64,000 bases of DNA, taken from Escherichia phage BF17. Positions 1 to 64,000 of this stretch are shown here, piece by piece. How positions within the stretch are numbered: the stretch's first letter is position 1; each line of letters starts with the position of its first letter. Where the stretch lies: the sequence record MW822008.1; one strand, written 5' to 3'. Made by a program: the position numbers and the translations under genes. The notes beneath the pieces are model-generated. The model did not search any database and was not told where the DNA came from. It worked only from the letters and a program-made list of their open reading frames with translations.

Positions 1-2283
1 CCTGAAACGTCACCAGTTGCGACAACAGAAGATGCATTAATTACACCAAATGTACTTGGGTTAGTTGCACTAACTGATTTTGTTACTACATCAGCAGCAG
101 ACAAATCAATAGCACCAGTTACTGCAAGAGAACCACCCACAGTTACGTTACCAGTAGTTGTTAAAGAAGCAGCACTTACATCAGTAGTGCTTAAATCTAT
201 ACTACTCGGAGTTAGTGTTCCAGTAATAGTTACGTTATTAGCAAAAGTAGTGTCACCAGTAATACTTGGAACAGTTAGTGAAGCCATAGAACCAGCACCA
301 GTTACTGCAAGAGAACCACCAGATAGTGCACCAGCCGCAGTTACTGTATTACCAGATACAGACGCACCAGTAACATCACCAGTACTGGTTACTGAACTAG
401 CAGTTAGGCCAGCTAAAGTAGTGTCCCCAGCAACAGATAGTGTTGTTGTAACATCAACTTTATTTGGGGCGATATCAAGACCATCAACATCAGCTTGGGC
501 AGTTACACCAGTAGTTGTACCAGTTACTACTAAATCACGTACAGTTACAGTTTGACCAGTAACGCTAACATCACCACTGAAAGTACCTTTAGCAGCACTT
601 ACGTCACCAGTGAAGGTTGCAGCAGTACCAGTTAGTGCACCAACAACATTAGCTGTTCCACCAACTTGTAGGTTAGTTCCTACGGTGGTTTGACCAACAG
701 ATTCAAGGGTTTGTCCTTTGATTGCTTCAGCAGCAACAACAGATTTAGGAGTTAGGTCTTGACCACTTACATCAACTGTTAGGCCAGTTACAGTACCAGT
801 GAATTCAACATCATTTAGTACTGATTTACCAGCTACTTGTAGTTGTGGTGTTGCTGGACTTTGTGTACCATTACCAGTAATAGATAGATAATCTAGTTTG
901 TTTAGACCGTTACCTGTGATACCATAGGTTGCAAGAGATGCATCACCAAAGGTAGCAGTTTTTTGTACATTTAGTACTGCTGGAGATACTAGTTCAGACT
1001 GAATTTCATTTTGTAGAATTACAGTTGGACGAGCACCAGGGGCAGAATAAGCAAAACCATACTTAACGTTAGCATCGGCTGCGTTTTGTCCTAAACTTAC
1101 TGCTTTAAAATTAGCAGTACTATTAGCACCGGAAATATCAGCACCCAAAGTTACACCACCAACAAGGCTAGTTAATCCAGAAACAGTTAGAGTGTTTGCT
1201 TCAATATCATCAAGACTGAAAGTACCGCCGAGTGTACCAGATACGTTGATGTTATTAAAATTAGCAGTACCAGTACTTTCAATGTTAGGAATAGTTGCAG
1301 TTCCTGTTACTTCGAAATCATGAACTTTAGTTTTACCTGAAGTTACTTGTAATAGTGGAGTTGTTGGATCTTGAACAGAGTTACCAGATACTGTTAGGTA
1401 ATCTAGTTTGTTTAGACCATTACCAGTAATACCAAAAGTGGATAATGACGAATCACCAAAAGATGCAGTTTTCAATACACTTAGGGTAGCTGGAGACATC
1501 AATTCTGATTGGATTTCGTTCTGTAGAATTACAGTTGGACGAAGACTTGGAGCAGAATAGTTAAAGCTCAAACGGTAGTTAGTGTTTGCAGCATTGGAAC
1601 CAATTTTAATATCACGGAAGTTTGCACTACTATTCACACCAGTAATGTTGGAACCTAATGTAACACCACCTTGTAGACTGGTCAAACCAGAAACAGTTAG
1701 AGTTGTTGCATTAACATCAGATAGACTAAATGTTCCACCTAGTGTACCGGAAATATTCACATCTTTAAAGTTTGCAGTTCCAGTTGATGTAATATCAGTA
1801 GTTGCAGTGTTTGTGAATGTTGCATCAGTTGCAGTTATTGTGTCAAATGCTGCGGTAGTGCCAGTTTCAGCAGTAATGTTACCTTTAAATGAAGAAGTTC
1901 CAAGAACATCCATTGATGCCACTTGGGTATCTTTTAGTACAGCAGTGCCAGCGGTTTGTGTTAGGTTACCTGCCATTGATACTGGGCTTTGGAATTGTGC
2001 ATTAGAATTAATCGTTGCAGTATCAGAACCAACAGGTAAATTACCAATTACGGAATTACCATGAACTTCAATTCCACCATTCAATGATGCTTTACCAGCA
2101 ACATCTAGTGTAGATGAAATGTCTACAGTTTCTGCTTCAATTGCAGTGAATACAGCGTCAGCAAAAGTTACAGTTCCATTAACTGTTAGATTTTTATTGA
2201 ATACTGCATCGCCTTTCACAAGAAGATCTTTAGCAACCGTTGCACCACCAGTTATATCGAGATCTGTTTTAATCGAGTACATT
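1..2283 (-). CDS. Tail fiber protein, N-terminal ~760 aa only (gene runs off the window start)
   Basis: Minus-strand frame is open from ATG at 2281-2283 (RBS GGAGGG, tttggagggaactaaATG) to position 1; no complete minus ORF is listed here and plus ORFs 187-555 and 1582-2064 are antisense shadows. Translation MYSIKTDLDITGGATVAKD... is T/S/G/V/N-rich and beta-fiber-like with an internal ~165-aa duplication. Confidence 0.6.
836..1830 (-). repeat. Diverged tandem duplication (~2 x ~490 bp) inside the partial tail fiber gene
   Basis: Segments ~836-1330 and ~1347-1830 align at nucleotide level (shared runs such as taatctagtttgtttagacc, ttctgtagaattacagttggacg, ccagaaacagttagagt); encoded ~165-aa units are ~70% identical (TGTANF..NISGTLGGTFSL..TLTVSGLTSL..RPTVILQNEIQSEL..GITGNGLNKLDYL). 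Confidence 0.75.
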
Positions 2284-2358
2284 TAGTTCCCTCCAAATAG
2301 GCAAAAAGCATAAAATACATTTGACCTTGTTAATATACATATATTTAGTTATTGATAT

Positions 2359-2402
2359 AAAAAATCCAGACTAGATGAATCATAGTCTGGACTATTTTTT
2401 TT
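2359..2402. terminator. Intrinsic terminator hairpin flanked by A- and T-tracts (can act on either strand)
   Basis: aaaaa-CCAGACTA-gatgaatca-TAGTCTGG-actatttttttt; lies between the 299-aa gene end (2401) and the start of the partial fiber gene. Confidence 0.6.
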
Positions 2403-3300
2403 ATTTACCGGAAATTACTATTTTACCACTAAACGCTTCGTCAGAAGTGAATGTAACATTACCACTTGCATCAATTTGAGTTTCGGTTATTACCAGTTCA
2501 AATGGTGATGCTGCTGTGCTGCCTGGAGTTTTATTTGAATAAATTGAAATATACAAATTATCAGGTGTTTGGTTATGTTCAGACGCGGGGATAGTAATGG
2601 TGTATTCATCACTAGATACTACCCAATCCGCTTGGTTAATTAATTTACTATAAGGTACTGTCATTGTTGTTGCTCCTATGATGTTGACTTTGACACTTGT
2701 ATAATCAGTGATTTGACCAATAACATCAATCGTAATGTCACCAATACCACTCACAGTGACGTTAGTTTGGAATACAGTGTCAAGTGGGATGTTACCAGGG
2801 TCACCCTGTAGCTGAACCATAATATCTGGTCCACGACCATGTACTGATTCAGGTAAAGAATAAGTATATTGATCTGTTGTTCCAGGAACTAATGTAAATG
2901 CCGATACAGGAACGATTTCAGTAGTAACGTAAGAACTATCAGTACCTGGAGTTGTGCTTTGGAGAGGTTTCCAAACACCAAGGTCTTTAATATAGATCTG
3001 AATAATATTAGTACTGTCAACTAAGAAGTAAGCGTCACCATCTACACCGATTGATTCAGATGGTGCAATAGTTCCACGTAAAATACCGGAACCGCCACCA
3101 CCACCGCTATGTGTATTCAAATAACCCAATGTAACCAAGTGTGTATTTGCGGTTGGGTCACCTGCTGAAACAGGAAGAAGTTGTGTACCCGTGTAGTTCT
3201 GGATTTGAACAACATTACCATTAGTGGCAATTTGTGCACCATTTTTACCAAGTATGAAGGTCTTCTTCATGGTTCCTTCTAAATTAGAAAAAACTGCCAT
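2401..3300 (-). CDS. Tail fiber/tailspike-like protein (299 aa) with the shared N-terminal module MAVFSNLEGTM
   Basis: ATG at 3298-3300 with RBS AAGGAGA; N-terminus identical to that of the next gene; Gly-run linker (HSGGGGGSG) then beta-rich C-terminal domain. Confidence 0.6.
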   Translation of the reverse strand: MAVFSNLEGTMKKTFILGKNGAQIATNGNVVQIQNYTGTQLLPVSAGDPTANTHLVTLGYLNTHSGGGGGSGILRGTIAPSESIGVDGDAYFLVDSTNIIQIYIKDLGVWKPLQSTTPGTDSSYVTTEIVPVSAFTLVPGTTDQYTYSLPESVHGRGPDIMVQLQGDPGNIPLDTVFQTNVTVSGIGDITIDVIGQITDYTSVKVNIIGATTMTVPYSKLINQADWVVSSDEYTITIPASEHNQTPDNLYISIYSNKTPGSTAASPFELVITETQIDASGNVTFTSDEAFSGKIVISGK

Positions 3301-3314
3301 TTTTATAATCTCCT

Positions 3315-5456
3315 TTAAGATAGGGTGATATATGTTATTGGTTGAGCAGCTTTCAATAATGCCCCTGCTGCGGTAGCAGTAACAATCGGATCGGCAATAT
3401 CGATACGATACGCATTATTAACAACATAAACTGCTCTAGTGATATATGTTTTTAAATCTTCGCCGTTTTCCCCTGCTCCTGTGATTAGGATTTCGGTTCC
3501 AGCAGCTTTAGCATATTGATTTTCACCCCATGATACACCCAATGCTTCGATATAAGTTTGTCCTGCAACTGTTTGTCTAATTGTGTCATATCGACCAAAG
3601 AAAGAACCACCTACTGTAACAATAAATTTTCCACCTGATTGTTTATGGATAATTGTTCCTTCTGGGAAATATCTCCCACCAGGAAAAACATCATAAGGCA
3701 CGTAATACTGTTCAACTACAGGTATTACTACAGGTCCACGATGACCCGTTCCATCAATTGCAGTGGTTACTTTAAAGTTATTAGATGATTGGTCAATACG
3801 GTCAACATACATTCTTGAGAAACTATATTTTGATATGTTACAATCATCTTGAACAACACAATTAGTCCAGTTGGTATATGTATATTTAGAGCGAGTATAT
3901 AAGCCCCCTCCTTCACCTTCAGTTGCAAGGTGTTGTCCAATAACATCAAGTTCTTTAGTACTGATATTATTAAACTTGGAAGATGACGGCAATCCACGCC
4001 ATTGAATTCTACTACATGTAATATTAGAAAGTTCAGTAGTATTTAGCCAATTATCAGAGCCTGATGTATGCACAATAATAGACGACTCAGGAATGTGGAG
4101 ATTACATAATTTAAAGTTACGTGGAGGACCAGCAAATTTACCAGATGTTACACCCCAGTTAATAGAAACCATACGGTTAGTTACTGATGGATCATTTAAT
4201 AGATGTCCAGATAGGCCATCAATAATAAAATCAACAGAACCATAAGTAATTACACCAGCGGTTGTCAAACCAGTACCAATTGATACCAATGTCGATGGAT
4301 AAACTTCATTATTAAGAATTTTAAAGTCTTTACCCAATTCAACGTGAATACATTGACGAACATTGTATAAGCGGTTATTTTTTATAACGAATTTTTTTAC
4401 ATATTGTGAATCATCTGCATTCACATCATAAGGACCAGAACCAGCAACGCCGATACCAATACCCCAGTTTGAAAGAGGAATTGGTGCATCTGTACCATCT
4501 ACGTTTTCAATCAAGTTACCTTCTATTACAAAACCGTCTGGGTAATGTGAGTTGACTACGTTCAATTCAATTGCATCACCATATATATCATGGATGTGGT
4601 TGTATGAATAACGCCCAACTGTCATTTTCTCACCAGTGCCTTGCTGAAGAACACCGTACTTACATTGTGTCATTTCATTAAAGCAGAAGTCGATAGTACC
4701 TGATTCAGTCATACCTTGCATTAGAAATGCAGCAGTACTTGTAATATTAATAAATTTATTAAAATAAAATTTACCATTACCACCAAAGAATTTTAAATAA
4801 CATCCTGTTAATGTTGCTTGTTGGATTGTACTATTCAGTACTGATACCATTGTTCCACCGTTACCAGTGATTGTTCCACCAAACCATTGAATATCATTCA
4901 AATAAACAGCAGTTCTGATACGATAATTACCACCAGCTTGAATTTGGATTTGGTGTTCTTTTGCATAAACTGCACATGCGTTAACCGCCGCCGTGTCATC
5001 AGTGATGCCATCACCTTTTGCACCAAACTCTTCTGGAGTTATGTAAAACTGTGCCTGTTGGAGTGTTCCTCCAGTAATAAGTCCGATATAATCAGCACCG
5101 TTAACACTGGAAAGGACATTTTTATTAATGTATAATGATTTTACCCAAACATCATTTGTTTTTGCAAAGATATCAACAATACCCTCAGAATCAACTTGAA
5201 AATAAGTGTTGTTATTTTTACCAATGTCATTTGTTGGTGGAAGCACGCCAAATAAAGCATTTGGGTTATCTTCAAGATACCTAACGTTTACTGCGGAATC
5301 ATCGTCATTAGGAGTTCCCACCTTAACAGGTAGGAACGTTTCGCCTAAAAAGTCTTTGATTGCGACAGAATCGTTTACAAAATTAATAGAAGCACCACGT
5401 TTACCCAACTTAAATGTTGGCATCATGGTTCCTTCTAAATTGGAAAAAACTGCCAT
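3315..5456 (-). CDS. Tailspike protein with right-handed beta-helix / pectate-lyase-like domain (putative polysaccharide depolymerase), 713 aa
   Basis: ATG at 5454-5456 with RBS GAGGG; N-terminal MAVFSNLEGTM module; motif EEFGAKGDGITDDTAAV is the classic signature of pectate-lyase-fold tailspikes. Confidence 0.65.
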   Translation of the reverse strand: MAVFSNLEGTMMPTFKLGKRGASINFVNDSVAIKDFLGETFLPVKVGTPNDDDSAVNVRYLEDNPNALFGVLPPTNDIGKNNNTYFQVDSEGIVDIFAKTNDVWVKSLYINKNVLSSVNGADYIGLITGGTLQQAQFYITPEEFGAKGDGITDDTAAVNACAVYAKEHQIQIQAGGNYRIRTAVYLNDIQWFGGTITGNGGTMVSVLNSTIQQATLTGCYLKFFGGNGKFYFNKFINITSTAAFLMQGMTESGTIDFCFNEMTQCKYGVLQQGTGEKMTVGRYSYNHIHDIYGDAIELNVVNSHYPDGFVIEGNLIENVDGTDAPIPLSNWGIGIGVAGSGPYDVNADDSQYVKKFVIKNNRLYNVRQCIHVELGKDFKILNNEVYPSTLVSIGTGLTTAGVITYGSVDFIIDGLSGHLLNDPSVTNRMVSINWGVTSGKFAGPPRNFKLCNLHIPESSIIVHTSGSDNWLNTTELSNITCSRIQWRGLPSSSKFNNISTKELDVIGQHLATEGEGGGLYTRSKYTYTNWTNCVVQDDCNISKYSFSRMYVDRIDQSSNNFKVTTAIDGTGHRGPVVIPVVEQYYVPYDVFPGGRYFPEGTIIHKQSGGKFIVTVGGSFFGRYDTIRQTVAGQTYIEALGVSWGENQYAKAAGTEILITGAGENGEDLKTYITRAVYVVNNAYRIDIADPIVTATAAGALLKAAQPITYITLS

Positions 5457-5470
5457 TTATCAACCCTCTT

Positions 5471-6598
5471 TTAAATGTTATCTTGAATAGGCTGAATAGG
5501 TGCTTGCCATGATAAAGTACAAACGATCTTCATTTCACCAAATGAACTGTTGTTTACGGAATCATTGAATACACAAGAAATGATTTCATCTTTACTTGAC
5601 ACTTCATGGTTGGTTTCGTTAACAATGTAACGCATTTTGCGGTTGATATCGAAATAATCAACAGGTGCAATTACAGTACCACCAATATCTTCTTGTGCTT
5701 CACCACCGAAACGTACAAACATTTCACTTACTGGTTCATCATATGCTTGGTTAATATCAACTTCGATATTAGTTACTAGGTATCCAGCAGGGCATGTACC
5801 AATAACTAACAATGCGTTGGTCCATGAATGATCAATAGTGTTGATGATAACAACTGTATCTTTACCTGGTTCACCCTGAATACCTGGTTCACCTTGCTTA
5901 CCTTCTTCACCGTCTTTTCCACGGAATAAGATGCCAGCACTCCACTCTTTAGTTGGGGTGGATGATGTAGTTACGATATCAACATAATACAAATTACCAT
6001 CAGTAGTGTTATAGAAGCAATAATCTTGTGGTAGATTATCAATGCTTGGGAATTGACTACCAGTACTATCAATGTGGAAACGACCACGTAGACCCTGTTC
6101 ACCACGGAAAGGAACACCATCACTCCATGTTGCAGTTACGCTTTGATAGAAATATAATTTACCATCTTCAGTATTATAGAAGGTATAGTTATTGACGAGG
6201 CCAGTTGTTGGAAACACAGTACCGGAACTGTCAATGTGGAATGGTTTACCAGCTTCACCAGTATCACCTTTACCAAACTCTACACGGTTCCAAGTACTAA
6301 TTGTTTCTTGTGCATCGTTTGATTTAAAATATAAAGTACTAGTGCCGTTTGCAAGACTAAGATAACACCACCCTAGTTCTTCACCAACACGGAAGAGTTC
6401 ATTAGGAACTTCAAAACCTATCTCATTTGGATAAAAGTTTCTACCGTTAGCACCATTTTGTCCAACCACTAGACCTAAGTCTTGGATTGTATTGTCGGAA
6501 TAGGTTACAATTAAATGTCCAGCAGCGTTAATAACTAAACTTTTGATGCCAGAATTATTACATGAACCACCTGACCCATTGTTGAATGAAATTGTCAT
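5471..6598 (-). CDS. Collagen-like repeat tail fiber protein (~375 aa; ORF track start 6634 is less likely)
   Basis: ATG at 6596-6598 is preceded by RBS AAGGGAAA, whereas the 6634 ATG has none; G-x-y triplet runs (GKDGEEGKQGEPGIQGEPGKD, GDTGEAGKP, GEQGLRG). Confidence 0.55.
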   Translation of the reverse strand: MTISFNNGSGGSCNNSGIKSLVINAAGHLIVTYSDNTIQDLGLVVGQNGANGRNFYPNEIGFEVPNELFRVGEELGWCYLSLANGTSTLYFKSNDAQETISTWNRVEFGKGDTGEAGKPFHIDSSGTVFPTTGLVNNYTFYNTEDGKLYFYQSVTATWSDGVPFRGEQGLRGRFHIDSTGSQFPSIDNLPQDYCFYNTTDGNLYYVDIVTTSSTPTKEWSAGILFRGKDGEEGKQGEPGIQGEPGKDTVVIINTIDHSWTNALLVIGTCPAGYLVTNIEVDINQAYDEPVSEMFVRFGGEAQEDIGGTVIAPVDYFDINRKMRYIVNETNHEVSSKDEIISCVFNDSVNNSSFGEMKIVCTLSWQAPIQPIQDNI

Positions 6599-6662
6599 AA
6601 TATTTCCCTTGTATGAGTTAATGTCATATACCAATATTTATCAGTACAAAATACATTTCGTT

Positions 6663-6682
6663 GCCATTAATAAATAAATGAA
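6663..6682 (+). promoter_or_regulatory. Late-promoter-like element (TAATAAATAAAT) upstream of the plus-strand 165/202/366-aa operon
   Basis: Resembles the T4 late promoter TATAAATA; a GATAAATATT-type element on the opposite strand at ~6631-6640 could serve the divergent fiber gene. Confidence 0.3.
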
Positions 6683-6707
6683 AGTTCACTACTAAAAGGG
6701 CTTAACA

Positions 6708-7205
6708 ATGGCATTAAGATCAAAAGACTTCCTCTTCAAAAGAAAAACTAAAGATGGTTCATGGCAAGAATTTCCTGAATCAGATAGCTGGTATCCTGCT
6801 AACTTAGATTATCATTGGAACGAACAAACATTACCATTAGCTAGTGGCGGCTATTATGGTAGTACTACAGGATTACATACAATATCCTTTACCCTACGTA
6901 ACTTCATTGGTAGAATTTACGTACTCGCTACACTGGCAAGTAATCCATCTGACGATGATTGGTTCCCAATTAAATTTACCGAAAGCTGCAACTTCTATCT
7001 TGAATTTACTGATAATGTCATTCTTAACCCAAATGGTGGTGACCTTATTAGAGAACAAGGTACAACTGGTACATTCGCTGAAACCTTAACCGGAAACTTT
7101 ACCTATCTGAAAGTTGGTATTGACCGTGATTACATTAGCAAGTATCCATCTGATGTACAAAAAAGTTTAGCTGGTAAGTTAGAACAAATTTTAATTAACT
7201 ACTAA
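6708..7205 (+). CDS. Hypothetical protein (165 aa)
   Basis: Intact ORF with RBS-like aaaaggg upstream; first gene of a three-gene plus-strand operon that diverges from the fiber genes. Confidence 0.5.
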   Translation: MALRSKDFLFKRKTKDGSWQEFPESDSWYPANLDYHWNEQTLPLASGGYYGSTTGLHTISFTLRNFIGRIYVLATLASNPSDDDWFPIKFTESCNFYLEFTDNVILNPNGGDLIREQGTTGTFAETLTGNFTYLKVGIDRDYISKYPSDVQKSLAGKLEQILINY

Positions 7206-7214
7206 GGATTAGAA

Positions 7215-7823
7215 ATGAAATTAGAAACAGAACAACCAAAACTATTTGTTAAGGGTCATGTACTAATTACTGACGTTACTGATCCATCTAACCAAAAAAT
7301 CGTTTTGGATAAATCAAACGCAATTCACCCTGAAAATATGAGTACTGCTATTGCTAATGCGTTGGCTTATAATCAAGATAGTACTGGTATTCCTATTGGA
7401 TCTATTAGTGAGATGCGTTTTGGTAATGGTGGAACAGTAGTTTTGAGTACTGGTCGTATCACATACAAGAAACCACGCGTTACTTCTTTCGGTGGTCTAT
7501 ATTCTCAGACTTATCTGAAAAAAATCAACCCACGTATCTCTGCTGGTATTGATTCACAATATAACAACATTACAACTGTTCACATTCCAGGCCAAGCTTA
7601 CACTGATATTGTCTGTATTTGTACATTAGGTTTAGGTGAGCCATCTGACCAAGGTGTTAGCTCTGGTACTAGCATGGATGGGACATATGTATTTGACGAA
7701 TTGGGTTTATATACAAATGGTGATAGTGGTATTCCACTTACCCATATCATTTTTCACCCAGTTGAGAAAAGTGCTAACCGTGTTTTGCAAATCAAATACA
7801 CAGTTCGTGTCCAACTACAATAA
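7215..7823 (+). CDS. Hypothetical protein (202 aa), likely virion-associated
   Basis: RBS AAGGA 7 nt upstream; tightly packed between neighbours. Confidence 0.5.
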   Translation: MKLETEQPKLFVKGHVLITDVTDPSNQKIVLDKSNAIHPENMSTAIANALAYNQDSTGIPIGSISEMRFGNGGTVVLSTGRITYKKPRVTSFGGLYSQTYLKKINPRISAGIDSQYNNITTVHIPGQAYTDIVCICTLGLGEPSDQGVSSGTSMDGTYVFDELGLYTNGDSGIPLTHIIFHPVEKSANRVLQIKYTVRVQLQ

Positions 7824-7835
7824 TAAGGTGATGAT

Positions 7836-8936
7836 ATGAGTGTAAGTTATACAATTTATAGAAGTAATGGTAGCGTTTATGCTACCATTCCAAATAACGT
7901 AATATTAGGACCAAACCAACCTGGTAGTAACCCAGTACCGTTAAACTTTGCAGGTAGAAATAAAGTTGGTTACGGGCAAGCATGGAACGAAAACTTCCTC
8001 CACTTGGTTGAGAACTTCAGTGGGGCTACTGCACCTCGTGGTAACGTTAATGGTCAGATTTGGTACAGAAATACTGGCAACACTGGTGAACTACTTCTTG
8101 CATTAGTTGATAATGCTCGTCAACCAGTAGATACTGCATCTGAAGCTGACTGGGCATCTATCCCAATGATTTCAATTTTCAACACAGTACCAGATGGTGA
8201 AAATAGTATTATGGGTCGTATGGTTCTTACCAGCAATGGTGATTCCCTTCGTGTCCTAATGAAAAATAAAGAATGGCGTGAAATTCAAACATCTCGTCCT
8301 GAAAATAAAGAATACTCCACACTACTTGATATCAACTATGATACAGGTAAGAAATACATTGAATTTACACAAAGTAACAGTACTAAGCCATTAGCTTACT
8401 TCAATATGGGTGGCACTTCACAGGTTGATTCAAATAACTGGACAACATTCACAAATGGTACTGGGGTGTTTGAATTTGGTAGTAACTATTTTTATGAATT
8501 GAAAATTATGATTCGTGAAGTTAGTGATTCATCAGGTGAAATTGTTTCTCTTCCGTATAATTCAAAAACATTTTTCATTAAAGGTCAGTTCTATGTTGAT
8601 AACCAAGGTACATTTGTTCCTGGTTCAATTGGTGCAAGTCAGATTCCAGACCCACGTCGCATTACACAACTAGAATCAATCAAGGATGTAATTACCAGTA
8701 GTCGCCCTAATTGGGATGTATCTATGGTAATTAATGGTGTTGACCCAACTCTCCCAAATCCGAATGGTATTACAAAAGCGGATTACGAAAACTGGGTGGT
8801 TAACTCTCTTAACTCTAATAAAAACTTAGGGTTCCGCGTCGATGGTATAGTAAACAACCTTTCGGCGGGTGAGTCAGTTAAGCTTCAAGCATCTGTCCTA
8901 CTTAATATAACAGGTATCCCACTGATTGGGGTATAA
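7836..8936 (+). CDS. Hypothetical protein (366 aa), likely virion-associated
   Basis: RBS AAGGTGA upstream; followed by a terminator. Confidence 0.5.
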   Translation: MSVSYTIYRSNGSVYATIPNNVILGPNQPGSNPVPLNFAGRNKVGYGQAWNENFLHLVENFSGATAPRGNVNGQIWYRNTGNTGELLLALVDNARQPVDTASEADWASIPMISIFNTVPDGENSIMGRMVLTSNGDSLRVLMKNKEWREIQTSRPENKEYSTLLDINYDTGKKYIEFTQSNSTKPLAYFNMGGTSQVDSNNWTTFTNGTGVFEFGSNYFYELKIMIREVSDSSGEIVSLPYNSKTFFIKGQFYVDNQGTFVPGSIGASQIPDPRRITQLESIKDVITSSRPNWDVSMVINGVDPTLPNPNGITKADYENWVVNSLNSNKNLGFRVDGIVNNLSAGESVKLQASVLLNITGIPLIGV

Positions 8937-8940
8937 AAAG

Positions 8941-8972
8941 AAAAAAGGAGCCAATGGCTCCTTTTTTTGTTA
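8941..8972. terminator. Bidirectional intrinsic terminator at a convergence point
   Basis: aaaaaa-GGAGCCA-a-TGGCTCC-ttttttt between the plus operon (ends 8936) and the Nudix gene (ends 8970). Confidence 0.7.
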
Positions 8973-9434
8973 ATATCGATATGGTAAGCTGTTGACAAAC
9001 TGTGTACCTTGACGTATACTTTCCCACAATGAATAAAAATCCTTCATTAAATTTGCGTTGAGTAATGTGTTTTTTGCACCAGGATGTAACGGTTTAGGCC
9101 ATGAGCCAATCTTAACCCATGCATAACCAGAACTCTCATGATTTAAAGTAGGTACGAATTCATTTTCAACTACAATGACAAATGAATAGTATTTAAATTT
9201 ACCATTCTTAGTGCAGAACACATCAAATGGTATAATATCTATTATCGTTGGAATAGAATCACCTAGTTCTTCTTTAATCTCACGCATAAGACCCTGTAAA
9301 GGAGTTTCATTATACTCAAGCTTCCCACCAACAAATGCCCAGTTGTTAGAATACGTACTTCTTTCTGATCTCAAGTTTAACATCATGTGTCCAGTACTTT
9401 TAGATAAAAATATAGCACCTACTGCTTCATTCAT
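8970..9434 (-). CDS. nudE: Nudix hydrolase (T4 NudE-like)
   Basis: Canonical Nudix box GGKLEYNETPLQGLMREIKEELG (G-x5-E-x7-REuxEExGu); RBS GGAGGTG. Confidence 0.75.
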   Translation of the reverse strand: MNEAVGAIFLSKSTGHMMLNLRSERSTYSNNWAFVGGKLEYNETPLQGLMREIKEELGDSIPTIIDIIPFDVFCTKNGKFKYYSFVIVVENEFVPTLNHESSGYAWVKIGSWPKPLHPGAKNTLLNANLMKDFYSLWESIRQGTQFVNSLPYRY

Positions 9435-9446
9435 AACAACACCTCC

Positions 9447-10790
9447 TTATTTGTCAGTGAAAGTTATTTTCCAATACCCCTGGCGATATACCGACATAAT
9501 ACTCTTATGCCATTTGAATTTGTCATTATATCTATAATATCCACTATCTTCCATATTATAAACATAGTTGTGTACTAGTGATGGTTCAATAAGTTCTGCT
9601 CCATCATTGGTAATTTTAAACAAATAGTTCGCTGGGATTTCAGTCTCTTTGTAAATGATGTTATGTATGCTATTATTTACATAATATTGTTCAGGTAGTG
9701 CGTTATATAACAAAGAGCCTTTACTAATGAATCCATGTATTGTATAATCAACAGTATAATTACTATTATCAAGCTGAACTACAATCTTGTTAGCATCAAC
9801 CCCTTCACCAAATGAAGAGATATGTCCTTTTAGTGGGTTATCCTCTTCTATAGCTTGTTGGAATTTAATACCTACAGTCTTGTCTTCATATTCTGGGTCC
9901 AAGTACTTAAGGTATTTTTCCCATGAATAAATCCCACCATTTGGTGATGTTTCTGATAGTGATTGACTAACAAGAGTAAGTTGGTAAGTATCTGGTATAT
10001 TAAGTTCAGAGTTTGTTATTTCATCAACTTTAATACATAAGTTCTTTGGTGTGAACACATCAGTAATGATATCGGAGTAATTACCAATTTCAAAATCAAG
10101 TTCATCACGAGCACCTTTAATATTGGTGGTGATTTGTTGGATAAGTTTTGGTTTCTCAACAATAGCTGGCAAAGAGAACCAAATTGTGGTTTCAAATGTC
10201 AATACCATTATATCCAAATCACTATCGGTTCCTTGTGGGAAACCACGAGTAGTAAATTGACAGTCAATCAACTCCACATCACTCAATGATGTCCAATCCA
10301 ATGGGTTCTCGGAGAGTTGTAATTGAATACTAGGAGCAAACAATGTTGAAATTTGCTCAAATAGTTCCATTTTAGTTTGTGTTTGTGTAACCCAAATATT
10401 AACATCAAACGTAAATGTCCAAGGTACTGGGTTATGACGAGTTACTTTATACTGTTTATCTAAGTCTTTAGTATATTCGTTAATTCCAGGGGACTTGTTA
10501 GTCCCCATAACTAATGTTTCATTTGCGTTTGAACGAACTGACTTGCGATCTAGTTTAAGTTGGTTTACACTAATGGTCATGATTGGTGCTGTTGGAAGCA
10601 CGTTCTCACTGTTACCATTAATAATTGCTGCTGCCATACGTGAAATATCTGCATAGCGGCAAGGAACTTTCTTATATTTTGGTTTTCCGTCAGCATCAAC
10701 ACCATTTTGTACTTGAAATTCACCAAACACTCTGATAAGATGTTTCAGTACTCGACGAAATTGACCATCATAATAATAATCTATTTTCAT
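9447..10790 (-). CDS. Hypothetical structural protein (447 aa), possibly baseplate or neck
   Basis: Overlaps the upstream gene by ATGA; sits in the minus-strand structural block; no motif recognised. Confidence 0.5.
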   Translation of the reverse strand: MKIDYYYDGQFRRVLKHLIRVFGEFQVQNGVDADGKPKYKKVPCRYADISRMAAAIINGNSENVLPTAPIMTISVNQLKLDRKSVRSNANETLVMGTNKSPGINEYTKDLDKQYKVTRHNPVPWTFTFDVNIWVTQTQTKMELFEQISTLFAPSIQLQLSENPLDWTSLSDVELIDCQFTTRGFPQGTDSDLDIMVLTFETTIWFSLPAIVEKPKLIQQITTNIKGARDELDFEIGNYSDIITDVFTPKNLCIKVDEITNSELNIPDTYQLTLVSQSLSETSPNGGIYSWEKYLKYLDPEYEDKTVGIKFQQAIEEDNPLKGHISSFGEGVDANKIVVQLDNSNYTVDYTIHGFISKGSLLYNALPEQYYVNNSIHNIIYKETEIPANYLFKITNDGAELIEPSLVHNYVYNMEDSGYYRYNDKFKWHKSIMSVYRQGYWKITFTDK

Positions 10791-12295
10791 TCTGAATCCT
10801 TATGTATACGATACACTGTATTAGGTTTAACTGCATCATGTAATGGTACACGGTTCGGGCTATTAACAAATTCTGTTAGAGCAAGATCTGCACCTTCCCA
10901 CGGTTTTCTACCACCGTAATCGAAAATCACCCAAGAATTCTTGGACGCACTGTATTCCCATAGGGTTACTGGTGTATAATCGGTACGATAGTAGTAATCA
11001 CCATCAACTGCATCACTTGGGAACATGTTACCTTCAGGAACTGTACCTCGTGCTGGAGGAATCTTAGGACGATAATCTTGTTGTGAATCGATATTTCCAT
11101 AAACACTATTAGAAGTGAATGGGTCATTAACGTAAGTTACTTCTGGTTCTCCCCATTTACCATTTAAGTACTGATAAATGTGTGGTTCTTTGTATTCAAT
11201 ATAAAAATCATCAACCCCTTGTGGCGGTGTGCTTTCTGTAGTACACTCAACATCACAATTTAGCCACTTTTTGGCAGATTTGTCGTATTGATACAATGAG
11301 AAGCCAGTAACATCAGCCTCGTTTTCTTTAAAGAAGAAGTCACCATCCATCGGTTTGCGAGGAAAGATGGTTCCACGCTTGACTTCCACAGAAATCCATG
11401 TATCATTAGATAGTTCTTTCAGTACTGGGTAAGTTTTCTTGAGGAAATACATTTTATTTGCTGGTTCCTCTGGTAATTCGTATCCATTTAGCATATACTT
11501 AGACAAATCAACAGTATCTGGTCTGTCATCGAACAAGTGTTCGTTAGTAAAATGAATGTATGGTACTTCATCATCAGCTTGCATAATGATACGGTTCATA
11601 ATATCCATTTCATTACCATAGCTGCTGTTCTCTGAAGAGCCATCATCAGTATTACCATTGCCGTTGTTTGGATCATCTGGGTCATCAGGGTAGTTATTGT
11701 TACCTAGAAGGTCAGAGTACTCTGGTGAATCAGTAAGAGGTTTAACACGGAGTTTGTAAATGTGATGTTGCCATGTAACTGAGTAACCTTCTGACGTTCT
11801 AAACCCATCTTGTACTACATAGAAGCGGTTTAAACCAGAATCTTTACCAAGTACATCAAAATCACGTAAGTTAGGAAGTTCGATTACGTCACCTGGCATA
11901 ATTTTTCTTCCCAAACGCTGAATCATTGTGTTATAATGAATTGTGATGTCCATTGTGTTAAAATTGAAGAACAATCCTGGGATTTTCAAGTCAGGTGTTG
12001 CTTCTTGGACTTGGTAGACGCAACTTAAGGTGATAGCTTCGAGATTATAGTTACGGCTTGGAGTGTCCCCAAAAATTAAATCACCAATGCTTGACACAAC
12101 GGTACTATCTGATCCATAATAATCACCGCCGTATGATAAATCAGTGTTGTCAGCGACTTGTTTTGGTCCGACATAGGCATAAAGCCACATGTCAACACCA
12201 CCGATGTTGTATTGTTCTGCTATGGCAGAGTCAATGAACTTGTAATCATTGGTTCTACCTTTTTTCCACATTCTGTATGCCATGTTTGTCTCCAA
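10787..12295 (-). CDS. Hypothetical structural protein (502 aa), possibly baseplate or neck
   Basis: ATG at 12293-12295 with RBS GGAGA; position only. Confidence 0.5.
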   Translation of the reverse strand: METNMAYRMWKKGRTNDYKFIDSAIAEQYNIGGVDMWLYAYVGPKQVADNTDLSYGGDYYGSDSTVVSSIGDLIFGDTPSRNYNLEAITLSCVYQVQEATPDLKIPGLFFNFNTMDITIHYNTMIQRLGRKIMPGDVIELPNLRDFDVLGKDSGLNRFYVVQDGFRTSEGYSVTWQHHIYKLRVKPLTDSPEYSDLLGNNNYPDDPDDPNNGNGNTDDGSSENSSYGNEMDIMNRIIMQADDEVPYIHFTNEHLFDDRPDTVDLSKYMLNGYELPEEPANKMYFLKKTYPVLKELSNDTWISVEVKRGTIFPRKPMDGDFFFKENEADVTGFSLYQYDKSAKKWLNCDVECTTESTPPQGVDDFYIEYKEPHIYQYLNGKWGEPEVTYVNDPFTSNSVYGNIDSQQDYRPKIPPARGTVPEGNMFPSDAVDGDYYYRTDYTPVTLWEYSASKNSWVIFDYGGRKPWEGADLALTEFVNSPNRVPLHDAVKPNTVYRIHKDSE

Positions 12296-12325
12296 AATAA
12301 ATCGGGTATATCTTTATTTACCTTG

Positions 12326-12353
12326 TTGACAAACGCAAAGAATGTGATATAAT
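12326..12353 (+). promoter_or_regulatory. Sigma70-type (early) promoter for the ClpA-like gene
   Basis: TTGACA (12326-12331), 16-bp spacer, TGaTATAAT extended -10 (12345-12353). Confidence 0.6.
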
Positions 12354-12391
12354 GTTTATTAATTAGAGTGACTACTCATTTAGGAGAATAC

Positions 12392-14680
12392 ATGAATCTT
12401 ACCCAATTGTTCAAAAAAAGCGACGAACTGGCAACTTCTCTGGGTCATACCTTCTTGACTATTGACCATCTAAGTGCTACAGTACTGACAATCGATAGCA
12501 TCAAAGCAGTGTTTGAGGATATGAACATCGATGCAGAGAAACTACACGGTCGTTTGATTGCATATCTGAAAAATACAGCATTCCCACATGCACCTAAAAG
12601 TGCTGATGGTGATGAAGCGAACCGCACATCACTTCTTGTGAACCGTGTAGTTCAGGAACTTTCTAAGAAATCAGTAATTGAGCAACTTAAACGTGATGAT
12701 TTCTCAATTGATGCTTATTTTGTACTGTTTGAGTGTTTGTCCTTCCCAAATACTGCACTAGAAGCAGCATTGCGTGAAGAGGGTATCACTTGTACTGAAG
12801 CAGCACGAACTCTTCAGAAGCACGTAGAAGCAATCGACAACGGAATTAACCTTCAAAGCATTAGTGATGAACCAACTGGGGAGAAAAAAGTGGCACAACA
12901 GCAACCATCGTCCAAACAAAAAGGTTTAGAAGATTACACCACTAACCTAACCGCACTTGCAAAAGAAGGTAAACTTGACCCAATGATTGGTCGCCAGAAA
13001 GAGCTTTCTGCACTGATTGAAACTCTGGCCCGTAAGACTAAGAAAAATGCTATCCTGACTGGTGAAGCTGGTGTTGGTAAAACGCAAATTATTGATGGTC
13101 TAGCACAGGCAATCGCTGATGGTGAAGTACCAGAGCATCTTAAAGATGTTGAAATTCTGTCTCTGAACGTAGGTGCACTGACTGCTGGTACTAAGTACCG
13201 TGGTGAGTTCGAAGAACGTATCGATAACCTACTAAAAGAACTGAAGAAACGTGAAAACACTATTGTGTTCATCGATGAAATCCATATTATGGTTGGTGCT
13301 GGTTCAGCAAGCAACGGTTCTATGGATATGAGCAACATGCTCAAACCTGCACTATCTCGTGGTGAGATTCGTGTAATCGGTGCAACAACTTACGATGAAT
13401 ATCGTAAAAACATCGAAAAAGATAGTGCACTAACTCGTCGTTTCATGAAAATTGATGTAGTTGAGCCAACAATTGATGAAACCCGTGCGATTGTGAATGG
13501 TTTGAAATCTACTTATGAAACTTTCCATAACGTAGAGTTCAGTACTGAAGCAATGGATGCAGTTATTACACTAAGTGATAAGTTCCTGAAGAACAAACAC
13601 TTCCCTGACAAAGCAATCGACCTAATGGATGCGGCAGCAGCGAAAGTACGTTCTCGTGAAACTGATGATAACATCATCACTGTTGCACTGATTCAAGAAG
13701 TTGTTGCAGGTATCGCAAACCTAGATATTAACGTGGTTGCTTGCACTGAAAGTGAACGTATGCGTAATCTACCAGATGCACTCCGTTCTCGTGTATACGG
13801 TCAAGAAGAAGCAGTACAGAAACTGGTTGATAACGTGATGGTAGCTCGTGCTGGTCTGCGTGATAAATCAAGTGTTCAAGGTGCATTCATGTTTGTTGGG
13901 CCATCTGGTACTGGTAAAACTGAAATTACCAAAGCACTGGCTGATGCAACTGGTTCTGAACTGATTCGTTTCGATATGTCCGAGTTTTCACAGGAACATA
14001 CTGTTGCTAAACTGATTGGTTCACCTCCAGGCTATGTTGGTCACGATTCTGGTAACGGTCTGCTACTCGACAAGATTGAGCAGTTCCCGAATGCAGTACT
14101 GTTGCTTGATGAAATCGAAAAAGCTGATCGTAAAGTACTACTAACCTTCCTACAGGTTCTGGACGAAGGACGTTTGACTGGTTCACAAGGTAAAACTGTT
14201 TACTTCAATAACGTAACTGTTATTATGACAACTAACCTTGGTGCAGCAGATTCAACCAAGCGTAGTATTGGGATGAGCGGTAGTGACACAGCACAAGATA
14301 AAGCGATTAAAGCATTCTTGCCACCTGAATTCATCAACCGTATCGATAGTATTGTGACATTCAAAGACCTAAGCAGCGAAGCGATTGACAGCATCATTGA
14401 TAAGTTCATGGGAAGTTTGAATGAACAAATCAAAGACCGCAAAGTTAAAGTTTCACTGACCAAAGCGGCACGTGAGTGGTTGGCAACAAATGGTGTTAAA
14501 GTTGGGATGGGTGCACGTCCAATGAAACGCACTATTGAGCAAAACATCCGTGTCCCACTAGCTAAAGAGATGTTGTGTGGTTCTCTGGTTAATGGTGGTA
14601 ACGTAACGTTTGATGTGATTGATGGTAAATTGGCTATCAAACCTAAACGAACTAAAGCAGTAGAAAAAGTTATTGCGTAA
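12392..14680 (+). CDS. clpA: ClpA-like AAA+ unfoldase (two nucleotide-binding domains, Clp N-domain, ClpP-docking loop)
   Basis: Start at ATG 12392 (RBS AGGAGA; the ORF track's 12368 is a GTG extension). Walker A GEAGVGKT (13061-13084) and GPSGTGKT (13899-13922); no ClpB-type middle domain; KRSIGMSG matches the ClpA IGL-type ClpP-binding loop (IGM at 14267-14275). Confidence 0.85.
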   Translation: MNLTQLFKKSDELATSLGHTFLTIDHLSATVLTIDSIKAVFEDMNIDAEKLHGRLIAYLKNTAFPHAPKSADGDEANRTSLLVNRVVQELSKKSVIEQLKRDDFSIDAYFVLFECLSFPNTALEAALREEGITCTEAARTLQKHVEAIDNGINLQSISDEPTGEKKVAQQQPSSKQKGLEDYTTNLTALAKEGKLDPMIGRQKELSALIETLARKTKKNAILTGEAGVGKTQIIDGLAQAIADGEVPEHLKDVEILSLNVGALTAGTKYRGEFEERIDNLLKELKKRENTIVFIDEIHIMVGAGSASNGSMDMSNMLKPALSRGEIRVIGATTYDEYRKNIEKDSALTRRFMKIDVVEPTIDETRAIVNGLKSTYETFHNVEFSTEAMDAVITLSDKFLKNKHFPDKAIDLMDAAAAKVRSRETDDNIITVALIQEVVAGIANLDINVVACTESERMRNLPDALRSRVYGQEEAVQKLVDNVMVARAGLRDKSSVQGAFMFVGPSGTGKTEITKALADATGSELIRFDMSEFSQEHTVAKLIGSPPGYVGHDSGNGLLLDKIEQFPNAVLLLDEIEKADRKVLLTFLQVLDEGRLTGSQGKTVYFNNVTVIMTTNLGAADSTKRSIGMSGSDTAQDKAIKAFLPPEFINRIDSIVTFKDLSSEAIDSIIDKFMGSLNEQIKDRKVKVSLTKAAREWLATNGVKVGMGARPMKRTIEQNIRVPLAKEMLCGSLVNGGNVTFDVIDGKLAIKPKRTKAVEKVIA

Positions 14681-14683
14681 AAA

Positions 14684-14715
14684 AGAAAAGGAGAGCAAAT
14701 GCTCTCCTTTTTGTT
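14684..14715. terminator. Bidirectional intrinsic terminator
   Basis: aaaa-AGGAGAGC-aaat-GCTCTCCT-ttttgtt between the clp gene (+) and the giant gene (-); almost the same sequence recurs at 60449-60480. Confidence 0.75.
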
Positions 14716-17700
14716 ATTTAACTTCTAATAGATTTTTAATGTCATTACCACTTATTTGCAAACTATCGGAGTAAACAGATAGTTCGATTGGATAACTGTT
14801 AACACTATAACGTTTTAGTAAATTAACTTTACCTAAGTTCAAGCCATTAAATGAATATGTCACATTCTCTTTAAAGTCGTGTTCTGCACTATACATTACC
14901 CCACGGAGTAAGTTATTTGCAAAACGTACTTCAACTTTTTCAAAACCAAGAGAAATAATATCATTCATACTTGCACCAGCACCAGATAGAACATTATTAG
15001 TAACACTATATGGACTAACTGAATCTGGTTGTGAAACATAAGTAGCATTTTCTTCACTGATAGCAGTAATGTTAGTTACTGTTCCACCAACTACACCAAT
15101 ATATGTATCACTAACTAGTGGATATGCATATTCCCATACCCCGTCAGCATTCAGTACTGGTTGAATAATACCAACATCATACTCGAACACGTTAATTTCC
15201 ACACTATCAGTCATTTTGGTTCTCACTAACTCACTAAGAACACCTGCACCAGTAATTGGTAAGTTATATCCGTTATCAATGGTAACACCATCAACTTCAA
15301 ATATCTCGTTAGACACTACCCAAACATCAACGTCATCTGGTGTAATTCCATCATTATAAGAACCACCGTATAGTGTTGTGTCGTAGAATACTTCATAGTT
15401 CATTGCGTCGATAGCATAATTTCTATTTGTTTCATACAACTTAACACCATCAACCAAGAATTCTGGATCAGCAAAGGTTCTAATACGAACGATGTTCAAT
15501 GCTAGAGGTATTGCTGGTTCATTCTGTTGTTGTTTAGTGATGTTATCATAACGAAGCACAACTCCAGTACTATCTAGTAGTTCTACAGTTCCGTTCGCAG
15601 TGTTTCTTACTGTGTACAAGGTTGGTGTGGTGTCAGTTTTGATTTTTGATACACTCAAGATGGTTTCCCATGCATTGTTTTGGTATCTCACATAATCTTC
15701 ACCATCAGTTGTGAATATCATAACCTTATCACCATCAGATAGGGTATTGTCAATTACTTCAGCTTCTGTATCACTAACAATTGATTTAATTTTATAGAAG
15801 TATTTTTCATCATACTTACTGTATGATTTACTAATATCATTTTCAATCTTAGCGTAAGAAGGAATACTAACAATTGCTTCTGTTGTTTTATAAGGGTTGA
15901 TAATAACCATACCTTCAGTTTTATATCTACTATTGTCTCTCAATTGAACTAGTGAAACACTATTGAATCCATAACCATCAACTGTGAAGCGAATCTGACC
16001 AATCTTTCTTCCTGATGGGTTAATATCAGAAATGTCGATTATGTACGGATCTACTTCGTCACCTTCAACTTCCCATTTTAACTCGGAAGTTTGTGATTCA
16101 AGTGCTAGGTTATCAAATGCATTCATATCATCGTAGTACTTAGCATCGGTGATGCTATCTAGGATGTGCTGATAATCACTGTACATTGGGTTATTTCTAT
16201 CAAGAGGTAAGTCATCAAGATTTATTTCTGCCAATTGAACTAGTTGACCGTCAGTTATGAATTTGTCTTCCATGAAATCATCAATGCTTTGGTCATCTGG
16301 GATACTCTCGTATACACCATTAACATTAACATAAACATATTTTCGTGGCATCATAGTAAATGCATGAATATCAATAGGCATTCTACTTAGTATTTCTTCA
16401 GCCTTTTCATAATGGTCGGTAGCATCTTTGTCATACAAACCACGCATACCGGACAATACATGAATTGCGTCATTGTAGAATCGTTGATTTCCATTTTCAT
16501 CTACATGGCGATATGAATAAACACCATATTCAACTTCAAGTATAATTCTAACTTCATCATCAGTTGCAGTAGTATTGTTTTCTTTAATTAAAGAAACATA
16601 CTTATTATACAACTCACTACTAACTTCAAAGTAACCAAAGTTATAATCAGTACTGGATGCATAACCAAACGGTAGTCTGGTACTTGGATTATCATCATAG
16701 GTTAACCCACTAAATCCACATCCAACCTCATCATGAATTACTTCATCATCTGCACCTGTGTACAATTTCAAACGGTTAGAGAGTGTGTTATACTGAACAT
16801 AATGATTTACGTCATTAAACATTTCATTTTGTGTTGATTCTTTATATACACGATTCAACGTTTCTGTGAATTCTGCGGTTGCTACCAAATCATCTGCATG
16901 GTCTGCATACCATTGGTTAACACCGTAAGCAATCCCTAGAGTTACGTTCAATTCTGGGTAATACAATTGCATCTGATAAGCAACCAATAGGTCGAAATCT
17001 TCATCACTGTATTCTGGGAATGTATATTTGTAACGTTGTAATTCAAAATTACTAACAACATCTTGTGCATTAGATTGATATTTCTTATTCACTTCTTCCA
17101 ATACATCAACACTTGCCAAATTATCATTTGGTTTACATTGAGTGTTGTCGTAGTGCATGATAACATCAATTTCTTGGAAACGGCGATTAGGTGTTACGAA
17201 ATCACTTGGCAATTCACCAACTTGCTCCCAACGTTGAGTTACCTCATTGAATTGAGCATATTCATAATCCCAAATGTCTTTTTCCGTTTTAACCCAAGTC
17301 CCATCTGCAAATATATAGCCATTAGGATCTAAATCATTACACAAACCTTTAATTAAATCATCATCTGAAGTTTTCTGTTCAATCTGGGAACGAATCTTAG
17401 TTCTATATGGTTTAACTTCTTCAAAGTACTCAACGATTTGATTAATCAAGTTGTCGTTGGAATAGTTCTGTACTAATGATTGTTCTAAACCTACAATATA
17501 AATGTAAGATGTTTTGAATACCCAATCAACAACGCTTTGTTCTACGTGAACATACTTAACCATATCAAACACAATTTCACTCTGATGTAAGTCGAATGAG
17601 TTCTTCAATAAAGCTAGTGCTTTACGAACGTTAATCTCACGATTACTCAACGAACCATTAGCATCACGAACTGTATAGTCAGCGTATAACATATCATTCA

Positions 17701-20700
17701 ATTCAACTGTACTATTTTCACGACCAATTGCTTTCCAGTAAACTGAATCACGTGATTGTGCTTTAATGTACAATGTCCAGATGCCATCAACATCTGTAAT
17801 TCTGATAATGTCACCAACTTGATAGTTCTTAGTGTTTGCATCTTCTAGGCTGGATTCTTGTGTATATGCAGTATTTTTATCGTATCCAATATCATACCAA
17901 TCTGCTAGTGACCAGTACTGGGTCATGTCCAATGAAGTTCCTAGTGCTTCAACATAGTCTGATTGTTTAATCATTTTCTGTTGACCTTCACCACGGTTTT
18001 CCAATGTAATGGTAACCACACTACCAGCACTTGATGGACTATTCATTAGATGAATATAACCATTAGCATCAATATGCACAAAATATACAGAGCTAGTTGA
18101 TAGTGGGGTAGGTAATACACCACTAGTACTTACTAGTACTGCGTCGTTTTCTTTGAACTTGTCACTTTCAGGTGCAATGACTAATTCACTATTGTAAGTT
18201 AGCACACGATATGATACTTCATTCGGGTTAACTTCAGTAGTTTTAACATTAAACACTTCGTCCATTAGAACAGTGTTAGTTGTTATATTCTGTGAGCGAT
18301 AATAGTTATTTGCACTTTCTACAAAGTTTCTACGAGCTTCAATTACATCTTGGAACCAAGTCTTATTAGAACCTAAACCGTTTGGTACTAAAGGATATAG
18401 TAAATCAATAACAGTTCCTGATTCAGTAGTTTCTTGACCAATCATAGAATTCCACATAGAAGTCCAGATTGATGGATTGAAGTTATAGCTATCACCTTCT
18501 TTACATAATTGATACTGGTCATGTTTAATAACTTCAGTATTATCCATGTAATAAGAAACAGTTAAAATACTTGTGTCATCGTTGACTTCAAATTGCATAT
18601 TACTTAGAATGAACGAGCTTTCATTGATTGGTGCAAACCAAGGAATGTTAAGCTGTGCTGGTTCTTTAATAATACGAGCAATATCAGTACAAGATTTAGT
18701 TCTGGAATGTAATGGTGGTACATAAATTGTATCACGAACCCAGAAATAGTATTTTGTAACATAAGTATCAGTTGTGCTATCATATTCTAAGAACGTACTA
18801 TAATTATCTTCCAATGCGGTTCCGCTTGGTAGGTACATAGTGTTGTTTTTATTTTTGTTAGCAACGTCTTTACAGTATTTGTCCCAGTTATATGGTTCAA
18901 CTGGTGAACATACCCATTCAAGAACATCAACAGTACTGTGCGGTAACAATCTACCCCAGTTATAACGTTTATATTCATTTGTTGCATCAACATCCACATT
19001 ACCGTCAGCATCATAGATTGCACGAGTGTAATCTAAGTAGAAAGCAGTGCTGGTGTTCCACCAAACCTGACCAACTTTATCAGCACCCCATGCTTGAATC
19101 AATTCACCATTGCTGTTGTATTGTGCTGGGTCAACTGGAGATGTGTAGGTAACGTTCTGCATCGCTGCACCAGGAATAACACCGTTGATTGGGTCAAACA
19201 CGTTTAGGTACAACGCAGTAATGTTAGTACGTTCATCATATGTAGTTGGACGGTCAAACAAAGTACTTTGTGGAGCTTTAAAACTATATTTTCTGTCAAT
19301 GTATTCCTGACGCATCTCTTCAGTACTGAATCGTGAAACATAACGATACAAGCGTGGGCGAGTATCAGGATCAGTGAAGTCAATAGTGATTGAAGTGTCA
19401 AACGGAACTACCATAACTCTAGGGTCATTACCCGCAGTATAATATTGACTTTCTATAGTCAATGTATCTGGCATAAAGTTAGTTTCATCAACAAAGTAAT
19501 AATAATCACCATCATTTAGTGGGATATCATCACTTAGAGTTACTTTACAGAATTGTTCTGCATATACATCGGTATTTTCAATTGGAACGATAGAGAGCAT
19601 CTCAACTTCAGTGTCTACTAGTTCGAAAATATTCCACAAATCATTACCATCTTTAAACATCCATACAGAATCTGGGATTTCACCACTGTTATTCATATAA
19701 TTGATACGATCATTATATGCAGTACTGAAATCTTTAGTAACGTATGAAATTTCATCTAGTGTTACAGGACCAATGTCTGGAAGTTGGATATTCTCACTTC
19801 TTCCACTACGCATTGGGAATGAAAACTTACCATTTGGACGAGTAATCCAGCGTGAGTCAACCCCTTGTTCACCGTAATAAACAATACCATTACCAGTACC
19901 ATTTGATGTAGCATTAACATCAAACGAAACCATCTGTGGTTGTTGTTTAAATTGGTCATTGATTAGTTTAAATTGTAGATTTTTCTTACCATTGATATTA
20001 CCATAAGTACCAATCTTAAATGCCCATTCCTGAAGTGCTTTATATTCATCAGTGTCGTAAGATTTAGAAACGCGTAGTACTTTTTCCATTACTTGGTTAG
20101 TACCTTTGTCATGAATGAATCCTTTATAGAAATCAACACGACTAACATCACTACTAATCATACGTTGTAGATAATCACGAGTTTGATAGCCAATCAAGTG
20201 ATTTGATAACTCTTGAAGCTGAACATCACTCACAGGAGTTTCACTATTATAATATAATTCAAAATCAGTTACTAATTTTTCAAATGATGGTAAAGTTCCT
20301 GCTTCTAGGATAATGAAACCAGGTGCTTGTAGGCGACCAGTCCATGACCCAGTAATGTAACCATACATTTTAATCAATTCTTGAATAGCACCATAAGTTG
20401 GTTGGTAAATGTAATCACCAAAGATAGTTTTATCATCAAAAACAACTGCGTGTTCATATGAACTTAGGCTCAAACGAATCAACGCCATACGTTTTTGTGA
20501 TTCAGATGTAGTTCTCACTGTGAATACGTTACCGATACGCGAAGTTTCGATTTCATATTGACGGATGCCTTGGTTTTCATCATCGAGTAGTGACCAAACA
20601 CCACCACTATTCTGTGTAACAGATTGAACTGAACCAAAATCCGCACCAAATTTAGCATTAGCTGCACTTGGAGTACAGGAGATGAACTCACCAGTACTTA

Positions 20701-23700
20701 AATTATTCTGACTCCAAATAACAAAGTCTTTAGCAATAGTTGTCCAGTCTTGTTGAGTACCACTATCATTTACATCTTCAAAAATCCAGCCATGTTCTTT
20801 TAGATATTCACCATATCCACAAATGAAAGTATAAACTTCTTGGTATGTATTGAATATTTTACCATATTCTAATGTACCTTCAGATTTCCATTCATTGTAA
20901 TGAACAACAGTTCTGTCTTCCAATTTAAGAGTTACTTTTCTTCCATTTTTAACTGGAATTTTATATTTAAATTTAGCACCAACTAAATCATAACCATCAA
21001 TTTGATATGCACTACCATTCCAAGTAATTTTTACTGCACTCATTTGCTCATCGCGAATGTTATTGGAACGAACTAGACCGATAGTTTGGTTTTCTTGTGA
21101 AATCAAACCGAAAGATTTAGCAGTGAATGTCAATTGGTCTGCTTTAGTAAAGCCACCAATTTTGTGAGCGACATTGACATAAGAAGAACGAACAACGTCA
21201 CCGTATTTGGTGGTAATGTTCTTATTCTGATACATCAAATAGTCACTAACAAACATTTGATAACCGATAGTACGGGTGTTTTTCTCACCATGTACTAATG
21301 TAGTACTGTCAAAGTTTAGACGCTTACGGGTTTCACCATAAAGGAACTGTGAACCATCAGTATAAACTGGTTTAAGGTTATCATTACGGGTATCCCAGTA
21401 ATAGTTTGCAAACTGTGCTGGTTTTGCTTTGTATAGAAGAAGCATTTGGTCATAAGCAAACATCGCAGTGTTCATGTAAGTGAATTCCATGTCACCCATG
21501 TCACCATAAGACCACGGTTCTGCACGATGATCTAAATTACCACTAACAAGACCTAAAACTTCAGGTGCAATATACTCAACTTCACAAATATCAATACCAG
21601 TACTGGTTTTCTCGCCAGTCTTAGTGATTTTAAATGGCTGTACACCGAAACGCTTGTATTTGTCATATTGACCACGGCGTTCACCTGACAAAATAGTACC
21701 AGTACTGCTATCACCGATAGTACCATCAATATCCCACAATCCACTTGGGACCAAATCACCATTTTCATTCATTACTAGTGCTTCATACACATAAACAACA
21801 TCACCCTCACGTTCACCAACTTGAACTGCGGTTGGTTCGTATTCTTGGTTCCACCAAGTAGGACGTTGAGAGAAGCCCATCATTTCCCACGGATGGGTTG
21901 CTGGACGATATGTGCCATATTGGTCAGTATAGATTGCACGCCATGAACCACGAGCAGGAATTTCAGTACGTTGACCATCAACAACATAATAACTACCAGT
22001 ATAGTTCCAAGTTCTCCAGTTATTTGCATCATAATCATGAGTACTGTTACTAATGCCATTGGTTGCTGTGAAGTTAATGTAACCACGTAGTAATAGAGTT
22101 TTCTTTTCTTCTGCACTATAATCAGTACCAGTGAAATATGGAGTTGGGAATAGGTCTTCACTGTTTAGTACTGGTTTATAATCAATATCCTTGAAAGTAA
22201 GATCAATACTATTAAAGATACGATTTTCCAATTCAAAAACTACGTCATCCATTTTATCAACACCATTGATAACACGGTATGCTTTTGAAATAATACCAGT
22301 ATGACTGATATTATAACAGCTAGATTTACTACCAGCAGTTAAGAATGTTGCTTTTTGTGGTGTATAAGCTTGCAAAATACCCAAGAACTGTGGAGTTGGT
22401 GGGACAAATGCACGAATAAACCCAGCAGTGCTTGCAACGTTGTCATAGTAGAATGGGAATGTACTATCACGTCCCATATTAATAGCTGTTAGAATCGCAT
22501 CTACGATGTTTGATGCACTATTACCAAGAAAAGCACTTGGGTCTTCTTCATACAAACGAAGCATTTGAGTGTTGAACTTGTTAATGAAGCGGAAGTATTC
22601 TGCTTGCATAAACATGATTGATTCAAACAAATCAATATCTTCATTAGCGGTATGTGCCATTAGTGGTAACATGGACGCTTCGTTTTGAATAATTTTAGTG
22701 CCTACACCATTATTAACCAAACCAGCAGCCAAACGTTCTTCGTAATTGTTAAAGTCATCAGCAGAACCAGATGTAATATTCTTTTGAATAATATCTTGGA
22801 AGTGCAGGGTGTAATCACCTTGGTTGATGTATTCAATGTTTGAATTATATGGGTTATTTTGTAGATTAATTGGAACTTCATATGCACCCAACTCTTTATT
22901 AGGAGTGATAGTGCTACTATAAGTTCTGATTTGTACAACAGAATCTTCATCCAAATCAACAGAGCTATCAATTGTAATACTTTGTACTTGATTATTAACT
23001 ACAGTTTTTGTGTATTCTTTTATTTCCACACCATCAACAACTAGTTCGATAATATCATCAGAATTATCTAGTACTTTTTGTGCCAATTCAAATGTATGAT
23101 TGTACTTAACGCTTTGTACCCCATCACCAACGATAACATGCCAATCAAGATATGTTTCACGTTCTGCTTTGTAATATTGATAAGTTCTGTCAACTTCAAT
23201 TACATAAGCATACATTCCTTCAACTGGGTCTTTGAAACTTTCCATGTCATAAACAGTACTGAACACGCGGAACATTACTGTACGTTCAACCTGTGGAGTT
23301 TGTTTAACATATTGTTTGGAGTATTCAGTACTACGAACCCAATCAGTTTCTAGGTTCATTGTATTACCTTCACCAATTACGTTATAGTAATATAGTCCAT
23401 CAATTTCAACTTCCACACCCAAATGCTCGTAAGTATAACGAGTTGATTGTAGGAAATTCTCATATGTGTAATAATTGTAATCACCTAGTTCAATATTATA
23501 ACCATAAACGCTATCAGTTGCATAATTATAGTTAATTTTAAAACCAAATAGTGAAGAACCAGTAAAAGTACTTGATGGATAGGTAGTAGTGTTGTTTAGT
23601 TTAACACCATTACGGTCATACAATTGGAATTGTGGAAATACGTTCACAGAAGTTTTAGACTGTGCTTGAATCCAATGAGAACCGTCCCAATACATGGAAC

Positions 23701-24685
23701 TGTTACCAAATTCATTACCTTTGATAATAAGAACTACGTCACCATCTTGTGGTTCACCACTCGGACGGCTTTCAGATTCTTCGTCTGGATCTAATGCTAG
23801 ACCATACACACGTGTTCCATCTTGCATACGTTTAACATATACTTTATAAATTCGGTTGTTTTCACCATTGTTACCAATACTGGTGAAAAGAATACGCATA
23901 CCATCTTGTGGAATAATACCATCAATACGTATACCGCTGTTAATATCTTTTTGTACGATATCTTCAGGTTTAATAATATCAGAGAACAAATCAACTGTCC
24001 CACGGAATTTAGTACCGTAGTTCATTAGTTCGATATTTTTATTGTATTCGATAATTGGTGCACGAGCACGAACAAAACGGGAATCTTGCATTAGTTCTTC
24101 AGTTAGGATAGTACCATCTTCTAAAGTTTCACCTAATGTGTACCAGAAGTTTTGTAGTGACCAAGTGTTACCATTTTCTGCACCACGTTCCATTACAATA
24201 TAATCTGGAGTTGTGATATTATAGCTATTCTTGGAATCCCATAGGTATGAACTGTAGTTGTTCATTTTATTTGGGTTAATTGGTGGGGTCCATGAATAGA
24301 ACTTACCATTAAACAAACGGCTTTCATTTTCGGTTAGTGCACCGTAATGATTCATATAGCCAACTAGATCATCATAAAATTGAATTGAACGAATGCTGGA
24401 GTCATCATTTCTTGAGACATACGCAGTGGACAACTGATATAGTTGACGTGCGACTGTTGACTCGTGTAAGAAGATGTTCCCTGCTGCTGCCGGAGAACCC
24501 ATGTCACCAATGTAGCCGTCAACTAATTCGTTTTCAGCCGGATTAAACCATTGTTGGATAACATCATCACTGACTTTCTGAATATCTTCTAAGCCTTGCA
24601 TCCACTCAGGCAATCTTTTTATGAAAAGCTTCTTCTGTACTGCTTCAGCCATCTGTGTAGGTTGAAACTTAAAATTATTAGTCAT
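14714..24685 (-). CDS. Giant virion protein (~3,320 aa), baseplate or tail-fiber associated by synteny
   Basis: Single uninterrupted ORF. Preferred start ATG 24683-24685 (MTNNFKF..., RBS GGAG 9 nt upstream); the ORF-track start 24715 lacks an RBS. Follows the gp6-like gene in the baseplate operon. Confidence 0.7.
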   Translation of the reverse strand: MTNNFKFQPTQMAEAVQKKLFIKRLPEWMQGLEDIQKVSDDVIQQWFNPAENELVDGYIGDMGSPAAAGNIFLHESTVARQLYQLSTAYVSRNDDSSIRSIQFYDDLVGYMNHYGALTENESRLFNGKFYSWTPPINPNKMNNYSSYLWDSKNSYNITTPDYIVMERGAENGNTWSLQNFWYTLGETLEDGTILTEELMQDSRFVRARAPIIEYNKNIELMNYGTKFRGTVDLFSDIIKPEDIVQKDINSGIRIDGIIPQDGMRILFTSIGNNGENNRIYKVYVKRMQDGTRVYGLALDPDEESESRPSGEPQDGDVVLIIKGNEFGNSSMYWDGSHWIQAQSKTSVNVFPQFQLYDRNGVKLNNTTTYPSSTFTGSSLFGFKINYNYATDSVYGYNIELGDYNYYTYENFLQSTRYTYEHLGVEVEIDGLYYYNVIGEGNTMNLETDWVRSTEYSKQYVKQTPQVERTVMFRVFSTVYDMESFKDPVEGMYAYVIEVDRTYQYYKAERETYLDWHVIVGDGVQSVKYNHTFELAQKVLDNSDDIIELVVDGVEIKEYTKTVVNNQVQSITIDSSVDLDEDSVVQIRTYSSTITPNKELGAYEVPINLQNNPYNSNIEYINQGDYTLHFQDIIQKNITSGSADDFNNYEERLAAGLVNNGVGTKIIQNEASMLPLMAHTANEDIDLFESIMFMQAEYFRFINKFNTQMLRLYEEDPSAFLGNSASNIVDAILTAINMGRDSTFPFYYDNVASTAGFIRAFVPPTPQFLGILQAYTPQKATFLTAGSKSSCYNISHTGIISKAYRVINGVDKMDDVVFELENRIFNSIDLTFKDIDYKPVLNSEDLFPTPYFTGTDYSAEEKKTLLLRGYINFTATNGISNSTHDYDANNWRTWNYTGSYYVVDGQRTEIPARGSWRAIYTDQYGTYRPATHPWEMMGFSQRPTWWNQEYEPTAVQVGEREGDVVYVYEALVMNENGDLVPSGLWDIDGTIGDSSTGTILSGERRGQYDKYKRFGVQPFKITKTGEKTSTGIDICEVEYIAPEVLGLVSGNLDHRAEPWSYGDMGDMEFTYMNTAMFAYDQMLLLYKAKPAQFANYYWDTRNDNLKPVYTDGSQFLYGETRKRLNFDSTTLVHGEKNTRTIGYQMFVSDYLMYQNKNITTKYGDVVRSSYVNVAHKIGGFTKADQLTFTAKSFGLISQENQTIGLVRSNNIRDEQMSAVKITWNGSAYQIDGYDLVGAKFKYKIPVKNGRKVTLKLEDRTVVHYNEWKSEGTLEYGKIFNTYQEVYTFICGYGEYLKEHGWIFEDVNDSGTQQDWTTIAKDFVIWSQNNLSTGEFISCTPSAANAKFGADFGSVQSVTQNSGGVWSLLDDENQGIRQYEIETSRIGNVFTVRTTSESQKRMALIRLSLSSYEHAVVFDDKTIFGDYIYQPTYGAIQELIKMYGYITGSWTGRLQAPGFIILEAGTLPSFEKLVTDFELYYNSETPVSDVQLQELSNHLIGYQTRDYLQRMISSDVSRVDFYKGFIHDKGTNQVMEKVLRVSKSYDTDEYKALQEWAFKIGTYGNINGKKNLQFKLINDQFKQQPQMVSFDVNATSNGTGNGIVYYGEQGVDSRWITRPNGKFSFPMRSGRSENIQLPDIGPVTLDEISYVTKDFSTAYNDRINYMNNSGEIPDSVWMFKDGNDLWNIFELVDTEVEMLSIVPIENTDVYAEQFCKVTLSDDIPLNDGDYYYFVDETNFMPDTLTIESQYYTAGNDPRVMVVPFDTSITIDFTDPDTRPRLYRYVSRFSTEEMRQEYIDRKYSFKAPQSTLFDRPTTYDERTNITALYLNVFDPINGVIPGAAMQNVTYTSPVDPAQYNSNGELIQAWGADKVGQVWWNTSTAFYLDYTRAIYDADGNVDVDATNEYKRYNWGRLLPHSTVDVLEWVCSPVEPYNWDKYCKDVANKNKNNTMYLPSGTALEDNYSTFLEYDSTTDTYVTKYYFWVRDTIYVPPLHSRTKSCTDIARIIKEPAQLNIPWFAPINESSFILSNMQFEVNDDTSILTVSYYMDNTEVIKHDQYQLCKEGDSYNFNPSIWTSMWNSMIGQETTESGTVIDLLYPLVPNGLGSNKTWFQDVIEARRNFVESANNYYRSQNITTNTVLMDEVFNVKTTEVNPNEVSYRVLTYNSELVIAPESDKFKENDAVLVSTSGVLPTPLSTSSVYFVHIDANGYIHLMNSPSSAGSVVTITLENRGEGQQKMIKQSDYVEALGTSLDMTQYWSLADWYDIGYDKNTAYTQESSLEDANTKNYQVGDIIRITDVDGIWTLYIKAQSRDSVYWKAIGRENSTVELNDMLYADYTVRDANGSLSNREINVRKALALLKNSFDLHQSEIVFDMVKYVHVEQSVVDWVFKTSYIYIVGLEQSLVQNYSNDNLINQIVEYFEEVKPYRTKIRSQIEQKTSDDDLIKGLCNDLDPNGYIFADGTWVKTEKDIWDYEYAQFNEVTQRWEQVGELPSDFVTPNRRFQEIDVIMHYDNTQCKPNDNLASVDVLEEVNKKYQSNAQDVVSNFELQRYKYTFPEYSDEDFDLLVAYQMQLYYPELNVTLGIAYGVNQWYADHADDLVATAEFTETLNRVYKESTQNEMFNDVNHYVQYNTLSNRLKLYTGADDEVIHDEVGCGFSGLTYDDNPSTRLPFGYASSTDYNFGYFEVSSELYNKYVSLIKENNTTATDDEVRIILEVEYGVYSYRHVDENGNQRFYNDAIHVLSGMRGLYDKDATDHYEKAEEILSRMPIDIHAFTMMPRKYVYVNVNGVYESIPDDQSIDDFMEDKFITDGQLVQLAEINLDDLPLDRNNPMYSDYQHILDSITDAKYYDDMNAFDNLALESQTSELKWEVEGDEVDPYIIDISDINPSGRKIGQIRFTVDGYGFNSVSLVQLRDNSRYKTEGMVIINPYKTTEAIVSIPSYAKIENDISKSYSKYDEKYFYKIKSIVSDTEAEVIDNTLSDGDKVMIFTTDGEDYVRYQNNAWETILSVSKIKTDTTPTLYTVRNTANGTVELLDSTGVVLRYDNITKQQQNEPAIPLALNIVRIRTFADPEFLVDGVKLYETNRNYAIDAMNYEVFYDTTLYGGSYNDGITPDDVDVWVVSNEIFEVDGVTIDNGYNLPITGAGVLSELVRTKMTDSVEINVFEYDVGIIQPVLNADGVWEYAYPLVSDTYIGVVGGTVTNITAISEENATYVSQPDSVSPYSVTNNVLSGAGASMNDIISLGFEKVEVRFANNLLRGVMYSAEHDFKENVTYSFNGLNLGKVNLLKRYSVNSYPIELSVYSDSLQISGNDIKNLLEVK

Positions 24686-24722
24686 TTTTGGACTCCATAT
24701 AATTCGTTCATTCATTTGATTT

Positions 24723-24730
24723 ATTTATGA
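24723..24730 (-). promoter_or_regulatory. Late-promoter-like CATAAATA (minus strand)
   Basis: Sits between the terminator 24731-24757 and the giant gene RBS. Confidence 0.3.
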
Positions 24731-24757
24731 TATAAAAAAGACGTTCCGAAGAACGCC
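24731..24757 (-). terminator. Intrinsic terminator with UUCG tetraloop (minus strand)
   Basis: Minus strand reads GGCGTTC-TTCG-GAACGTC-TTTTTTAT just after the 1153-aa gene stop. Confidence 0.65.
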
Positions 24758-24765
24758 TTAATGTG

Positions 24766-27700
24766 TTATGAACCAATGTTAATGTTACTCTTAGCCAAGG
24801 AATTGACTATCTGTACGTTATCAACTGATGCAGTACTTAAGAAAATCTGGTCAGAACGTGAAGGGATTTCAAATAGTGATCCAAATTTAGAGTTAGGGTT
24901 TTGAGCTACGATAACAATAGTACTAATATGTCGTCCTAATTGGGAGTGAATGTATGTACACAAGTCTGTGTAATAGAAACTTTCACCAAAATCCCAGTTG
25001 TCAACATTAAAATACTCGTTAGTTAGTGCTACGACATTTTGACGAATTTCATCATCACTCATTGTACTGTTAGGCAATTTGACGACTTTAAAATCTGCTT
25101 TATAATCTTCAGCAGCACTCGCACCAAATAATGGTAGATATTCTGCACTATGCCAAATAATACTGTCACTGATGACTATTTTTTGTTCAACTTCTTTAAA
25201 AATGTCTTTCAATTCAACAGATGTTGGCGGTTTAGGCATATTACCTTGTGTTCCATTCTTCAACCATACATCAACTTCAGTTTTGTATGAATTGGTTAAT
25301 ACATACATGTCAATCAAGTTTGTTCTACTTGGGTCAATGCGATTATCATCTGGTGCATAATGTTTCCAGTGGAAATCAATACCAGTTCTTGCATTCGTTT
25401 TTACGGTATATTGTGAAGTTACATCTTTATAACCATAATAATCTAACTTTTGGTTAACATCAGCATTAGTACCGATATTAACAATAGCACGATAAAACGC
25501 AAGTTCAGGAGTTGCAGCAGTTGTATCATCAGAATAGGTCAAGTTCTCAATTAATTGGTTTAAACGGTCATTATTATTACCAACAGTTTGTTCAATGAAG
25601 TAATATTTACCATCATAGTTAAAGCCAACTATAAAGCCTGAACCTTTACTATAGATACCACTCAATGTTGTTGATCGAATAGCATTGTTGCGAACAAATT
25701 CACTTCTCTTATACGCATTAGTTTCTGCAAGTGCCTGATCCATTGTATAAGCCCATGAAGAATCAAGAATAGTGAAAGTATCATTCGGTAATGACAGTAC
25801 TGATATAGTGAAATCATCGTTTTCTTGGAAAACCAATATACCACCATATTTAACTGAATCTTCACCAGTCCAATTTGGTACAATTTCTCTGAATTGATTA
25901 GGTTCTAGTGGGATTCCATTACTATCAACGTTTTCAGAGGTGATAACCACACGAGAACCATCAAGATACCCGTTTTCTTGTTGAATTGTGTCATAAATTT
26001 GGAAATCTATGTTACTTGTCAACCCAGCATTACTATTGCTTGTGGTATTTGATGATAAAATTTCAATTTTGTCACTTTGAACACTACCAGTACTAATATC
26101 AGTTATCTTTTTAGAAGAAACGAAGTAAAAACGAACTTTATCACCACCAACGAACACATATTCAACGCCATTCGCATCAAATTCCCAGGTTTCAGCAGTA
26201 TATTTGATGTTAATCATAACAAGAACTTCATTTCCATTATAAGAAATAGTATCTTCATCAGTACTGATTTCTAATGGAATCCAAGAAGTTGTTTCTTTAT
26301 CATGAATAATAACAAAATCTGTCTTTTTATCAAGCATTGCAGCGATTGCTTGCACTTCGACACTATTAAAACGTGTTCTGTATTGTAAAATGTACTCTTG
26401 TGCTTGCATATTTGATGAAACTGAAGTACTTAGAACGTAATATCCATTATCAAGAACACTAACAATACTAGCCCACACAGTAGTTCCGGCATTTGAAAAC
26501 TTAATCAACGTACCAACTTGATAATTTCCGAATACGTTACCTGTTGCCCCCATAATACGACCATACGTATTAGTTGCGTAATTAGAATTGTATTCAGGTG
26601 TCCATTTTTGTTGAATTTCAATACCAATTGTATTCGGTGGATATGCTTGATAACGTTGGATTACAGCATTCTCACCAATCAATGGCTGAATATTATCAAT
26701 TACAATACTAGCATTTGTTTTGGTAGTTGGTAATTGTAAAGATTTATTAAATTGTGTGTTTTCTTGATACATTGAACCATCATCACTAAACACATCAGTG
26801 TTTTGATACTTACCAGTTGGATCATTAATATCAATGAATCGTGACTGTCCACTATATAAACGGTTAATTGCTTTAGATTTAAGAACTGTGTTACCCAAAC
26901 TCAACGGAGCAATGTTATAGTCTTCGCCGTTAACAAAACGGTTTTGAGTGTAATACATTTGTGGAGCACGAGCCTTAATTTGTTCAATTGTTTCTGCACT
27001 TTGTGCACGATCTGATTCATATTGCAATGTGAAACGAATATCCAAAGTACTGGATTCATAGCTTGATTGTGTTTTGGTTCTATAGGTGTATTTTACACTT
27101 TTGTTCTGGATTTCAGACGTTTTAATGTTGTATGTTTCACCATTACTAACACGATACCATACACGATACGTCCCACGAGGAACAACACCACTACGAGAAT
27201 CAGGATACTTAATAGTAATCTGGTCTTTATCACGAGTTGTGACAGCAAAGATTGTTTTTAGTTGACGGTTAACAGTATTGTATGCGATACTTTCCATAGA
27301 TGGAACTTTGGTCCATTTAGTACGTACAATACCATCTTCGTTGATTTCCTGAACCCAAACATCAGTTTCGTTGATATTATCTACGTTGATGTCTTGGATA
27401 CGGTTTTCTTCACGAATATTATATTGGTAATCTTGGTATGTCAATGTCCCTTGAACAAAATAAACGAAGAAACCAGTATTTGGTGAACTAAATCCGTTAC
27501 CATCATTCTGATAAACGATATATTTTTGCTCTTGTGGTTCAGGGTGACGCTCTTCAACACCAACTGCTGTAATATCAGGGTTGACAACTTCAAATGTCAT
27601 CGATTCACCATTAACTGTAGCTGTGAATGGAAGACTTGGTGCTGACATTGGAATTGTATTCATACGATATAGCTGACGAGAAACACCATTGATATCGATA

Positions 27701-28227
27701 CGTTTAACCGGATTACCAAACTGGTTAGTACTGACAAATGAACTGTTCATAACTAGAATGAAGTTCTCATACCAGTTTGTGTCCATTGGGTCATTCCAAC
27801 GAATGATTTTATCCTTAAGTGATTCGTTAAAACTATTACGAACGTCTTGGTTGGTTTTTATTTCTGTTAATTTAGCAACTGCACGACCTGGATATGAACG
27901 GCGTGGAGAGTAAGAAATCATTTTTGCGAGTTTCAGTACTGATGCACGACGAGTAGCAGTATCTAGGAAGTTCTCACGAGTGTTTAAATCCATACGGAAT
28001 GCTAAGTTCTGTCCTAGCATAGAAATGGTATCTAGAATAAAGATGAACTGGTCGTTTTCGATCCAGTCGTTGAAAGAATCTGGGTACGTAGCACGTAGAT
28101 AGTCAATCATACTTTGACGGATTGTATCAAAGTCATAAGCTGTTAGATTGATCTTATAAAAGCTTTCATATACTTGAGTCCAATCTTCACCAGCGTATAA
28201 ATTTGATTGCCTTTTTTGTTGTGACAT
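24766..28227 (-). CDS. Baseplate wedge protein, gp6/Baseplate-J-like (1153 aa)
   Basis: RBS AAAGGAA; N-terminal region (YDFDTIRQSMIDYLRATYP...LDTISMLGQNLAFRMD) resembles the gp6/J N-terminus as I recall it; lies downstream of the gp25-like gene as in conserved baseplate modules. Confidence 0.6.
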   Translation of the reverse strand: MSQQKRQSNLYAGEDWTQVYESFYKINLTAYDFDTIRQSMIDYLRATYPDSFNDWIENDQFIFILDTISMLGQNLAFRMDLNTRENFLDTATRRASVLKLAKMISYSPRRSYPGRAVAKLTEIKTNQDVRNSFNESLKDKIIRWNDPMDTNWYENFILVMNSSFVSTNQFGNPVKRIDINGVSRQLYRMNTIPMSAPSLPFTATVNGESMTFEVVNPDITAVGVEERHPEPQEQKYIVYQNDGNGFSSPNTGFFVYFVQGTLTYQDYQYNIREENRIQDINVDNINETDVWVQEINEDGIVRTKWTKVPSMESIAYNTVNRQLKTIFAVTTRDKDQITIKYPDSRSGVVPRGTYRVWYRVSNGETYNIKTSEIQNKSVKYTYRTKTQSSYESSTLDIRFTLQYESDRAQSAETIEQIKARAPQMYYTQNRFVNGEDYNIAPLSLGNTVLKSKAINRLYSGQSRFIDINDPTGKYQNTDVFSDDGSMYQENTQFNKSLQLPTTKTNASIVIDNIQPLIGENAVIQRYQAYPPNTIGIEIQQKWTPEYNSNYATNTYGRIMGATGNVFGNYQVGTLIKFSNAGTTVWASIVSVLDNGYYVLSTSVSSNMQAQEYILQYRTRFNSVEVQAIAAMLDKKTDFVIIHDKETTSWIPLEISTDEDTISYNGNEVLVMINIKYTAETWEFDANGVEYVFVGGDKVRFYFVSSKKITDISTGSVQSDKIEILSSNTTSNSNAGLTSNIDFQIYDTIQQENGYLDGSRVVITSENVDSNGIPLEPNQFREIVPNWTGEDSVKYGGILVFQENDDFTISVLSLPNDTFTILDSSWAYTMDQALAETNAYKRSEFVRNNAIRSTTLSGIYSKGSGFIVGFNYDGKYYFIEQTVGNNNDRLNQLIENLTYSDDTTAATPELAFYRAIVNIGTNADVNQKLDYYGYKDVTSQYTVKTNARTGIDFHWKHYAPDDNRIDPSRTNLIDMYVLTNSYKTEVDVWLKNGTQGNMPKPPTSVELKDIFKEVEQKIVISDSIIWHSAEYLPLFGASAAEDYKADFKVVKLPNSTMSDDEIRQNVVALTNEYFNVDNWDFGESFYYTDLCTYIHSQLGRHISTIVIVAQNPNSKFGSLFEIPSRSDQIFLSTASVDNVQIVNSLAKSNINIGS

Positions 28228-28283
28228 AATTTATTCCTTTAAATCAGTAAAGTACTAGTTCAGTACTGGGAATTATATATAGA

Positions 28284-28293
28284 AATATTTATC
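28284..28293 (-). promoter_or_regulatory. Late-promoter-like GATAAATATT (minus strand)
   Basis: About 60 nt upstream of the 1153-aa gene start and downstream of terminator 28297-28325. Confidence 0.3.
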
Positions 28294-28296
28294 CAA

Positions 28297-28325
28297 AAAG
28301 AAAAGCACCCCGAAGAGTGCTTTTA
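28297..28325 (-). terminator. Intrinsic terminator with UUCG tetraloop (minus strand)
   Basis: Minus strand reads AGCACTC-TTCG-GGGTGCT-TTTCTTTTT after the gp25-like gene. Confidence 0.65.
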
Positions 28326-28329
28326 TAAT

Positions 28330-28725
28330 TTACAAAGATGATACAGAATAGGTAGCCATTCTGTTGTTACTTCTTGCATCAAAAACTATAGTTAATTCTT
28401 CAAGAGTATTGAGAACAACATATTCAAGTACTATATCCATCTGATAACCGTACTCAATTCTTGATATTTGAAGTTTCTTTAAGCTTAAACGTGGGTCCAA
28501 GCTAATAATTCTACGGGCATCTGCTTCCAAAAGGTTGATTGTATTATAACCATCCAATTCAAATAGCAAATCCCACGCAATGAACCCATAATCAGCATCA
28601 AATGCACGTTCACCTTTTTTTGTATTGAAATGATTCATTAAATCCTGACGAACCAATTCACTGTCATACAATGTTTCAGTTCTTCCAACTACTGGAGTTG
28701 AAAAACCTTTAAAAACAATTGCCAT
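28330..28725 (-). CDS. Baseplate wedge protein, gp25/GpW-like (131 aa)
   Basis: Size, position next to the spike and gp6-like genes, and motifs (GERAFDADYG, DARRIISLDPR) resembling gp25; RBS AGGAAAC. Confidence 0.65.
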   Translation of the reverse strand: MAIVFKGFSTPVVGRTETLYDSELVRQDLMNHFNTKKGERAFDADYGFIAWDLLFELDGYNTINLLEADARRIISLDPRLSLKKLQISRIEYGYQMDIVLEYVVLNTLEELTIVFDARSNNRMATYSVSSL

Positions 28726-28740
28726 TATGTGTTTCCTTTA

Positions 28741-29229
28741 TTATACGGATTCGACGATGCGAGCCATCTTCTCCGCTCTGGATGTGGTTTGTTTGTACCA
28801 CGAACTATCACGCATTTCTTTACCAGCAGTTTTATAATCCCCACGACCGAGAGCAGCCATCGCTTTTTTGAAATTTAAAACTTTTGATTTACCCATTTGG
28901 AACACCATAAACCACAATACACGCTGAACCTGTACTGGAGCAGTCATTCCAAATTGATCATAGATTGATTTTGCGTCATTGTAAGCGGTCTGAGCATCTT
29001 TTATAAGGAGAGCATCAGCTTCTGCTTCAGTGAGTCCATTTTTGAAACTTTCACCCTTAAGTACAAGGTGACCGTAACCAATGGTATCAAGACCTAGACT
29101 GTCTTTATATACCCAAAACTTATCATTTTTAAAATAACCAAGTTTTTTCTGATACGCAATAGTACCTTCAAATTCTTTAATTTCTTTAAAAAATTGTTCG
29201 TCGGTATTTTTGATTTCCCATTTACTCAT
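28741..29229 (-). CDS. e: Endolysin, T4 lysozyme-like (GH24 muramidase)
   Basis: EFEGT...DSLGLDTIGYGH catalytic Glu/Asp/Thr block and MVFQMG helix typical of T4 lysozyme; RBS AGGAAA; paralogous to the C-terminal domain of the adjacent spike. Confidence 0.85.
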   Translation of the reverse strand: MSKWEIKNTDEQFFKEIKEFEGTIAYQKKLGYFKNDKFWVYKDSLGLDTIGYGHLVLKGESFKNGLTEAEADALLIKDAQTAYNDAKSIYDQFGMTAPVQVQRVLWFMVFQMGKSKVLNFKKAMAALGRGDYKTAGKEMRDSSWYKQTTSRAEKMARIVESV

Positions 29230-29246
29230 AAAGATTTCCTCATTAT

Positions 29247-29254
29247 TATTTATA
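29247..29254 (-). promoter_or_regulatory. T4-type late promoter TATAAATA (minus strand) for the endolysin gene
   Basis: Exact TATAAATA in the minus orientation, preceded by the TTTCAGTACT block seen at other late promoters; an AGGAA RBS follows. Confidence 0.5.
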
Positions 29255-29266
29255 GTACTGAAATAT

Positions 29267-31930
29267 TTATTGACATGCCTCTAATCTACGTGCCATTAAT
29301 TCAGCACGGCGTGTAGTTTGACGATACCAAGCTGAATTTCGAATTTGAGCAGCAGCTTGCTTGTAGTTACCTTTAGCCATTTCAGATAGCATTGACTTAA
29401 ATTTCATTACACCACCTTTACCCATCTGGAATACCATTTGACATAGAACTTGTTGTGCCATGTAAGGTGTTTTCATCTTATAAGAAGCGTAAATGGATTT
29501 TGCGTCATATATAGCCTTACTACTATCACGCACCAACATATCATTGGCTTCCTGTTCGGTAATCCCACCAGAGAAGTTTTCACCACCAACAATCAAGTGA
29601 CCGTAACCAATAGTTGGGAATCCACGACTATCCAAATATCTCCAAAATTTACCATTGCGGTAATATCCTTTAGCTTGTTGATACGCCATTGTTCCTTCAT
29701 ATTCTTTCAATTCAGAAATAAATTGTGAATCACCCGGAACAACTTTCCAATCAATTGCAGTCTTATCAACATTACCCACATTGTATGATTCTTGTGCAGT
29801 AGGTGCTGGAGTACCCCCTGAACGTTGTGTTCTTCTACGACGAGGGACATGACGAGAACCACGTTGAGAATACCCAGTACCGATAGTTTTAATTTTAGTT
29901 GTTACAACTAATTCATCACTATCAACAGAAGGTTGAACAACAGCTTTCGGTGCTGCTTGGTTCGTTGCTTGTCCTGCAATTAATGTTTTATTTCCCGCTT
30001 CAGAACCTGTACCAGTCTGGGATGCATAGAATAATCCAGGGTCAACTGAACCACTAAATCCTAGTACGTTGGCAGAGGTAACTCTTATTTCAAATTGAAT
30101 AACACCATTAGCTTTACCGATAACTTGACCTTTTTGAACAACGTCTTTATTGAGCAAATCTGATTGAATATTATAAAATACAGATTTATATCCAGACTTA
30201 TGTTGAACCAATAAAGCACCATTAGTGATAACAACTACACCGCCATCTGGAGCTACAACATCACCCTTGCACTGTATTTCCCAGCCACTTCTATCAGCTT
30301 TACCACCACCACTTGTCGGGACACCTTTCCCCCAATAACCGTATTGGCGAATGGTTCCACTACACGGCATGAACATATGAAGACCTTCATACGTAATGCT
30401 ATAACCAGTCATACCAGGATCAGAAGTCATTAAATCTTGTGTTTGAACTTGTTCTGTTTCTGTTGTATAATTTACATATTGAATTGCTTCAGTGTCCTGT
30501 ACTGGAGCTAAAGTTGGAGCTACATCATTAGCAGGTTCAGGTTGAACTGGGGATTCACTATTCCCACTACCACCACCTTGACGTGGAGGTTCAACAGTAC
30601 TGCCGTGATTCTCAGCATCAACCCAAGCCGATATATCATGTATATGATCATTCAAGCCAGCAGATGGGGTGCGGAAGTTTGGTGCATTAAATTCAGCAGT
30701 ACCACTATTACCACCACTGTTAACAGTAAGAGTTTGACCACCACCACTAATAATAGCTGATGAAGAACCAATAAGATTAGCACTGGTAGCAGCAGAGATT
30801 GACGCATTAGAACCAGCAGTTATATCAGTACTGCTACCACTTTGCATACGTAATGAAGCTGCTGTTACTAAACGTAAATCTGCTCCAGCGTTAATAACAA
30901 CCTGACCACCAACTTTAGCATCCAATGCACCAACCAAATCTAGTTTAGTGTTTGCACCAACACGAGCATTGAAGTCTGCTCCACTTTCAATATTATATGA
31001 GCGTCCAGCAACCATGTTAATATCTTGACCTGCACGAATGTTAATATTCTTATCACAGTGCATTTCAATATCACCTTCACCAGTGAATTTAATACGTGCA
31101 GTACCATCACGGTTAATTAAAAGAACATCACCAGAGGCTTCAGATAACAACAACTGTGCACCACTACGTGTTTTAATTACAACGCCTTCATTTTTACGAG
31201 AACCAACACGAGTATCGTTCACTGGGTTATTGAATTGGGTATCCTGATAACCATCTGGATCTTGATCCCATGTAGGTGCTGTTAATTCTTCTTCTGTGTA
31301 ACCATCATCAATAATAAAACTGTTACCACGAGGTGAGGAAAGACCATAAACAGTACTGGTGGTCTGGCGAGTACTGCTACGGTTAGCAACACCCGCTTCC
31401 TCATCATAAAGTAAGTTTTGTTTTTTCAGACCTGCAATAATTGGAACGTTTGCATATTTGTCTTGAGTACTGGTAGAAATTGTATTACGGTCATAATCAG
31501 TTACGGGTAATGGCATATCAGTACCAGCATAGTTGCTTATTTCAGTAGCCATCCCAGGAACCATCGTATTCATACGTTGGTCATAAACACAACCAATCCA
31601 ATACGCTTGGAATGTTCTTGCTTGTGCAAATATAACAACAACAGTACATCCGACATCAGGTGGAACCGCCCAAAAACCATATCCCTTTGGATATTGACCA
31701 TAAGCATCAGCACTTGGTATCCCTGGAGTTTTGCCAGCGAATGGAGACATGTATGATGCTTCAATCCATGACTCTTTTGAATTTTTATCACTTTGTGAAC
31801 CTTGAATCCACACTTTTAGCTTACCGGATTTAGTTGGGTCACGGTTATCCATCACGGTTGCTAGTTGTGGGTACGAAGGGTCAAAACGACCCAACTGTTG
31901 TTGGGCATATTTCTTACTTGTATCTGCCAT
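29267..31930 (-). CDS. Baseplate central spike, gp5-like (OB-fold, beta-helix, M23-like domain, C-terminal T4-lysozyme domain), 887 aa
   Basis: N-terminus GKLKVWIQGSQSDKNSKESWIEASYMSPFAG resembles the gp5/VgrG OB-fold; repetitive beta-helix stretch; C-terminal ~160 aa (EYEGTMAY...PTIGYGH...MVFQMG) is a GH24 lysozyme paralogous to the downstream endolysin; RBS AAGGAA. Confidence 0.8.
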   Translation of the reverse strand: MADTSKKYAQQQLGRFDPSYPQLATVMDNRDPTKSGKLKVWIQGSQSDKNSKESWIEASYMSPFAGKTPGIPSADAYGQYPKGYGFWAVPPDVGCTVVVIFAQARTFQAYWIGCVYDQRMNTMVPGMATEISNYAGTDMPLPVTDYDRNTISTSTQDKYANVPIIAGLKKQNLLYDEEAGVANRSSTRQTTSTVYGLSSPRGNSFIIDDGYTEEELTAPTWDQDPDGYQDTQFNNPVNDTRVGSRKNEGVVIKTRSGAQLLLSEASGDVLLINRDGTARIKFTGEGDIEMHCDKNINIRAGQDINMVAGRSYNIESGADFNARVGANTKLDLVGALDAKVGGQVVINAGADLRLVTAASLRMQSGSSTDITAGSNASISAATSANLIGSSSAIISGGGQTLTVNSGGNSGTAEFNAPNFRTPSAGLNDHIHDISAWVDAENHGSTVEPPRQGGGSGNSESPVQPEPANDVAPTLAPVQDTEAIQYVNYTTETEQVQTQDLMTSDPGMTGYSITYEGLHMFMPCSGTIRQYGYWGKGVPTSGGGKADRSGWEIQCKGDVVAPDGGVVVITNGALLVQHKSGYKSVFYNIQSDLLNKDVVQKGQVIGKANGVIQFEIRVTSANVLGFSGSVDPGLFYASQTGTGSEAGNKTLIAGQATNQAAPKAVVQPSVDSDELVVTTKIKTIGTGYSQRGSRHVPRRRRTQRSGGTPAPTAQESYNVGNVDKTAIDWKVVPGDSQFISELKEYEGTMAYQQAKGYYRNGKFWRYLDSRGFPTIGYGHLIVGGENFSGGITEQEANDMLVRDSSKAIYDAKSIYASYKMKTPYMAQQVLCQMVFQMGKGGVMKFKSMLSEMAKGNYKQAAAQIRNSAWYRQTTRRAELMARRLEACQ

Positions 31931-31943
31931 CTTAAATTATTCC

Positions 31944-34199
31944 TTATTCAATTATACTATCGTGACGTTTGAGTGCACGAATTACAATTGCAGCCTGAAT
32001 TTGTTGTGTAAATGAACCACCTGCACCAAAATCATGAACAATTTTGTTTACACGATAAACAGTTTGGTTAAATGTAGTTGGGGTATTAATATCAAGAACA
32101 CCAGTGTTATCATTTATAGAAACTACAGGTTGTAATTTCAATAAAAGATATGCTTCAGATGTAATGTAGTTTGCTACATGGTAATCTTCTGGATTAATTT
32201 CCATATCTTCTCCATTAATTACCTGTTCAAGATATTGGATATATGAATAATCACTCCAACCTAACCAATATGGGTCACCAACTACACGCATATCCAATTT
32301 ACACAAGAATGGACGATTGTAATAGTTGTCACGAATTTTACGGCGGTCCATTTCATATGTACTACTGTTATCGTTCAATGATGCAGATAATGTTGTTTCA
32401 TTATTGGTTGCTTCAGTTGGCATTGTGAATACTTCACCATATCGATGACCAATTCCATCGGTTCCACCGTCATTTTCTTCATATGTGGTTACATAATCTT
32501 CAATATACTGTGGTAGAACGTTTACTTGATAGTTATTATAACGATCCTGTTCTTCAGCATTACCAACCTGCATTTGTTCTCTTGCTAAAGTTTCTACTCG
32601 ATTTAAAAGTTGCTCTTGTGCCTGTGTTAATATACCACCAAGATCACGTGTGACGCGTAAATCACTTGTTTTTGCCCACGCATCTGGTATACTGTTGTAC
32701 TGAACACCTTGGATATTCAATTCTTGTGATGTGTGTGTACCAGCATGGTTCGCAACGTCCTGTATTGGACCAGGGTTACGAGTTGTAGCTACAAAGAATT
32801 GCTGATCAAACTTCAAATCAAGGTCTAGAATCTCACTATTGAGTCCACTAAACTGATAATTGTAAGTTTTCATGTTAATCTTTGGTTTTTGGTCATTTGG
32901 GTCTACATATTTCTCGGCATTTTCAAAGAAATACTCAAATGTAAAGTTTTCTGGCTGTAAATCGGATTCATGAACAATATCACCAATTTTAAAACGAACT
33001 ATATAGAAAACAACTTTATAAACTGACGTGTTTCGGTAATTATCAAATCCAACATACTGTTTAAGTGGGATTATATTAACAAATTGACGAACACTAGTAC
33101 TATCATCAGCCTGTACAGTACAGGTATCTATTACGTCATCGATAATTCGAGAAATTGGAGTACTTGGATTCCATGAAAAGTTTTTAGAACCCTGTGCACC
33201 ACTTTTTGTAGCTCCAGCTTCTGCCATCTGTTTAGAATCATAGTTTATAAACAAATCCTGTAAATCTGGTGCAACTTTAAATTCAAAGAACTTCCCTTCT
33301 GCTAACTCACCAAATTTATAACGCAAATAACCATATTGCTGGTCTGCCATTTGATTCAATTTATCTTCCAAATCAAAACAAAAATCACCAAAGTTTTCTG
33401 CTGTGCAGTTAAATGGTTCTTTAAGAGTCCATTCCACATTATCCACTAGAGCCGCACGGTTATGAACAAGACTCATAGAATACATCATAGTACTACCACT
33501 TTGTGATGCACTAGCGGTAACACTGTTAATCTTCACGGACCATCTACGAGTTGTTTCTGGTATAGTTTCAGGTACACCATTAGTATTGAATCCAATAAAT
33601 TTCAATTCTAATATCAAAGGTAAGTCCATGAACTTATGATACCTTAGTTTATTACTTAAAGAAATTAGTTCATCATATAAACTCATACTATTGTTTTCTG
33701 AAAGGTTCAGTACTGCTGTGTTGAAGCAATAGTTGGTTGTCATCCCTGGAGTTGAAGGACCAGCTTGCGTCATCTGAACACTTGTGATATTATACTTTCC
33801 AGTTACACCACTTTCAGAGATGACATGACGTTGAACTTCAGCATCTGGGTAAAGCCAGAAGTTTTTGAAATCATCCTTGTCTAATGCGAAAAGGGAAAAG
33901 TGCCAAGTTGGATTGTCATACTTTAACAATTTATTGTCATAAGGAATAACAAACTCACTTAGATCCAAGTCTTCATACACTTGGTCAACGCTTGCACTTT
34001 GCTTTGGTAAAGACTGTACGTTACTAACCTTAGCTTTAAAATTGTTTTTTACTTTTTCAAGATCATTTTGCAAAGTATTAGCAGTGGCTTTTAAGCTTTC
34101 AATAGTACTTGTTGCAGTTTCTTTTGCTGCCTTTGCAGAACTTGTGATGTTTGAAATATCATTTTTAAAATTATCAACAGAACTTTGTAAATCTGCCAT
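31944..34199 (-). CDS. Baseplate-associated protein (751 aa) with N-terminal coiled coil; role unknown (hub, tube initiator or tape-measure-like)
   Basis: Directly upstream of the spike gene in the same operon; RBS GGAG; no catalytic motif recognised. Confidence 0.5.
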   Translation of the reverse strand: MADLQSSVDNFKNDISNITSSAKAAKETATSTIESLKATANTLQNDLEKVKNNFKAKVSNVQSLPKQSASVDQVYEDLDLSEFVIPYDNKLLKYDNPTWHFSLFALDKDDFKNFWLYPDAEVQRHVISESGVTGKYNITSVQMTQAGPSTPGMTTNYCFNTAVLNLSENNSMSLYDELISLSNKLRYHKFMDLPLILELKFIGFNTNGVPETIPETTRRWSVKINSVTASASQSGSTMMYSMSLVHNRAALVDNVEWTLKEPFNCTAENFGDFCFDLEDKLNQMADQQYGYLRYKFGELAEGKFFEFKVAPDLQDLFINYDSKQMAEAGATKSGAQGSKNFSWNPSTPISRIIDDVIDTCTVQADDSTSVRQFVNIIPLKQYVGFDNYRNTSVYKVVFYIVRFKIGDIVHESDLQPENFTFEYFFENAEKYVDPNDQKPKINMKTYNYQFSGLNSEILDLDLKFDQQFFVATTRNPGPIQDVANHAGTHTSQELNIQGVQYNSIPDAWAKTSDLRVTRDLGGILTQAQEQLLNRVETLAREQMQVGNAEEQDRYNNYQVNVLPQYIEDYVTTYEENDGGTDGIGHRYGEVFTMPTEATNNETTLSASLNDNSSTYEMDRRKIRDNYYNRPFLCKLDMRVVGDPYWLGWSDYSYIQYLEQVINGEDMEINPEDYHVANYITSEAYLLLKLQPVVSINDNTGVLDINTPTTFNQTVYRVNKIVHDFGAGGSFTQQIQAAIVIRALKRHDSIIE

Positions 34200-34210
34200 A
34201 CTTTACTCCA

Positions 34211-34525
34211 TTAACCTATGTTACGAGTACCGTTCAAATAGTTTTGCACTCGTTGATTTGAGGGAACACGAATTGTGATACCACTATTAAAATTGTATAT
34301 TGGGTCTTCTCCTAATATATCAGGATTCAATAGGGCAAATACATAATACAGACGTTCATTACCATACATTTCGTATGCTAAACGCCAAGGTTGATGCTCA
34401 TACTTCAATGGAATTACATAGAAGTCGTCAGTATCAGCAGGAACCATATCACGTGGTAAATTGTAACCAAGATACCACGTTTGTTTAACCTTTGCATAAG
34501 GAGAGTATTGACTATAATTGGACAT
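34211..34525 (-). CDS. Hypothetical protein (104 aa), baseplate operon
   Basis: RBS GGAGGA; 1-nt overlap with the upstream gene stop. Confidence 0.5.
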   Translation of the reverse strand: MSNYSQYSPYAKVKQTWYLGYNLPRDMVPADTDDFYVIPLKYEHQPWRLAYEMYGNERLYYVFALLNPDILGEDPIYNFNSGITIRVPSNQRVQNYLNGTRNIG

Positions 34526-35256
34526 TAGATAAATCCTCCATTACGTAATAGTTCACCACGCTTAAATGCATTTAGGTTGAACTTTTTAGTCATGTAATCA
34601 GATGTTGGTTGTTCTTCAAGTTGAAGCATTACAGATATTTTCTGTGGAACCCATACCTCATCTTGTGGATTCATATATCCAGTACTTCTAAGCTGTTCGA
34701 AGAATTGACGACTATCCATATCAGATAAATTAAAAGTACTATCACTACTATTCAATGGAACCTGAATATAAGAAACATCATTTGGATATGTAAAATTATA
34801 TGCTTTCAAAATAACAGGAATATCATTATATGTATAACGACCATACCCACTTAATAGTAAAATTGGCGGTGGTGCACCTGCAATTGCTAGTTCGGGATTA
34901 TTAGCAGATGCTGCTTGACGACCAAAGTCCATTAAGGACACGGAACGAATAAAATGAACACAAGCCAATGCATACATTGCTTCAGCAGCAGTGTTTGCAT
35001 AAAACTCACCTTGGATAGTGAAAATTGTGTTTGTTGTATTCTTGTAGTTGTTGTAGTTACTGTTAGTATGTATAGGGGACTGTGTTTCATATTGAACCGA
35101 CCTTTGTTCAGTTACAGTTGGGGTTACAGTCCAAACCAAACCATTTGTTGGACGCAGAAACGATAGCAATGTTGGCTCTGAACTGTTGCCAAAATCACCA
35201 TACACATAGTTAGCACCTGCGGTTTTAGGTCTTAATCGGATTCTACGATCAATCAT
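34525..35256 (-). CDS. Hypothetical structural protein (~243 aa; ORF track start 35346 rejected)
   Basis: ATG at 35254-35256 with RBS GGAGA 10 nt upstream; the longer ORF-track start would run through the divergent promoter region. Confidence 0.5.
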   Translation of the reverse strand: MIDRRIRLRPKTAGANYVYGDFGNSSEPTLLSFLRPTNGLVWTVTPTVTEQRSVQYETQSPIHTNSNYNNYKNTTNTIFTIQGEFYANTAAEAMYALACVHFIRSVSLMDFGRQAASANNPELAIAGAPPPILLLSGYGRYTYNDIPVILKAYNFTYPNDVSYIQVPLNSSDSTFNLSDMDSRQFFEQLRSTGYMNPQDEVWVPQKISVMLQLEEQPTSDYMTKKFNLNAFKRGELLRNGGFI

Positions 35257-35291
35257 CTTTTTGATTCTCCATAAGAAGGGAACATTTGATG

Positions 35292-35299
35292 TATTTATA
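35292..35299 (-). promoter_or_regulatory. T4-type late promoter TATAAATA (minus strand) for the baseplate operon
   Basis: Exact TATAAATA in the minus orientation ~36 nt upstream of ATG 35256. Confidence 0.45.
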
Positions 35300-35301
35300 C
35301 G

Positions 35302-35330
35302 TGGGACAAAGACGTTTTTGGTGCTATAAT
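35302..35330 (+). promoter_or_regulatory. Sigma70-type early promoter for the gp55-like gene
   Basis: TGGGAC, 17-bp spacer, TGcTATAAT; shares the TTTGGTGCTATAAT core with the promoter at 40008-40037. Confidence 0.5.
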
Positions 35331-35387
35331 AACATTGATGGTACAAGGAATGTACCTATTGGATTTAAAACATGGAGAGTTGAAATA

Positions 35388-36227
35388 ATGACAAATAGGC
35401 CGAAGCGTAAAAAGTATCTTAACAATGCTGATTTACTTCGTGAGATACAAAAAAGTAAAATCTCATATTGCTGGTTACTAGATAAGTGCTACAGTATGTA
35501 CGATTATATCGTTTTTGATGAATCCGAAATTACAGCAGAACTTTTAGATAAAGCTAAAGCAGCACGTATTAAACGTCTCAACAATGAAATGCTTGATGCA
35601 ATTCGTGAAAAAGAAGGTATGAGTGCGAAGAAAGCGAAGGAATACGCAGATGAGCACAATTTAGTACTAACTGATGTACCTATCGATGAGGTGGTTATTC
35701 GTGTAATTACCGATGAACATATCCCAGCAGATACAAGAGTAAATTTTGAACCATTCAAACATTACATTGTAGATGAAGAAGGTATTCTGTACGAAGTTGT
35801 TCGTTCTCACTGGAAAGGTGATCTTGAAGACGGAGAATTCAGTACTGTTCATGGTAAAATCACTAATGAACTAGGTAAAATGTTCATTAAACTGGCAGAG
35901 GAAATCTCACACAAATCCAACTATAGAAACTATACATATTTGGATGAAATGATGGGTGATGCCAGAATACAATTAGTTAAAAACGCACTTCTCTTTAAAG
36001 AGAGTATTCTTTACAAAAAAGATAAACCAGCAGTACAGTTGAATCCTTTCTCTTACTATACTTCGTTCGTTAACAATAGTTTCCGTTCGATTCTTAATAG
36101 TGAGAAAAATGTTCGTAACATCCGAGACGATTTACTTGAGATGCATGGTTTTACACCATCACACACTCGTCAAATCGAAATTGAAATGAACATGATTGAA
36201 AGGAAAAACGAAGATGGCTCTATTTGA
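35388..36227 (+). CDS. 55: Late-transcription sigma factor, gp55-like, with a ~100-aa insertion (279 aa)
   Basis: Start at ATG 35388 (RBS GGAGAG). Blocks KYLNNADLLREIQ, SNYRNYTYLDEMMGDARIQLVKNALLF and FSYYTSFVNNSFRSI match T4 gp55 as I recall it; placed before gp47/gp46 as in T4. Confidence 0.6.
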   Translation: MTNRPKRKKYLNNADLLREIQKSKISYCWLLDKCYSMYDYIVFDESEITAELLDKAKAARIKRLNNEMLDAIREKEGMSAKKAKEYADEHNLVLTDVPIDEVVIRVITDEHIPADTRVNFEPFKHYIVDEEGILYEVVRSHWKGDLEDGEFSTVHGKITNELGKMFIKLAEEISHKSNYRNYTYLDEMMGDARIQLVKNALLFKESILYKKDKPAVQLNPFSYYTSFVNNSFRSILNSEKNVRNIRDDLLEMHGFTPSHTRQIEIEMNMIERKNEDGSI

Positions 36228-37245
36228 TAAAGCAATTACATTTACTGATATTCATTTAGGATTAAAGAATAACAGCAAGCAGCACAACGAAGATTGTTTG
36301 AACTTCATCAAGTTTATGATTGAACTTGCTAAGAAAAATGGTATTACTGTATGCGTGTTTATGGGAGATTACTTCCATAACCGCAGTAATATTAACATTC
36401 AAACATTAAACTATGGTTTACAAATTCTACAATTACTAAATGACAACTTTGATAAGGTTTACTTCTTAGTTGGGAACCATGACATGTATCATAAAAATAA
36501 ACGTGACATTACTAGTATTAATATGGCACAAGTTTATGAGAACATCGAGTTCATTAATGAAATCACAACATTTGATGATTGTACTTTCATTCCATTTATG
36601 ATTGAAGATGAATACAAAGTTCTACCTCAACTTAAAAGTAAGTATGTTTTTGGTCACTTAGAGTTACCTGGATACTTGCTCAATAAAATGGTTGAGATGC
36701 CAGATCATGGTAAAGAGACTGAAGGTTCTTTTGGTGGTTGTGAGTATGTTTTTAGTGGACATTTCCATAAGAGACAAGCAAAAACAACATCAAAAGGAAC
36801 TCGTGTAATTTACACAGGTAACTGTTTCCCACATAACTTTTCTGATACTTGGGATGATGCAAGAGGTGTGATGATTTTAGAACATGGCAAAGAACCAACT
36901 TTCCATTCTTGGTCAGAAGCACCAAAATATAGAACATTTACACTTTCAGAACTATTAACAGATCCAAGTTATTATCTTCAAGACAATACTATTTCAAAGG
37001 TTCAAGTTGATATTGCTATCACTACTGATGAGATTAGTTTTATTCGTGATACTTTTACTAAACTTTATAACATTCGTGAGTTTAACGTTGTTACTAGCAA
37101 GCAAAGTATCAAAGAACTTATTGAAGATGGTGAAAGCTTTGAAAGTACTGAGTCAGTTGATGAGATTGTGTTACAACAAATCATGGAAATTGATTCACCT
37201 ATGTTCGATAAAAATCTTCTAATCCAAATTTACAGATCACTATAA
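36214..37245 (+). CDS. 47: Recombination nuclease subunit, gp47 / SbcD / Mre11-like
   Basis: Calcineurin-like phosphoesterase motifs DIHLG, GDYFH, GNHDM, GHLE, SGHFH; start ATG 36214 with RBS AAAGGAAAAA. Confidence 0.85.
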   Translation: MALFDKAITFTDIHLGLKNNSKQHNEDCLNFIKFMIELAKKNGITVCVFMGDYFHNRSNINIQTLNYGLQILQLLNDNFDKVYFLVGNHDMYHKNKRDITSINMAQVYENIEFINEITTFDDCTFIPFMIEDEYKVLPQLKSKYVFGHLELPGYLLNKMVEMPDHGKETEGSFGGCEYVFSGHFHKRQAKTTSKGTRVIYTGNCFPHNFSDTWDDARGVMILEHGKEPTFHSWSEAPKYRTFTLSELLTDPSYYLQDNTISKVQVDIAITTDEISFIRDTFTKLYNIREFNVVTSKQSIKELIEDGESFESTESVDEIVLQQIMEIDSPMFDKNLLIQIYRSL

Positions 37246-37257
37246 GGGAAATTTATT

Positions 37258-39405
37258 GTGCTAAACATTACACGTATATCAATGAGGAACTTCTTTTCAT
37301 TTGGCAATGCACCACAAGTAATTGATTTGTCTGGTGCTGATATATCGTTAGTTCTTGGTCAAAACAATGATGCAGTTATTGAAGGTGGTGATAGTTCCGG
37401 TCGCCGTAATGGTGTTGGTAAAAGTGCCATAATTCAAGGTTTAGTTTTTGGTTTGTTTGGAAAAAGTATTGGTAACGATATCAAAATTCCAAACTTAGTT
37501 AATAAAACTAATGCTAAAAACTGTGAAGTATCTGTTGAGTTCGAGAAAGATGGTGTACAATATCTCGTCGAGCGTGGGAGAAGTCCCACGTATTTCAACT
37601 TTATTACATTAGGTAAAGATAATAAGGTCGAAGATGAGTCAAGAGGGGAGAAGAAAGATACACAAGAAGATCTAAACGAGATTCTTGGGATTTCTCAACT
37701 ACTATTTGAACATATTGTAGTACTTAATGCTAACGTAGAGCCGTTTCTTGCATTATCATCACAGAAACAACGTGATATGATTGAGGAACTTCTGGGTATC
37801 ACACAATTAACAGAGAAAGCTGAACTATTAAAGGATATGTATAAAGATTCTAAACGTTTAGCTGAACAAGAAAAGTTCAAAATTGAAACTGTGGCTGCAA
37901 GTAATGAACGTATTCAAAAAAGTATTGAATCATTACAAGAACAAGCTAACCAATTTGAGATTGATAAAAATAATAGAGTATCTAAGTTGACTGAAGAATT
38001 GAATATCTACAAAACTTTAGACTTCAACGATCTCTATGATTTGGCAGAAGTGAAAGAGAAAGCTCTTATTCATAATGCTGCTCGTGATCAAATAGAAAGA
38101 CGTGTACAAGAGTTAGCTTTGAAGTATGATGCATATGACCGTGAACTGGCAACAGCAAAATTAGCATTAAATGTAAGTATTGATAAGCTAAAAACTATTG
38201 ATATCAGTACTGAATTAGAAAATCACAATGAGTTGGAGATATGGAAACAGTTGGAGGGTATTCTAAAAGAGAATAATAACCAAAAACGTTTCAAAGAACA
38301 AAAACTTAACGCATTAAAGGTGGCGTTAAATGGACATGATAGTTCTTTACGTGCTGAGGTGGACAAATTAGCAACAGTGGAGAGTAGTAAATGTCCACTT
38401 TGTATGTCCGAATTAGAACATAATGAACATACTTCGTCTATTAAAGATAAAATTCAAAATACTATTAATGAACTTCAATCTAAAATTGATAGTTCCACTT
38501 CTGAAATTGAAACATTACTTCAGGAAATTGATAGTATTGAGATTTTTGATATGCCACCTAAGCCTGTGACATTCTATTCTACACTAACTGAAGCACAAAT
38601 GCATGAGCATAAGCTTCAAGAACTTATTAAAAAGAGTGAAGAAGAGCAAATTAACATCTATGCTAATGAACTTATGTCATCATATGAAGAACTGAACGCA
38701 CATGTTCTTCAAGAAGTACCAGATACATTGAATAAATCTGAAGTAAAAGAGTTAGAAATGACTGTAACTTCATTATCACAGCAATTAGATCGTGAATTGA
38801 AAACTACTAACACATTTATTGGACAAATTAATACACTTACGACCGATTCATTAGTACCAATCGACTATAGTGACTATAATAACCTTGATAAGATGGCAAA
38901 TCACCAAGATTTCTTGGTTAAATTGTTGTTAAACAAGGATTCTTATGTCCGTAAGCGTATTATTGAACAAAACATTTCGTATCTGAATACACGTCTTCAA
39001 TATTACATTGATATGTGTGGTTCTGAACATAATGTTGTGTTCTTGAATGATTTGAGTGTAGAAATTGAGAAAAGTGGTCAGTACTTTGACTATAAACAGC
39101 TTAGTCGTGGTGAGCGTACAAGGGTAAACATTGCTTTATCTTGTGCTTTCCGTGATACATATGAGTCATTGTATCAAAGTATCAATATTCTTATCATTGA
39201 TGAGATGATTGACCAAGGTCTTGATTCAAGTGGTGTTCTTCGCGTGTGGTCTATCTTCCAAGATATGGCTGCTGTGCGTGGTAAGAATGTATATGCCATT
39301 TCTCACAGAGAAGAATTGCTTTCTAAGACTGAGAAAATCCTAAAAGTAGTTAAAGAGGATGGTTTCAGTACTGTTGAGTATACAACTCTTGATGATGTAT
39401 TCTAA
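37258..39405 (+). CDS. 46: Recombination ATPase subunit, gp46 / SbcC / Rad50-like
   Basis: N-terminal P-loop GRRNGVGKS, long coiled coil with central zinc hook CPLC, C-terminal signature QLSRGE and Walker B ILIIDE; apparent GTG start with RBS AAGGGAAA. Confidence 0.85.
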   Translation: MLNITRISMRNFFSFGNAPQVIDLSGADISLVLGQNNDAVIEGGDSSGRRNGVGKSAIIQGLVFGLFGKSIGNDIKIPNLVNKTNAKNCEVSVEFEKDGVQYLVERGRSPTYFNFITLGKDNKVEDESRGEKKDTQEDLNEILGISQLLFEHIVVLNANVEPFLALSSQKQRDMIEELLGITQLTEKAELLKDMYKDSKRLAEQEKFKIETVAASNERIQKSIESLQEQANQFEIDKNNRVSKLTEELNIYKTLDFNDLYDLAEVKEKALIHNAARDQIERRVQELALKYDAYDRELATAKLALNVSIDKLKTIDISTELENHNELEIWKQLEGILKENNNQKRFKEQKLNALKVALNGHDSSLRAEVDKLATVESSKCPLCMSELEHNEHTSSIKDKIQNTINELQSKIDSSTSEIETLLQEIDSIEIFDMPPKPVTFYSTLTEAQMHEHKLQELIKKSEEEQINIYANELMSSYEELNAHVLQEVPDTLNKSEVKELEMTVTSLSQQLDRELKTTNTFIGQINTLTTDSLVPIDYSDYNNLDKMANHQDFLVKLLLNKDSYVRKRIIEQNISYLNTRLQYYIDMCGSEHNVVFLNDLSVEIEKSGQYFDYKQLSRGERTRVNIALSCAFRDTYESLYQSINILIIDEMIDQGLDSSGVLRVWSIFQDMAAVRGKNVYAISHREELLSKTEKILKVVKEDGFSTVEYTTLDDVF

Positions 39406-39414
39406 TTAAAAGGA

Positions 39415-39440
39415 AAGGGAGCCTTAGCTCCCTTTTTTTA
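39415..39440. terminator. Bidirectional intrinsic terminator
   Basis: aaagg-GGGAGC-ctta-GCTCCC-tttttttat where gp46 (+) and the endo VII-like gene (-) converge. Confidence 0.7.
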
Positions 39441-39915
39441 TATCTACCATATTTAATTTGCCTTCCTTGATAAGCTTTCTGGCTTGCTTAACACGAGCAG
39501 CATTGTTTGCACCAGGGATAACACCTAACTCTTCCAGTATTGCATTCTGTTGTCCTGCTGGGAGCCTTTTAAACTTATTCGTATCGATTGTTAGTGCAGT
39601 GTGATGTATAACTTGCTCATCTTCAGGAATGCTGTTATTACGCTCCAGATAATCCGCAAGATTTCGTAGTACCTCGTATAAGGGTTTATCGGTTAAGTGC
39701 TTCATATAGCGATTAAAGCTGTTCTGTACTTTACCTTCCCATGCGTTCACTTCGTTCTGGAGAACTTCACGACAGTGTTGATTCTCGAAGTGATAGTGAT
39801 CAAGTACTGGCTTAGTTATTGGTTCCTTAATTATAGGATCAATTCCTTTTTGCTTCTTTAGTAATTCATTTCGATAGTTTGCAGCTTCTTTACTATCTTT
39901 TAATCTTTTCTTCAT
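39424..39915 (-). CDS. Endonuclease VII-like protein (T4 gp49 homolog) lacking the zinc-binding cysteines
   Basis: Blocks LDHYHFE, NEVNAWEGKVQNSFNRY, YEVLRNLADYLE and KFKRLP parallel T4 endo VII (LDHDHE, CNLCNAAEGQMKHKFNRSGL, DYLEWLENLLTYL, EFSRLGK) from memory; the CxxC pairs are absent. Confidence 0.55.
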   Translation of the reverse strand: MKKRLKDSKEAANYRNELLKKQKGIDPIIKEPITKPVLDHYHFENQHCREVLQNEVNAWEGKVQNSFNRYMKHLTDKPLYEVLRNLADYLERNNSIPEDEQVIHHTALTIDTNKFKRLPAGQQNAILEELGVIPGANNAARVKQARKLIKEGKLNMVDIKKGS

Positions 39916-40007
39916 AAATCCCCACTAAACTAATTCTTATCAAAATATTTATGCGTTACTTCAATGTTCAAGAATTATGTACTTTTTATAAATTTTTTAT
40001 CATAATA

Positions 40008-40037
40008 GTGAGACACTTTTGAATTTGGTGCTATAAT
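40008..40037 (+). promoter_or_regulatory. Sigma70-type promoter with extended -10, no ORF downstream
   Basis: TGAGAC, 18-bp spacer, TGcTATAAT (-10 at 40032-40037); same core as the gp55 promoter. Confidence 0.5.
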
Positions 40038-40043
40038 GTTAAT

Positions 40044-40499
40044 TGTAGTGATGACAATCCTGTTGAATGCAGAAATGCATATAAATTAGAACCTGATCCT
40101 ATCGAAAATGTAGATGGCAGATGAGCAGTTCAACAGTGCGATGAGCAGAAGAAACCCGTTAGATGTGGGCATAGTTTGAACCCCTCACGGCGACACGGCT
40201 CAATAAAGAACTCCGATAAGCATACAGAGAGTTCCTCGATAGATGTATAAGGATCGCACCTTACCAGATTTGCTAAGGGAGTTTATTAAGTGATTTAATA
40301 AACAGCCTGAAGTTTGATTGTATAGACTTTCAGGTGAGTGTCAGGATGATTAAGACTGACGACCGTTGCACATGACTGCGATAGAGAGAAACAGAGCAAC
40401 CCGCTTTCGTTCTTAATGAATTTTAAGAAATTCGCAATACAATAAATGCTGAAACCATCAGCGTCAAGAATTAAGAGACTTAATTGTCTCTTTTTTATT
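40044..40499 (+). ncRNA. Candidate non-coding transcript (~450 nt) of unknown class; alternatively an origin-associated primer transcript
   Basis: Bounded by the promoter at 40008-40037 and the terminator at 40473-40499; longest plus-strand ORFs are 12-21 codons with no RBS; contains direct repeat GATGAGCAG (40117, 40140) and local hairpins. Confidence 0.35.
40473..40499 (+). terminator. Intrinsic terminator (plus strand)
   Basis: AAGAGAC-ttaatt-GTCTCTT-TTTTATT. Confidence 0.65.
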
Positions 40500-40501
40500 G
40501 T

Positions 40502-40524
40502 CTTCATTCCCCTGCGGGGGGATG
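40502..40524. other. Stable GC-rich hairpin flanked by direct repeats TGTCTTCA
   Basis: TCATTCCCC-tgc-GGGGGATGA, 9-bp stem with one G-U pair, in an otherwise AT-rich intergenic context; no U-tract on either side. Confidence 0.5.
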
Positions 40525-40715
40525 AAAATGTCTTCAACAAATCCCGTCAAGTATTAAATCTTTTAAAGTTCTTTATAATTAATTATAAGAAATGAATATG
40601 AGTTACGTAGTAACGAATATTCTTCAGCTAACGAATGAAATGAGTTAGATGAGTTCACTATAAAATAATTAATTCCTTTCATAATTCAATTCAATCAATT
40701 CTGTAGTTTAAAACC

Positions 40716-40741
40716 AAAAAAAACCAGCAACAATGTGCTGG
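40716..40741 (-). terminator. Intrinsic terminator of the minus-strand operon 41798-40753
   Basis: Minus strand reads CCAGCA-cattgt-TGCTGG followed by a run of eight T. Confidence 0.7.
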
Positions 40742-40752
40742 CTCCTTGTGAG

Positions 40753-40962
40753 TTAGTGCTTCTCGTTTTGTTTTTTAATTTTCTTATTAAAAGACTTAAC
40801 TAATAAGTCTCTATCAATTAGTGGCATATTAAGTAGTGTTCCGTAATCAACACTTTCCATATAAACAGAACACTCCATTAATGCAGTTTTAATATCTGAC
40901 TTATTCAACTCAAATTCCTTAAGTACTTCTTGTATTTCTTCAGGAGATGAGTGGAGAAGCAT
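40753..40962 (-). CDS. Hypothetical small protein (69 aa)
   Basis: 1-nt overlap with the upstream gene; followed by a terminator. Confidence 0.4.
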   Translation of the reverse strand: MLLHSSPEEIQEVLKEFELNKSDIKTALMECSVYMESVDYGTLLNMPLIDRDLLVKSFNKKIKKQNEKH

Positions 40963-41798
40963 TATGCGAAAAAATGACTTGGGTCATATTTCAGTCCATT
41001 AATTTCCCATTGATGATTACAGTCACTGCATTCAACTTCCATAGTATGGGAAACACCAATTTCAAGTACTTCATCCATTTTTTCACGAATTATTTTAAGT
41101 GTTCCTTTGGACTGCTGACCTAGCCATTCAGAAATGAATTCATTTTCAGTTACTTCATCACCTTCAGGTGTAATTACCTTAGCAATAACTCCTGCGATCA
41201 TATCAAAGTTGAGTTGTGCCATACTTTCAAATACTTCACCAAACACTTTAACTTTTTCTTCCTGCTCCATTTCGGCAGTTTCAAGGAATTTAGTTTTTTG
41301 TTGTTCTGTAAACATTCTTTCTGCGAAGTTAGAATATTCCTTCCAAGTAAGTGGTCTAAACTCTAAACTTAGTCCATTATCCAATTGTACAGTAGGAACT
41401 TCACTGAAAGTTTGTGCTGTTTCTAGTAGATATGATAAGCTACGCTCAAAACGACCTTCTTTGTTACATTCAGGGCATGTCACATTAATATCATATGATT
41501 CTTCTTTAGAAGCTACTTTAATAGCGATAAGTAGTTGCTCTACGTCATTTACATAAAGTTCATCTGCATCAAGTACGTTAGGTACGCAGTTTTCAATAAC
41601 ACGAGCAATTGCATCACCATTTAGAAGCATATCTGGTGTATTGAGTGTCATTTCATCACGTGCACTACGAGCACAAATGCCACATTTGATACCTTTAGAG
41701 CCAAGAACTCCTTCTTTATAAGGAATCACGCCATTTGTGACCAATTTTGTACCAAGTTCTTCAATTTTAGTATACTTAGCTAGTGGGTTCATTGCCAT
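40962..41798 (-). CDS. Hypothetical Cys-pair (zinc-ribbon-like) protein (~278 aa; ORF track start 41867 rejected)
   Basis: ATG at 41796-41798 (MAMNPLAKY...) with RBS GGAGA; CGIC, CPEC and CSDC pairs; no confident family assignment. Confidence 0.5.
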   Translation of the reverse strand: MAMNPLAKYTKIEELGTKLVTNGVIPYKEGVLGSKGIKCGICARSARDEMTLNTPDMLLNGDAIARVIENCVPNVLDADELYVNDVEQLLIAIKVASKEESYDINVTCPECNKEGRFERSLSYLLETAQTFSEVPTVQLDNGLSLEFRPLTWKEYSNFAERMFTEQQKTKFLETAEMEQEEKVKVFGEVFESMAQLNFDMIAGVIAKVITPEGDEVTENEFISEWLGQQSKGTLKIIREKMDEVLEIGVSHTMEVECSDCNHQWEINGLKYDPSHFFA

Positions 41799-41943
41799 TT
41801 TATTAAATCTCCATGTAATAAATGTCTTTGTAGTATTTATTACCAAAAAATGGGACAAATTGGACAAATGTTATAGATGGGTCTTTTTTATTCGTTATAG
41901 ATTCATAAATATTTCTATAATACATCTATTAAAAGGGAATGTT

Positions 41944-44142
41944 ATGGCTGTCAATACAAGTGATTACCTACTACAGCAGTTGGTTAATCAAACTAAAGAT
42001 AACAATGATAGTTTGACTGCTATCCGTGAGTTATTAGCTGAAAATATAAAGAATGATAAGAAAAAATCAGGTTCAAATAGTAAAAAGAATGGTTCCAGTT
42101 CCAGTTCTTCCAGTAATCGTGGAAATCGTGGAAGTGCACAAGCCGATGACGGGAAAGCATTTGGTAAATTGTTCAAATCACTATCTTCTGAAGTTTCTAA
42201 TGTAAGCAAAACAATGATGAACTCCAGTACCAACGTAAGTACTGTAGTAAACTCATTAGGCGTTAGTGCATCATCATTTGCTGGTTCATTAGCAATGATG
42301 CCAGGTCCAATTGGTGCAGCGGCAGCAGCATTTAAACTCGTTACTGGTGCTGGTCTTGCTGTATATAACGCACTTAATGCACAATTGGAAGTATATACCA
42401 GAATTAACAGTGCTGGTGTTGCATTGGCTGAAGGTTATGGTTCAGTACTGAAAGGTGCAGGTGCATCTATGTTGAGTATGGATGCATTCAGTGAAGCTCT
42501 ACAAACACATAGTTCTGTGGTAGCTCAATTGGATGGGGCATATGGTGATGGTGTTGCTACCTTTGGTAAATTATTAGGAACTGTTCAACAAGCTCAAAAT
42601 GAACTTGGCCTTTATGGTATTTCTCAAAAAACATTAACTGATTTAACTGCAAGAAACATTAAGTTCCAAAAACAATATGGTGGTCGTGAAGCTCTTCGTA
42701 GTATGGACCAAGCTAAAAGTACTGAACAATTCATCATGAGCATGACTAAATTCAGTAAAAGCATGGGTGAGTCCGTTGATGCATTACTAAACAAAACACA
42801 AAACCTAGATAAATCACTCGATACGCGTTCTATGCAAATTGCATTGCAGAACTACTCTGGACTATCCAGTAAAGCTGCTGTAGCAACATCTAAGGCGTTC
42901 AACGAAGCTGCGGGTGCAATGGGTGATGCAGGTGCAGATTTCCTCCGTTTGATATCACACAGATTGTCTATTGGTGGCGTACCGGATGACCTACTCACTC
43001 CAGTACTGAACCAGTTCGCTGATTTAGGTGAAAATCTTGTGCGTAGTGGTGTAACTGATTCACAAGAAATTCGTCGCCAACAATTAGAATTCGTTAAAAA
43101 GAATAAAGAATTAATTAAGCAAGATTTGCTTAACCAGATTCAATTAGGAAACACAACTGCTGCAACCTTCTACCAACAACTATTGGATATGGAAGCAACC
43201 GTAAATGAACCTAAAAATAATCCCGCTGATAAATTAACTCAATTTACTAACCGCTTCAATATGTGGATTAGTAAAGAATTCACTGAACCATTTAATACAA
43301 TGTATGCTAATACACAAAATTCAATTGTGGATTATCTTTCAGACATTGCAGACAGAACTGATGGTGCATGGGAGTTTATTGGGGAATTGGCTCTTGATGG
43401 ATTTGGGTTAGTACCTATTGCTAAAGATGCAATTGCTTACCTTGATCGTATTGGTGCTGAATTTACAGCTTGGTTGGATGGATTGGGTGCAGATATATTC
43501 GGTTCAGGTTACTCTAAAGTGTCAGAAGCATTTGATACCTTTATGAATAACTTAATGGATTTACCTGGTAACCTATGGAATTCTGTTAAAAGTTGGTTCG
43601 GTGGTGGTTCTGATAATGATATAAAACTCAATAACAGTACTGAAACCCCAGCAGAAAGCGTAAACAACATCATTGACAACGGTGTAAATAGTGTTAGTGA
43701 TTATTTTGCAGGGATGTGGGATAAGTTCAACAAATGGAACACCGCACGTAACTACAAAGAACCAAAACCACTACCATCTGATTATGCTGACAGTTTATTC
43801 AACCGTCCAGGAGTAGAACGTATTCGTCCTGTTATTGAAAAAACCAATAACGTTGCTCCAGAAATAACTGTATCTCGTAAAGATTTTGATAAAACTGCAT
43901 GGGCACCAGGTGAACCACCAGTTCCACCAAAACCTGACGATACAGAGGCAATTAAGAAGATGATAAATAATGGTAGTGCAGTGACATCGAGAACTGGACC
44001 ACCAGCACCGATTTCTGATGAAATGAAAGAAATACTCAAAAAGCTTGCCGATGTTAATGAACAATCACTATCTGCTGTACAACAGACAAATAATTATCTA
44101 AGAACTATCTCTGAAAACACCCAAGGTGAGAGAAACAGTTAA
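41944..44142 (+). CDS. Virion protein (~732 aa), Ser/Ala/Gly-rich, mostly helical; possibly an internal or tape-measure-like protein
   Basis: Start at ATG 41944 (MAVNTSDYLLQQ..., RBS aaagggaa); the ORF-track start 41737 overlaps the divergent upstream gene and is hydrophobic junk; lies immediately upstream of the portal gene. Confidence 0.5.
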   Translation: MAVNTSDYLLQQLVNQTKDNNDSLTAIRELLAENIKNDKKKSGSNSKKNGSSSSSSSNRGNRGSAQADDGKAFGKLFKSLSSEVSNVSKTMMNSSTNVSTVVNSLGVSASSFAGSLAMMPGPIGAAAAAFKLVTGAGLAVYNALNAQLEVYTRINSAGVALAEGYGSVLKGAGASMLSMDAFSEALQTHSSVVAQLDGAYGDGVATFGKLLGTVQQAQNELGLYGISQKTLTDLTARNIKFQKQYGGREALRSMDQAKSTEQFIMSMTKFSKSMGESVDALLNKTQNLDKSLDTRSMQIALQNYSGLSSKAAVATSKAFNEAAGAMGDAGADFLRLISHRLSIGGVPDDLLTPVLNQFADLGENLVRSGVTDSQEIRRQQLEFVKKNKELIKQDLLNQIQLGNTTAATFYQQLLDMEATVNEPKNNPADKLTQFTNRFNMWISKEFTEPFNTMYANTQNSIVDYLSDIADRTDGAWEFIGELALDGFGLVPIAKDAIAYLDRIGAEFTAWLDGLGADIFGSGYSKVSEAFDTFMNNLMDLPGNLWNSVKSWFGGGSDNDIKLNNSTETPAESVNNIIDNGVNSVSDYFAGMWDKFNKWNTARNYKEPKPLPSDYADSLFNRPGVERIRPVIEKTNNVAPEITVSRKDFDKTAWAPGEPPVPPKPDDTEAIKKMINNGSAVTSRTGPPAPISDEMKEILKKLADVNEQSLSAVQQTNNYLRTISENTQGERNS

Positions 44143-44154
44143 GGACGAACAATA

Positions 44155-45891
44155 ATGAGTTGGAAACGACATATGACAATGGGGAGATCGAAGTTATCGG
44201 TTGTCCCTAATCAGTCCAGTAATAGCAACAAATCAACAGGAACGAAAACAAATTTCGCTTCCTATCTTCCAGTAGTATACAATGGTTTAGCTAACCGTAC
44301 TGAACGTTATAGTCAGTATGAACAGATGGACCAAGATCCTGAAATTAGAACAGCACTTAATATCATTGCTGACTTCTGTACACAAAGTACTGAAGATTTT
44401 GGTCTTCCATATAAAATCAAATATAAAGATGATATTGGTGATACAGAAGTAACTACTATTGAAGACCGCTTGGATGCATGGACTGAACAAAATGATTTTA
44501 AAACCAGAATGTATGAAATTGTACGTGGCCTATTAAAATACGGTGACCAATTCTTCATTCGTGACCCAGAAACATTTGACTGGTACTGGGTAAGCCCAAA
44601 AAACGTTGAACAAGTATTCGTTAACGAAGCAACCGGAAAAACCCCTGTAATTTATTATATCCGTGACGTATCTTTGAATCTTAAAGATAAAGTGTTTAGT
44701 AACTTGCAAGTTGGTTTTGACAAAACTGCATATCCTGGTGCAATCCCTACCACATTAGGTGGCGGTGGTTCAGTAGCAGCAGGTGGTGCATCTGGTTTTA
44801 CTAACCAAGGAAACTCTGCTGACCCATTCAGTACTAACGGTCGTCTTGATGTTATTCCAGTTGGTGCAGAACACGTAATTCATCTAACCCTAAATACAGG
44901 ACAAGATGGAGTTTGGCCTTTTGGTACTAGTATACTTGAAGATGTTTTCAAAGTCTATAAACAAAAAGAATTACTTGAAGATAGTATTATTATCTATCGT
45001 GTTCAACGTGCTCCAGAGCGTCGTGTATTTAAAATCGACGTTGGTGATATGCAAACTCACCAAGCAATGGCATACGTAGAACGATTCAAAAATGAAATTC
45101 ACCAAAGACGTATCCCTTCAAATAAAGGTGGCAGTACTTCTCTAATGGATGCAGCATATAATCCATTAAGTATTCTAGAAGATTACTTCTTCCCACAAAC
45201 TTCTGAAGGTCGTGGTTCAGATGTACAAACACTTCCTGGTGGTGATAACTTAGGTCAGATTGATGACTTGCGTTACTTCAACAATAAATTGATTCGTGGA
45301 TTGCAAATTCCAGCTTCATATCTACCGCAAGGTCCAGATGATGGTGGTGTATCACTATTTGGTGATGGTGCAACACAAGCAATGGCAAGTGAATTACGTT
45401 TTAATAACCAATGTATGCGTTATCAACGTTTGGTTGCAAAACTATTTGATGCAGAATTTAAACGTTTTATGGTTAAAAATGGATATAACATTAGTACTTC
45501 ATCTTTTGAAGTAATTATGAATCCACCTATTAACTTGGCTTCTTATCGTAAAGCGGAACTAGATGCTAAACTAATTAACACCTATCTCCCACTTAACGAT
45601 CTGCCATATATGGCAAAACAAACTATTCTTGAAAAAATGGGCTTCTCTAAAGCTGATATTGTTAAGAATGAGCAAATGTGGCTCCAAGAAAATCCACAAG
45701 ATGGTTCTGCTCCGTCAAGTGGTGAAGAAGATGCTGCTGGGTTGCAATCTGTTGGTATAGATGCTCCTAACGATCCTGGTATGGATTTGGGTGTTGATGG
45801 TGACGGTAACTTAGAAAGTGCCGATGCTGAATACCAAGAACAACAAGGAAGTGCAGGTTTTAACCCGAATAATTTAGGCGATTCTTTTTAA
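44155..45891 (+). CDS. 20: Portal vertex protein, gp20-like
   Basis: Block IIIYRVQRAPERRVFKIDVGDM...LPGGDNLGQIDDLRYF matches the T4 gp20 core ([22 protein letters not shown]...LPGADNTGNMEDIRWF) from memory; RBS AAGGA; head-module synteny. Confidence 0.9.
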   Translation: MSWKRHMTMGRSKLSVVPNQSSNSNKSTGTKTNFASYLPVVYNGLANRTERYSQYEQMDQDPEIRTALNIIADFCTQSTEDFGLPYKIKYKDDIGDTEVTTIEDRLDAWTEQNDFKTRMYEIVRGLLKYGDQFFIRDPETFDWYWVSPKNVEQVFVNEATGKTPVIYYIRDVSLNLKDKVFSNLQVGFDKTAYPGAIPTTLGGGGSVAAGGASGFTNQGNSADPFSTNGRLDVIPVGAEHVIHLTLNTGQDGVWPFGTSILEDVFKVYKQKELLEDSIIIYRVQRAPERRVFKIDVGDMQTHQAMAYVERFKNEIHQRRIPSNKGGSTSLMDAAYNPLSILEDYFFPQTSEGRGSDVQTLPGGDNLGQIDDLRYFNNKLIRGLQIPASYLPQGPDDGGVSLFGDGATQAMASELRFNNQCMRYQRLVAKLFDAEFKRFMVKNGYNISTSSFEVIMNPPINLASYRKAELDAKLINTYLPLNDLPYMAKQTILEKMGFSKADIVKNEQMWLQENPQDGSAPSSGEEDAAGLQSVGIDAPNDPGMDLGVDGDGNLESADAEYQEQQGSAGFNPNNLGDSF

Positions 45892-45912
45892 TCATAAATA
45901 ACAATGTATAAG

Positions 45913-45939
45913 AATGAGGGTACATTAGTTTCCCTCATT
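45913..45939 (+). other. Hairpin downstream of the portal gene (weak terminator or processing site)
   Basis: AATGAGGG-tacattagttt-CCCTCATT followed by tataatg, not a clean U-tract. Confidence 0.3.
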
Positions 45940-45964
45940 ATAATGCATATTCAAAGGAGATGAA

Positions 45965-46192
45965 ATGTTAAAGGACATCTTTGAATCTAGCAGTGATTCT
46001 TTATACGACCCTGAAGATGATCAGAACGTATATAAAATTACTGATTCCAGAAAACCAAAACTAACATTACAAGTACTTAATAATTTAAGAAAGTACCGTG
46101 AATTTAAAGCTAATGAAGAACAACGACGCAAAAATGTTGTCGCTGTTGTTTATGCAGCAGCACCATCCGGTGATGGTTCAGGATTAATGTAA
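45965..46192 (+). CDS. Small head-module protein (75 aa), possibly prohead core
   Basis: RBS AAAGGAGA; sits between the portal and protease genes where T4 encodes small prohead core proteins. Confidence 0.4.
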   Translation: MLKDIFESSSDSLYDPEDDQNVYKITDSRKPKLTLQVLNNLRKYREFKANEEQRRKNVVAVVYAAAPSGDGSGLM

Positions 46193-46243
46193 ACAAAAAT
46201 CGCACTTTTTAAAGCTTTTAAAAATGGCGAAATTTTTCAGTAC

Positions 46244-46258
46244 TAAATAATATCATAC
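46244..46258 (+). promoter_or_regulatory. Late-promoter-like element TAAATAATATCATAC
   Basis: Part of a ~30-nt block nearly identical to the MCP late promoter at 48983-49010. Confidence 0.4.
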
Positions 46259-46292
46259 TTTATATGAATGTAATATATCTATGGAGGATATA

Positions 46293-47123
46293 ATGGCGAA
46301 TTTAAAACTACTACAAGAAGCAATTGAAGCGTTTGCAAACGGCGAACAAGATGTTGCTGATAAAAAAATGCGTAAGTACTTTGTTGAGCAAGCTCAAGAA
46401 ATCAATAAAGAACTAGAAGAAAGCATGGACGAAGAAGAATGTGAAGTTGAAGTCAAAGACGAAGAAAAACTTGACGAAGACTTTGATGTTCAACCAGACG
46501 CTGGTCTAAATGCTGAAATCGAATACACCCTAGGTGAAGAAGATGAAAGTGCAGAAGAAGAAGTTGAATTCTCTGCTGATGCTGATGGCGAAGAAGTTGA
46601 CGCTGAAGCAGAAGTTGGTGCAGAAGTTCCTTCCGAAGACCAATGGGAATCTATTCAAGATGCTTTCCGTGGCCTACAACAAATGTTTGACGAAATCGGC
46701 GGTGATGAAGTTGACCTAGGTTCTGAAGACGAAGTTGAAGTTGGTGCGGAAGAAGAATTCGGTGCTGATGGTGAAGAATCTGAAGACGAATTTGCTGATG
46801 TACAATTCGGTGATGAGAAAGTTGGTGAGTCTTTCAAACTTAAGCAAGTTGCTGCGGTTGATAAGAAAGAAAAAGCTGGCGTTAATACCAAGTCTCCAGT
46901 TGCTCCAGAAGCTAAATCTCCAGTTCAAGGTGTTGCTCCAGTGAAATTCGCAAAAGCTTCCGAAAAACAAGTAGATTATGATTTTGAAAACGAAGATGCT
47001 ATGTCTCACACTGATGAAGACCTAGGTAAAAATGCTCGTGGCGAAATGAAAGATGTTGCGAAGCCAAAAAATACCGCTTCTAAATCTCGTTCTCCACTAC
47101 CAAAATCACAACCAAAAATCTAA
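46293..47123 (+). CDS. Highly acidic head-module protein (~276 aa), likely prohead core or scaffold-type
   Basis: Start ATG 46293 (RBS GGAGGA; the ORF-track ATG at 46281 lies inside that RBS); long E/D-rich region; head-module position. Confidence 0.5.
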   Translation: MANLKLLQEAIEAFANGEQDVADKKMRKYFVEQAQEINKELEESMDEEECEVEVKDEEKLDEDFDVQPDAGLNAEIEYTLGEEDESAEEEVEFSADADGEEVDAEAEVGAEVPSEDQWESIQDAFRGLQQMFDEIGGDEVDLGSEDEVEVGAEEEFGADGEESEDEFADVQFGDEKVGESFKLKQVAAVDKKEKAGVNTKSPVAPEAKSPVQGVAPVKFAKASEKQVDYDFENEDAMSHTDEDLGKNARGEMKDVAKPKNTASKSRSPLPKSQPKI

Positions 47124-47154
47124 CACTAAATAAAGAAAAGGAAAGGAGATCATT

Positions 47155-47775
47155 ATGAGTATGATTCGTGAATGGTCTTCATTCAATGATTCTAAAGTTG
47201 TTTTGGAACATCGTGATAATGGACTTGGTGGGCGTGATTGCTATCTTCGTGGTATTGCTATTCAAGCCGATCAAAGAAATTTAAATGAGAGAATTTACCC
47301 TTTAGCCGAAATTACTAAAGCTGTTAATAATATGGCTCAACGTTTGGCTAAAGGTGAAAGTATTCTAGTTGAATGTGACCACCCTGAAACACTAACAATT
47401 AACCTTGACCGTGTAGCAGCAATGATTACTAAGGTCTGGATGGAAGGTGCTAACGGCATGGCAGAAATCAAACTACTTGATACTGCTCATGGTACTAATA
47501 TTCGTAAAATGCTAGAAGCTGGTGTGAAACTTGGTGTAAGTTCTCGTGGTTCCGGTAACGTGGATTACAATGGAATAGTTTCTGATTTTGAAATTATCAC
47601 AATTGATATTGTTGCTCAACCTAGTGCTCCAGAGGCATACCCTACTGCGGTTTTTGAATCTCTGATGAGTAAGTACGGATCACCTTGTAATAGTCCTAAA
47701 AAAATCACAGAATCTAAAACAGTAAATAATGTAGATTCTGAAATTTACGATTTTTTCAAGAAATTAAAAGGTTAA
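47155..47775 (+). CDS. 21: Prohead protease, gp21-like
   Basis: Blocks NLNERIYP, VECDHPE, GVSSRGSG, QPSAPEAY parallel T4 gp21 (NRNKRLYP, GELNHP, GVSSRG, GPSAPDAW) from memory. Confidence 0.8.
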   Translation: MSMIREWSSFNDSKVVLEHRDNGLGGRDCYLRGIAIQADQRNLNERIYPLAEITKAVNNMAQRLAKGESILVECDHPETLTINLDRVAAMITKVWMEGANGMAEIKLLDTAHGTNIRKMLEAGVKLGVSSRGSGNVDYNGIVSDFEIITIDIVAQPSAPEAYPTAVFESLMSKYGSPCNSPKKITESKTVNNVDSEIYDFFKKLKG

Positions 47776-47786
47776 CATTTTAAAAA

Positions 47787-47794
47787 TATAAATA
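47787..47794 (+). promoter_or_regulatory. T4-type late promoter TATAAATA for the scaffold gene
   Basis: Exact TATAAATA ~48 nt upstream of ATG 47842. Confidence 0.5.
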
Positions 47795-47841
47795 TTTGTA
47801 TGTTGAAGTACAGATATTTCAGTACTTAAAGGAGAGAACGA

Positions 47842-48957
47842 ATGTCTAAATTAGAAAAGCTTCTAAAAGAATCATCTCTTTCTGATGAGGCAAAACAGCT
47901 AATTCAGGAAGCATGGAATGAAGAAAAAAACACACTTGCCGCAGAAATGCGTGAAGAAATGAAAGGCCGCTACAAACAAGATTTGTCCGAGCTAACCGAA
48001 GGTCTAAATACTATGGTTACTCAAGTTATCGCTGAAGAAATGGGTGCAGTATATGAAGAGAAAAAACGTCTTGTAGAAGATCGTGTAACTCTCCGTAAAA
48101 CCCTAAGTAATTTCTCTGCGTTTTCTAACTCTGTTTTGGCTGAAGAAGTTAAACAAATGCGTAAAGAACGTAAGCATCTTCAAGAATGCATGGGTAAATT
48201 CGTTAATTTCTCTAACGGTATCCTAGCAGAAGAGCTAAAAGAATTCCACATCGAGAAACGTCAACTAGTTGAAACTCGCGTTAAACTACTAGCTGAAGGC
48301 TCCCGTCAAATTGCTGAAGCACGTAACAACTTCATCAAACGTACCTCTGAAAGTGCTGCTAAATACATTGCAGAAACTACTCAGAAAAACCTATACGCTT
48401 TGAAAGAAGATCTTGTTGAAGCAAAACAAAATATGTTTGGTCGTAAAATCTTTGAAGCGTTTGCTCAAGAGTTTAATGTCAAACAATTTAATGAGAATTC
48501 ACTACTACGTTCCCTAACTGAATCAATTAAGTCTAAAGAAGACGAAATTGCACAAGTTAAACAAGAACTAAATGAAACTGTAAGTGAAGTTAAAGCTGCT
48601 AAAACCAAACTACGTATTATGGAAGATTCACAAGCTCGTAATGCGATTATGTCTGAACTAGTTAAGCCACTAACTACACAACAGAAACAAATTATGGAAT
48701 CCCTTCTAGCTACTTCTCCTACAGAAAAGCTTAAAGACGATTTCAGTAAGTACCATAAGTCAGTACTTAACGGTACTAAAGTAAATGAATCTGCTACCAC
48801 TCGTCAAGCAGTTCAGTCTTCCGCTAAGAGAACTCTTGCAGAAGGTAAAGTAATCACTGGCAACCGTCAGGCTATTGTTGAAAGCGAAGAAATGACCGCT
48901 GACGATATGGCATTCCTAAAAGAACTCGATGTTCTTTCTGGTATCAATAAAAAATAA
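47842..48957 (+). CDS. Prohead scaffolding protein, gp22-like (coiled-coil rich)
   Basis: Charged, heptad-like helical sequence between the protease and MCP genes; RBS AAAGGAGAG. Confidence 0.6.
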   Translation: MSKLEKLLKESSLSDEAKQLIQEAWNEEKNTLAAEMREEMKGRYKQDLSELTEGLNTMVTQVIAEEMGAVYEEKKRLVEDRVTLRKTLSNFSAFSNSVLAEEVKQMRKERKHLQECMGKFVNFSNGILAEELKEFHIEKRQLVETRVKLLAEGSRQIAEARNNFIKRTSESAAKYIAETTQKNLYALKEDLVEAKQNMFGRKIFEAFAQEFNVKQFNENSLLRSLTESIKSKEDEIAQVKQELNETVSEVKAAKTKLRIMEDSQARNAIMSELVKPLTTQQKQIMESLLATSPTEKLKDDFSKYHKSVLNGTKVNESATTRQAVQSSAKRTLAEGKVITGNRQAIVESEEMTADDMAFLKELDVLSGINKK

Positions 48958-48995
48958 ACATTTTAAAGCATTTTAATAATCAAATTTTTCAGTTC

Positions 48996-49003
48996 TATAA
49001 ATA
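48996..49003 (+). promoter_or_regulatory. T4-type late promoter TATAAATA for the major capsid gene
   Basis: Exact TATAAATA ~45 nt upstream of ATG 49048, inside the conserved block AAATTTTTCAGTTCTATAAATAATATCATACT. Confidence 0.55.
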
Positions 49004-49047
49004 ATATCATACTGAAAAACGAATATAACATCTTTAAGGAGATAATA

Positions 49048-50223
49048 ATGTCACAACTACTAAATGAATCCAAATGGGTAGCAGTTAAAGAGAAACTAGT
49101 TGAAGGTCTACAAGGTACTCGTAAGTCCGTAATGGAAACCGTACTTGATAACCATCGTAAACTAATGCTAAACGAATCTGCTACTTCTGGTGCAACCACC
49201 GCTGGTAACATCGCTACTCTAAACAAAGTGATTCTACCAATTATGCGTCGTGTTATGCCAACCGTAATCGCTAACGAAATCATCGGTGTTCAGCCAATGA
49301 CTGGCCCAGTTGGTCAGATCCACACCCTACGTGTTCAATATGCTGACAACGCTCCTGGTGTTATCGCTGGTGAAGAAATGCTTTCTCCATACAAAATCGC
49401 TAAGTCTTATACTGGTGACCTAAACGCAGACAACAGCAACCCACAAGCTGCTCCTACTAGCCAACTAGAAGGTACTATGGGTCGTCGCGTTAACATCCGT
49501 ATTCTACGTGAAACTGTTGAAGCGAAATCTCGTCGTCTATCTGCACGTTGGACTGTTGAATCTGCACAAGATGCACAATCCCAACATGGTATCGACGTTG
49601 AAGCTGAACTAATGGCTGCAATCGCTCAAGAAGTTACCGTTGAAATCGACCAAGAGCTACTAAGCCGTCTACGTGCACTACCTGGTGCTGCTGCTGTAAC
49701 TTATGACCAATCTAAAGTTACTGGTGTTGCGACCTTCGTTGGTGACGAGCACGCTGCTCTAGCTACCCTAATCAACCGTCAAGCGAACGAAGTTGCTCGT
49801 CGTACCAAACGTGGTGCTGCGAACTGGGCTGTTGTTTCTCCAACCGCTCTAACCATTCTACAGTCTGCAACTACTTCTAGTTTTGCACGTACTACTGAAG
49901 GTACTTTCGAAGCTCCAACTAACGTTAAATTTGTTGGTACTCTAAACAGCACCATGCGTATCTTCGTTGATACCTATGCAAGTGATGTTGAAGATATCCT
50001 AATTGGTTACAAAGGTAACGCTGAAACTGATGCTGGTGTGTTCTATTGCCCATACATCCCACTAATGGCTTCCGGTACTGTAATGGACCCTAACACTGGA
50101 GAACTCGTTACAACTTTCTTAACCAGATACGGGTATGTTCAGTTGACCGATAGCACCAGTTCACTAGGTAACGCTGCTGACTACTACAGTAAAATCGCTA
50201 TCAAAAACGTTACTTTCATGTAA
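49048..50223 (+). CDS. 23: Major capsid protein, gp23-like (HK97 fold), 391 aa
   Basis: Blocks VIANEIIGVQPM, VEAKSRRLSARWTVESAQD, EVARRTKRGAANW, GYKGNAETDAGVFYCPY and TRYG parallel T4 gp23 from memory; RBS AAGGAG; codon usage looks highly expressed. Confidence 0.9.
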   Translation: MSQLLNESKWVAVKEKLVEGLQGTRKSVMETVLDNHRKLMLNESATSGATTAGNIATLNKVILPIMRRVMPTVIANEIIGVQPMTGPVGQIHTLRVQYADNAPGVIAGEEMLSPYKIAKSYTGDLNADNSNPQAAPTSQLEGTMGRRVNIRILRETVEAKSRRLSARWTVESAQDAQSQHGIDVEAELMAAIAQEVTVEIDQELLSRLRALPGAAAVTYDQSKVTGVATFVGDEHAALATLINRQANEVARRTKRGAANWAVVSPTALTILQSATTSSFARTTEGTFEAPTNVKFVGTLNSTMRIFVDTYASDVEDILIGYKGNAETDAGVFYCPYIPLMASGTVMDPNTGELVTTFLTRYGYVQLTDSTSSLGNAADYYSKIAIKNVTFM

Positions 50224-50246
50224 TAATAAAGAATTTAAATATACTA

Positions 50247-50276
50247 GGGACTCTTCGGAGTCCCTTTTCTTTTTTC
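50247..50276 (+). terminator. Intrinsic terminator with UUCG tetraloop after the capsid gene
   Basis: GGGACTC-TTCG-GAGTCCC-TTTTCTTTTTT. Confidence 0.8.
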
Positions 50277-50287
50277 AGAAAAAAAGC

Positions 50288-50316
50288 TTGACAAGTAGAT
50301 TTTAATTATATATAAT
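50288..50316 (+). promoter_or_regulatory. Consensus sigma70 promoter
   Basis: TTGACA (50288-50293), 17-bp spacer, TATAAT (50311-50316). Confidence 0.65.
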
Positions 50317-50351
50317 TACCACATACCAAAAATCACAAAGAGACAAATAAA

Positions 50352-51458
50352 ATGCCAAAAGTAAGTATCGACAAAGAAAAATTCATTGAAGAGATGAACA
50401 ACAAGTATGGAGCATATGGTGAATTTGATTTCAGCACTTTAGTATTCAAAGCCAGTAAGACAACAGTTAAATGTAATAAATGCGGAAAAGAAAATACTAA
50501 ACCTGCACTACGTCACATTTCATGTACATGTTCTTCATGTTATTCAAACATGTCACAGCGTTCGAACAACGAAAAATTTATCAGCACGGTAGAAACTAAA
50601 TTTGGAAAAGATAAATTCAAATTTGATAAACTAAATTACATTAACGCTATAACAAAAGTAACCATACTCTGTACAGACGAAGAACATAACGATTACTTTG
50701 AAATTACACCAAACAAATTTCTTACTGGTAAGGGATGTCCTATATGTAATAAAAATGAAGCATACAGTACTGAAGAATTCGTAGAAAAAGTAAAAGAAAA
50801 TTATGGTGATTCATTAGATTTAACTAACACAGTATATGTAAATCAAAAAACTAAAGTAACTGTGTATTGTAAAGCGGGTAACCATGAATGGACAGTTGAT
50901 CCGAAAACTTTACTTGTTGGTAAAACTGGCTGCGGTACATGTTCTGGTAAAGGTGGAAGAAGCACTGAACGTTTCATTGAACTTGTGTCGCCTATCCATA
51001 ACCATAAGTATGATTATAGTTTGGTTGAATATACTATAAGCGAGAATTATGTTGATATTGTATGTCCAACTCATGGTGTTTTCTCCCAACAACCAAAAGC
51101 ACATATGGCTGGTAAAGGATGCCCATCATGTGGTGAATATGGATATCAGCCATCAAAACCTGGATATTTCTATGTTCAAAAACTAACTAATAAAGATAAG
51201 ACAGTGTACAAGTATGGAATCACTGGTGATATGAAACGCCGTGTAAATGAGCAAAGTCGTCATTCTGGTTTTGAACACACAGTACTGATAGAACGTTACT
51301 TTGAAGATGGAAATCAACCATTACTGTTGGAAAAGTTCATAAAGAAATACATTGAAAGTGGTGTTGTAAGTACTGAAGAGTTGCCATCAGGATTTACTGA
51401 AACTTTTGATGCTAAGTATCTTGAAAGTGTTTTAGAAATTGTAAATACTTTTAAGTAA
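50352..51458 (+). CDS. T5orf172 / GIY-YIG-like domain protein with N-terminal Cys-rich tandem repeats (putative homing-type nuclease), 368 aa
   Basis: C-terminal GYFYVQKLTNKDKTVYKYGITGDMKRRVNEQ fits the T5orf172 motif; N-terminal half has at least three repeats containing GKGCPxC / GKTGCGTC. Confidence 0.55.
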   Translation: MPKVSIDKEKFIEEMNNKYGAYGEFDFSTLVFKASKTTVKCNKCGKENTKPALRHISCTCSSCYSNMSQRSNNEKFISTVETKFGKDKFKFDKLNYINAITKVTILCTDEEHNDYFEITPNKFLTGKGCPICNKNEAYSTEEFVEKVKENYGDSLDLTNTVYVNQKTKVTVYCKAGNHEWTVDPKTLLVGKTGCGTCSGKGGRSTERFIELVSPIHNHKYDYSLVEYTISENYVDIVCPTHGVFSQQPKAHMAGKGCPSCGEYGYQPSKPGYFYVQKLTNKDKTVYKYGITGDMKRRVNEQSRHSGFEHTVLIERYFEDGNQPLLLEKFIKKYIESGVVSTEELPSGFTETFDAKYLESVLEIVNTFK

Positions 51459-51481
51459 ACAACCATAAGGAGTTGACACGG

Positions 51482-51832
51482 ATGTTAACTGTATACATTT
51501 TTAAGAAAGAAGAGTACTTAAAGAGTCAGTACTCAAAAATTGAGATTAACGTTCCATACGGGACTTTAGTTGGTTATGATGAAGCTAGTGAAACTTTGTA
51601 TTATAATGATGATAGACTGGACTATAGTATTGATTCATTTATTGAAGACATACTTAATAGTAACACTGAAGATATGTTGTATGAAGAATACTTAGATAAG
51701 TACAAAGAACGTATGTCAAAGTTACATGCTGATGCTCCAGTACTGAACATTTCAAAAACTCCTTCTGAATTCGAGCCACAAAACCCATTCCAACGCCTAA
51801 TTGATGCTGGGGTAAATTTCCGAATTACTTGA
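51482..51832 (+). CDS. Hypothetical protein (~116 aa)
   Basis: Start ATG 51482 with RBS TAAGGAG; the ORF-track start 51473 is a TTG inside the RBS region. Confidence 0.45.
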   Translation: MLTVYIFKKEEYLKSQYSKIEINVPYGTLVGYDEASETLYYNDDRLDYSIDSFIEDILNSNTEDMLYEEYLDKYKERMSKLHADAPVLNISKTPSEFEPQNPFQRLIDAGVNFRIT

Positions 51833-51871
51833 TTAATAAATATCTTCATATTACTGATGGAGATATTTTCT

Positions 51872-52180
51872 ATGTCACAGATATGTTATGTTATAGTAAA
51901 TGATGCATGGCCTGATTATGTTAAGATAGGATTTACCAGTAAATCTGAAATGACAGAACGTTTAAGGACATATCAAACTGCTACACCTTTTAGAGATTTT
52001 GTGGTATACCATGAAGTACACTTTGAAGATGCACGTTTAGCAGAGAAAGAAATTCACAAAAGACTAAAACAAATGAACGCAGTAAGGCAACCTAACACCG
52101 AGTGGTTCAAGATGCCTAAGAAGATAGCAGCGAACATCGTTGATTCTGTTCTTGACGATATGGAAAACGACTTGCTATAG
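51872..52180 (+). CDS. Small T5orf172 / GIY-YIG-like domain protein (~102 aa)
   Basis: YVIVNDAWPDYVKIGFTSKSEMTERLRTY fits the same motif; start ATG 51872 with RBS GGAG (ORF-track ATG 51857 lies inside that RBS). Confidence 0.5.
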   Translation: MSQICYVIVNDAWPDYVKIGFTSKSEMTERLRTYQTATPFRDFVVYHEVHFEDARLAEKEIHKRLKQMNAVRQPNTEWFKMPKKIAANIVDSVLDDMENDLL

Positions 52181-52221
52181 TAATAAATATAGTATATATT
52201 AATCATTAAAGGGATTTATAC

Positions 52222-53847
52222 ATGAGCATAAGTTTTAATAACCCACTGGATACTATGACTAGTACTGGTGCTAATGGATCTTTAGAACTAATAGTGCTTG
52301 GTGGTACACCAACTAATCCAAGACCTATTCGTTTTAATTCATCTTCTGTCATTTTACCAGTACAGGCATTGCCAGCAGGTGAGCAAGGTGCTATGGTATT
52401 TGATAGAAATGAGTTGGTGTTAAAATACCACAACGGGACAAGTTGGATTGCAGTATACGATACTGATACAATTCTTGAACCAATCCGTATTTCACTCGAT
52501 GAAGTGAACCGTAAACTGAATTTAAAAGTTGAAACAGTAACATATAGTAGTAGTGCTGTTCCAAGTGCGAGCATTAGTGGTACGAATTTAAATATCGTAT
52601 TCCCTACTCCATCAAGTAGCGGTAGTGGCCCAACAGGTCTTTACACTTCAATGAAGCCTGGTGCAATTACCCAGTACTCATTGACTTCTGGACAAACTGT
52701 TGCTAGTATTCGTGAACAGATGTCTGGAGTAACTAATGGTCAAAGTGGTCGTAATGGTACACAAGGTTCTCCGTGGAAAACTTCTGATGGTTGGTGTTTT
52801 GCTGATGGAATGTGGTGGCAATGGGTTGGTGAAAATGGTACAATCACTAAACAAGTTCCAAATCTTAACCAAGAAGCATACTTGAAAGGCATTACCACAT
52901 CAGGCGTAACTAAAACTGATAGTGTGATTGCAAGTAGTGCATCAATTAGTGGTACTGCGATATCAATTGCTCAACTTCCACCGCACTCATTTAGTTTCAG
53001 TGGAACTACTGGTGCTGCTGGTCGTCATGGTCATAGCCAAGCACTAAAAGGTATGGACAGAAGTGGTCTTAATGCGTTAACATCCAGTAACGACAACGGA
53101 ATCCCAACTGTAATTAATAACATTAACGAAGCACCTGATCACGTGCATAGTTTCAGTGGTTCTACGAATACTGTTGGTAGTGGTCAAGCACACAGCCACG
53201 GAATTAGCAATATTGACGTACCACACTTTAATGTGGCATACTTATATAACATTGCTGAGTCTAACGTTGCATTGAGTGAAAAAGTTGCAAACACCCGTTA
53301 TGTACTGAAAACTGGTGATACAATGTCTGGTTCATTGACTATTGCTAACAGTGCAACAATTCGTTCGAATGATACTTCATTAGTACTTTACTTCCGTAAC
53401 GCTACTAATGGTGAACGTGCAGCAATTTATCATAATTCATCTAACAATACATTACGTTTGAGAAGTAATGGTGGTTCTGAAGTTACAATTAACTCTTCTG
53501 GTGTACTTTATGCTCCATCAGTAACTGGTGCATCATTGTCTATTTCTGGAAACACAGCAACTGTTGCAAGTAAAAACATCGTCAGATCTATTAACGGTAA
53601 CAACGCTGATGCAAACGGTAACGTAACTTTAACACTGGGTGCTGTACAAGATGTTCGTTTAAGTAAAAGAACATCTACGCGAAGTGTTCCTGATTCTTCT
53701 TGGATCTATGCACCAGAAGGTGCTACGCTTGATGGGTTGTTTATTTCCGTAAATGGGAGTTCTGGTACACACGTTGAAGGTTATAGTTGGAGATATACAC
53801 AAAAATTAGTCAATGGTGTATGGACTAACGTAGTAGTGGAGTCTTAA
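52222..53847 (+). CDS. Tail fiber protein with His-x-His repeat region (541 aa)
   Basis: Repeats HSFSFSGTTGAAGRHGHSQA and HVHSFSGSTNTVGSGQAHSHG resemble HxH repeats of T-even fiber tips; beta-rich composition; RBS AAAGGGA. Confidence 0.6.
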   Translation: MSISFNNPLDTMTSTGANGSLELIVLGGTPTNPRPIRFNSSSVILPVQALPAGEQGAMVFDRNELVLKYHNGTSWIAVYDTDTILEPIRISLDEVNRKLNLKVETVTYSSSAVPSASISGTNLNIVFPTPSSSGSGPTGLYTSMKPGAITQYSLTSGQTVASIREQMSGVTNGQSGRNGTQGSPWKTSDGWCFADGMWWQWVGENGTITKQVPNLNQEAYLKGITTSGVTKTDSVIASSASISGTAISIAQLPPHSFSFSGTTGAAGRHGHSQALKGMDRSGLNALTSSNDNGIPTVINNINEAPDHVHSFSGSTNTVGSGQAHSHGISNIDVPHFNVAYLYNIAESNVALSEKVANTRYVLKTGDTMSGSLTIANSATIRSNDTSLVLYFRNATNGERAAIYHNSSNNTLRLRSNGGSEVTINSSGVLYAPSVTGASLSISGNTATVASKNIVRSINGNNADANGNVTLTLGAVQDVRLSKRTSTRSVPDSSWIYAPEGATLDGLFISVNGSSGTHVEGYSWRYTQKLVNGVWTNVVVES

Positions 53848-53848
53848 T

Positions 53849-54367
53849 ATGAAAACATATACACATTTCAAAAAATATATCCCAGTAGAAAAGAAACATG
53901 GAGATAATGTTCTTTATCTATTGTCAGATGAGGGTGCTGACTGGTATGATTGTCAAAACGAATTCAGACAAGATACTTTGAAAGTTCAGTACTCTGATGA
54001 TGGTTATATTGCACAAGCATCATATGATGTAACATTGTTAGTACCGTATGGATACAGTGTTTCTGAGTTGGAGCATGATGGTGATGAAGATGAAGTAGTT
54101 GGTAAAATCTATGATGGAAGTAAAATTTCTGATTATGTTGAATCTACTGATGAAAAGATCAAACGTCTATCATCTGAGCACCAAGAATTAAGAACCGTAG
54201 CAATTAATGAGTTGAATAACATTAAGATGGCGATAGATCTTGAGGTAGCAACTGATTATGAAATAGAACTGTTTCCTAAGTTGAAAGCATATGTTCTTGA
54301 GCTATCATCTCTAACAACATCTGAATTTAGTAAGAAGAAGTTTTCGTTCCCTGTTAAACCTGTTTAA
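53849..54367 (+). CDS. Putative tail fiber assembly chaperone (172 aa)
   Basis: Immediately follows the fiber gene with a 1-nt gap; size and acidic composition fit Tfa-type chaperones; RBS GTGGAG. Confidence 0.4.
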   Translation: MKTYTHFKKYIPVEKKHGDNVLYLLSDEGADWYDCQNEFRQDTLKVQYSDDGYIAQASYDVTLLVPYGYSVSELEHDGDEDEVVGKIYDGSKISDYVESTDEKIKRLSSEHQELRTVAINELNNIKMAIDLEVATDYEIELFPKLKAYVLELSSLTTSEFSKKKFSFPVKPV

Positions 54368-54376
54368 AAGTTTTTT

Positions 54377-54405
54377 TGGAACAAAATCGTAAGTAGTGAT
54401 ACAAT
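54377..54405 (+). promoter_or_regulatory. Sigma70-type promoter with extended -10 for the DsbA-like gene
   Basis: TGGAAC, 17-bp spacer, TGaTACAAT (-10 at 54400-54405). Confidence 0.45.
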
Positions 54406-54408
54406 GTA

Positions 54409-54444
54409 GTCATCTTACAGAGGTTGTGAGATGACATTTTTTTC
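54409..54444 (+). terminator. Intrinsic terminator overlapping the promoter's start region
   Basis: GTCATCT-tacagaggttgtg-AGATGAC-ATTTTTTT beginning 4 nt after the -10 hexamer. Confidence 0.6.
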
Positions 54445-54467
54445 AAAACACATGGAGAAGCAAACAA

Positions 54468-54773
54468 ATGGCAAAAGCTAAAAAAGAAGTTAAAGTTGAA
54501 ATTCGTGACCTAAATGATGAACAACGTAAACGTCTAGGTGATGCACTAAACAACGCAGTAGTACAACTTACTTTTATTGACGACACCAAAGCATCCTATG
54601 CAGATTTCATTAGTTCCATCTCTGATGAACTAGGTATTGATGCATCCGATATCAAACAAGCCGCTCAACGTATCTACAAAGGCGATTACTTTGATAAACA
54701 AAACAAACTCGATAATATCGAAACTATCCTAAGTGTTACTAACAATTTGCCACAAGCAGATGACGATTACTAA
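54468..54773 (+). CDS. Small acidic DNA-binding protein, T4 DsbA-like (101 aa)
   Basis: MAKAKKE..., SDELGIDASD and IYKGDYFDK loosely parallel T4 DsbA from memory; RBS GGAGAAG; sits next to the polymerase gene. Confidence 0.4.
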   Translation: MAKAKKEVKVEIRDLNDEQRKRLGDALNNAVVQLTFIDDTKASYADFISSISDELGIDASDIKQAAQRIYKGDYFDKQNKLDNIETILSVTNNLPQADDDY

Positions 54774-54797
54774 TAAGTACTAAAAACTAAACTTTAT

Positions 54798-54828
54798 AGC
54801 CTCCAATGAATGGGGGCTTTATTTTTAA
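54798..54828 (+). terminator. Intrinsic terminator
   Basis: AGCCTCC-aatgaat-GGGGGCT-TTATTTTTAA (one G-U pair). Confidence 0.55.
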
Positions 54829-54855
54829 CTTAATAAACGTAAAGGAATACAAACG

Positions 54856-57800
54856 ATGTATATCGATGCTTATATGGAACGTAAACGTACTGGTGATATT
54901 TTGCACGTAGCAGAACGTAAAAACGGTAAACGTATTCTACGTCAGTTGGACCCAGTATATGAATATTATGTTGAATCTCCTACTGGTGAACACAAAACAA
55001 TTTATGGAACCAACGCAAAGCATTTGGAGTTTGAAACTCAATCACAGATGAATAAAAGCGTTGAGCAACATAAAAATGAAGGTCTACGTATTTTTGAAAG
55101 TGATTGCAACATTACCTTCAAAACGTTGGCTAGAGAATACATGGGTAAAGGTTCGCCGGATTTGAACGTGGCATTTTTCGATATCGAAACCGACTTCCAT
55201 AAGAAGTTTGGTTATGCTCCACCATCAGATCCATTCAACCGTGTAACTGCAATTTCTCTATATCAATCATGGACTGGTAAGGATTATGTACTGACTTTGC
55301 CACCAACTGATATGGAAATGTACGAAGCACAAGATATTGTTCGTCAGTTAAACGAAGAAACTAACGACCCTAACAGTACTGTCATCCTTTATACGGATGA
55401 GAAAGAAATGTTTATGGAGTTCTTTAGTCTAATCGATGACTCTGATGTAATTTCAGGTTGGAACAGTGAATTCTTTGATATTCCATATATGGTCAACCGT
55501 ACCAAGAAAATCTTCAACGAAGCAACTACTGCTCGTTGGTGCTTGTGGAATAAAAAACCAAATGCTCGTGAAGCTGATAACTTTGGTAAAACTGTAGTAA
55601 CGTATGATCTTATTGGTCGCGTACACTTAGACTATCTTGCTCTTTATAAGAAACATGCTGGTCAAGTTGAACAGTCGTACAAACTAGATTATATTGCTGA
55701 AAAAGTAACTAAAGAAAACAAAGTATCCTATGAAGGTTCATTGGATAAACTATACCGTGAAGATTATATTACATTCTTGCGTTATTCTAAGCAGGATAGT
55801 ATTCTTCTAAAGAAAATTGATGCTAAATGTGACTTTATCAACCTGCATAACCGTCTTGCTCATAAAGAATGTGTACTAATTAGTACTACAATGGGTTCGG
55901 TTGCACTAATCGACACTGCTATCATCAACCTTGCTCACAGTCGCGGTGAAGTTGTTTTTAACAAAGCACCGAAAGATGATATTGAGTTAGATCCAGAGAT
56001 GGAGTACTATGGTGAAGAAGGTGATGAAGAAGATGAGAAAATCAGTGCAAAAGCTGCTGGTGCATGGGTTCAAGATCCAGTTCTTGGCCTTGTTAGCGAT
56101 TTGGGATGTACAGACTTTAACTCATTGTATCCAACTGTACTACGTACACTTGGCATGAGTACTGAATGTATTCTTGGACAACTTCGTCAAGACTACACTG
56201 ATGCATATCTTGCTGCTAAAGTACAAGAGCAAAAAGCTAAATCCAAATCTAAAGCGTTTGAACCTGATTGGACCGCTGCATGGCATGGTTTATTTGCTGC
56301 TGTAGAATTTACAATGGTTCATGAAAAATCTGACAAAACTTTGATTGTTGATTTAGAAGATGGTAGTTCGTTCAATGCAACTGGTAAAGAATTGTATGAT
56401 ATTATCTTTGCTGAAGACAGTACTATTGTACTAAGTGCTAACGGAACACTTTTTGATAAGTCTAAGTATGGTGTAATTCCAGATATTCTTACTCAATGGT
56501 ATTCTGAGCGTAAAGCACAACAAAAAATGGTAATCGACTACAAACACATGTACAGTGATGGGTGGGAATTCAATGGTTCTGAGAAGGTTGAACCTTTGCT
56601 ATCTAACTACACAAGTGGTACAATGTTCCGTACAAACTTACATGACAATGATCCTGTTTACCTATTACGTATTGCTATTGGTAAAGGTCAATGGGAAGAA
56701 GTTGCAAAACTCATTGTGGAAAATGGTTTAGTACTGAAAGATGGTCGTATTTTCTGTGCAACGGAAGATAAGAATTACTTCAAACAGCAAAGTGCATTCT
56801 GGAAACAGAACCAGCAAATTCGTAAGATTCTTCTAAACAGTCTATATGGTGCACTATTGAACAAAGGTTCACGTTTCTTTGATAAACGTTTAGGTCAGTC
56901 CGTTACCTTAACTGGTCGTTCTATGACTAAACATATGGCAAGCCGTATCAATGAAATCACTACTGGCGTTTATAATCACCAAGGTGGCTCTGTGATTTAC
57001 GGTGATACTGACTCCGTTTACTTCAGTGTAACTCATTACCTGAAAGAACAAGGTATTCCATATAATCTTTCGAAAGAAGAAATCGTTGACATGTATATCA
57101 AAATTGGTGATGAAGTTGGTGAATCATTCCCTTCATTCATGAACGAAATGTTCAATACTGGTATTGAGAAAGGTAAGATTGTTGGTGCAGACCTAGAGAT
57201 GGTCGGTTCCCGTGGTCTATTCCTGAAGAAAAAGCGTTATGCAATTCTCAAGTACTGGGAAGATGGTTTCCGTAAAGATGTTGATGGAAAGCCTGGTGAA
57301 ATTAAAGCGATGGGTCTTGAAATTAAACGTTCAGATACGCCAAAATACATCCAGAACTTCCTAGAAGAGACTCTAATTGCATTGCTGGTGGGTGAGTCTG
57401 AAGCTCAACTTAAACAGCGTGTACGTGACTTTAAAGAGGTATTTAAAGACATGCCTGTACACGAAAAGGGTTCACCGAAAACTGTTAAGAACTATACCAA
57501 CTTAGAAGCAGAATATGAAGTTTCTGGTAAATGTAAAGTTGGTCACGTATTAGCAGGTATTCAATGGAACCGTCTACGTGAAGTATATGATGACAAAACT
57601 GTACCTGAAGTAACTGACGGTACAAAAGTAATTGTATGTAACTTAAAAGATAACCCGATGGGTATCAAAGCAGTAGGTTACCCAATTGACTGTGTGGAAT
57701 ATCTACCTGAATGGTTCTTAGAACTACCATTTGATACAGAGAAAATGGAAGAAATAGTTCTAACTAAAAAATTAGAAAACATTTTTGGTATTCTGGATAT

Positions 57801-57861
57801 GGATATTGGTATTCATGAGAAAAGCACAGCAGCCGTTAATAACGGATTCTTCACCTGGTAA
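54856..57861 (+). CDS. 43: DNA polymerase, family B (gp43-like), 1001 aa
   Basis: Exonuclease motif FFDIETD; polymerase motif A DFNSLYPTV, motif B KILLNSLYGALLN, motif C VIYGDTDSVYF; RBS AAAGGAA. Confidence 0.9.
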   Translation: MYIDAYMERKRTGDILHVAERKNGKRILRQLDPVYEYYVESPTGEHKTIYGTNAKHLEFETQSQMNKSVEQHKNEGLRIFESDCNITFKTLAREYMGKGSPDLNVAFFDIETDFHKKFGYAPPSDPFNRVTAISLYQSWTGKDYVLTLPPTDMEMYEAQDIVRQLNEETNDPNSTVILYTDEKEMFMEFFSLIDDSDVISGWNSEFFDIPYMVNRTKKIFNEATTARWCLWNKKPNAREADNFGKTVVTYDLIGRVHLDYLALYKKHAGQVEQSYKLDYIAEKVTKENKVSYEGSLDKLYREDYITFLRYSKQDSILLKKIDAKCDFINLHNRLAHKECVLISTTMGSVALIDTAIINLAHSRGEVVFNKAPKDDIELDPEMEYYGEEGDEEDEKISAKAAGAWVQDPVLGLVSDLGCTDFNSLYPTVLRTLGMSTECILGQLRQDYTDAYLAAKVQEQKAKSKSKAFEPDWTAAWHGLFAAVEFTMVHEKSDKTLIVDLEDGSSFNATGKELYDIIFAEDSTIVLSANGTLFDKSKYGVIPDILTQWYSERKAQQKMVIDYKHMYSDGWEFNGSEKVEPLLSNYTSGTMFRTNLHDNDPVYLLRIAIGKGQWEEVAKLIVENGLVLKDGRIFCATEDKNYFKQQSAFWKQNQQIRKILLNSLYGALLNKGSRFFDKRLGQSVTLTGRSMTKHMASRINEITTGVYNHQGGSVIYGDTDSVYFSVTHYLKEQGIPYNLSKEEIVDMYIKIGDEVGESFPSFMNEMFNTGIEKGKIVGADLEMVGSRGLFLKKKRYAILKYWEDGFRKDVDGKPGEIKAMGLEIKRSDTPKYIQNFLEETLIALLVGESEAQLKQRVRDFKEVFKDMPVHEKGSPKTVKNYTNLEAEYEVSGKCKVGHVLAGIQWNRLREVYDDKTVPEVTDGTKVIVCNLKDNPMGIKAVGYPIDCVEYLPEWFLELPFDTEKMEEIVLTKKLENIFGILDMDIGIHEKSTAAVNNGFFTW

Positions 57862-57870
57862 GGAAAATAT

Positions 57871-58012
57871 TATGATTATTGCAGACGAAACTAAACTAAA
57901 ATATGACGAAGTAAATGACGTATTCTCTGATGAATCACTAGCACTGTCTGAGGACAGTGTTAACGAGGCGTGGGAACAGTACGTTTTATGGAGTGCATCC
58001 CAAGGAGAGTAA
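57871..58012 (+). CDS. Hypothetical small protein (~47 aa)
   Basis: ATG 57871 with RBS AAGGAAA right after the polymerase stop; the ORF-track start 57785 overlaps the polymerase gene. Confidence 0.35.
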
Positions 58013-58013
58013 T

Positions 58014-58316
58014 ATGGAAAATATCTATAAGCGTGTTGGTGCAGTACTGGAAGATAGTACTATCGTAAATTCAGTACTTGCATACAATAATGATGATGAA
58101 GTTGTTCTAATGTCTGCTGGTTTCACCAGATCTGGCTCTGTTGAAATTGACGGTGAGATTGTTGACGTCTATTCTATTGAAAAGAAACGCAAAGTTGTCA
58201 TTGTTGAAGATGTTAACACGTTAAAAGACTTAGAACATCTACGTTACAAATTCAACATTGGTGCAGGTGCAAACGCTGATAAGCCGTACCTTAAACGTTG
58301 GAACACAAAATACTGA
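58014..58316 (+). CDS. Hypothetical protein (~100 aa)
   Basis: ATG 58014 with RBS AAGGAGAG; the ORF-track start 57957 has no RBS. Confidence 0.45.
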   Translation: MENIYKRVGAVLEDSTIVNSVLAYNNDDEVVLMSAGFTRSGSVEIDGEIVDVYSIEKKRKVVIVEDVNTLKDLEHLRYKFNIGAGANADKPYLKRWNTKY

Positions 58317-58323
58317 TAAAAAA

Positions 58324-58353
58324 TTGAGACAAGCATCATTCACGAGATATAAT
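58324..58353 (+). promoter_or_regulatory. Sigma70-type promoter for the clamp-like gene
   Basis: TTGAGA, 18-bp spacer, TATAAT (58348-58353). Confidence 0.45.
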
Positions 58354-58420
58354 GGTGCTTGTAGTAATCTGAAGCATACAAAAACATTTTTGATTAACAA
58401 ATAAAACGGAGAATTATATA

Positions 58421-59152
58421 ATGGATCTACGCAACGTACTACGTGACCTAGTTAACACTACCAACGGCATCGACTTTTCTTGTATCGCAGTTAGCAGTGA
58501 AGACCGTGGTGATGGACAGCGTGTTTACATGGAAGCATACACCGATGACCGCACCCTAGTTATGCGTGCTCACACTAAAGAAGACGTACCAGAAGTTCAA
58601 GGTCGTTTTGGTCTTGGTAACCTAGGTCTTCTACAGGGTCTAATGTCTCTAAAAACTTATAGTACTGAAGGAACTACTATCACTTCTAACTTGAAAGATG
58701 GTGCAGTTAAGAGCCTAGCATTCAAAGCAGAAGATGCAAGTACTACTTTCATGGTTCAACCAGAAAAACTAATTCCAGCCCAGCCTCGTTTCCACGAACA
58801 ACCATATGACGTACAGGTTACACCTAGTGCAGCTAAAGTTCAGGAACTAAAAAGCTTCTCTGGTGTGTTTAAATCTTTCAGTTCTCTAGTAACTCCATAC
58901 ACTGAAGGTGATACTCTTTACTTCCACGTTGGTGAGAAGAACAAAAGTAACCACGTTGGTGCACTAGCATTCTCTAAAACTGAAGGTGAACTAGGTCTTG
59001 GTTTTGGTTATAACATTGATCGTGTTCTACAAGCTCTATCCCGCGTTTCTAACGCAGAATCTGTTACCCTTGGTATTACAAAAACTGGTATGCTAAACGT
59101 AACTCTAGACACTGGTATTGCGGTATACAAGATTTACGTAACTGGTTGCTAA
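58421..59152 (+). CDS. Putative sliding clamp, gp45-like (243 aa)
   Basis: N-terminus MDLRNVLRDLVNTTNGIDFSCIAV resembles the T4 gp45 N-terminus (MKLSKDTTALLKNFATINSGIML) from memory; size and replication-gene context fit; strongly biased codon usage. Confidence 0.5.
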   Translation: MDLRNVLRDLVNTTNGIDFSCIAVSSEDRGDGQRVYMEAYTDDRTLVMRAHTKEDVPEVQGRFGLGNLGLLQGLMSLKTYSTEGTTITSNLKDGAVKSLAFKAEDASTTFMVQPEKLIPAQPRFHEQPYDVQVTPSAAKVQELKSFSGVFKSFSSLVTPYTEGDTLYFHVGEKNKSNHVGALAFSKTEGELGLGFGYNIDRVLQALSRVSNAESVTLGITKTGMLNVTLDTGIAVYKIYVTGC

Positions 59153-59218
59153 TATAAATAATGGGGAACATGGAGTTCCCCAAATTTTTGATTTAAAAAT
59201 AAGTAAAGGAAGACAAAA

Positions 59219-59425
59219 ATGCCATTATATACATATCGTTGTGAAAAAGAAGAATGTAAACACAGTTTAGAAAAGATTGTAAAAATTGCCAATCGTGAAG
59301 AACCTCATGATTGTCCTCAATGTAATGGTGAAAAGACTATGAAGTTGGAAGTTTTTACCCCTGGTGATAAAGGTGCTAATCTTTATTTCCGTGGTAAATG
59401 GTTTGCAAACACTGGAGGTTACTGA
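59219..59425 (+). CDS. FmdB-like zinc-ribbon protein (68 aa)
   Basis: MPLYTYRCEKEEC...CPQC matches the MPxYxYxC...CxxC zinc-ribbon pattern. Confidence 0.5.
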   Translation: MPLYTYRCEKEECKHSLEKIVKIANREEPHDCPQCNGEKTMKLEVFTPGDKGANLYFRGKWFANTGGY

Positions 59426-59426
59426 T

Positions 59427-59729
59427 ATGAAAATTAAAATGATTAACGATTATGTACTGGTTCGTCAAATTGAAGCACAGAATAAAAGTACTGGTGGTAT
59501 TATCCTAGGAAACGTGGAACCACCATGTGTTGGTATGGTGATTTCAGTTGGTGAAGGTAAAGTACTACCTAATGGGCAAATTGCAGAACATAATATTTGT
59601 GTTGGTGATATGGTTGTATTCGGTCGTTCATCACTAAACACTCCTATCACTGAAGATCTTGGTGGTGGTGAAGACACATATTATGTGATGAAAATTGAAG
59701 AAATTTTTGGTAAGAAATCAAATGGCTAA
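59427..59729 (+). CDS. groES: Co-chaperonin GroES homolog (100 aa)
   Basis: MKIKMINDYVLVRQIEAQNKSTGGIILGN...VISVGEGKVLPNGQ...VGDMVVFG...YYVMKIEEI follows the GroES signature along its length; RBS GGAGG. Confidence 0.8.
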   Translation: MKIKMINDYVLVRQIEAQNKSTGGIILGNVEPPCVGMVISVGEGKVLPNGQIAEHNICVGDMVVFGRSSLNTPITEDLGGGEDTYYVMKIEEIFGKKSNG

Positions 59730-60447
59730 AAAAAGGTTTATTCCTTTCTGGATGGTCCCCGCTCATTGGGGACTTTCTGGTAAAGCGAAAGAGATTGCGA
59801 AAGCATACTACTATAACGATGATTATGAAGCTGATATGTTAGTTGCAGAACTTACATATCTAACACCATATGAAGTTGATGTAGCACAGTTGGATATCAA
59901 AAAGAAATACAATGTATTAGAAACTCTTGATTATCTAATAGCACAGGCAGATGTACAATTGAAGTATTCCAAGATTACCCGTGATGAGTATAATGTAAAA
60001 TTACTTGATGCTAAATTAAGTACTGGTGCAATTACTCAAAAAGAGTATGATATGGAAGTAATCGAACTAATGCCTGATGGTGATGACAAACGTCTTAAAG
60101 CTATCGAGTTTGCATATCGTTATGAAGAGATTACACAACAAGAGTATTCAAAGGAAATCTTTACTTTACGTAAAGAACCTTGGATTGATTTGGATGTAGT
60201 ACTTAATCCAGAAACAAATGAAGTTGAATTTGTTTTTGATTATAATGAATACTTTTGGAAAAAGTTAAAAGCGGAAGGTCATCCAGGTAATGACGAAGAA
60301 GAAATTATTGACAACTTCGTTAGAGACATGGGGCGTAAACTAGCTACGGATGATTTCAGTGATGATTATGACGTAAAGCTAGTGAATGCGAACGAAGGGT
60401 TAGAGAATCTACCTGGTTTACCTGAAGGGTTCCGTTCATACAAATAA
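59722..60447 (+). CDS. Hypothetical protein with three ITxxEY repeats (SHOCT-like); start uncertain (59695 or 59722)
   Basis: Repeats KITRDEYNVKLL, AITQKEYDMEVI, EITQQEYSKEIF; overlaps the GroES gene end by 8 nt. Confidence 0.4.
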   Translation: MAKKRFIPFWMVPAHWGLSGKAKEIAKAYYYNDDYEADMLVAELTYLTPYEVDVAQLDIKKKYNVLETLDYLIAQADVQLKYSKITRDEYNVKLLDAKLSTGAITQKEYDMEVIELMPDGDDKRLKAIEFAYRYEEITQQEYSKEIFTLRKEPWIDLDVVLNPETNEVEFVFDYNEYFWKKLKAEGHPGNDEEEIIDNFVRDMGRKLATDDFSDDYDVKLVNANEGLENLPGLPEGFRSYK

Positions 60448-60448
60448 A

Positions 60449-60480
60449 AAAAGGAGAGCAAAAGCTCTCCTTTTCTTTTA
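60449..60480. terminator. Bidirectional intrinsic terminator (near copy of the one at 14684-14715)
   Basis: aaaaaa-AGGAGAGC-aaaa-GCTCTCCT-tttctttt. Confidence 0.75.
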
Positions 60481-60491
60481 TCTTTAATTTA

Positions 60492-61181
60492 TTAAACCAT
60501 CGCTGGGATGAATTTGAATAGTTTGATACCGAAGTCACCAGCAGCATCAGCAGCTTGGGAACGTAGAACAACTTCAGTAACACCATCTTTAGCGAGTAGT
60601 GGAACTGCGGTTAGGTCATCAATTAGTAGACGGCCTTCTTCGATCTCAGTACTTGGAACGCCTTGGAAAGATTGAATATCTTTATCAAATACGTTAGCAC
60701 GTTCAACGAGGAAAGTAACTACTGAAGCACTAGCGATATCAACAGACCCAACACTTAGGATACCGTCAGCAGCGTTGGTAAAACCAGTAACTGCAAATGG
60801 CTCAACGTCGTTGCCAGCGATTTCGGAAGTAGCGATGATAACTGCACGTTGTTGAACAACATCAACGATACGTTTAACGTTAGTTTGTGCAGCGTAAGCA
60901 GCGTTATAATCAGCTTCTAGAGTTGCTGCTTCAAATGGAGTACCATCGATACGGATGATACCTTTTTCGTTTAGATATGCAACGATTTCATCAGCTACGT
61001 CAGTGTTTAGGAAACGTTGTAGACCAGCGAAAGAACCAACTGCACCAGTAACACGCACGTTAACATTACCAATTTTACTAATTGCGATAGATGCTAGGGC
61101 GTTTTTGCCACAGAAGTAACCTAGAATTTTATCAAAGGAATAACCATTGATACGTTCAAAAGAAGTATTAGTATTAGACAT
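60492..61181 (-). CDS. Abundant late protein, paralog A (229 aa); probable virion structural protein
   Basis: Shares QQRAVIIATSE and ERANVFDK with paralog B; RBS-like GGGGGA; codon usage biased. Confidence 0.5.
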   Translation of the reverse strand: MSNTNTSFERINGYSFDKILGYFCGKNALASIAISKIGNVNVRVTGAVGSFAGLQRFLNTDVADEIVAYLNEKGIIRIDGTPFEAATLEADYNAAYAAQTNVKRIVDVVQQRAVIIATSEIAGNDVEPFAVTGFTNAADGILSVGSVDIASASVVTFLVERANVFDKDIQSFQGVPSTEIEEGRLLIDDLTAVPLLAKDGVTEVVLRSQAADAAGDFGIKLFKFIPAMV

Positions 61182-61196
61182 ATTGTAGTCCCCCTA

Positions 61197-61796
61197 TTAT
61201 AGTTGTACTGGTAGAGCAGCACGAACTTTAATTGCAACAGCGTCAGCGGCAGCAGCATCACCAACACCATCAGTACCTAGAGCAACATAAGATTTGGTAC
61301 GGAAGAATTTAGCTTGTGCAATAGCTTTAGCTAGTTCAACAGTTGGATCAACTGGAACAGAGTAAGCAGCACCTGGGCGAACTTCTTGTTTGTCAAATAC
61401 GTCTTGACGTTCACAGATGAAGGTTAGAGCAACAGAACCAGCACCACCTGTAACATCAGCACCACTAGTACCAAACGCGATTACGTTACCACCAACGGTT
61501 TTAAAGTCAGCAGGGATAACAACAGCGGTGTCTAGAGCTAGTACGGAAGTAGTAACTAGTACTGCACGTTGTTGTAGTAGTTGGGTAATCATGAATTGGT
61601 TGTATTGAGCATTGCTGATTGCAGTTTGTAGTGCTTCATCTTGAATTTCGGAACCGTCAGAAGTAACAGCGGTAGTACCAACTTCAACATCTGCTGGTAG
61701 ATCAACAACGATGGTTACGAAACCATTGTTACCACCCCAGTATTCACGAGCAGTAGCAGACATACCATAGTTACGGTTAAAAGAATTAAGACTCAT
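61197..61796 (-). CDS. Abundant late protein, paralog B (199 aa); probable virion structural protein
   Basis: RBS AAGGAG; shares QQRAVLVTTS and ERQDVFDK with paralog A. Confidence 0.5.
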   Translation of the reverse strand: MSLNSFNRNYGMSATAREYWGGNNGFVTIVVDLPADVEVGTTAVTSDGSEIQDEALQTAISNAQYNQFMITQLLQQRAVLVTTSVLALDTAVVIPADFKTVGGNVIAFGTSGADVTGGAGSVALTFICERQDVFDKQEVRPGAAYSVPVDPTVELAKAIAQAKFFRTKSYVALGTDGVGDAAAADAVAIKVRAALPVQL

Positions 61797-61838
61797 AAAA
61801 ATCTCCTTGTCAAATTTTGTGCAGGAACACCCTGCTTA

Positions 61839-61853
61839 ATATTATTTATCAAA
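61839..61853 (-). promoter_or_regulatory. Late-promoter-like element, proximal copy (minus strand reads TTTGATAAATAATAT)
   Basis: 15-nt direct repeat atattatttatcaaa, copy 1; GATAAATAATAT resembles the late promoter blocks elsewhere. Confidence 0.4.
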
Positions 61854-61901
61854 AAATATAAACCACATTTAAATTTAAGGCAATATTCCCTGATCTCTAT
61901 G

Positions 61902-61916
61902 ATATTATTTATCAAA
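61902..61916 (-). promoter_or_regulatory. Late-promoter-like element, distal copy
   Basis: Second exact copy of atattatttatcaaa, 63 bp from the first. Confidence 0.35.
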
Positions 61917-61918
61917 TC

Positions 61919-64000
<2,082 letters not shown>

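Follow-up and report, generated by a model that had tools for sequence, protein, structure and literature searches.

Results

The long-fiber gene and its product

The window, a 64,000-nucleotide stretch of the Escherichia phage BF17 genome (MW822008.1), begins within a long tail-fiber gene on the minus strand. Its 5' part (3..2282) encodes residues 1-760 of about 1638, and the remainder lies past the window start. The open frame runs from an ATG at 2282 to base 3 and then off the window, and it is absent from the list of open reading frames because it leaves the window end. The sequence-only reading had called this a partial tail fiber, and several lines of evidence bear it out. The PHROG 4549 'tail fiber protein' profile matches the 760-residue window protein (E = 1e-121, 408.7 bits), and 757-759 of the 760 residues are identical to the 1638-aa fibers of WPEC3 (CDS402) and Turkey3 (XMR01217). 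Orthologs are present in virions, as demonstrated by mass spectrometry for phAPEC6 Gp256 (PMC7247149) and CBB_226 (PMC5259590), and, according to a note in its sequence record, for fENko-Kae01 255c. On sequence grounds, the phage is a jumbo coliphage of the Asteriusvirus (121Q/PBECO4-like) group, and the gene product is its predicted long tail fiber.

By profile, N-terminus, and gene neighbourhood, the window fiber belongs to the jumbo-phage 'MYSIKTDL' long fiber family of Asteriusvirus, Mimasvirus, and Eneladusvirus. The N-terminal region (aa 1-166, MYSIKTDL...; 1785..2282, minus strand) is kept across all orthologous jumbo-phage fibers and is common to 121Q, EJP2, fENko-Kae01, CBB, Yen9-03, pEa19, and P0014-P0021. 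Presumably this is the attachment end, a role assigned solely from its position. Neighbouring genes for a tail protein, a virion structural protein, a NUDIX protein, and a sheath-completion protein are shared by 121Q, WPEC3, CBB, fENko-Kae01, Yen9-03, EJP2, and pEa19, and a colanidase tailspike gene and genes for small virion proteins adjoin the fiber gene. Phages of this group bear 'hairy' tail or capsid filaments (PMC7247149, PMC5259590), and the fiber protein could be either a baseplate fiber or one of these filaments. At the other end of the window protein, the start of the distal shaft (aa 507-760; 3..764, minus strand) is rich in threonine, glycine, and serine and carries a recurring motif, TGTxTG...DVxGxDxxPxxV, at 738-800 and 456-524. 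This region aligns to repeated segments of the phiTE fiber. Its divergence from the 121Q group is too great for megablast, which finds matches only from window positions 702-739 onward.

Two diverged units in tandem

Between the N-terminal region and the distal shaft lie two related units, head-to-tail, in frame, and with no spacer. Unit 1 (aa 167-336; 1275..1784, minus strand) ends in ...EVTGTATIPNIES and abuts unit 2 (aa 337-506; 765..1274, minus strand), which begins one residue later, ends in ...VEFTGTVTGLTVDVS, and is followed by the distal shaft. The period of the array is exactly 510 nt, or 170 codons. Earlier figures for this duplication, namely positions 836-1830, a unit of ~490 bp or ~165 aa, and ~70% identity, were close and are here refined to positions 765-1784 with minus-strand coding, 510 bp or 170 aa, and 65-66% identity in protein and 68% in codon-aligned DNA.

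A DNA repeat search recovers two direct-repeat pairs, each at 510-nt spacing (831-1049 / 1341-1559, 74% identity; 1108-1274 / 1618-1784, 72% identity). The protein identity is measured over an alignment of 169 positions, interrupted by a single one-residue indel, and the Smith-Waterman score of unit 1 against unit 2 is 573, compared with 96 +/- 12 (maximum 142) for 200 shuffles. The self-comparison by which the sequence-only reading proposed to judge the repeat thus places the similarity far above shuffled controls. A profile HMM of the unit scores 330-337 bits on both units and <=1 bit elsewhere in the window protein. Threonine, glycine, serine, leucine, and asparagine make up 55% of unit composition, and the strictly conserved residues of the unit core are F, G, D-Y, G-N, and V-x-G. 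The most conserved block, GITGNGLNKLDYL, in which the D-Y and G-N columns are invariant, lies at aa 284-296 of unit 1 (1395..1433, minus strand) and at aa 454-466 of unit 2 (885..923, minus strand). Tandem Repeats Finder returned no row for the array, which is uninformative because the program handles periods of at most 500 nt and the copies fall under its identity range (about 70%). The feature is a diverged tandem intragenic duplication, as the sequence-only reading had proposed.

Copy number differs among relatives

A word-indexed protein search with a single unit gave two fragments, and we used a full HMMER scan instead. A single unit is found in fibers of Yersinia and Erwinia phages (Eneladusvirus), in fibers of the rV5/phiTE type, and on two metagenomic contigs; the one-unit set includes Yen9-03, pEa19, P0008, and rV5 gp28. 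Two units are found in 121Q, fENko-Kae01, and CBB, which is the state of most Asteriusvirus isolates. Three are found in EJP2, in JP4 (2129 aa), and in Turkey5, whose second fiber (2120 aa) carries them and falls in the P0014 cluster; some members of this cluster are on 354-356 kb contigs. The CRJP21 genome gave three unit matches and the JNE01 genome five. The unit 2 of the window fiber recurs at 100% identity in eight phage records, all sequenced independently. Seven of the eight hold four units, like the two-by-two arrangement of WPEC3 and Turkey3, and TH47 has a single fiber gene with two units. The same tandem arrangement recurs in >25 independently sequenced phage genomes.

Comparison with the fiber genes of relatives therefore confirms that repeat copy number varies, and the earlier proposal that module duplication alters fiber length agrees with orthologs holding 1, 2, or 3 units, from which a change in physical length would follow. 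These data demonstrate that the module was duplicated repeatedly and independently in jumbo-phage lineages and is single in more distant fibers. The gene neighbourhood is unchanged across one-unit (Yen9-03, pEa19), two-unit (CBB, fENko-Kae01), and three-unit (EJP2) phages, and JP4 has three units yet a truncated colanidase gene; among the relatives compared, unit number did not co-vary with the fiber or tailspike genes nearby.

Age of the duplication and selection on the copies

Identity between the units at third codon positions is 48%, and a codon alignment gives pS 0.62, dS about 1.3, and dN/dS 0.20, with synonymous sites close to saturation and a longest identical run of 21 nt. Both copies have been retained under purifying selection. 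121Q gp571 and a paralogous second fiber gene (fiber B) carry unit 1 and unit 2 at identical positions. Unit 1 of the window fiber groups with the unit 1 of other fibers (amino-acid identity 72% for 121Q gp571, 75% for fiber B) and not with unit 2; for unit 2, identity to the corresponding unit is 78% in both 121Q and fiber B. In neighbour-joining trees, calculated without support values, the unit 1s of the window phage, 121Q, and fiber B cluster together, as do the unit 2s. The duplication thus predates the split of the 121Q-type fiber, the window fiber, and the paralogous second fiber. Gene conversion between the copies is rejected for the window clade by the placement of unit 1 and unit 2 in separate clades; in phage A4 / P0015, whose two units cluster together, concerted evolution is possible. 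The array in BF17 appears to be a stable ancestral two-copy state rather than an active recombination hot spot.

A crossover footprint and single-unit forms

The middle unit of JP4 is a chimera of an N-terminal unit 2 part and a C-terminal unit 1 part. Before aligned nt 322, informative sites are 94 unit3-type and 16 unit1-type, and after it they are 7 and 54 (Fisher p = 3e-22). The switch lies just upstream of the block equivalent to GITGNGLNKLDYL. Unequal homologous crossing-over has expanded the array to three units in close relatives, leaving the unit2/unit1 hybrid behind.

Single-unit Logan contigs were assembled from two independent samples, SRR20818753 and ERR13965906. Their sequences match at 99.1% identity and have a common junction, at which identity to 121Q jumps from 76-78% to 92-93%. 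They are short (2.2-2.4 kb) and have premature stops or frameshifts. We considered whether the P0007 single-unit contig is an assembly chimera, which is less likely given that an independent second run shares its junction, though the frames are disrupted.

Predicted fold of the module

The AF2 monomer model of the module (pLDDT 78.8) has almost no intrachain secondary structure by DSSP. Foldseek found no match to it in the PDB and sequence relatives only in BFVD. Among solved structures, a PDB sequence search (E <= 10) returned a sole relative, the phiTE fiber 9CUY chain g. The authors of that structure computed an AF3 trimer in which the fiber past residue 171 is predicted to form a very extended beta-helix, with 512 A for the 793 aa (PMC11972413). 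The module is thus probably an intertwined trimeric beta-helix segment and not a self-contained globular domain, an assignment based on the monomer model and the prediction of another group. Hydrophobic periodicity, a weak analysis, gives a weak lag of 15 for the unit core and lags of 6 and 12 for the shaft, a difference that may mark the core as a separate knob or joint, unlike the plain shaft. Neither Pfam nor NCBIfam assigned the fiber or its units to a family, and the only hits were sub-threshold noise (MmoB and bactofilin, for example); PF26208 and PF26209 are listed for distant homologs.

Discussion

We propose that a structural module of 170 residues, placed proximally in the long fiber, was duplicated in frame and in tandem long ago and would tune length there as a beta-helical segment, and we regard this account as likely. 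Each copy would lengthen the fiber by very roughly 10 nm, just distal to the attachment end, a value scaled from the predicted 512 A for the 793 residues of the phiTE fiber. Given such an added length per copy, copy number would tune fiber reach or flexibility.

An alternative that we consider unlikely is that the module serves as a functional station: an accessory fiber, a tailspike, or a small virion protein would dock on it within a branched network of fibers, or it would be a carbohydrate-binding node, and the number of partners or contacts of the fiber would then depend on copy number. The module sits directly past the attachment end in every family member, including the phiTE long fiber, which has been proposed to contact other fibers (PMC11972413). 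Its strictly conserved core residues, a periodicity unlike that of the shaft, and the colanidase tailspike and small virion proteins encoded next door also fit such a role. Against it, the immediate gene neighbourhood is the same in phages with 1, 2, and 3 units, JP4 combines three units with a truncated colanidase gene, the AF2 monomer has no compact fold, and no binding domain was matched in the searches of Pfam, NCBIfam, and the PDB. We likewise think it rather improbable that the module is a discrete docking or contact site for fibers, tailspikes, or 'hairy' filaments, or a hinge, as opposed to a passive spacer. Were it a station or hinge, unequal crossing-over would change partner number or swing and allow quick re-tuning of adsorption to capsulated hosts.

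The sequence-only reading had also suggested that the duplication could drive recombination or deletion variants. For the family this holds, since JP4 carries the unit2/unit1 hybrid, and single-unit contigs occur in two independent samples. It does not extend to BF17 as a current hot spot. That the BF17 repeat is recent or actively recombining, yielding deletion and expansion variants in lysates today, would be compatible with the one-unit and three-unit forms and the crossover chimera of relatives, and phages encode recombination systems able to use short homologies. We nevertheless judge it very improbable: the BF17 copies share only 68% of their nucleotides, dS is about 1.3, no identical run exceeds 21 nt, unit 2 is unchanged in eight relatives, seven of which keep the four-unit two-by-two arrangement, and each unit of the window clade has its orthologous counterpart in 121Q and in fiber B.

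We give almost no credence to the view that the similarity is a by-product of low-complexity, T/G/S/N-rich beta-helix sequence with no true duplication. The fiber is compositionally biased, short shaft-like repeats (repeat families D3-D13) are dispersed through the gene, and the first ~60 unit positions weakly match other shaft regions. The two units are nevertheless collinear over 169 residues with one indel at an exact 510-nt spacing, and both the composition-preserving shuffles (z-score near 40) and the unit HMM refute this view. A repeat collapsed or expanded during assembly, for which the general tendency of repeats to cause misassembly offers no specific support, is refuted with equal firmness by the 32% nucleotide difference between the copies, which allows unique read mapping, and by recurrence of the arrangement in more than 25 independently sequenced genomes.

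The old duplication of a structural module is therefore real but an ordinary case of fiber change by module duplication, a familiar theme that changes no concept. Its value lies in offering a clean, datable case in the poorly understood jumbo coliphages, with a defined 170-residue unit and a recombination footprint. The natural one-, two-, and three-copy alleles in cultured phages are a ready-made experiment on fiber length, adsorption, and host range, and the unit boundaries offer safe cut points when engineering these fibers. Our analysis also corrects misleading gene labels (T4 gp34-like, FliK, and autotransporter).

Comparison with known fibers

The closest known counterparts are the Asteriusvirus long fibers (121Q gp571, 1841 aa; phAPEC6 Gp256, 180 kDa; PBECO4, G17, and Sharanji), which are orthologs of the window fiber. 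121Q gp571 shares the MYSIKTDL N-terminus, the synteny with a virion protein, colanidase tailspike, and tail protein, and two units at aa 167-336 and 337-506 that are 72% and 78% identical to those of the window. It differs in a diverged distal shaft and C-terminal part, with megablast identity gone below window position ~700, and in its length of 1841 aa against 1638 aa for the window-type fiber. The literature that we examined on Asteriusvirus long fibers makes no mention of the internal repeat. Three-unit fibers (JP4 CDS0665, 2129 aa, and the second fiber of Turkey5) belong to the same family and keep the same exact 170-aa period, with units at 167-336, 337-506, and 507-676, one more than the window fiber. 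The extra unit is the chimera in JP4 and an older copy, 85% identical to unit 1, in Turkey5, whereas the window phage has no hybrid.

More distant are fibers that share the module core at unit positions ~46-170: those of the rV5 gp28 type in Vequintavirinae and relatives, and the long fiber of Pectobacterium phage phiTE (793 aa; chain g of PDB 9CUY/9MJN). There the module likewise stands just past the N-terminal attachment domain, and the shaft motif TGTxTG...DVxGxDIxP recurs. These are trimeric baseplate fibers, and the experimental phiTE model covers residues 14-171, so that the part homologous to the module lies outside it (PMC11972413). They differ from the window fiber in having a single module of about 25-33% identity, another N-terminal domain, and much shorter proteins (581-1084 aa). 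The unit core is homologous to this single-copy region of the rV5 gp28 / phiTE long-tail-fiber module family: phmmer aligned query 382-546 to residues 207-371 of 9cuy_g (E = 1.1e-19), the unit HMM matched rV5 gp28 at 6e-16, and tblastn covered unit positions 47-169 in V5-like phages.

Many GenBank records label these genes 'long tail fiber proximal subunit' (T4 gp34-like), and this appears to be positional or nominal, as no Pfam match rose above noise and a PDB search (E <= 10) returned no gp34 fragment. Labels of FliK hook-length control or autotransporter in the CMSTMSU, EJP2, and Yen9-03 records have no supporting Pfam or NCBIfam matches. The resemblance to better-known fibers is one of architecture. 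The adenovirus repeat is about 15 residues, against 170 here, and the sequences are unrelated; in T4 gp34, with its repeated domains, and in the shaft of the adenovirus fiber, as in the window fiber (probably also a trimer), structural repeats stand in tandem in a trimeric fiber with a copy number that differs between relatives, and there the number of shaft repeats sets fiber length.

Results

A tandem duplication in the proximal tail fiber

The 5' part of a long tail-fiber gene lies at 3..2282 on the minus strand (ATG at 2282), an open frame of 760 residues that continues past the window start. Within it we identify two adjacent, in-frame copies of a 170-residue module that align end to end: unit 1 (residues 167-336; window 1275-1784, minus strand) and unit 2 (residues 337-506; window 765-1274, minus strand). 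Their proteins are 65-66% identical with one single-residue indel, and their local alignment score is 573, compared with 96 +/- 12 (maximum 142) in 200 shuffles. A repeat search of the window found two direct-repeat blocks, both at a 510-nt offset (831-1049/1341-1559, 74%; 1108-1274/1618-1784, 72%). A profile of the two units gives each of them 330-337 bits and the rest of the window protein about zero; the similarity is therefore not due to T/G/S/N-rich composition. Tandem Repeats Finder reports no array at the fiber locus, its period limit being 500 nt and the copies too diverged. The array is a genuine and ancient tandem duplication, within one gene, of a module in the proximal fiber. A sequence-only reading had recognized the duplication, which self-comparison of the gene confirms, but its dimensions (836-1830, ~490 bp or 165 aa, ~70% identity) were approximate: the array spans 765-1784 in units of 510 bp, and the identity is slightly lower.

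Codon-aligned, the units are 68% identical in nucleotides and 48% at third codon positions, with pS 0.62, dS about 1.3 (near saturation), pN 0.22 and dN/dS 0.20; the longest identical in-register run is 21 nt. Both copies have been maintained by purifying selection. The orthologous long fiber of Asteriusvirus 121Q, gp571, carries two units at positions identical to those in the window fiber, and both units are also present in a second, paralogous fiber (1906 aa) that adjoins the ortholog of the window gene in Turkey3 and WPEC3. Across these fibers, units of the same type share 72-75% (unit 1s) or 78% (unit 2s) identity, compared with just 57-67% between unit 1 and unit 2, and neighbor-joining trees place the unit 1s and the unit 2s in clades of their own. 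Given the shared positions and the two clades, the duplication is older than both the fiber divergence and the whole-gene duplication. Identities and trees show no sign of concerted evolution between units in this clade.

Unit copy number among relatives

The sequence-only reading had suggested comparing repeat copy number in the fiber genes of relatives; a unit profile combined with tblastn found one, two or three units there. One unit is present in Yersinia fHe-Yen9-03/04, Erwinia pEa_SNUABM phages, Serratia BF and a metagenomic protein (P0008); two in most Asteriusvirus isolates, fENko-Kae01 and CBB, where a spacer separates them; and three in EJP2, JP4 (2129 aa) and the Turkey5 second fiber (2120 aa), which belongs to a cluster (P0014) with members on 354-356 kb contigs. 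Matches counted per genome rather than per gene number three in CRJP21 and five in JNE01. The module family is small, since just 15 clusters contained it in a full HMMER scan covering 1.84 billion representative proteins. The module core (positions ~46-170) is single-copy in the shorter fibers of rV5-like phages and their relatives (rV5 gp28, KpS8, CR3, phiTE). According to the unit trees, duplication occurred separately in the lineages of 121Q-type, EJP2/fENko-type and CBB fibers.

The second fiber gene lies directly after the first in WPEC3 and Turkey3 (loci L001 1-3216 and L003 1569-7289), and the matches of fEgEco12 and vB_Ec-M-J are likewise 4 kb longer; a single fiber gene is present in TH47 (98.8% identical) and in the 121Q group. 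Fiber copy number is thus polymorphic at the whole-gene level too. The equivalent position for the window phage lies beyond the window start.

Recombination footprints

In JP4, unit 1 shares 99% identity with 121Q unit 1, and the last unit, of unit 2 type, 92% with 121Q unit 2. The middle unit is a mosaic: among the sites that distinguish JP4 units 1 and 3, it is unit-3-like at 94 of 110 before aligned nt 322 and unit-1-like at 54 of 61 after it (Fisher p = 3e-22), and the switch point falls a short way upstream of the best-conserved block, YGITGNGLNKLDYL. Two-unit genes that pair out of register and cross over unequally would yield a unit 1 - (unit 2-N/unit 1-C) - unit 2 array, and the JP4 array is exactly this expected product. 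The Turkey5 second fiber has an older copy as its middle unit, which matches unit 1 at 85% identity and resembles unit 2 in some patches toward its start.

Assemblies from two different sequencing runs (SRR20818753 and ERR13965906; Logan contigs L010 and L014) contain a single-unit fiber whose unit is of unit-2 type over its full length. These contigs are short, contain a stop or frameshift, are 99.1% identical to each other and have their junction in common. Their nucleotide identity to 121Q rises from 76-78% over the upstream gene and N-terminal 166 aa to 92-93% from the unit onward, at the exact unit boundary, which suggests that the N-terminal attachment region was swapped there in mosaic fashion. 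The contigs probably, though not certainly, represent a naturally occurring mosaic lineage with one unit.

Structure of the module

The nature of the module is the least certain part of our reading, and family libraries (Pfam, NCBIfam) give it no name. By sequence, it has only one relative of solved structure, the phiTE fiber (9CUY chain g, E = 1e-19), in which residues 14-171 alone were built experimentally; the remainder, including the part homologous to the unit, is a highly extended beta-helix in the AF3 trimer prediction of the authors, who put the whole 793-aa fiber at 512 A (PMC11972413). On a rough scaling from that prediction, each unit would lengthen the fiber by about 11 nm. Our AF2 monomer of unit 2 with flanks (27-sequence alignment) has mean pLDDT 78.8, pTM 0.52 and nearly no intrachain secondary structure, as a chain removed from an intertwined trimer would. 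Foldseek recovered no PDB structure, and its BFVD matches were all sequence relatives. Judging by a crude hydrophobic autocorrelation, the unit core seems to lack shaft-like periodicity, so a distinct joint or knob is possible.

A motif of ~21-23 residues, TGTxTG...DVxGxDxxPxxV, occurs at the end of unit 2 and again in the distal shaft (738-800 and 456-524, minus strand). The phiTE fiber contains three occurrences of it, and it recurs in proteins P0009-P0011 as well; the motif may mark where segments of the shaft join. Against the 121Q group, megablast identity (about 79%) ends at ~702-739, immediately distal to unit 2; both units and the attachment end are conserved, and the distal shaft has diverged much further or been replaced.

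The fiber gene and its neighbors

Over its first 8 kb, the window shares 98-99% identity with the Escherichia jumbo phages Turkey3, TH47, WPEC3/5, EC.P1, Ecwhy_1, fEgEco12 and vB_Ec-M-J, and ~79% with the 121Q/PBECO4/phAPEC6/G17 group (genus Asteriusvirus). The window protein matches PHROG 4549 'tail fiber' (1e-121) and is identical at 757-759 of 760 residues to the N-terminal part of the 1638-aa WPEC3 and Turkey3 fibers; orthologous fibers all start MYSIKTDL. Mass spectrometry places its orthologs phAPEC6 Gp256 (180 kDa; PMC7247149), CBB_226 (PMC5259590) and fENko-Kae01 255c in virions. Annotation of relatives has problems: records label the fiber 'colanic acid-degrading protein' (WPEC5), 'flagellar hook-length control protein' (CMSTMSU, EJP2) or 'autotransporter' (Yen9-03), and no Pfam, NCBIfam or PDB sequence match backs the common labels 'long tail fiber proximal subunit' (T4 gp34-like), 'FliK' or 'autotransporter'. 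The vB_Ec-M-J fiber (P0003), called as 1049 aa, differs from WPEC3 in its last four residues, likely through a frameshift.

Neighboring genes encode a virion structural protein (2401-3300), a 713-aa colanic-acid-degrading tailspike two genes from the fiber (3315-5456, minus strand; PHROG 6117, 2e-252) and a tail protein (5471-6634). The tailspike counterpart in three-unit JP4 (L012 5826-6431), annotated at just 606 nt, appears truncated. The largest window ORF (3333 aa; 14714-24715, minus strand) is probably the counterpart of the 382-kDa phAPEC6 virion protein Gp245 (PMC7247149). ARAGORN found no tRNA or tmRNA genes in window 1-64000.

Discussion

Unequal homologous recombination drives the evolution of the array, which ranges from one to three copies across relatives. 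The expectation that the duplication could drive recombination or deletion variants holds for relatives, given the JP4 chimera and the range of copy numbers, but not as frequent recombination in the window phage. There, the two-copy array is probably the conserved ancestral state; unit 2 is identical in eight relatives, and the copies share too little DNA identity to recombine often.

Module number most likely affects how long or how flexible the fiber is beside its attachment end, in keeping with the earlier view of module duplication as a way of changing fiber length. Each module could instead be a docking or contact station on the fiber; this is less likely, as unit number varies without co-variation in neighboring genes. 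The array may lend itself to fiber engineering and to a simple length-versus-adsorption comparison.

The fiber gene is already in GenBank, and the Asteriusvirus, CBB and phAPEC6 papers examined contain no description of the repeat or its copy-number variation. Repeat-number variation in fiber shafts is itself textbook knowledge, and the array described here is of modest interest as a new, tidy case of a known type of event.

Follow-up and report, generated by a model that had tools for sequence, protein, structure and literature searches.

The proteins encoded by two adjacent genes of Escherichia phage BF17 begin with the same eleven residues, MAVFSNLEGTM, and this identity probably marks the best-conserved end of an N-terminal domain of about 105 residues that the two proteins share and that would attach them to the virion (the anchor); we put the probability of this explanation as a whole at roughly 0.7. 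Judged from its sequence, the larger product (protein A, 713 aa) is a chimera in which the anchor, running from residue 1 to about 95–105, is joined to a colanidase of the phi92 gp150 type at residues 96–712. The overall design is that of an ordinary modular receptor-binding protein (RBP), built on an undescribed anchor family. The window analysed here is a 64-kb stretch (64,000 nt) of BF17 (MW822008.1), an Asteriusvirus (121Q/PBECO4-like) jumbo coliphage. Both minus-strand open reading frames were confirmed, and the features of the locus are listed in Table 1.

Table 1. Coordinates of the anchor-bearing genes, their parts, and neighbouring features in the 64-kb window.
Feature	Coordinates	Strand	Basis or comment
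Collagen-like 'tail protein' gene, 375 aa, phrog_13565	5471..6598	-	co-oriented, upstream of A gene
Shine–Dalgarno-like GAGGG, 7 nt before first ATG of A gene	5464..5468	-	read from sequence
Protein A gene, 713-aa colanidase tailspike	3315..5456	-	ORF
Codons 1–11 (MAVFSNLEGTM) of A gene, repeat copy 1	5424..5456	-	sequence
Portable N-module of A, aa 1–64	5265..5456	-	HMM E 2e-24
aa 65–104 of A, one ~45-aa fibre-repeat unit, end of homology with B	5145..5264	-	
Colanidase part of A, aa 96–713 and stop	3315..5171	-	phi92 gp150 homolog, PHROG 6117
Shine–Dalgarno-like AGGAG, 9 nt before first ATG of B gene	3310..3314	-	read from sequence
Protein B gene, 299-aa structural protein	2401..3300	-	ORF
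Codons 1–11 (MAVFSNLEGTM) of B gene, repeat copy 2	3268..3300	-	sequence
Portable N-module of B, aa 1–64	3109..3300	-	HMM E 5e-30
aa 65–110 of B, Gly-rich linker and fibre-repeat unit	2971..3108	-	
C-terminal part of B, aa 125–299 and stop, two beta-sandwich domains	2401..2928	-	modelled
Terminator-like hairpin CCAGACTA...TAGTCTGG, then T run	2359..2390	-	read from sequence

The two 33-nt stretches encoding this peptide had been picked out in an earlier note on this DNA, and they are indeed identical at 32 of 33 positions, the sole mismatch (TCC vs TCT) being synonymous. With up to three mismatches allowed, the motif occurs only twice in the window and in none of 100 shuffles, so that by chance no copy is to be expected. 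The copies are direct repeats 2156 nt apart, and at the DNA level the direct repeat spans 83 nt at 77 per cent identity, beginning at the stop codon upstream, taking in the ribosome-binding site, and ending with codon 21. The tryptic N-terminal peptides of the predicted proteins would be AVFSNLEGTMK for B and AVFSNLEGTMMPTFK for A.

The earlier note named one finding that could overturn its claim, namely that the 33 nt are an untranslated leader or ribosome-binding site and both proteins begin at Met11. Codon 11 is ATG in both genes, with a purine-rich GAAGGA before each, but this GAAGGA lies just 3 nt from the codon-11 ATG, whereas each first ATG has a stop codon directly upstream and a proper Shine–Dalgarno motif at the spacing given in Table 1. 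Variable sites within the 33 nt number 3/0/7 at codon positions 1, 2, and 3 (thirteen paralogs and orthologs). Codon 11 is not always Met, being Leu (TTG) in the B gene of phage A4 and Phe in BNR-fibre homologs, and the peptide motif is kept at residue 1 or a few residues away in about thirty divergent cluster representatives. An internal start at Met11 is ruled out by the Shine–Dalgarno spacing, the substitution pattern, and the Leu or Phe at position 11; we regard the leader reading as effectively refuted and the shared N-terminus as translated sequence.

The homology does not end at residue 11, beyond which the two proteins had been described as diverging completely. BLASTP aligns residues 1–110 of B with residues 1–104 of A (41 per cent identity, E = 7e-20), so the shared module is not 11 aa but about 105 aa long, of which about 64 aa form the portable unit. 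The order within the module is a conserved N-terminal arm (consensus M-A-[VI]-F-S-N-[LF]-x-G-T-[MFL]), a small beta-sheet, and a 'P-x4-[DH]-A-V-x2-Y-L' helix motif. Helix motifs of this kind are common in trimeric phage fibres. The ~45-aa unit that follows in A recurs many times within long phage fibre proteins. The first eleven residues are the best-conserved part of the anchor, whatever distal domain follows. They are also where model confidence is lowest: an AlphaFold2 (AF2) model of the 65-aa module has a pLDDT of 79.8 with its minimum at residues 1–10, and residues 1–11 score 33 in the full-length model of B and 56 in the module model. These low values would fit an arm that becomes ordered only inside a complex.

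Searching the six-frame translation of the window with the module HMM returned no third copy (next best E > 1). Neither N-terminus has a Pfam hit, and no structural homolog of the anchor was detectable from the models. We considered PF27114 ('Phage_tail_beta') as the anchor family, as it is listed for metagenomic spikes, and rejected it: it is not recorded for the same-length homolog of A or for B in other contigs, and it therefore probably describes a different region. Among PHROG families, phrog_10468 ('virion structural protein') matches B over its full length (residues 1–299, E = 2e-92) and positions ~4–63 of phrog_4302 (unknown function) are matched by seventeen of twenty-three N-modules. 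Both families match anchor proteins; with no function or structure assigned to either, they give the anchor a name but no explanation. The shared N-terminus is not described in the literature on Asteriusvirus, RaK2, CBB, phAPEC6, or JP4.

The distribution of the anchor was established with an exhaustive HMM search, an earlier word-indexed protein search having returned fragments only. Proteins of 94–1366 aa carry it N-terminally, among them beta-helix spikes of 780 aa (with a Peptidase_S74 chaperone domain) and 705 aa, BNR-propeller fibres of 1204–1366 aa, and small proteins. One metagenomic phage carries two anchor-bearing beta-helix spikes. In tblastn comparisons to unrelated metagenomic spikes the similarity ends at residue 64, and only residues 1–64 are common with A and B. 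At one genomic slot in a metagenomic lineage, two proteins (P0022 and the L033 protein) share 66 per cent identity up to residue ~100 and show no relationship beyond it. The suggestion of a shared anchor with interchangeable distal domains is thus borne out by the many proteins with unrelated distal parts and by this one swap, but no swapping is visible at the A and B genes among sequenced Asteriusviruses. We also looked for a docking partner by co-occurrence, comparing twenty-six window proteins by tblastn with the available 22 kb of the two-spike phage, which is unrelated to BF17, and with the BNR-fibre contig; the N-module was the only match.

Protein A had been credited with a pectate-lyase-type motif, which is real but understates the match. 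Residues 96–712 match phi92 gp150 (PDB 6E0V, E = 4e-233) and span the solved gp150 chain (6E0V/6E0W) from one end to the other. The profile phrog_6117 covers residues 94–711 (E = 2e-252), with the match beginning at profile position 93 and the first ~92 profile positions left unmatched by A. A tblastn search with A matched 255 phage records, and among the forty of these that were listed, similarity in the non-Asteriusvirus records begins at residue 96, at 113–115, or later. The N-terminus of gp150-type proteins is unrelated to the first ~95 residues of A, which are instead a Rak2-like anchor, as in B. A WcaM domain (PF27800) is found in precomputed Pfam annotation of a same-length product, at the same position, on other contigs. 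Colanidase tailspikes are known from Justusliebigvirus, Vequintavirinae, and several podoviruses. Phage JP4 encodes a 201-aa deletion variant that keeps the anchor and has lost the distal part of the colanidase. Protein A is absent from the phAPEC6 proteome table, and the phAPEC6 GenBank record lacks both the A and B genes. The body of A is about 57–63 per cent identical to gp150 (about 57 per cent by tblastn to phi92-like phages), which a paper (PMC13450770) reports as a characterised hydrolase of colanic acid. From this identity we infer that A hydrolyses colanic acid.

Only A is a tailspike, whereas both genes had been described as encoding one. The AF2 model of B has no beta-helix, nor does B have a beta-helix Pfam hit; the model consists of the anchor and two beta-sandwich domains. 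In RaK2, B is reduced to a 115-aa N-domain protein. The B ortholog CBB_227 was found in virions by mass spectrometry (five peptides, 32 per cent coverage; PMC5259590). This presence in virions, together with natural truncations that keep the N-domain, would fit the anchor as the part that binds the virion.

It is very unlikely that the N-terminal peptide is instead a transient signal, such as a fibre-assembly chaperone tag or a propeptide removed in maturation. Such a role would suit first residues (about eleven) that are modelled as disordered and are the most conserved independently of the distal domain. The conservation nevertheless runs well beyond the peptide into the folded 64-aa module, and the stand-alone N-domain protein in RaK2 fits a structural role better. 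The motif also falls outside the T4-type and phiKZ-type prohead-protease cleavage patterns, N-L-E having the wrong P3 residue.

Selection on the amino acids would not by itself predict how strongly synonymous sites are conserved in the first eleven codons, and two further explanations bear on this excess. In the first, recent gene conversion copied a short patch between the adjacent paralogs, and the identity is a mark of recombination. Identical residues share a codon in 8/9 cases within the first eleven (Met excluded) vs 16/33 in the rest of the domain (P ~0.005, given window codon usage), and the arrangement of the copies as direct repeats in one genome also speaks for it. However, exactly these 33 nt are present in the B genes of 121Q, Turkey5, GAP32, CBB, and further metagenomic relatives, and some of these phages lack a colanidase gene with which conversion could take place. 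The A genes of different clades look like independent small departures from the consensus (1, 1, 3, and 4 differences). Ancient conservation therefore explains the data without conversion. We consider recent homogenisation highly improbable.

The second explanation adds to the protein role a nucleotide-level function, such as a constraint on translation initiation or a small hairpin over codons 3–10, and it would account for the excess synonymous conservation. Across all pairs the same codon is used at 79 per cent of positions in the first eleven vs 50 per cent in the rest of the N-domain, and the rare codons GGA (15 per cent) and ACC (14 per cent) are kept across genera. A 10-bp stem (GUUUUUUCUA/UAGAAGGAAC) can form, and in the L025/L041 lineage two double changes preserve pairing. 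Yet folding energy is no better than in shuffles (z of -0.49 and 0.0), half of the distinct sequences fail to pair at two positions of the stem, and covariation among the twenty-four distinct sequences (84.6 per cent of cells paired vs 83.0 per cent in shuffles) is matched or exceeded by slid controls. An RNA hairpin in the 33 nt is not supported by these results. In the wider data set most synonymous sites vary, and a nucleotide-level function of any kind seems to us unlikely.

The B gene lies between the genes for the collagen-like tail protein and a gp34-like fibre in 121Q, Turkey5, A4, EJP2, GAP32, CBB, and Munch, and the collagen-like gene is a conserved neighbour in all Rak2-like phages examined. 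GAP32, CBB, Munch, EJP2, and RaK2 have the B gene without any colanidase gene. By synteny, the colanidase gene is an insertion restricted to the 121Q-type lineage, and two anchor copies per genome are likewise found only there. The locus had been proposed as a hotspot for host-range swapping; among sequenced relatives, however, what the slot contains is either this same colanidase (121Q-type Asteriusviruses) or nothing (EJP2, GAP32, CBB, Munch, and RaK2).

Our preferred explanation, a shared anchor domain, would have B as the ancestral resident of this slot in Rak2-like jumbo phages. In the 121Q/PBECO4-type lineage a colanidase gene would then have been inserted just upstream of B, with its enzyme part (from residue ~96 on, as in phi92-like and many other coliphages) fused to the anchor in place of the donor N-terminus. 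The anchor of A may have been copied from the resident B gene or may have been brought in by a foreign spike; over residues 1–64, A is about 47 per cent identical to B (counted from the BLASTP alignment) and 48 per cent identical to the metagenomic spike P0023. Because they have the same anchor, A and B presumably attach to one kind of docking site, located in the tail or fibre apparatus, and the virion would gain an enzyme that cuts colanic-acid slime with no new attachment site needed. The proteins would trimerise and dock through the N-terminal arm. Carrying an identical anchor on both suggests parallel or competing attachment.

A branched, multi-spike machine, which the earlier note had envisaged, is not indicated. 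In the multi-RBP adsorption machines of large phages such as CBA120 (TSP1–4), G7C, and RaK2 (gp526–534), assembly is mediated by N-terminal domains (PMC10253068). Those N-termini are distinct and mutually docking (XD, D1/D2, or a dedicated anchor on one protein), whereas A and B share one anchor type, and neither N-terminus was found to contain a T4 gp10-like (XD) or D1/D2 assembly domain. RaK2 and BF17 are members of one jumbo-phage group, but the branched-fibre genes of RaK2 lie elsewhere in its genome.

A parallel is found in P22/Sf6/HK620-type tailspikes, where a conserved N-terminal particle-binding domain of ~110 aa is joined to unrelated receptor-binding domains. The logic is the same: similarity holds over an N-terminal domain of ~100 aa, drops abruptly where that domain ends, and is followed by enzymatic distal parts that can be exchanged. 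Here too, different proteins combine the conserved N-terminal domain with distal domains that are unrelated. No homology to the P22 head-binding domain was detected, with neither a Pfam hit on the N-terminus of A or B nor a structural match. The second RBPs of KP32/KP34-like Klebsiella podoviruses carry a short conserved N-terminal docking peptide, and K1-5 and SP6 have adaptor-mounted spikes. The concept of a short conserved N-terminus that plugs different depolymerases into a common site is similar, but what A and B conserve is a folded module of ~64 aa, the setting is that of a myovirus, and no homology is expected.

The principle of a constant anchor and a variable tip has long been known for phage tailspikes, making our finding an incremental one, with the anchor family itself being undescribed. 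It shows how a jumbo coliphage could have acquired a slime-degrading enzyme, by fusion to the anchor with which a resident virion protein was already equipped. A second outcome is the delimitation of a compact anchor, about 64 aa long (about 105 aa in BF17), that recurs in metagenomes on beta-helix spikes, BNR-repeat fibres, and small proteins. The junction, at residue ~95–105 here and ~64 elsewhere, is a concrete one for RBP engineering in Rak2-like phages, and the docking site of the anchor is a target for structural work. A more speculative idea, which we find doubtful, is that the module of ~64 aa starting M-A-x-F-S-N-x-x-G-T is an undescribed and widespread universal 'plug' by which large myoviruses mount their RBPs, in Rak2-like jumbo phages as well as in one or more unrelated lineages from metagenomes. 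Disordered residues 1 to 10–13 would act as the docking strand, and the unusually conserved 5' nucleotides would have a second role in recombination or translation control that makes cassettes easier to exchange. If so, a defined adaptor of 64 aa would permit the rational exchange of distal domains in jumbo phages.

Finally, the surroundings of the two genes bear on how many receptor-binding candidates this phage encodes, which had been put at five or more. The collagen-like protein, the gp34-like fibre, and a 541-aa protein at 52222 do match tail or tail-fibre families, but the 299-aa protein is no tailspike, and the count was checked in part. The neighbouring proteins of 165, 202, and 366 aa received no function from PHROG or Pfam. 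The stop codon of the collagen-like gene (5471–5473) lies just upstream of the A gene and that of the A gene (3315–3317) just upstream of the B gene, and the terminator-like hairpin ends this three-gene unit of collagen-like protein, colanidase, and 299-aa protein. The hairpin escaped a consensus terminator scanner; its loop is apparently longer than the 8 nt that the scanner allows. In phage G17, a 'terminator' feature is annotated under its 3.4-kb match.

Protein A (713 aa, a colanidase tailspike) and its 299-aa neighbor, protein B, share the start MAVFSNLEGTM, as an earlier note had seen from the sequence, and the 33-nt stretches encoding it differ by one synonymous base. These are the only two copies in the window (search with three mismatches allowed), and none appeared in 100 shuffles. 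The note had described an 11-aa module followed by complete divergence. BLASTP instead aligns B 1–110 with A 1–104 (41 per cent identity, E 7e-20), and the direct DNA repeat reaches 83 nt at 77 per cent identity, its two copies lying 2156 nt apart. The 11-mer is thus the best-conserved tip of a homologous N-terminal domain of about 105 aa, and the actual size of the module is approximately 64–105 aa.

The genes for a collagen-like protein, A, and B run in one direction with 14-nt gaps between them, and downstream of B comes a hairpin with a T run behind it. This 3.4-kb region is 99.6 per cent identical to that of Escherichia phage Turkey3; several other Asteriusvirus jumbo coliphages are 97–99 per cent identical, and 121Q and PBECO4 about 80 per cent. 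Coordinates are collected in the table.

Features of the anchor locus and related loci (window coordinates unless a locus is named)
Feature	Location	Strand	Remark
Collagen-like 'tail protein', 375 aa	5471-6598	-	first of three-gene set
Same, mechanical ORF list, 387 aa	5471-6634	-	TTG start at 6634
A, 713 aa	3315-5456	-	middle gene
B, 299 aa	2401-3300	-	last of three
33-nt stretches	3268-3300; 5424-5456		first 11 codons of B and A
Genes for 165, 202, and 366 aa	6708-8936	+	divergent
MYSIKTDLD-type fiber genes	1-2282 (-); L013 7019-11935 and 12085 onward		shared N-terminus
P0022 slot, metagenomic contig	L011 8001-10343		after nrdD/nrdG
684-aa protein, IMG/VR relative	L033 1172-3226		after nrdG
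RaK2 ORF061w	L005 6001-6348		at B position
201-aa colanidase derivative, JP4	L016 3001-3606		
vB_Ec-M-J colanidase	L001 12245-13327; 13332-14387		two CDS, each 'colanidase tailspike'
phAPEC6 region lacking both CDS	L010 3987-7192		gene numbers jump gp253 to gp256

Where A and B have identical residues, their codons agree at eight of nine non-Met positions in the first 11 codons, compared with 16 of 33 positions farther along the domain (probability of at least eight of nine about 0.005 under window codon usage), and the rare codons GGA (15 per cent) and ACC (14 per cent) are kept. Recent conversion between A and B was considered as the cause of this near-identity, but 121Q, Turkey5, GAP32, CBB, and other relatives have the identical 33 nt in their B genes, so the near-identity in the window is ancient conservation. 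Across genera, synonymous sites in the two stretches vary less than those elsewhere in the domain. Codons 3–10 could form a 10-bp hairpin (GUUUUUUCUA/UAGAAGGAAC), but the tests do not support it: folding z-scores lie near 0, and slid controls show covariation at least as good.

The 11-mer could also have been a leader artifact, with a downstream Met as the true start. Four observations establish that it is translated in both genes. Ahead of each first ATG lie the stop codon of the upstream gene and, 7 or 9 nt away, a Shine–Dalgarno motif; variable sites within the 33 nt fall 3/0/7 at codon positions 1/2/3 (thirteen paralogs and orthologs); codon 11 encodes Leu in the B gene of phage A4 and Phe in distant homologs; and in about thirty cluster representatives from an exhaustive HMM search the motif is found at position 1 or only a few residues from it.

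That search, across 1.84 billion representatives, gave 192 hits. Hits to profile positions 1 to approximately 65–72 lie at the N-termini of widely differing proteins: B-type proteins (about 290 aa), an A4-type colanidase, the beta-helix spikes P0022 (780 aa, with a Peptidase_S74 chaperone domain) and P0023 (705 aa), six BNR-repeat fibers (1204–1366 aa), and several small proteins. Positions of approximately 65–113 match repeatedly inside long fiber proteins, which makes this stretch a single copy of a common fiber repeat. A 120-kb metagenomic contig carries both P0022 and P0023, with three fiber-like genes between them; the two spikes have only residues 1–64 in common with A and B. In an IMG/VR relative, a 684-aa protein encoded at the P0022 slot, directly after nrdG, is 66 per cent identical to P0022 over the first 100 or so residues and unrelated over the remaining 600 or so. 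This pair is a direct, clean case of distal domains being exchanged behind this anchor family.

The solved phi92 gp150 structure (6E0V, E 4e-233) aligns end to end with residues 96–712 of A; gp150 is a reported colanic-acid hydrolase (PMC13450770), and the match of A to PHROG 6117 ('colanic acid degradation') begins at residue 94. A tblastn search of 50,697 phage records with A matched 255. Among the 40 matches listed, alignment from residue 1 is confined to Asteriusviruses; in phi92-like phages it begins at residue 96 and in the others at 113–115 or later. These start points place the anchor/enzyme junction at about residue 95–105, and A is a chimera of the anchor and a phi92 gp150-type colanidase body. 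The note had called both proteins tailspikes; this holds for A, while B is not a tailspike. Along its entire length B fits PHROG 10468 ('virion structural protein'), and no Pfam family was found for it.

GAP32, CBB, Munch, EJP2, and RaK2 share a conserved order of a gp15-like tail sheath stabilizer, NUDIX, three divergent structural genes, the collagen-like protein, B, and a gp34-like long fiber (not seen adjoining B in RaK2), and all five lack the colanidase gene. Genomes with two anchor-bearing genes are limited to 121Q-type Asteriusviruses and their Salmonella relatives. It follows that the colanidase gene entered immediately upstream of B as a lineage-specific insertion, bearing the same kind of anchor. 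RaK2 ORF061w, the B gene of that phage, encodes just the 115-aa N-domain, suggesting that the anchor alone is a retained virion component.

The locus had been proposed as a hotspot for host-range swapping, but no swapping is visible at this slot among sequenced relatives. Sequenced Asteriusviruses always carry this colanidase (62–99 per cent identity); the exceptions are JP4 and one E. coli-associated contig, which have a 201-aa derivative with an in-frame deletion (also protein P0001). The derivative retains residues 1–150 (anchor and neck) and the last 50 or so, without the whole catalytic body. The enzyme part therefore appears dispensable for an isolated phage, with the anchor kept. The two CDS in vB_Ec-M-J indicate a frameshift, stop, or sequencing error in that genome; the window copy is intact.

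The anchor-plus-variable-tip reading is broadly right: A and B are a well-known modular design on an uncharacterized anchor family. The shared domain would serve as an adaptor for virion attachment: the N-terminal arm and the small sheet would dock to a site in the tail or fiber apparatus, while the Y-L/V-D helix motif and fiber repeat would lead into a probably trimeric distal part. Because both proteins carry the same adaptor, A and B would be expected at equivalent or contested sites, mounted in parallel. The branched machine once suggested is not indicated; hierarchical branching in CBA120 and RaK2 gp526-534 uses distinct gp10-like domains (PMC10253068), in contrast to the single adaptor here. 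CBB_227, the B ortholog of CBB, was detected in virions by mass spectrometry (PMC5259590), and A is presumably a virion protein as well. The phAPEC6 virion proteome table contains neither A nor B, but the GenBank record of that phage (MK817115) has no CDS for either gene.

The divergent 165-, 202-, and 366-aa genes adjoin the locus in all Rak2-like phages examined, and their products are candidate docking partners for the anchor. All three CBB orthologs are annotated as structural, and two (CBB_230 and CBB_231) are in the CBB virion mass-spectrometry table. On other contigs the collagen-like gene starts at the ATG at 6598 (MTISFNNGSGG...), and its product has internal repeats of about 50 aa that resemble the anchor's fiber repeat in general type. 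The next two long fiber genes (1638 and about 1900 aa) share a second N-terminus, MYSIKTDLD[IV][TS]G...V.KDLLVKG, which may be a second anchor class of the same apparatus; 'DL.V.G' N-termini also occur in fiber genes flanking the N-module spikes on two unrelated contigs (L011 and L012).

Follow-up and report, generated by a model that had tools for sequence, protein, structure and literature searches.

The gene analyzed here is already known as an annotated core gene of the RaK2/121Q-like jumbo phages, and the conservation of a ClpA-like gene across Rak2-like phages has been remarked upon previously (PMC6102473). The orthologues 121Q gp581, RaK2 ORF069, GAP32/CBB_235 and phAPEC6 gp246c are annotated "ClpA-like" and, together with those of Ecwhy_1 and WPEC5, share 61–99.6% identity with the present protein. 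They are alike in length, domains, genomic slot, strands and promoter type, and essentially do not differ except for a tripeptide in some of them. Two distant jumbo phages, PA5oct and Atu_ph07, possess the same trio of Clp genes with ClpA beside tail genes, and differ by a canonical IGF tripeptide and by a DnaJ gene located directly upstream.

Among the bacterial proteins, E. coli ClpA (1ksf, 6w1z and 7uiv; ClpAP/ClpAPS) exhibits the same arrangement of an N-domain followed by the D1 and D2 modules with no middle domain, the same motifs and the same docking loop register, with a TM-score of 0.88–0.89 over D1-D2. It differs in overall sequence (~39% identity) and in the loop, which reads IGLIHQ in E. 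coli ClpA and IGMSGS in the phage protein; the N-domains of the bacterial relatives are ~18% identical to that of the phage. ClpC of Firmicutes and Actinobacteria and ClpB/Hsp104 share the class-1 Hsp100 double AAA+ architecture and yield strong sequence and fold matches, but contain a middle domain that is absent in the phage protein. ClpB also lacks the ClpP-docking loop. AAA+ proteases encoded by phages have received very little study so far, and a literature search on the function of phage ClpA, ClpP or ClpS found no experiment.

Genomic context

The analyzed window, a 64,000-nucleotide stretch of the Escherichia phage BF17 genome, derives from an Asteriusvirus-like jumbo phage and is 99% identical to WPEC5, fEgEco12 and Ecwhy_1. 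The ClpA-like protein is 99.6% identical to annotated proteins of EC.P1, WPEC5, Ecwhy_1 and fEgEco12, whereas the closest bacterial ClpA is only ~40% identical; the protein belongs to a diverged phage clade. The gene occupies a slot in the order NUDIX, gp15-like, structural, clpA, giant structural protein that is common to 121Q, phAPEC6, RaK2, CBB and XaC1. This shared position indicates an old core gene rather than a recent acquisition, and contradicts the preliminary description of the locus as an accessory cassette.

Reading frame and transcription signals

The whole feature (12326–14715) is bounded by the −35 hexamer on one side and the end of the terminator on the other. The program-made list of open reading frames gives a plus-strand frame at 12368–14680 with a GTG start and 770 amino acids. 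The start favored here is the ATG at 12392, a biologically sensible choice in view of the Shine-Dalgarno motif AGGAG read off the sequence at 12379–12383 (plus strand), 5 nucleotides upstream; an AGGAG motif also precedes the annotated clpA start of 121Q. The predicted coding sequence thus spans 12392–14680 on the plus strand, from ATG to TAA, and comprises 762 amino acids plus the stop codon.

A sigma-70-type promoter is present on the plus strand at 12326–12353, consisting of TTGACA, a 16-nucleotide spacer with the TG of an extended −10 element, and TATAAT. It matches the consensus at 12 of 12 positions and is one of three perfect sigma-70 sites in the 64-kb window, compared with 0.24 expected. 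Sigma-70-like promoters occupy the equivalent position upstream of clpA in 121Q, RaK2, CBB, XaC1, PA5oct and Atu_ph07. At the 3′ end, a bidirectional intrinsic terminator hairpin (14685–14712; 12-bp stem, 4-nucleotide loop, T-runs on both strands) was called on both strands and separates clpA from the convergent minus-strand gene for a 3333-residue virion protein; the record of phage G17 carries an annotated terminator at the corresponding site. The 762-residue frame, the near-consensus promoter and the gene's own bidirectional terminator were all features of the preliminary description and are borne out. Its statement that clpA is the sole plus-strand gene in ~30 kb holds among ORFs of at least 100 amino acids, but over a shorter span, 8970–35346 (~26 kb); three plus-strand structural ORFs are located at 6708–8936.

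Judged solely by its promoter type, clpA is probably expressed early. The T4 late-promoter motif TATAAATA shows no enrichment in the window (5 observed, 7.1 expected) and therefore yields no argument on the timing of clpA, and the main texts searched for the temporal expression of PA5oct ClpA contained nothing usable.

Domain architecture

The TIGR02639 ClpA model matches the protein end to end (residues 3–741 on model positions 5–733 of 734, 751.7 bits), although it misses the equivalog cut-offs of both TIGR02639 (993.15 bits) and PRK11034 (646 bits versus 1350), above which a protein is taken to share the function of bacterial ClpA. The ClpB model TIGR03346 scores lower than the ClpA model and matches in two pieces. 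Similarly, E. coli ClpA (1ksf) aligns in a single continuous stretch (residues 17–741 on 20–734, E = 1.6e-177), whereas the ClpB and ClpC alignments are each split into two separate stretches, which indicates that the coiled-coil middle domain, inserted in ClpB and ClpC between the large and small subdomains of D1, is missing. The length of 762 residues is close to the 758 of E. coli ClpA, with no insertion relative to it. Pfam identifies AAA (221–341), AAA_lid_9, AAA_2 (497–654) and ClpB_D2-small (660–739). The protein is thus ClpA-like and not a ClpB disaggregase, as originally proposed.

The N-terminal domain (residues 1–150; 12392–12841, plus strand) is Clp_N-like and all-helical, and is followed by a disordered linker at approximately residues 151–185. 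The Pfam Clp_N match is marginal, covering only one repeat of this double-repeat domain at 22 bits with a cut-off of 20.7. Although the sequence match is weak, the domain is spanned by the TIGR02639 and 1ksf alignments, and its helices are modeled by AF2 with pLDDT values of 60–90, while the linker at 157–175 falls below 50; together these support the N-domain assignment made earlier. It is the fastest evolving part of the protein, with a mean identity within the clade of 47% versus 69–74% for D1 and D2.

The D1 AAA+ module (residues 186–440; 12947–13711, plus strand; Pfam AAA and AAA_lid_9) contains the Walker A motif GEAGVGKT (residues 224–231, 13061–13084), the Walker B motif FIDEIH (13268–13285), the pore loop KYRG and the RR arginine fingers at residues 349–350. 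The D2 module (residues 441–745; 13712–14626, plus strand; Pfam AAA_2 and ClpB_D2-small) contains the Walker A motif GPSGTGKT (residues 503–510, 13898–13921), the Walker B motif LLLDEIEKA (14099–14125), the pore loop GYVG, an NRID finger, the GARP sensor-2 and the D2-small domain. Both Walker A motifs had been reported before; the Walker B motifs and arginine fingers, the loss of which would have spoken against the preliminary description, are likewise present. Among 120 homologues, the ATPase and pore motifs of both modules are invariant or nearly so. Foldseek comparison of the AF2 model with the ClpA chains of ClpAP complexes yielded TM-scores of 0.88–0.89 at 46–48% identity, and 757 columns were aligned with full-length 1r6b. 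Our best explanation of the locus includes the prediction that its product is an active AAA+ unfoldase of the ClpA type, assembled as a hexamer with two rings.

The putative ClpP-docking loop

The tripeptide Ile626-Gly627-Met628 (14267–14275, plus strand) occupies the same register as Ile617-Gly618-Leu619, by which E. coli ClpA docks onto ClpP: in the alignment to 1ksf and 6w1z, the phage sequence SIGM coincides with Ser616–Leu619. The numbering of the E. coli ClpA residues at the ClpP contact follows bioRxiv 10.1101/820209. The loop is flexible, as manifested by AF2 pLDDT values below 50 at residues 626–629. The preliminary description of an intact ClpP-docking loop is upheld in that IGM is found exactly at the IGL position and not outside the ClpP-binding loop. 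It is not upheld for the residues that follow, as Ile620, His621 and Gln622 of E. coli ClpA, which contact the ClpP pocket, Arg192 and Glu26, are replaced by Ser, Gly and Ser, and the third residue of the tripeptide is Met.

ClpP-dependent unfoldases (ClpA, ClpX and ClpC) carry the signature [LIVM]-G-[FL] on a flexible loop that projects from the base of their last AAA+ module, and at this exact register the phage orthologues vary widely, with conservation far below that of the ATPase motifs. The tripeptide is IGM in BF17 and 121Q, IGV in RaK2 and LGM in CBB, and other orthologues exhibit LGL, MNM, MSM, IGG or IGA; even close relatives differ, as IGM and LGL variants are both present. Most lineages nevertheless keep a hydrophobic-Gly-hydrophobic loop, and the deep branches PA5oct, Atu_ph07 and XaC1 retain the canonical I/VGF. 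If every phage depended on ClpP docking, the occurrence of IGG, IGA or M-S/N-M in some orthologues would be surprising.

ClpP and ClpS in related phages

When the 64-kb window was screened by tblastn for homologues of ClpP and ClpS as well as of the HslV-like and second ClpP-like proteins, noise alone was returned (E ≥ 0.25); as noted in the preliminary description, the window has no ClpP-like ORF, and it has no ClpS-like ORF either. However, the gene is not "inserted alone", since the closest sequenced relatives (Ecwhy_1, 121Q and others) have, at other genomic sites, genes for ClpP, for a further and divergent ClpP-like protein, and for a protein with a ClpS domain. The lack of clpP in the window is thus uninformative with regard to dependence on host ClpP.

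The 231-residue ClpP of Ecwhy_1 and 121Q scores 153 bits with TIGR00493 (positions 4–189 of 192) and matches Pfam CLP_protease at 1.3e-41; it has preserved both the axial loop at its N terminus and the Ser-His-Asp triad. All RaK2-like relatives have a gene for a ClpS-domain protein of 177–181 residues. For GAP32_314, the match to ClpS structures is at 1.5e-6. The Asteriusvirus ClpS-like protein lacks a Pfam ClpS match and has ClpS structures as its only PDB matches, at E = 0.4–0.7; it matches GAP32_314 at 3e-31, so that its assignment is by transitive homology only. For two further 121Q proteins, gp473 (the second ClpP-like protein) and gp475 (HslV-like), all family matches are sub-threshold.

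The clpA, clpP and clpS genes co-occur in every RaK2-like lineage, with nearly equal counts of phage records per genus, and all three are present in PA5oct and Atu_ph07. In most lineages the identities of ClpA and ClpP drop together (92.6/95.7, 75/70, 54/46 and 41/34%), which suggests co-inheritance; an exception is the Atu_ph07 ClpP, which is unusually near to bacterial ClpP, with a canonical pocket and 63% identity to E. coli ClpP. In the enterobacterial branch both partners are altered. The ClpA loop reads IGM, IGV, LGM, MNM or otherwise and carries I620S and H621G, and ClpP is changed at its pocket and contact residues (Y60T/V/S, L114G, F112L and R192P/A/E/D). Nine paired genomes revealed no clean one-to-one covariation between the ClpA tripeptide and the ClpP pocket residues, only a joint shift at the level of branches. 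Compared with E. coli ClpP, the likely phage partner is diverged, with a remodeled pocket and a C-terminal extension of ~20 residues.

Proposed function and alternatives

The data are best accounted for by a conserved core ClpA unfoldase that is expressed separately from the virion genes and likely feeds a phage-encoded ClpP, and we consider it probable that the two, together with ClpS, constitute a phage-owned protease of the infected cell. Host sigma-70 RNA polymerase would transcribe clpA alone, probably early or at least apart from the surrounding virion genes. By means of the KYRG and GYVG pore loops, ClpA would then unfold proteins and thread them into the phage ClpP peptidase, onto which it may dock by the IGM loop, with the ClpS-domain protein probably serving as an adaptor on the ClpA N-domain. 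The main departure from the preliminary description is that ClpA does not appear to be a lone subunit relying on host ClpP. The variable docking tripeptide, combined with a phage ClpP pocket that has diverged from that of E. coli, fits phage–phage pairing better than the capture of host ClpP. Several observations count against a phage protease: the docking tripeptide is far less conserved than the ATPase motifs and shows no simple covariation with the ClpP pocket, the ClpP and ClpS-domain genes are ~85 kb from clpA in the sister genomes and share no operon with it, the Asteriusvirus ClpS assignment is indirect as described above, and mass spectrometry of virions recorded ClpP for PA5oct and, on the strength of a single peptide, for CBB. 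Neither the phAPEC6 nor the CBB virion proteome contains ClpA itself, although the products of neighboring genes were detected; on the basis of these two proteomes of relatives, it stays outside virions.

A more elaborate version, which we put forward tentatively, envisages a complete ClpS-ClpA-ClpP machine whose loop and pocket have co-diverged to become orthogonal to host ClpAP, and which, switched on early by the consensus sigma-70 promoter, would destroy defined host proteins (e.g. defense or housekeeping proteins) or run a phage-specific degron code. Such a working system, free of cross-talk with the host, would represent a viral proteolysis system for cell takeover as well as a natural case of a re-coded unfoldase–peptidase docking interface.

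That ClpA acts independently of ClpP in virion morphogenesis, for example by keeping the 3333-residue virion protein or tail/baseplate parts assembly-competent together with phage DnaJ-like and GroES-like proteins, seems rather unlikely. In all RaK2-like phages examined clpA adjoins tail/baseplate genes, and in PA5oct and Atu_ph07 it is next to tail proteins, with the DnaJ gene immediately upstream; the GroES homolog mentioned in the preliminary description is indeed present in the window, as a GroES-like Cpn10 at 59364/59427–59729. The weak conservation of the tripeptide (down to IGG, IGA and MSM), compared with the invariant ATPase motifs, points in the same direction, and translocase or assembly roles have been suggested by Iyer et al. 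2021. On the other hand, transcription from a separate sigma-70 promoter on the strand opposite the late genes implies that clpA is not co-transcribed with them, the loop remains hydrophobic-Gly-hydrophobic in most lineages and canonical in the deep ones, and the gene is found strictly in company with those for phage ClpP and ClpS. In addition, the middle domain of disaggregases serves their cooperation with DnaK, and ClpA-type proteins, including this one, are devoid of it.

In the model suggested by the preliminary description, the phage ClpA would use IGM to dock onto the ClpP tetradecamer of its E. coli host and thereby redirect host proteolysis; this could happen instead of or besides use of the phage ClpP. 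The exact IGL register of a hydrophobic-Gly-hydrophobic tripeptide, the early-type promoter and the abundance of host ClpP during infection all agree with it, yet we regard it as improbable and as less parsimonious than phage–phage pairing. The phage lineage has its own intact ClpP and would not need the host enzyme, and the contact residues Ile620, His621 and Gln622 are replaced. Moreover, phages infecting E. coli, Klebsiella and Salmonella differ in the tripeptide (IGM, LGL, IGV and MNM) while the ClpP pocket is essentially identical across these hosts, so that the loop seems unconstrained by the host pocket.

Finally, although jumbo phages hold many host-like accessory genes, it is very improbable that clpA is an unimportant host-derived remnant kept through drift, given that its catalytic residues are invariant over a clade of 54–100% identity (>110 database clusters) and down to 40% in PA5oct and Atu_ph07, that no bacterial ClpA is closer than ~40%, and that conservation extends to the gene's position, its promoter and its terminator.

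Phage ClpP and head maturation

Some records label the phage ClpP as a head-maturation protease, which we reject as its sole role. The protein can be aligned with genuine ClpP from end to end, axial loop included, at 34–36% identity, and scores 153 bits with TIGR00493 versus 51 with the ClpP-related head-maturation model; typical phage ClpP-like head proteases are just 26–32% identical to E. coli ClpP over ~60–80% of the length of the latter. Furthermore, phAPEC6 encodes a separate T4-type prohead protease (gp227c), which indicates that ClpP is not required for head maturation.

Organization and conservation of the clpA gene

The clpA open reading frame is listed at 12368..14680 (+). Its preferred start is the ATG at 12392 (+), with AGGAG five bases before it, yielding a product of 762 amino acids; the 121Q annotation uses the equivalent start. 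The upstream promoter (12326-12353, +) comprises TTGACA, a 16-nt spacer with TG and TATAAT, matching the consensus at 12/12 positions, and is one of three perfect sigma-70-type sites in the 64-kb window, compared with 0.24 expected. A terminator hairpin at 14685-14712 (both strands; 12-bp stem, T-runs on each side) lies four bases past the clpA stop and separates the gene from a convergent 3333-aa open reading frame (14714-24715, -). Between 8970 and 35346 (~26 kb), clpA is the sole plus-strand open reading frame of at least 100 aa. The coordinates, promoter, hairpin and strand isolation reported in the preliminary description were thus all recovered.

The same description regarded clpA as an accessory cassette inserted alone, a view contradicted by the related genomes. 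The DNA of the clpA region is 99% identical to that of Escherichia phages WPEC5, fEgEco12 and EC.P1, ~99% identical to Ecwhy_1 and others, and 83% identical to 121Q and PBECO4 (both Asteriusvirus). The slot is alike in the five genomes compared (121Q, phAPEC6, RaK2, CBB and XaC1), in the order NUDIX, gp15-like tail completion protein, ~500-aa structural protein, clpA on the opposite strand and ~3300-aa virion protein, and a sigma-70-like promoter precedes clpA in 7/7 genomes inspected. Because both the slot and the promoter recur, clpA is an old core gene with a separate transcription unit rather than a recent insertion. In PA5oct and Atu_ph07, which carry distant orthologues, clpA adjoins tail genes and DnaJ is directly upstream. 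ClpA has already been described as highly conserved among most Rak2-like phages (PMC6102473); the gene itself is known and annotated, and its novelty is low.

Family, domains and fold of the clpA product

Profile searches and structure matches uphold the proposed ClpA-type identity. The Pfam search returned AAA, AAA_lid_9, AAA_2 and ClpB_D2-small, together with a single, marginal Clp_N repeat. The NCBIfam ClpA model matches end to end and outscores ClpB, ClpV, ClpK and ClpG, with a score of 751.7 bits that is below the equivalog cut-off of 993. The best solved-structure match is E. coli ClpA (E=1.6e-177), in an unbroken alignment of 17-741 on 20-734, whereas the ClpB and ClpC structures align in two separate stretches, which indicates that the middle domain is absent. 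In the AlphaFold2 model (mean pLDDT 79.7) the N-domain is helical, residues 157-175 make up a disordered linker, and confidence is low in a loop at 626-629. With this model, Foldseek identified ClpA chains from ClpAP complexes (TM 0.88-0.89, 46-48% identity) and full-length ClpA 1r6b (757 columns, 39% identity).

The protein retains two Walker A and two Walker B motifs, the pore loops KYRG and GYVG, the arginine fingers (RR and NRID) and sensor-2 (GARP), and in an alignment of 120 homologues these motifs are invariant or nearly so. The complete ATPase motifs and the upstream promoter agree with the earlier prediction of an active unfoldase expressed from its own promoter. Orthologues of the phage clade are 54-100% identical and form >110 clusters in the protein database; below them is an identity gap, with bacterial ClpAs next at ~40%.

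Phage-encoded ClpP and ClpS-like proteins

ClpP and ClpS were not found in the 64-kb window, yet both are encoded by this genome type, so the gene is not the lone one it had been taken for. With E. coli ClpP as tblastn query, matches were obtained in 121Q and Ecwhy_1 (36% identity, 90% of the protein covered), at L002:5944-6639 (121Q gp464) and L003:6944-7639 (Ecwhy_1), sequence extracts outside the window. In 121Q, clpP is ~84 kb from clpA. The phage ClpP (231 aa) covers positions 4-189 of 192 of TIGR00493 and matches many ClpP structures full-length, N-terminal axial loop included; the Ser-His-Asp triad is retained in 9/9 phage ClpP orthologues aligned. Head maturation was rejected as its sole role, since in phAPEC6 a distinct prohead protease of the T4 type is encoded.

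The 121Q clpP block is non-structural, and Ecwhy_1 is arranged identically. It also contains gp473, a very divergent second ClpP-like protein, and the HslV-like gp475 (L002:10000-11532), as well as gp457, a 75-aa DnaJ-type zinc-finger protein (L002:1000-1227). Family matches for these three are sub-threshold only; a ClpP1/ClpP2-type hetero-complex is conceivable.

An E. coli ClpS query found homologues in PA5oct, Atu_ph07, Phosso, GAP32 and Yersinia phages, and the GAP32 ClpS-like query found an orthologue of 177-181 aa in 71/71 RaK2-like records, including Ecwhy_1, WPEC5, WPEC3, Turkey3 and 121Q (gp48). GAP32_314 matches ClpS structures at 1.5e-6; the Asteriusvirus protein does so weakly (E=0.4-0.7) and has no other PDB matches. 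The Ecwhy_1 protein (181 aa; L018:972-2654, outside the window) has a ~60-aa N-terminal extension, and its gene is flanked by one for a phage homologue of IF3 and one for a KTSC-domain protein that carries the annotation 'DnaJ-like'. Match counts of ClpA, ClpP and the ClpS-like protein per host genus are almost identical.

The putative ClpA-ClpP interface

In E. coli, ClpA residues I617, G618, L619 and I620 insert into a ClpP pocket formed by L23, L48, F49, A52, Y60, Y62, I90, M92, F112, L114 and L189, and H621, Q622 and R614 touch ClpP R192 and E26 (Lopez et al., bioRxiv 10.1101/820209). SIGM of the window protein (aa 625-628) aligns in register with S616-I617-G618-L619. The docking loop, previously considered intact, is only partly so: the tripeptide is in place, but I620, H621 and Q622 are replaced by S629, G630 and S631.

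Among the 120 homologues the tripeptide varies while the ATPase motifs stay fixed. It is IGM in BF17 and 121Q, IGV in RaK2, LGM or MGM in the GAP32/CBB group and MNM, MSM or MSI in the 7t3 group; LGL, IGA, IGG, LGG, VGF, TGM, TAI and IAG also occur. Bacterial ClpAs of the alignment carry IGF or MGF, the distant PA5oct and Atu_ph07 orthologues IGF, and XaC1 VGF. When the ClpPs of RaK2-like phages are compared with the E. coli protein, several pocket and contact positions differ: Y60 is replaced by T/V/S, F112 by L, L114 by G and R192 by P/A/E/D. Position 82 is variable, and there is a conserved C-terminal extension of ~20 aa (...GIILGPRNEEGKYLVKRRGGVEEWV). In contrast, Atu_ph07 pairs a canonical ClpP pocket with the canonical IGF, so that loop and pocket have both changed on one branch. 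Clean residue-level covariation between ClpA loop and ClpP pocket was not seen. The ClpP of Ecwhy_1 and 121Q combines a complete triad with an altered IGL/ADEP pocket (Y60T, L114G, R192P).

The tripeptides differ among phages infecting E. coli, Klebsiella and Salmonella, although it is established that the ClpP pockets of these hosts are nearly the same. Together with the joint remodelling, this favours, without proving, a pairing of ClpA with the phage ClpP; the loops of some orthologues (IGG, IGA, MSM) look ill-suited to docking.

Proposed function

The reading we prefer, with moderate confidence, is that the clpA product serves as the ATPase in a ClpS-ClpA-ClpP protease that the phage itself encodes. 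A hypothetical further step, a viral Clp protease orthogonal to that of the host, is what would hold real promise here. A ClpP-independent morphogenesis chaperone is unlikely. Jumbo-phage ClpA and ClpX have been listed in the literature as candidates for translocases or chaperones of assembly (PMC7824862). Docking on host ClpP, with which the in-register tripeptide is compatible, is less likely still, and the picture of a solitary gene obliged to rely on the host enzyme fails because the relatives' genomes encode ClpP with an intact triad. No functional data on these phage Clp proteins were found in the literature.

Two virion proteomes are without ClpA: in that of phAPEC6, gp246c is absent and gp245 and gp248 were detected, and in that of CBB, CBB_235 is absent and 233, 234, 236 and 237 were detected. 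In PA5oct, neighbouring proteins bear an ESI-MS/MS tag and ClpA does not. ClpA thus acts within the infected cell. ClpP, unlike ClpA, is tagged by virion ESI-MS/MS in PA5oct (EST35_0272, L010), and CBB ClpP (CBB_104) gave one peptide in virions, which is odd given that ClpA was never detected there.

Other features of the window

A gp5-like baseplate hub that includes a lysozyme domain (29267-31930, -), an SbcC-like AAA_23 protein (37258-39405, +), a T4-type portal (gp20; 44155-45891, +) and a family B DNA polymerase (54856-57861, +) place the window among the core structural and replication genes of a jumbo phage that is distantly T4-like. The GroES homologue noted previously is confirmed as a GroES-like Cpn10 (59364-59729, +; Pfam 2.1e-16), whose match begins at residue 23 and fits the start proposed at 59427. 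The Pfam search of the 3333-aa protein gave no domain at E<=0.001; mass spectrometry shows its orthologues phAPEC6 gp245 (381.9 kDa) and CBB_236 to be virion proteins. This giant structural protein of unknown fold invariably adjoins clpA in RaK2-like phages. A NUDIX/MutT hydrolase (8970-9434, -) lies inside the tail-gene block, in the same place in 121Q, RaK2, CBB and XaC1.

The two other perfect TTGACA-N-TATAAT sites are at 27418-27444 (-), within a 1153-aa baseplate-wedge-like open reading frame (24766-28227), and at 50288-50316 (+), 36 nt upstream of the open reading frame 50352-51458. The T4 late-promoter motif TATAAATA shows no overall enrichment, with five copies in the window; three of these, at 29247-29254 (-), 47787-47794 (+) and 48996-49003 (+), are 18-48 nt upstream of the open reading frame starts 29229, 47842 and 49048.

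Follow-up and report, generated by a model that had tools for sequence, protein, structure and literature searches.

The window analysed here (the whole stretch of 64,000 nucleotides from Escherichia phage BF17, record MW822008.1) comes from an Asteriusvirus-like jumbo coliphage. On its minus strand, a single open reading frame, hereafter the giant gene, follows genes for two baseplate components. The locus comprises the following features:

28330..28725, minus strand: gp25-like sheath initiator or wedge protein (PF04965).
24766..28227, minus strand: gp6-like baseplate wedge protein of 1,153 aa (phrog_219, E 3e-21), the presumed partner of the giant.
24738..24759, minus strand: terminator-like hairpin with a T-run, in the spacer that separates the giant gene from the gp6-like gene.
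24722..24729, minus strand: CATAAATA, a candidate late promoter box that agrees with the T4-type TATAAATA at 7/8 positions and lies 37 nt ahead of the giant ATG.
24693..24696, minus strand: GGAG Shine-Dalgarno motif, 7 nt before the ATG at 24685, read directly from the sequence.
24686..24715, minus strand: 10-codon in-frame upstream extension to an earlier ATG, without a Shine-Dalgarno motif; M11 is where the family profile and the GenBank annotations begin.
14714..24685, minus strand: giant coding sequence, 3,323 aa plus TAA; a 380 kDa virion structural protein of the PHROG 10938 family, known from mass spectrometry of orthologues.
14685..14712, no strand: terminator-like hairpin, bidirectional, that follows immediately on the giant stop and on the convergent ClpA/B-like gene.

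The giant open reading frame runs uninterrupted for 3,323 codons to a TAA stop at 14714-14716. At the base composition of the window, a stop would be met about once in 15 codons, and the probability of meeting none in 3,333 codons is ~3e-102. In a codon alignment with 121Q gp582 (86% amino-acid identity, dS ~1.0), dN/dS was 0.084 overall and 0.03-0.14 per 250-codon window, indicating purifying selection over the entire gene. This is a real, intact gene under selection, and the first-pass annotation was right to describe one protein of ~3,320 aa at 14714-24685, free of internal frameshifts and stops, and not an artefact of several genes; it had named no strand. The frame can open at the first ATG (24715) or the second (24685, M11). 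The second is the start used in the GenBank annotations of vB_Ec-M-J and 121Q, it coincides with the start of the PHROG family profile at residue 11 of the long form, and it is the one that fits the coordinates first proposed. The 10 upstream codons are probably not translated, and from ATG 24685 the protein has 3,323 aa, a mass of 380.4 kDa and a pI of 4.5. The box CATAAATA may serve as the promoter of the giant gene; other structural genes in the window are preceded by exact TATAAATA boxes, and a late sigma factor gene adjoins the structural cluster.

In the close relative CMSTMSU, whose record is flagged UNVERIFIED, the same region is annotated as 11 genes. Compared with the giant frame, it carries 15 single-base deletions and no insertions, and since nearly all the deletions fall in homopolymer runs, we attribute the 11-gene annotation to sequencing error. 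A several-gene state in relatives, which the first-pass annotation had named as counting against its reading, is spurious in CMSTMSU; one sublineage is truly split, at residue ~440.

The giant gene is already catalogued as a family, PHROG 10938 ("virion structural protein"). The match to phrog_10938 (E = 0, 5476 bits) is colinear, from residues 11-3330 of the long form to positions 1-3324 of the profile. The members 121Q gp582, PBECO4, phAPEC6 gp245, RaK2_0070 and CBB_236, and probably PA5oct gp128, share the gene position and full-length colinearity with no substantive difference, and the giant is that protein. Identity in the conserved core is 70% with RaK2 and 64% with CBB. The alignment with gp582 contains one compensating indel pair in its middle. 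Our searches recovered 237 homologues, and among the 120 matches listed every one is 2,780-5,638 aa long; clustering at 50% identity divides the family into more than 1,100 groups (1,140 clusters), with members of up to 6.3 kaa. The giant is a hallmark of the jumbo myophages of the RaK2/121Q type, and it also marks a far broader environmental clade. Orthologues were found in virions by mass spectrometry, which gives presence in the particle and not location: phAPEC6 gp245 (381.9 kDa) with 17 unique peptides, listed next to gp244 "baseplate wedge", and CBB_236 with 21 peptides, next to CBB_237 "baseplate wedge". The gp6-like counterpart phAPEC6 gp244 is likewise present in the virion.

The phrog_219 match and the gp25 gene that precedes it bear out the earlier statement that the giant follows a gp6-like gene. 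The order gp25-like, gp6-like, giant is kept in the window, in vB_Ec-M-J, in 121Q and in two distant metagenomic loci (L005 and L006). A longer series (genes for proteins of ~258 aa, ~102 aa and ~750-890 aa, a gp5-like hub, gp25, a gp6-like protein of ~1,130-1,150 aa and the giant) is retained at ~25% identity. In these distant relatives, the giant start overlaps or abuts the gp6-like stop, an arrangement that would fit translational coupling, and tail-fibre genes come after the giant. In PA5oct, gp128 adjoins the genes for gp129 and gp130, annotated as baseplate wedge and baseplate protein. The slot after gp25 and gp6 is that of the third, outer wedge subunit in contractile systems (T4 gp7, P2 gpI, TssG), with which the giant also shares its presence in the virion. 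No further homologue of gp7, gp8, gp9, gp10, gp11 or gp12 was found within the 64-kb window.

The giant is 3.2 times larger than T4 gp7, close to the threefold difference first estimated. The first-pass annotation had suggested that the frame may combine T4-type wedge components (such as gp7, gp8 and gp10) with fibre or enzymatic parts, and had proposed a domain-by-domain profile check and a comparison with gp7, gp8 and gp10. Both analyses were run, and both were negative for residues 1-2400. Pfam searches with the whole protein and with ten overlapping 500-aa windows (E <= 5) returned only noise, with no domains and none of enzymatic character; NCBIfam gave no match, and PHROG searches by windows returned the family itself and no gp7 PHROG. 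Searches of PDB sequences by phmmer gave no match, and by hmmsearch with a 26-sequence family profile only a noise match to ribosomal L18 (E 0.13). Self-BLAST detected no internal repeats. T4 gp7 aligned with the giant at a BLASTP E of 0.8 and an hhalign probability of 0.3-0.4%; hhalign against T4 gp53, gp5, gp6, gp7, gp8, gp9, gp10, gp11, gp12 and gp15 was negative (probability <=0.5% for every T4 wedge protein), and none of 121 giants was matched by the T4 wedge proteins in phmmer searches. The giant state is, moreover, ancestral across the 1,140 clusters, with no unfused precursors among the top matches. The fusion reading is thus largely refuted by sequence and fold for residues 1-2400, and we regard it as very improbable.

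To examine the internal architecture, we predicted the structure of residues 1-2400 from an alignment of 22 maximally diverse homologues. The segments of the protein are as follows:

24545..24658, minus strand: residues 10-47, four short N-terminal helices; L25 and P26 invariant; pLDDT 30-68.
23375..24685, minus strand: residues 1-437, N-terminal module; in the split sublineage it has its own gene, immediately following the gp6-like one.
20039..20665, minus strand: residues 1341-1549, much of which is among the most conserved in the family, yet with pLDDT of about 31-48.
19295..19492, minus strand: residues 1732-1797, an insertion hot spot, at which as many as about 1,500 residues are added in relatives, FG-GAP repeats among them.
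17336..24685, minus strand: residues 1-2450, conserved core common to all distant giant homologues; mixed alpha/beta and multi-domain.
14717..17335, minus strand: residues 2451-3323, lineage-specific C-terminal module, unalignable in distant relatives.

The core is retained across hosts from Escherichia to marine bacteria, and the monomer models predict it to be compact, globular and mixed alpha/beta (pTM 0.80). The predicted fold of residues 1-2400 matches nothing solved: no similarity was found to solved gp7/TssG-type proteins, and none, by fold in the modelled segments or by profile, to gp8, gp9, gp10, gp11 or gp12. Fibrous repeats, beta-helices and fibre or depolymerase domains were not recognised in the models of residues 1-2400, nor Pfam domains over the full length; the part beyond residue 2400 may yet have a fibre-like or enzymatic fold. 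Foldseek returned weak matches to tail-fibre proteins and weak local matches to fibre N-terminal domains; these searches used whole-chain queries of 1,200 residues, which may hide similarity of small domains, and the aligned residue ranges were not reported.

The monomer model does not place the N-terminal helices, which are short and only moderately conserved. The wedge core bundles of A-1(L) and phiKZ receive N-terminal helices from the outer subunit, and by analogy helices 10-47 are a candidate addition to such a bundle. Residues 1341-1549 could possibly form an inter-subunit interface. In the split sublineage, the gp6-like gene is directly followed by the gene for a 559-aa N-part, and another gene encodes the remaining 2,818 aa; an 860-aa gene is inserted in this lineage. 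A search with the N-terminal 450 aa, which matched two short proteins only, led to the split lineage; long targets were apparently dropped for short queries. A search with the C-terminal module alone matched nothing, even orthologues that contain the segment, and both searches are uninformative on distribution. Lineage variation is concentrated in the last ~870 residues, where selection is slightly relaxed (dN/dS 0.09-0.14), and in a few discrete hot spots, at which inserts of CBM_5_12 and FG-GAP type occur in relatives. At locus L007, PHROG envelopes suggested that some 80 residues are duplicated around an insertion; this was rejected, as BLASTP showed no duplication.

We propose that the giant is the wedge subunit of the gp7 slot and a peripheral fibre-docking platform in one chain, to which we assign a probability of roughly 0.6. 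Since no sequence or fold similarity to gp7 or TssG was detected, the equivalence with gp7 rests on gene position and on the elimination of alternatives. The giant would be a structural protein of the contractile-tail baseplate, probably present in one copy per wedge and six per virion, about 2.3 MDa in total. Its N-terminal module would anchor it to a dimer of the 1,153-aa gp6-like protein, probably through the N-terminal helices joining the wedge core bundle; such helices, together with a large multi-domain body expected to link wedge and periphery, would resemble gp7-type subunits. The 2,450-residue globular body would then form the peripheral baseplate, a platform made of many separate proteins in T4 and phiKZ. 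The outward-facing parts would be small beta-domains akin to adaptors for fibre attachment, the sites where insertions cluster, and the C-terminal module, whose ~870 residues are variable; these parts may dock the many tail fibres and tailspikes of the group, touch the cell surface, or both. Possible binding partners of the giant would include, besides the gp6-like protein, the 387-aa tail protein, the colanidase tailspike and anchors of the RaK2 gp528 type.

T4 additionally needs gp8, gp9, gp10, gp11 and gp12, and phiKZ builds a wedge of (gp87)2-gp128 and a periphery in which at least six separate proteins (gp26, gp27, gp127, gp130, gp139 and gp157) are each present in many copies, for which a single 380-kDa chain appears to stand in here. 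A precedent for wedge functions merged in one chain is offered by Afp12, Pvc12 and Alg12 of extracellular contractile injection systems, whose variable outer "gp7-like" part docks fibres and is an evolutionary hot spot; the giant shows no similarity to them, and the gp6-like protein is separate in BF17. More tentatively, at slightly below even odds, this one chain, with folds unrelated to solved ones, would be the outer wedge subunit and the whole peripheral platform, replacing T4 gp7, gp8, gp9, gp10 and gp11 and the phiKZ networks; it would be the defining structural innovation of a very large, mostly uncultured jumbo-phage clade, in which domains for host adaptation would plug in at the discrete hot spots and in the C-terminal module.

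The giant might instead be a peripheral scaffold or fibre-docking platform that is not equivalent to gp7 and attaches from outside, like phiKZ gp27 and gp139, while another protein makes up the wedge heterotrimer together with the gp6-like dimer. We consider this unlikely: the giant directly follows the gp6-like gene throughout, and in distant relatives the stop of the one meets or overlaps the start of the other, the N-part stays beside the gp6-like gene in the split lineage, and the syntenic block holds no alternative candidate. It appears quite improbable that the giant, instead of being a scaffold, itself binds receptors as a fibre or secondary receptor-binding protein, or is a tail "hair". 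The lineage-dependent C-terminal module, the carbohydrate-binding and FG-GAP inserts of relatives, the weak Foldseek matches to tail-fibre proteins and the unusual hairy fibres of these phages would suit such a role, but the core is a compact, globular body and no fibre, its sequence is free of repeats, its 2,450 residues are conserved between phages of Escherichia and of marine bacteria, unlike receptor-binding proteins, and dN/dS remains low even in the C-terminal module.

We give next to no credence to a tape measure or an internal, ejected protein. The largest phiKZ gene is a putative tape measure, and the giant belongs to the virion. The alpha-helix rises 0.15 nm per residue, however, and at that rise a helical tape measure as long as the giant (3,323 aa) would reach about 500 nm, whereas the tails measure 94-123 nm; the models are mixed alpha/beta and compact, and the gene lies after gp25 and gp6, not between tube and hub genes.

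The RaK2/121Q-like jumbo phages are under development for therapy and have the most elaborate branched fibre systems known. The RaK2 fibre anchor gp528 has no named partner in the literature, and the giant, a virion protein encoded by the largest gene in these genomes, is the obvious candidate for the fibre platform. Our search of the literature on RaK2, CBB, PA5oct, phiKp24, fEgEco12 and phiKZ yielded no functional assignment for the giant protein, and the CBB study used its gene solely as "the largest ORF" to anchor genome maps. One UniRef entry names the giant "Baseplate wedge initiator", that is, the name of gp7.

The minus-strand genes of the baseplate cluster, in order from the 243/273-aa virion protein to the giant gene, are listed here with the signals flanking the latter and the gene that converges with it.

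Baseplate genes, giant ORF and flanking signals in the window
(-), virion protein, 243/273 aa, first of the ordered block
(-), gp53-like wedge subunit, 104 aa (phrog_7145)
31944-34199 (-), 751-aa virion protein, 5' of the gp5-like hub; no family outside this phage group
29267-31930 (-), gp5-like hub, 887 aa, with OB fold, M23 peptidase (weak match) and lysozyme
28741-29229 (-), second, free-standing lysozyme, 162 aa, matching phrog_13211 positions 727-885
(-), gp25, 131 aa (PF04965)
(-), gp6-like wedge protein, 1,153 aa (phrog_219)
24738-24759, hairpin and T-run, one flank of the giant gene
24715 to 14714 (-), giant ORF, 3,333 codons from the first ATG
24693-24696 (-), GGAG, 7 nt 5' of the ATG at 24685
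14685-14712, hairpin and T-run, other flank of the giant gene; this terminator also serves the convergent ClpA/ClpB-like gene
12368-14680 (+), ClpA/ClpB-like double-AAA+ ATPase, 770 aa, convergent with the giant gene

The first-pass annotation had described an uninterrupted ORF of about 3,320 aa following a gp6-like gene. Both points were borne out: a single stop-free minus-strand ORF encodes 3,323 aa from M11, and gp25, the gp6-like gene and the giant gene occur in this order. The second in-frame ATG (M11, 24685), where the earlier annotation also ended, is the better start, since GGAG lies 7 nt 5' of it, the PHROG family profile starts there in a profile search, and the GenBank annotations of phages vB_Ec-M-J and 121Q begin the orthologue at the equivalent position. 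The computed product is acidic (380.4 kDa, pI 4.5). A G+C content of 36.7% predicts one stop per 15 codons or so, which puts the probability of 3,333 codons without one at about 3e-102; the G+C content of the ORF (0.35-0.37) resembles that of the remaining window. Exact T4-type late promoter boxes (TATAAATA) were found at 29247-29254 (-), just 5' of the 162-aa lysozyme gene, and at 35292-35299 (-), at the head of the baseplate cluster, while CATAAATA at 24722-24729 (-), 5' of the giant gene, is a 7/8 match. The number of boxes in the whole window (5 found, 7 expected) is not above chance, and it is their placement alone that is suggestive. A gene for a gp55-like late sigma factor adjoins the cluster.

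The same annotation had argued that the ORF is no assembly artefact, and an artefact is excluded. In a codon alignment with 121Q gp582 (86% amino acid identity, dS about 1.0), dN/dS was 0.084 overall and 0.03-0.14 in every 250-codon window, slightly higher in the last quarter (0.09-0.14). Virion mass spectrometry, proposed earlier as a check, has detected two orthologues in purified virions: phAPEC6 gp245 (381.88 kDa, 17 unique peptides), the entry directly after gp244 'baseplate wedge' (PMC7247149), and CBB_236 (21 peptides), which adjoins CBB_237 'baseplate wedge' (PMC5259590). In phage CMSTMSU (MH494197, 1001-10986; flagged UNVERIFIED by GenBank), the gene is annotated as 11 CDS. This split is sequencing error: the ORF lacks single bases at 15 places, nearly always within homopolymer runs, and has gained none, and the ClpA gene is likewise fragmented. 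The annotation is split as well in the draft Salmonella phage records SD-1_S14 and SD-2_S15.

A search with the giant N-terminus returned P0309, a 559-aa protein on the 8.1-kb contig L007, whose layout is as follows.

Split locus on contig L007 (471-8127)
gp6-like C-terminal 140 aa, 56% identity to the gp6-like protein of the window (residues 1013-1152)
ORF A (P0309, 559 aa), 50% identical to giant residues 4-437, then a unique tail of 124 aa
62-aa ORF, after ORF A
860-aa ORF without known family, weak RCC1 hint
hairpin, then Shine-Dalgarno sequence and ATG, ahead of ORF B
ORF B, 41% identical to giant residues 444-1483, continuing to the contig end

P0121, a 2,818-aa protein from another sample, starts 81 nt inside its contig, aligns with giant residues 444-3280 and is 66% identical to ORF B, with which it shares the first residues MSQF.NNLHSVW; ClpB-like and then gp15-like genes lie 3' of it. 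One sublineage, seen in two independent samples, therefore encodes the giant as two polypeptides, the N-terminal part still beside the gp6-like gene. Of the possibility that relatives carry this region as several genes, the CMSTMSU case falls away as sequencing error in favor of one gene, and the L007/P0121 case stands as truly two genes. A single chain is nevertheless the rule, as 110 of 140 representatives reach giant residue 120 or below within the same chain.

The family is large and uniformly giant. A word-indexed search yielded 237 homologues, and the 120 listed all measure 2,780-5,638 aa, down to about 24% identity. An exhaustive phmmer search with residues 1201-2400 against 1.84 billion representatives returned 1,140 clusters (50% identity) at E <= 1e-3 and 705 at E <= 1e-30. 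Among the 140 newly returned representatives, 130 have at least 2,500 aa (longest 6,281 aa), and in most the match starts near target residue 1,200, colinear with the query. By tblastn, the gene is present in 92 cultivated phage records, including RaK2, K64-1, GAP32, CBB, Serratia BF, Erwinia and Yersinia phages, Xanthomonas XaC1, XacN1, PA5oct-like phages, Atu_ph07 and RsoM2USA. Because homologues are giant-sized across this wide range, we infer that giant size is ancestral. Two distant metagenomic loci, L005 and L006 (about 25% identity), share the order ~258 aa, ~102 aa, ~750-890 aa, hub, gp25, gp6-like (~1,130-1,150 aa), giant, followed by tail-fibre genes (Gp34_trimer, Peptidase_S74, Collar); in L005 the gp6-like stop and the giant start overlap by 8 nt, and in L006 the start comes 2 nt after the stop. 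The family was already known as PHROG 10938; about 90 genomes list the protein under either 'virion structural protein' or 'hypothetical protein', and one UniRef entry names it 'Baseplate wedge initiator'; the CBB paper calls the gene 'the largest ORF' (PMC5259590), and our literature search found no role or structure for the protein. New here are the scale and uniformly giant size of the family, the point at which the conserved core gives way to the variable region, the insertion hot spots, 2,400 residues modelled mostly at high confidence without a solved fold relative, the rejection of the fusion idea and the natural split at residue ~440.

In coverage and identity profiles, all distant giants conserve a core from residue 1 to about 2450, with dips at about 450-550, 950-1050, 1650-1800 and 2150-2250, and residues 2451-3323 are alignable only among closer relatives. 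Large inserts occur in relatives at discrete sites: some 135-157 aa near residue 149, CBM_5_12 near 1259/1459, as much as about 1,500 aa with FG-GAP repeats at 1732-1797, and others in the C-terminal region. The distant homologues P0091, P0096 and P0111 contain CBM_5_12, FG-GAP_2 and Laminin_G_3 domains, with weak CBM_X2 and T7-tail-fibre-N matches; as those mapped in P0091 and P0096 sit either at discrete positions or within the C-terminal region, their placement suggests plug-in adhesion modules. No internal sequence repeats were found in the giant.

AlphaFold2 models from an alignment of 22 diverse full-length homologues (residues 1-1200, pLDDT 85.8, pTM 0.80; residues 1201-2400, pLDDT 76.6, pTM 0.51) are mixed alpha/beta and multi-domain, the first compact, and neither is fibrous or an extended helix. 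A Foldseek search of BFVD with the first model recovered family chunks from Vibrio phage 2.275.O (TM 0.83) and Atu_ph07 (0.75) and uncultured-phage members at 13-20% identity (TM 0.46-0.66), independently validating the predicted fold; outside the family, only local matches of ~100-200 residues to tail-fibre proteins appeared. The N-terminal helices (residues 10-47, with L25 and P26 invariant) are conserved yet poorly placed (pLDDT 30-68). Residues 1341-1549 (20039-20665, minus strand) have a pLDDT of about 31-48 between confident flanks, and residues 1401-1550 are among the family's most conserved (about 40% identity to distant members); in view of the model, segment 1341-1549 may fold only against partner subunits.

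The first-pass annotation had suggested a fusion of wedge components with fibre or enzymatic domains, to be sought by windowed HMM searches and comparison with gp7, gp8 and gp10. Neither bore this out. Pfam gave no match for the whole protein or for ten overlapping 500-aa windows, NCBIfam none for the giant, and PDB sequences none by phmmer and only noise with the family profile (hmmsearch). T4 gp7 matched the giant at BLASTP E 0.8 and an hhalign probability of 0.3%, and was absent from the best 60 fold matches of either model; no solved fold relative was found for residues 1-2400. A 26-sequence family profile scored at most 0.5% (hhalign) against each of T4 gp53, 5, 6, 7, 8, 9, 10, 11, 12 and 15, and T4 wedge proteins found in the window (tblastn) only gp5 lysozyme domains, a weak gp53 match (the 104-aa ORF) and gp15. 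We therefore reject the T4 wedge-protein fusion as very improbable. A fibre or receptor-binding protein is improbable too, and a tape measure or internal protein hardly credible. An alpha-helix rises 0.15 nm per residue. A helical giant would thus span about 500 nm, against tails of 94-123 nm (PMC7247149, PMC5259590). That the giant is scaffold only, another protein being the gp7 equivalent, is unlikely, though with a real chance of being right.

Contractile tails and related systems have a common wedge in which two gp6-like chains are combined with a gp25-like protein and a single outer gp7-like chain, as in A-1(L), (gp31)2-gp32 with gp32 residues 1-107 (PMC10966104), phiKZ, (gp87)2-gp128 (PMC13250141), and AlgoCIS (PMC8894135). 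By position and anatomy, the giant is the best candidate for the outer gp7-like subunit, because it is a virion protein whose gene holds the outer-subunit slot across a very wide clade, its conserved N-terminal helices are left unplaced by the monomer model, its first ~440 residues can form a separate polypeptide encoded beside the gp6-like gene, and no rival candidate was recognised in the gene block. The conserved 2,450-residue body would then form the peripheral platform, in one chain, whereas T4 and phiKZ build theirs from many proteins; small adaptor-like beta-domains would point outward, towards fibres or host, as would the insertion hot spots and the variable module at the C-terminus. 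At the proposed copy numbers, six giants (2.3 MDa) and twelve gp6-like chains (1.6 MDa) would fit easily within the CBB baseplate of 36 x 15 nm (PMC5259590). Fewer peptides per kDa than for the gp6-like protein in phAPEC6 (PMC7247149) and lower sequence coverage in both phAPEC6 and CBB (PMC7247149, PMC5259590) weakly suggest that the giant's copy number equals or falls below that of the gp6-like protein.

By megablast, the window belongs to the Asteriusvirus group of jumbo myophages (99.7% identity to Escherichia phages Ecwhy_1 and vB_Ec-M-J, 82% to 121Q, PBECO4 and phAPEC6), and in 34 records at least 80% of the giant ORF lies within a single match. Among the neighboring genes, the 751-aa virion protein could be a gp27-like hub protein, by position, or the tape measure, by length (~113 nm as a helix for ~94-123-nm tails). 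The 162-aa lysozyme and the C-terminal lysozyme domain of the adjoining 887-aa hub are paralogues; given the weak M23 match, the hub may carry two wall-degrading activities. Beyond the ClpA/B-like ATPase come a 502-aa virion protein and then a gp15-like one. The ATPase could help to assemble very large structural proteins, as chaperone or unfoldase; its arrangement with the giant gene is kept in 121Q, vB_Ec-M-J and the P0121 contig and is absent in L005 and L006. In 121Q, gp25 and the gp6-like gene are separated by gp584 (7721-8485 of its locus L004), an HNH endonuclease gene whose annotation associates it with a group I intron; the window has only ~100 nt at this place (28228-28329). The colanic-acid-degrading tailspike is one 713-aa ORF in the window (3315-5456, minus strand) and likewise single in 121Q; in the 99.7%-identical vB_Ec-M-J (31259-33401 of its locus L001) it is annotated as two CDS, probably through a frameshift or sequencing difference.
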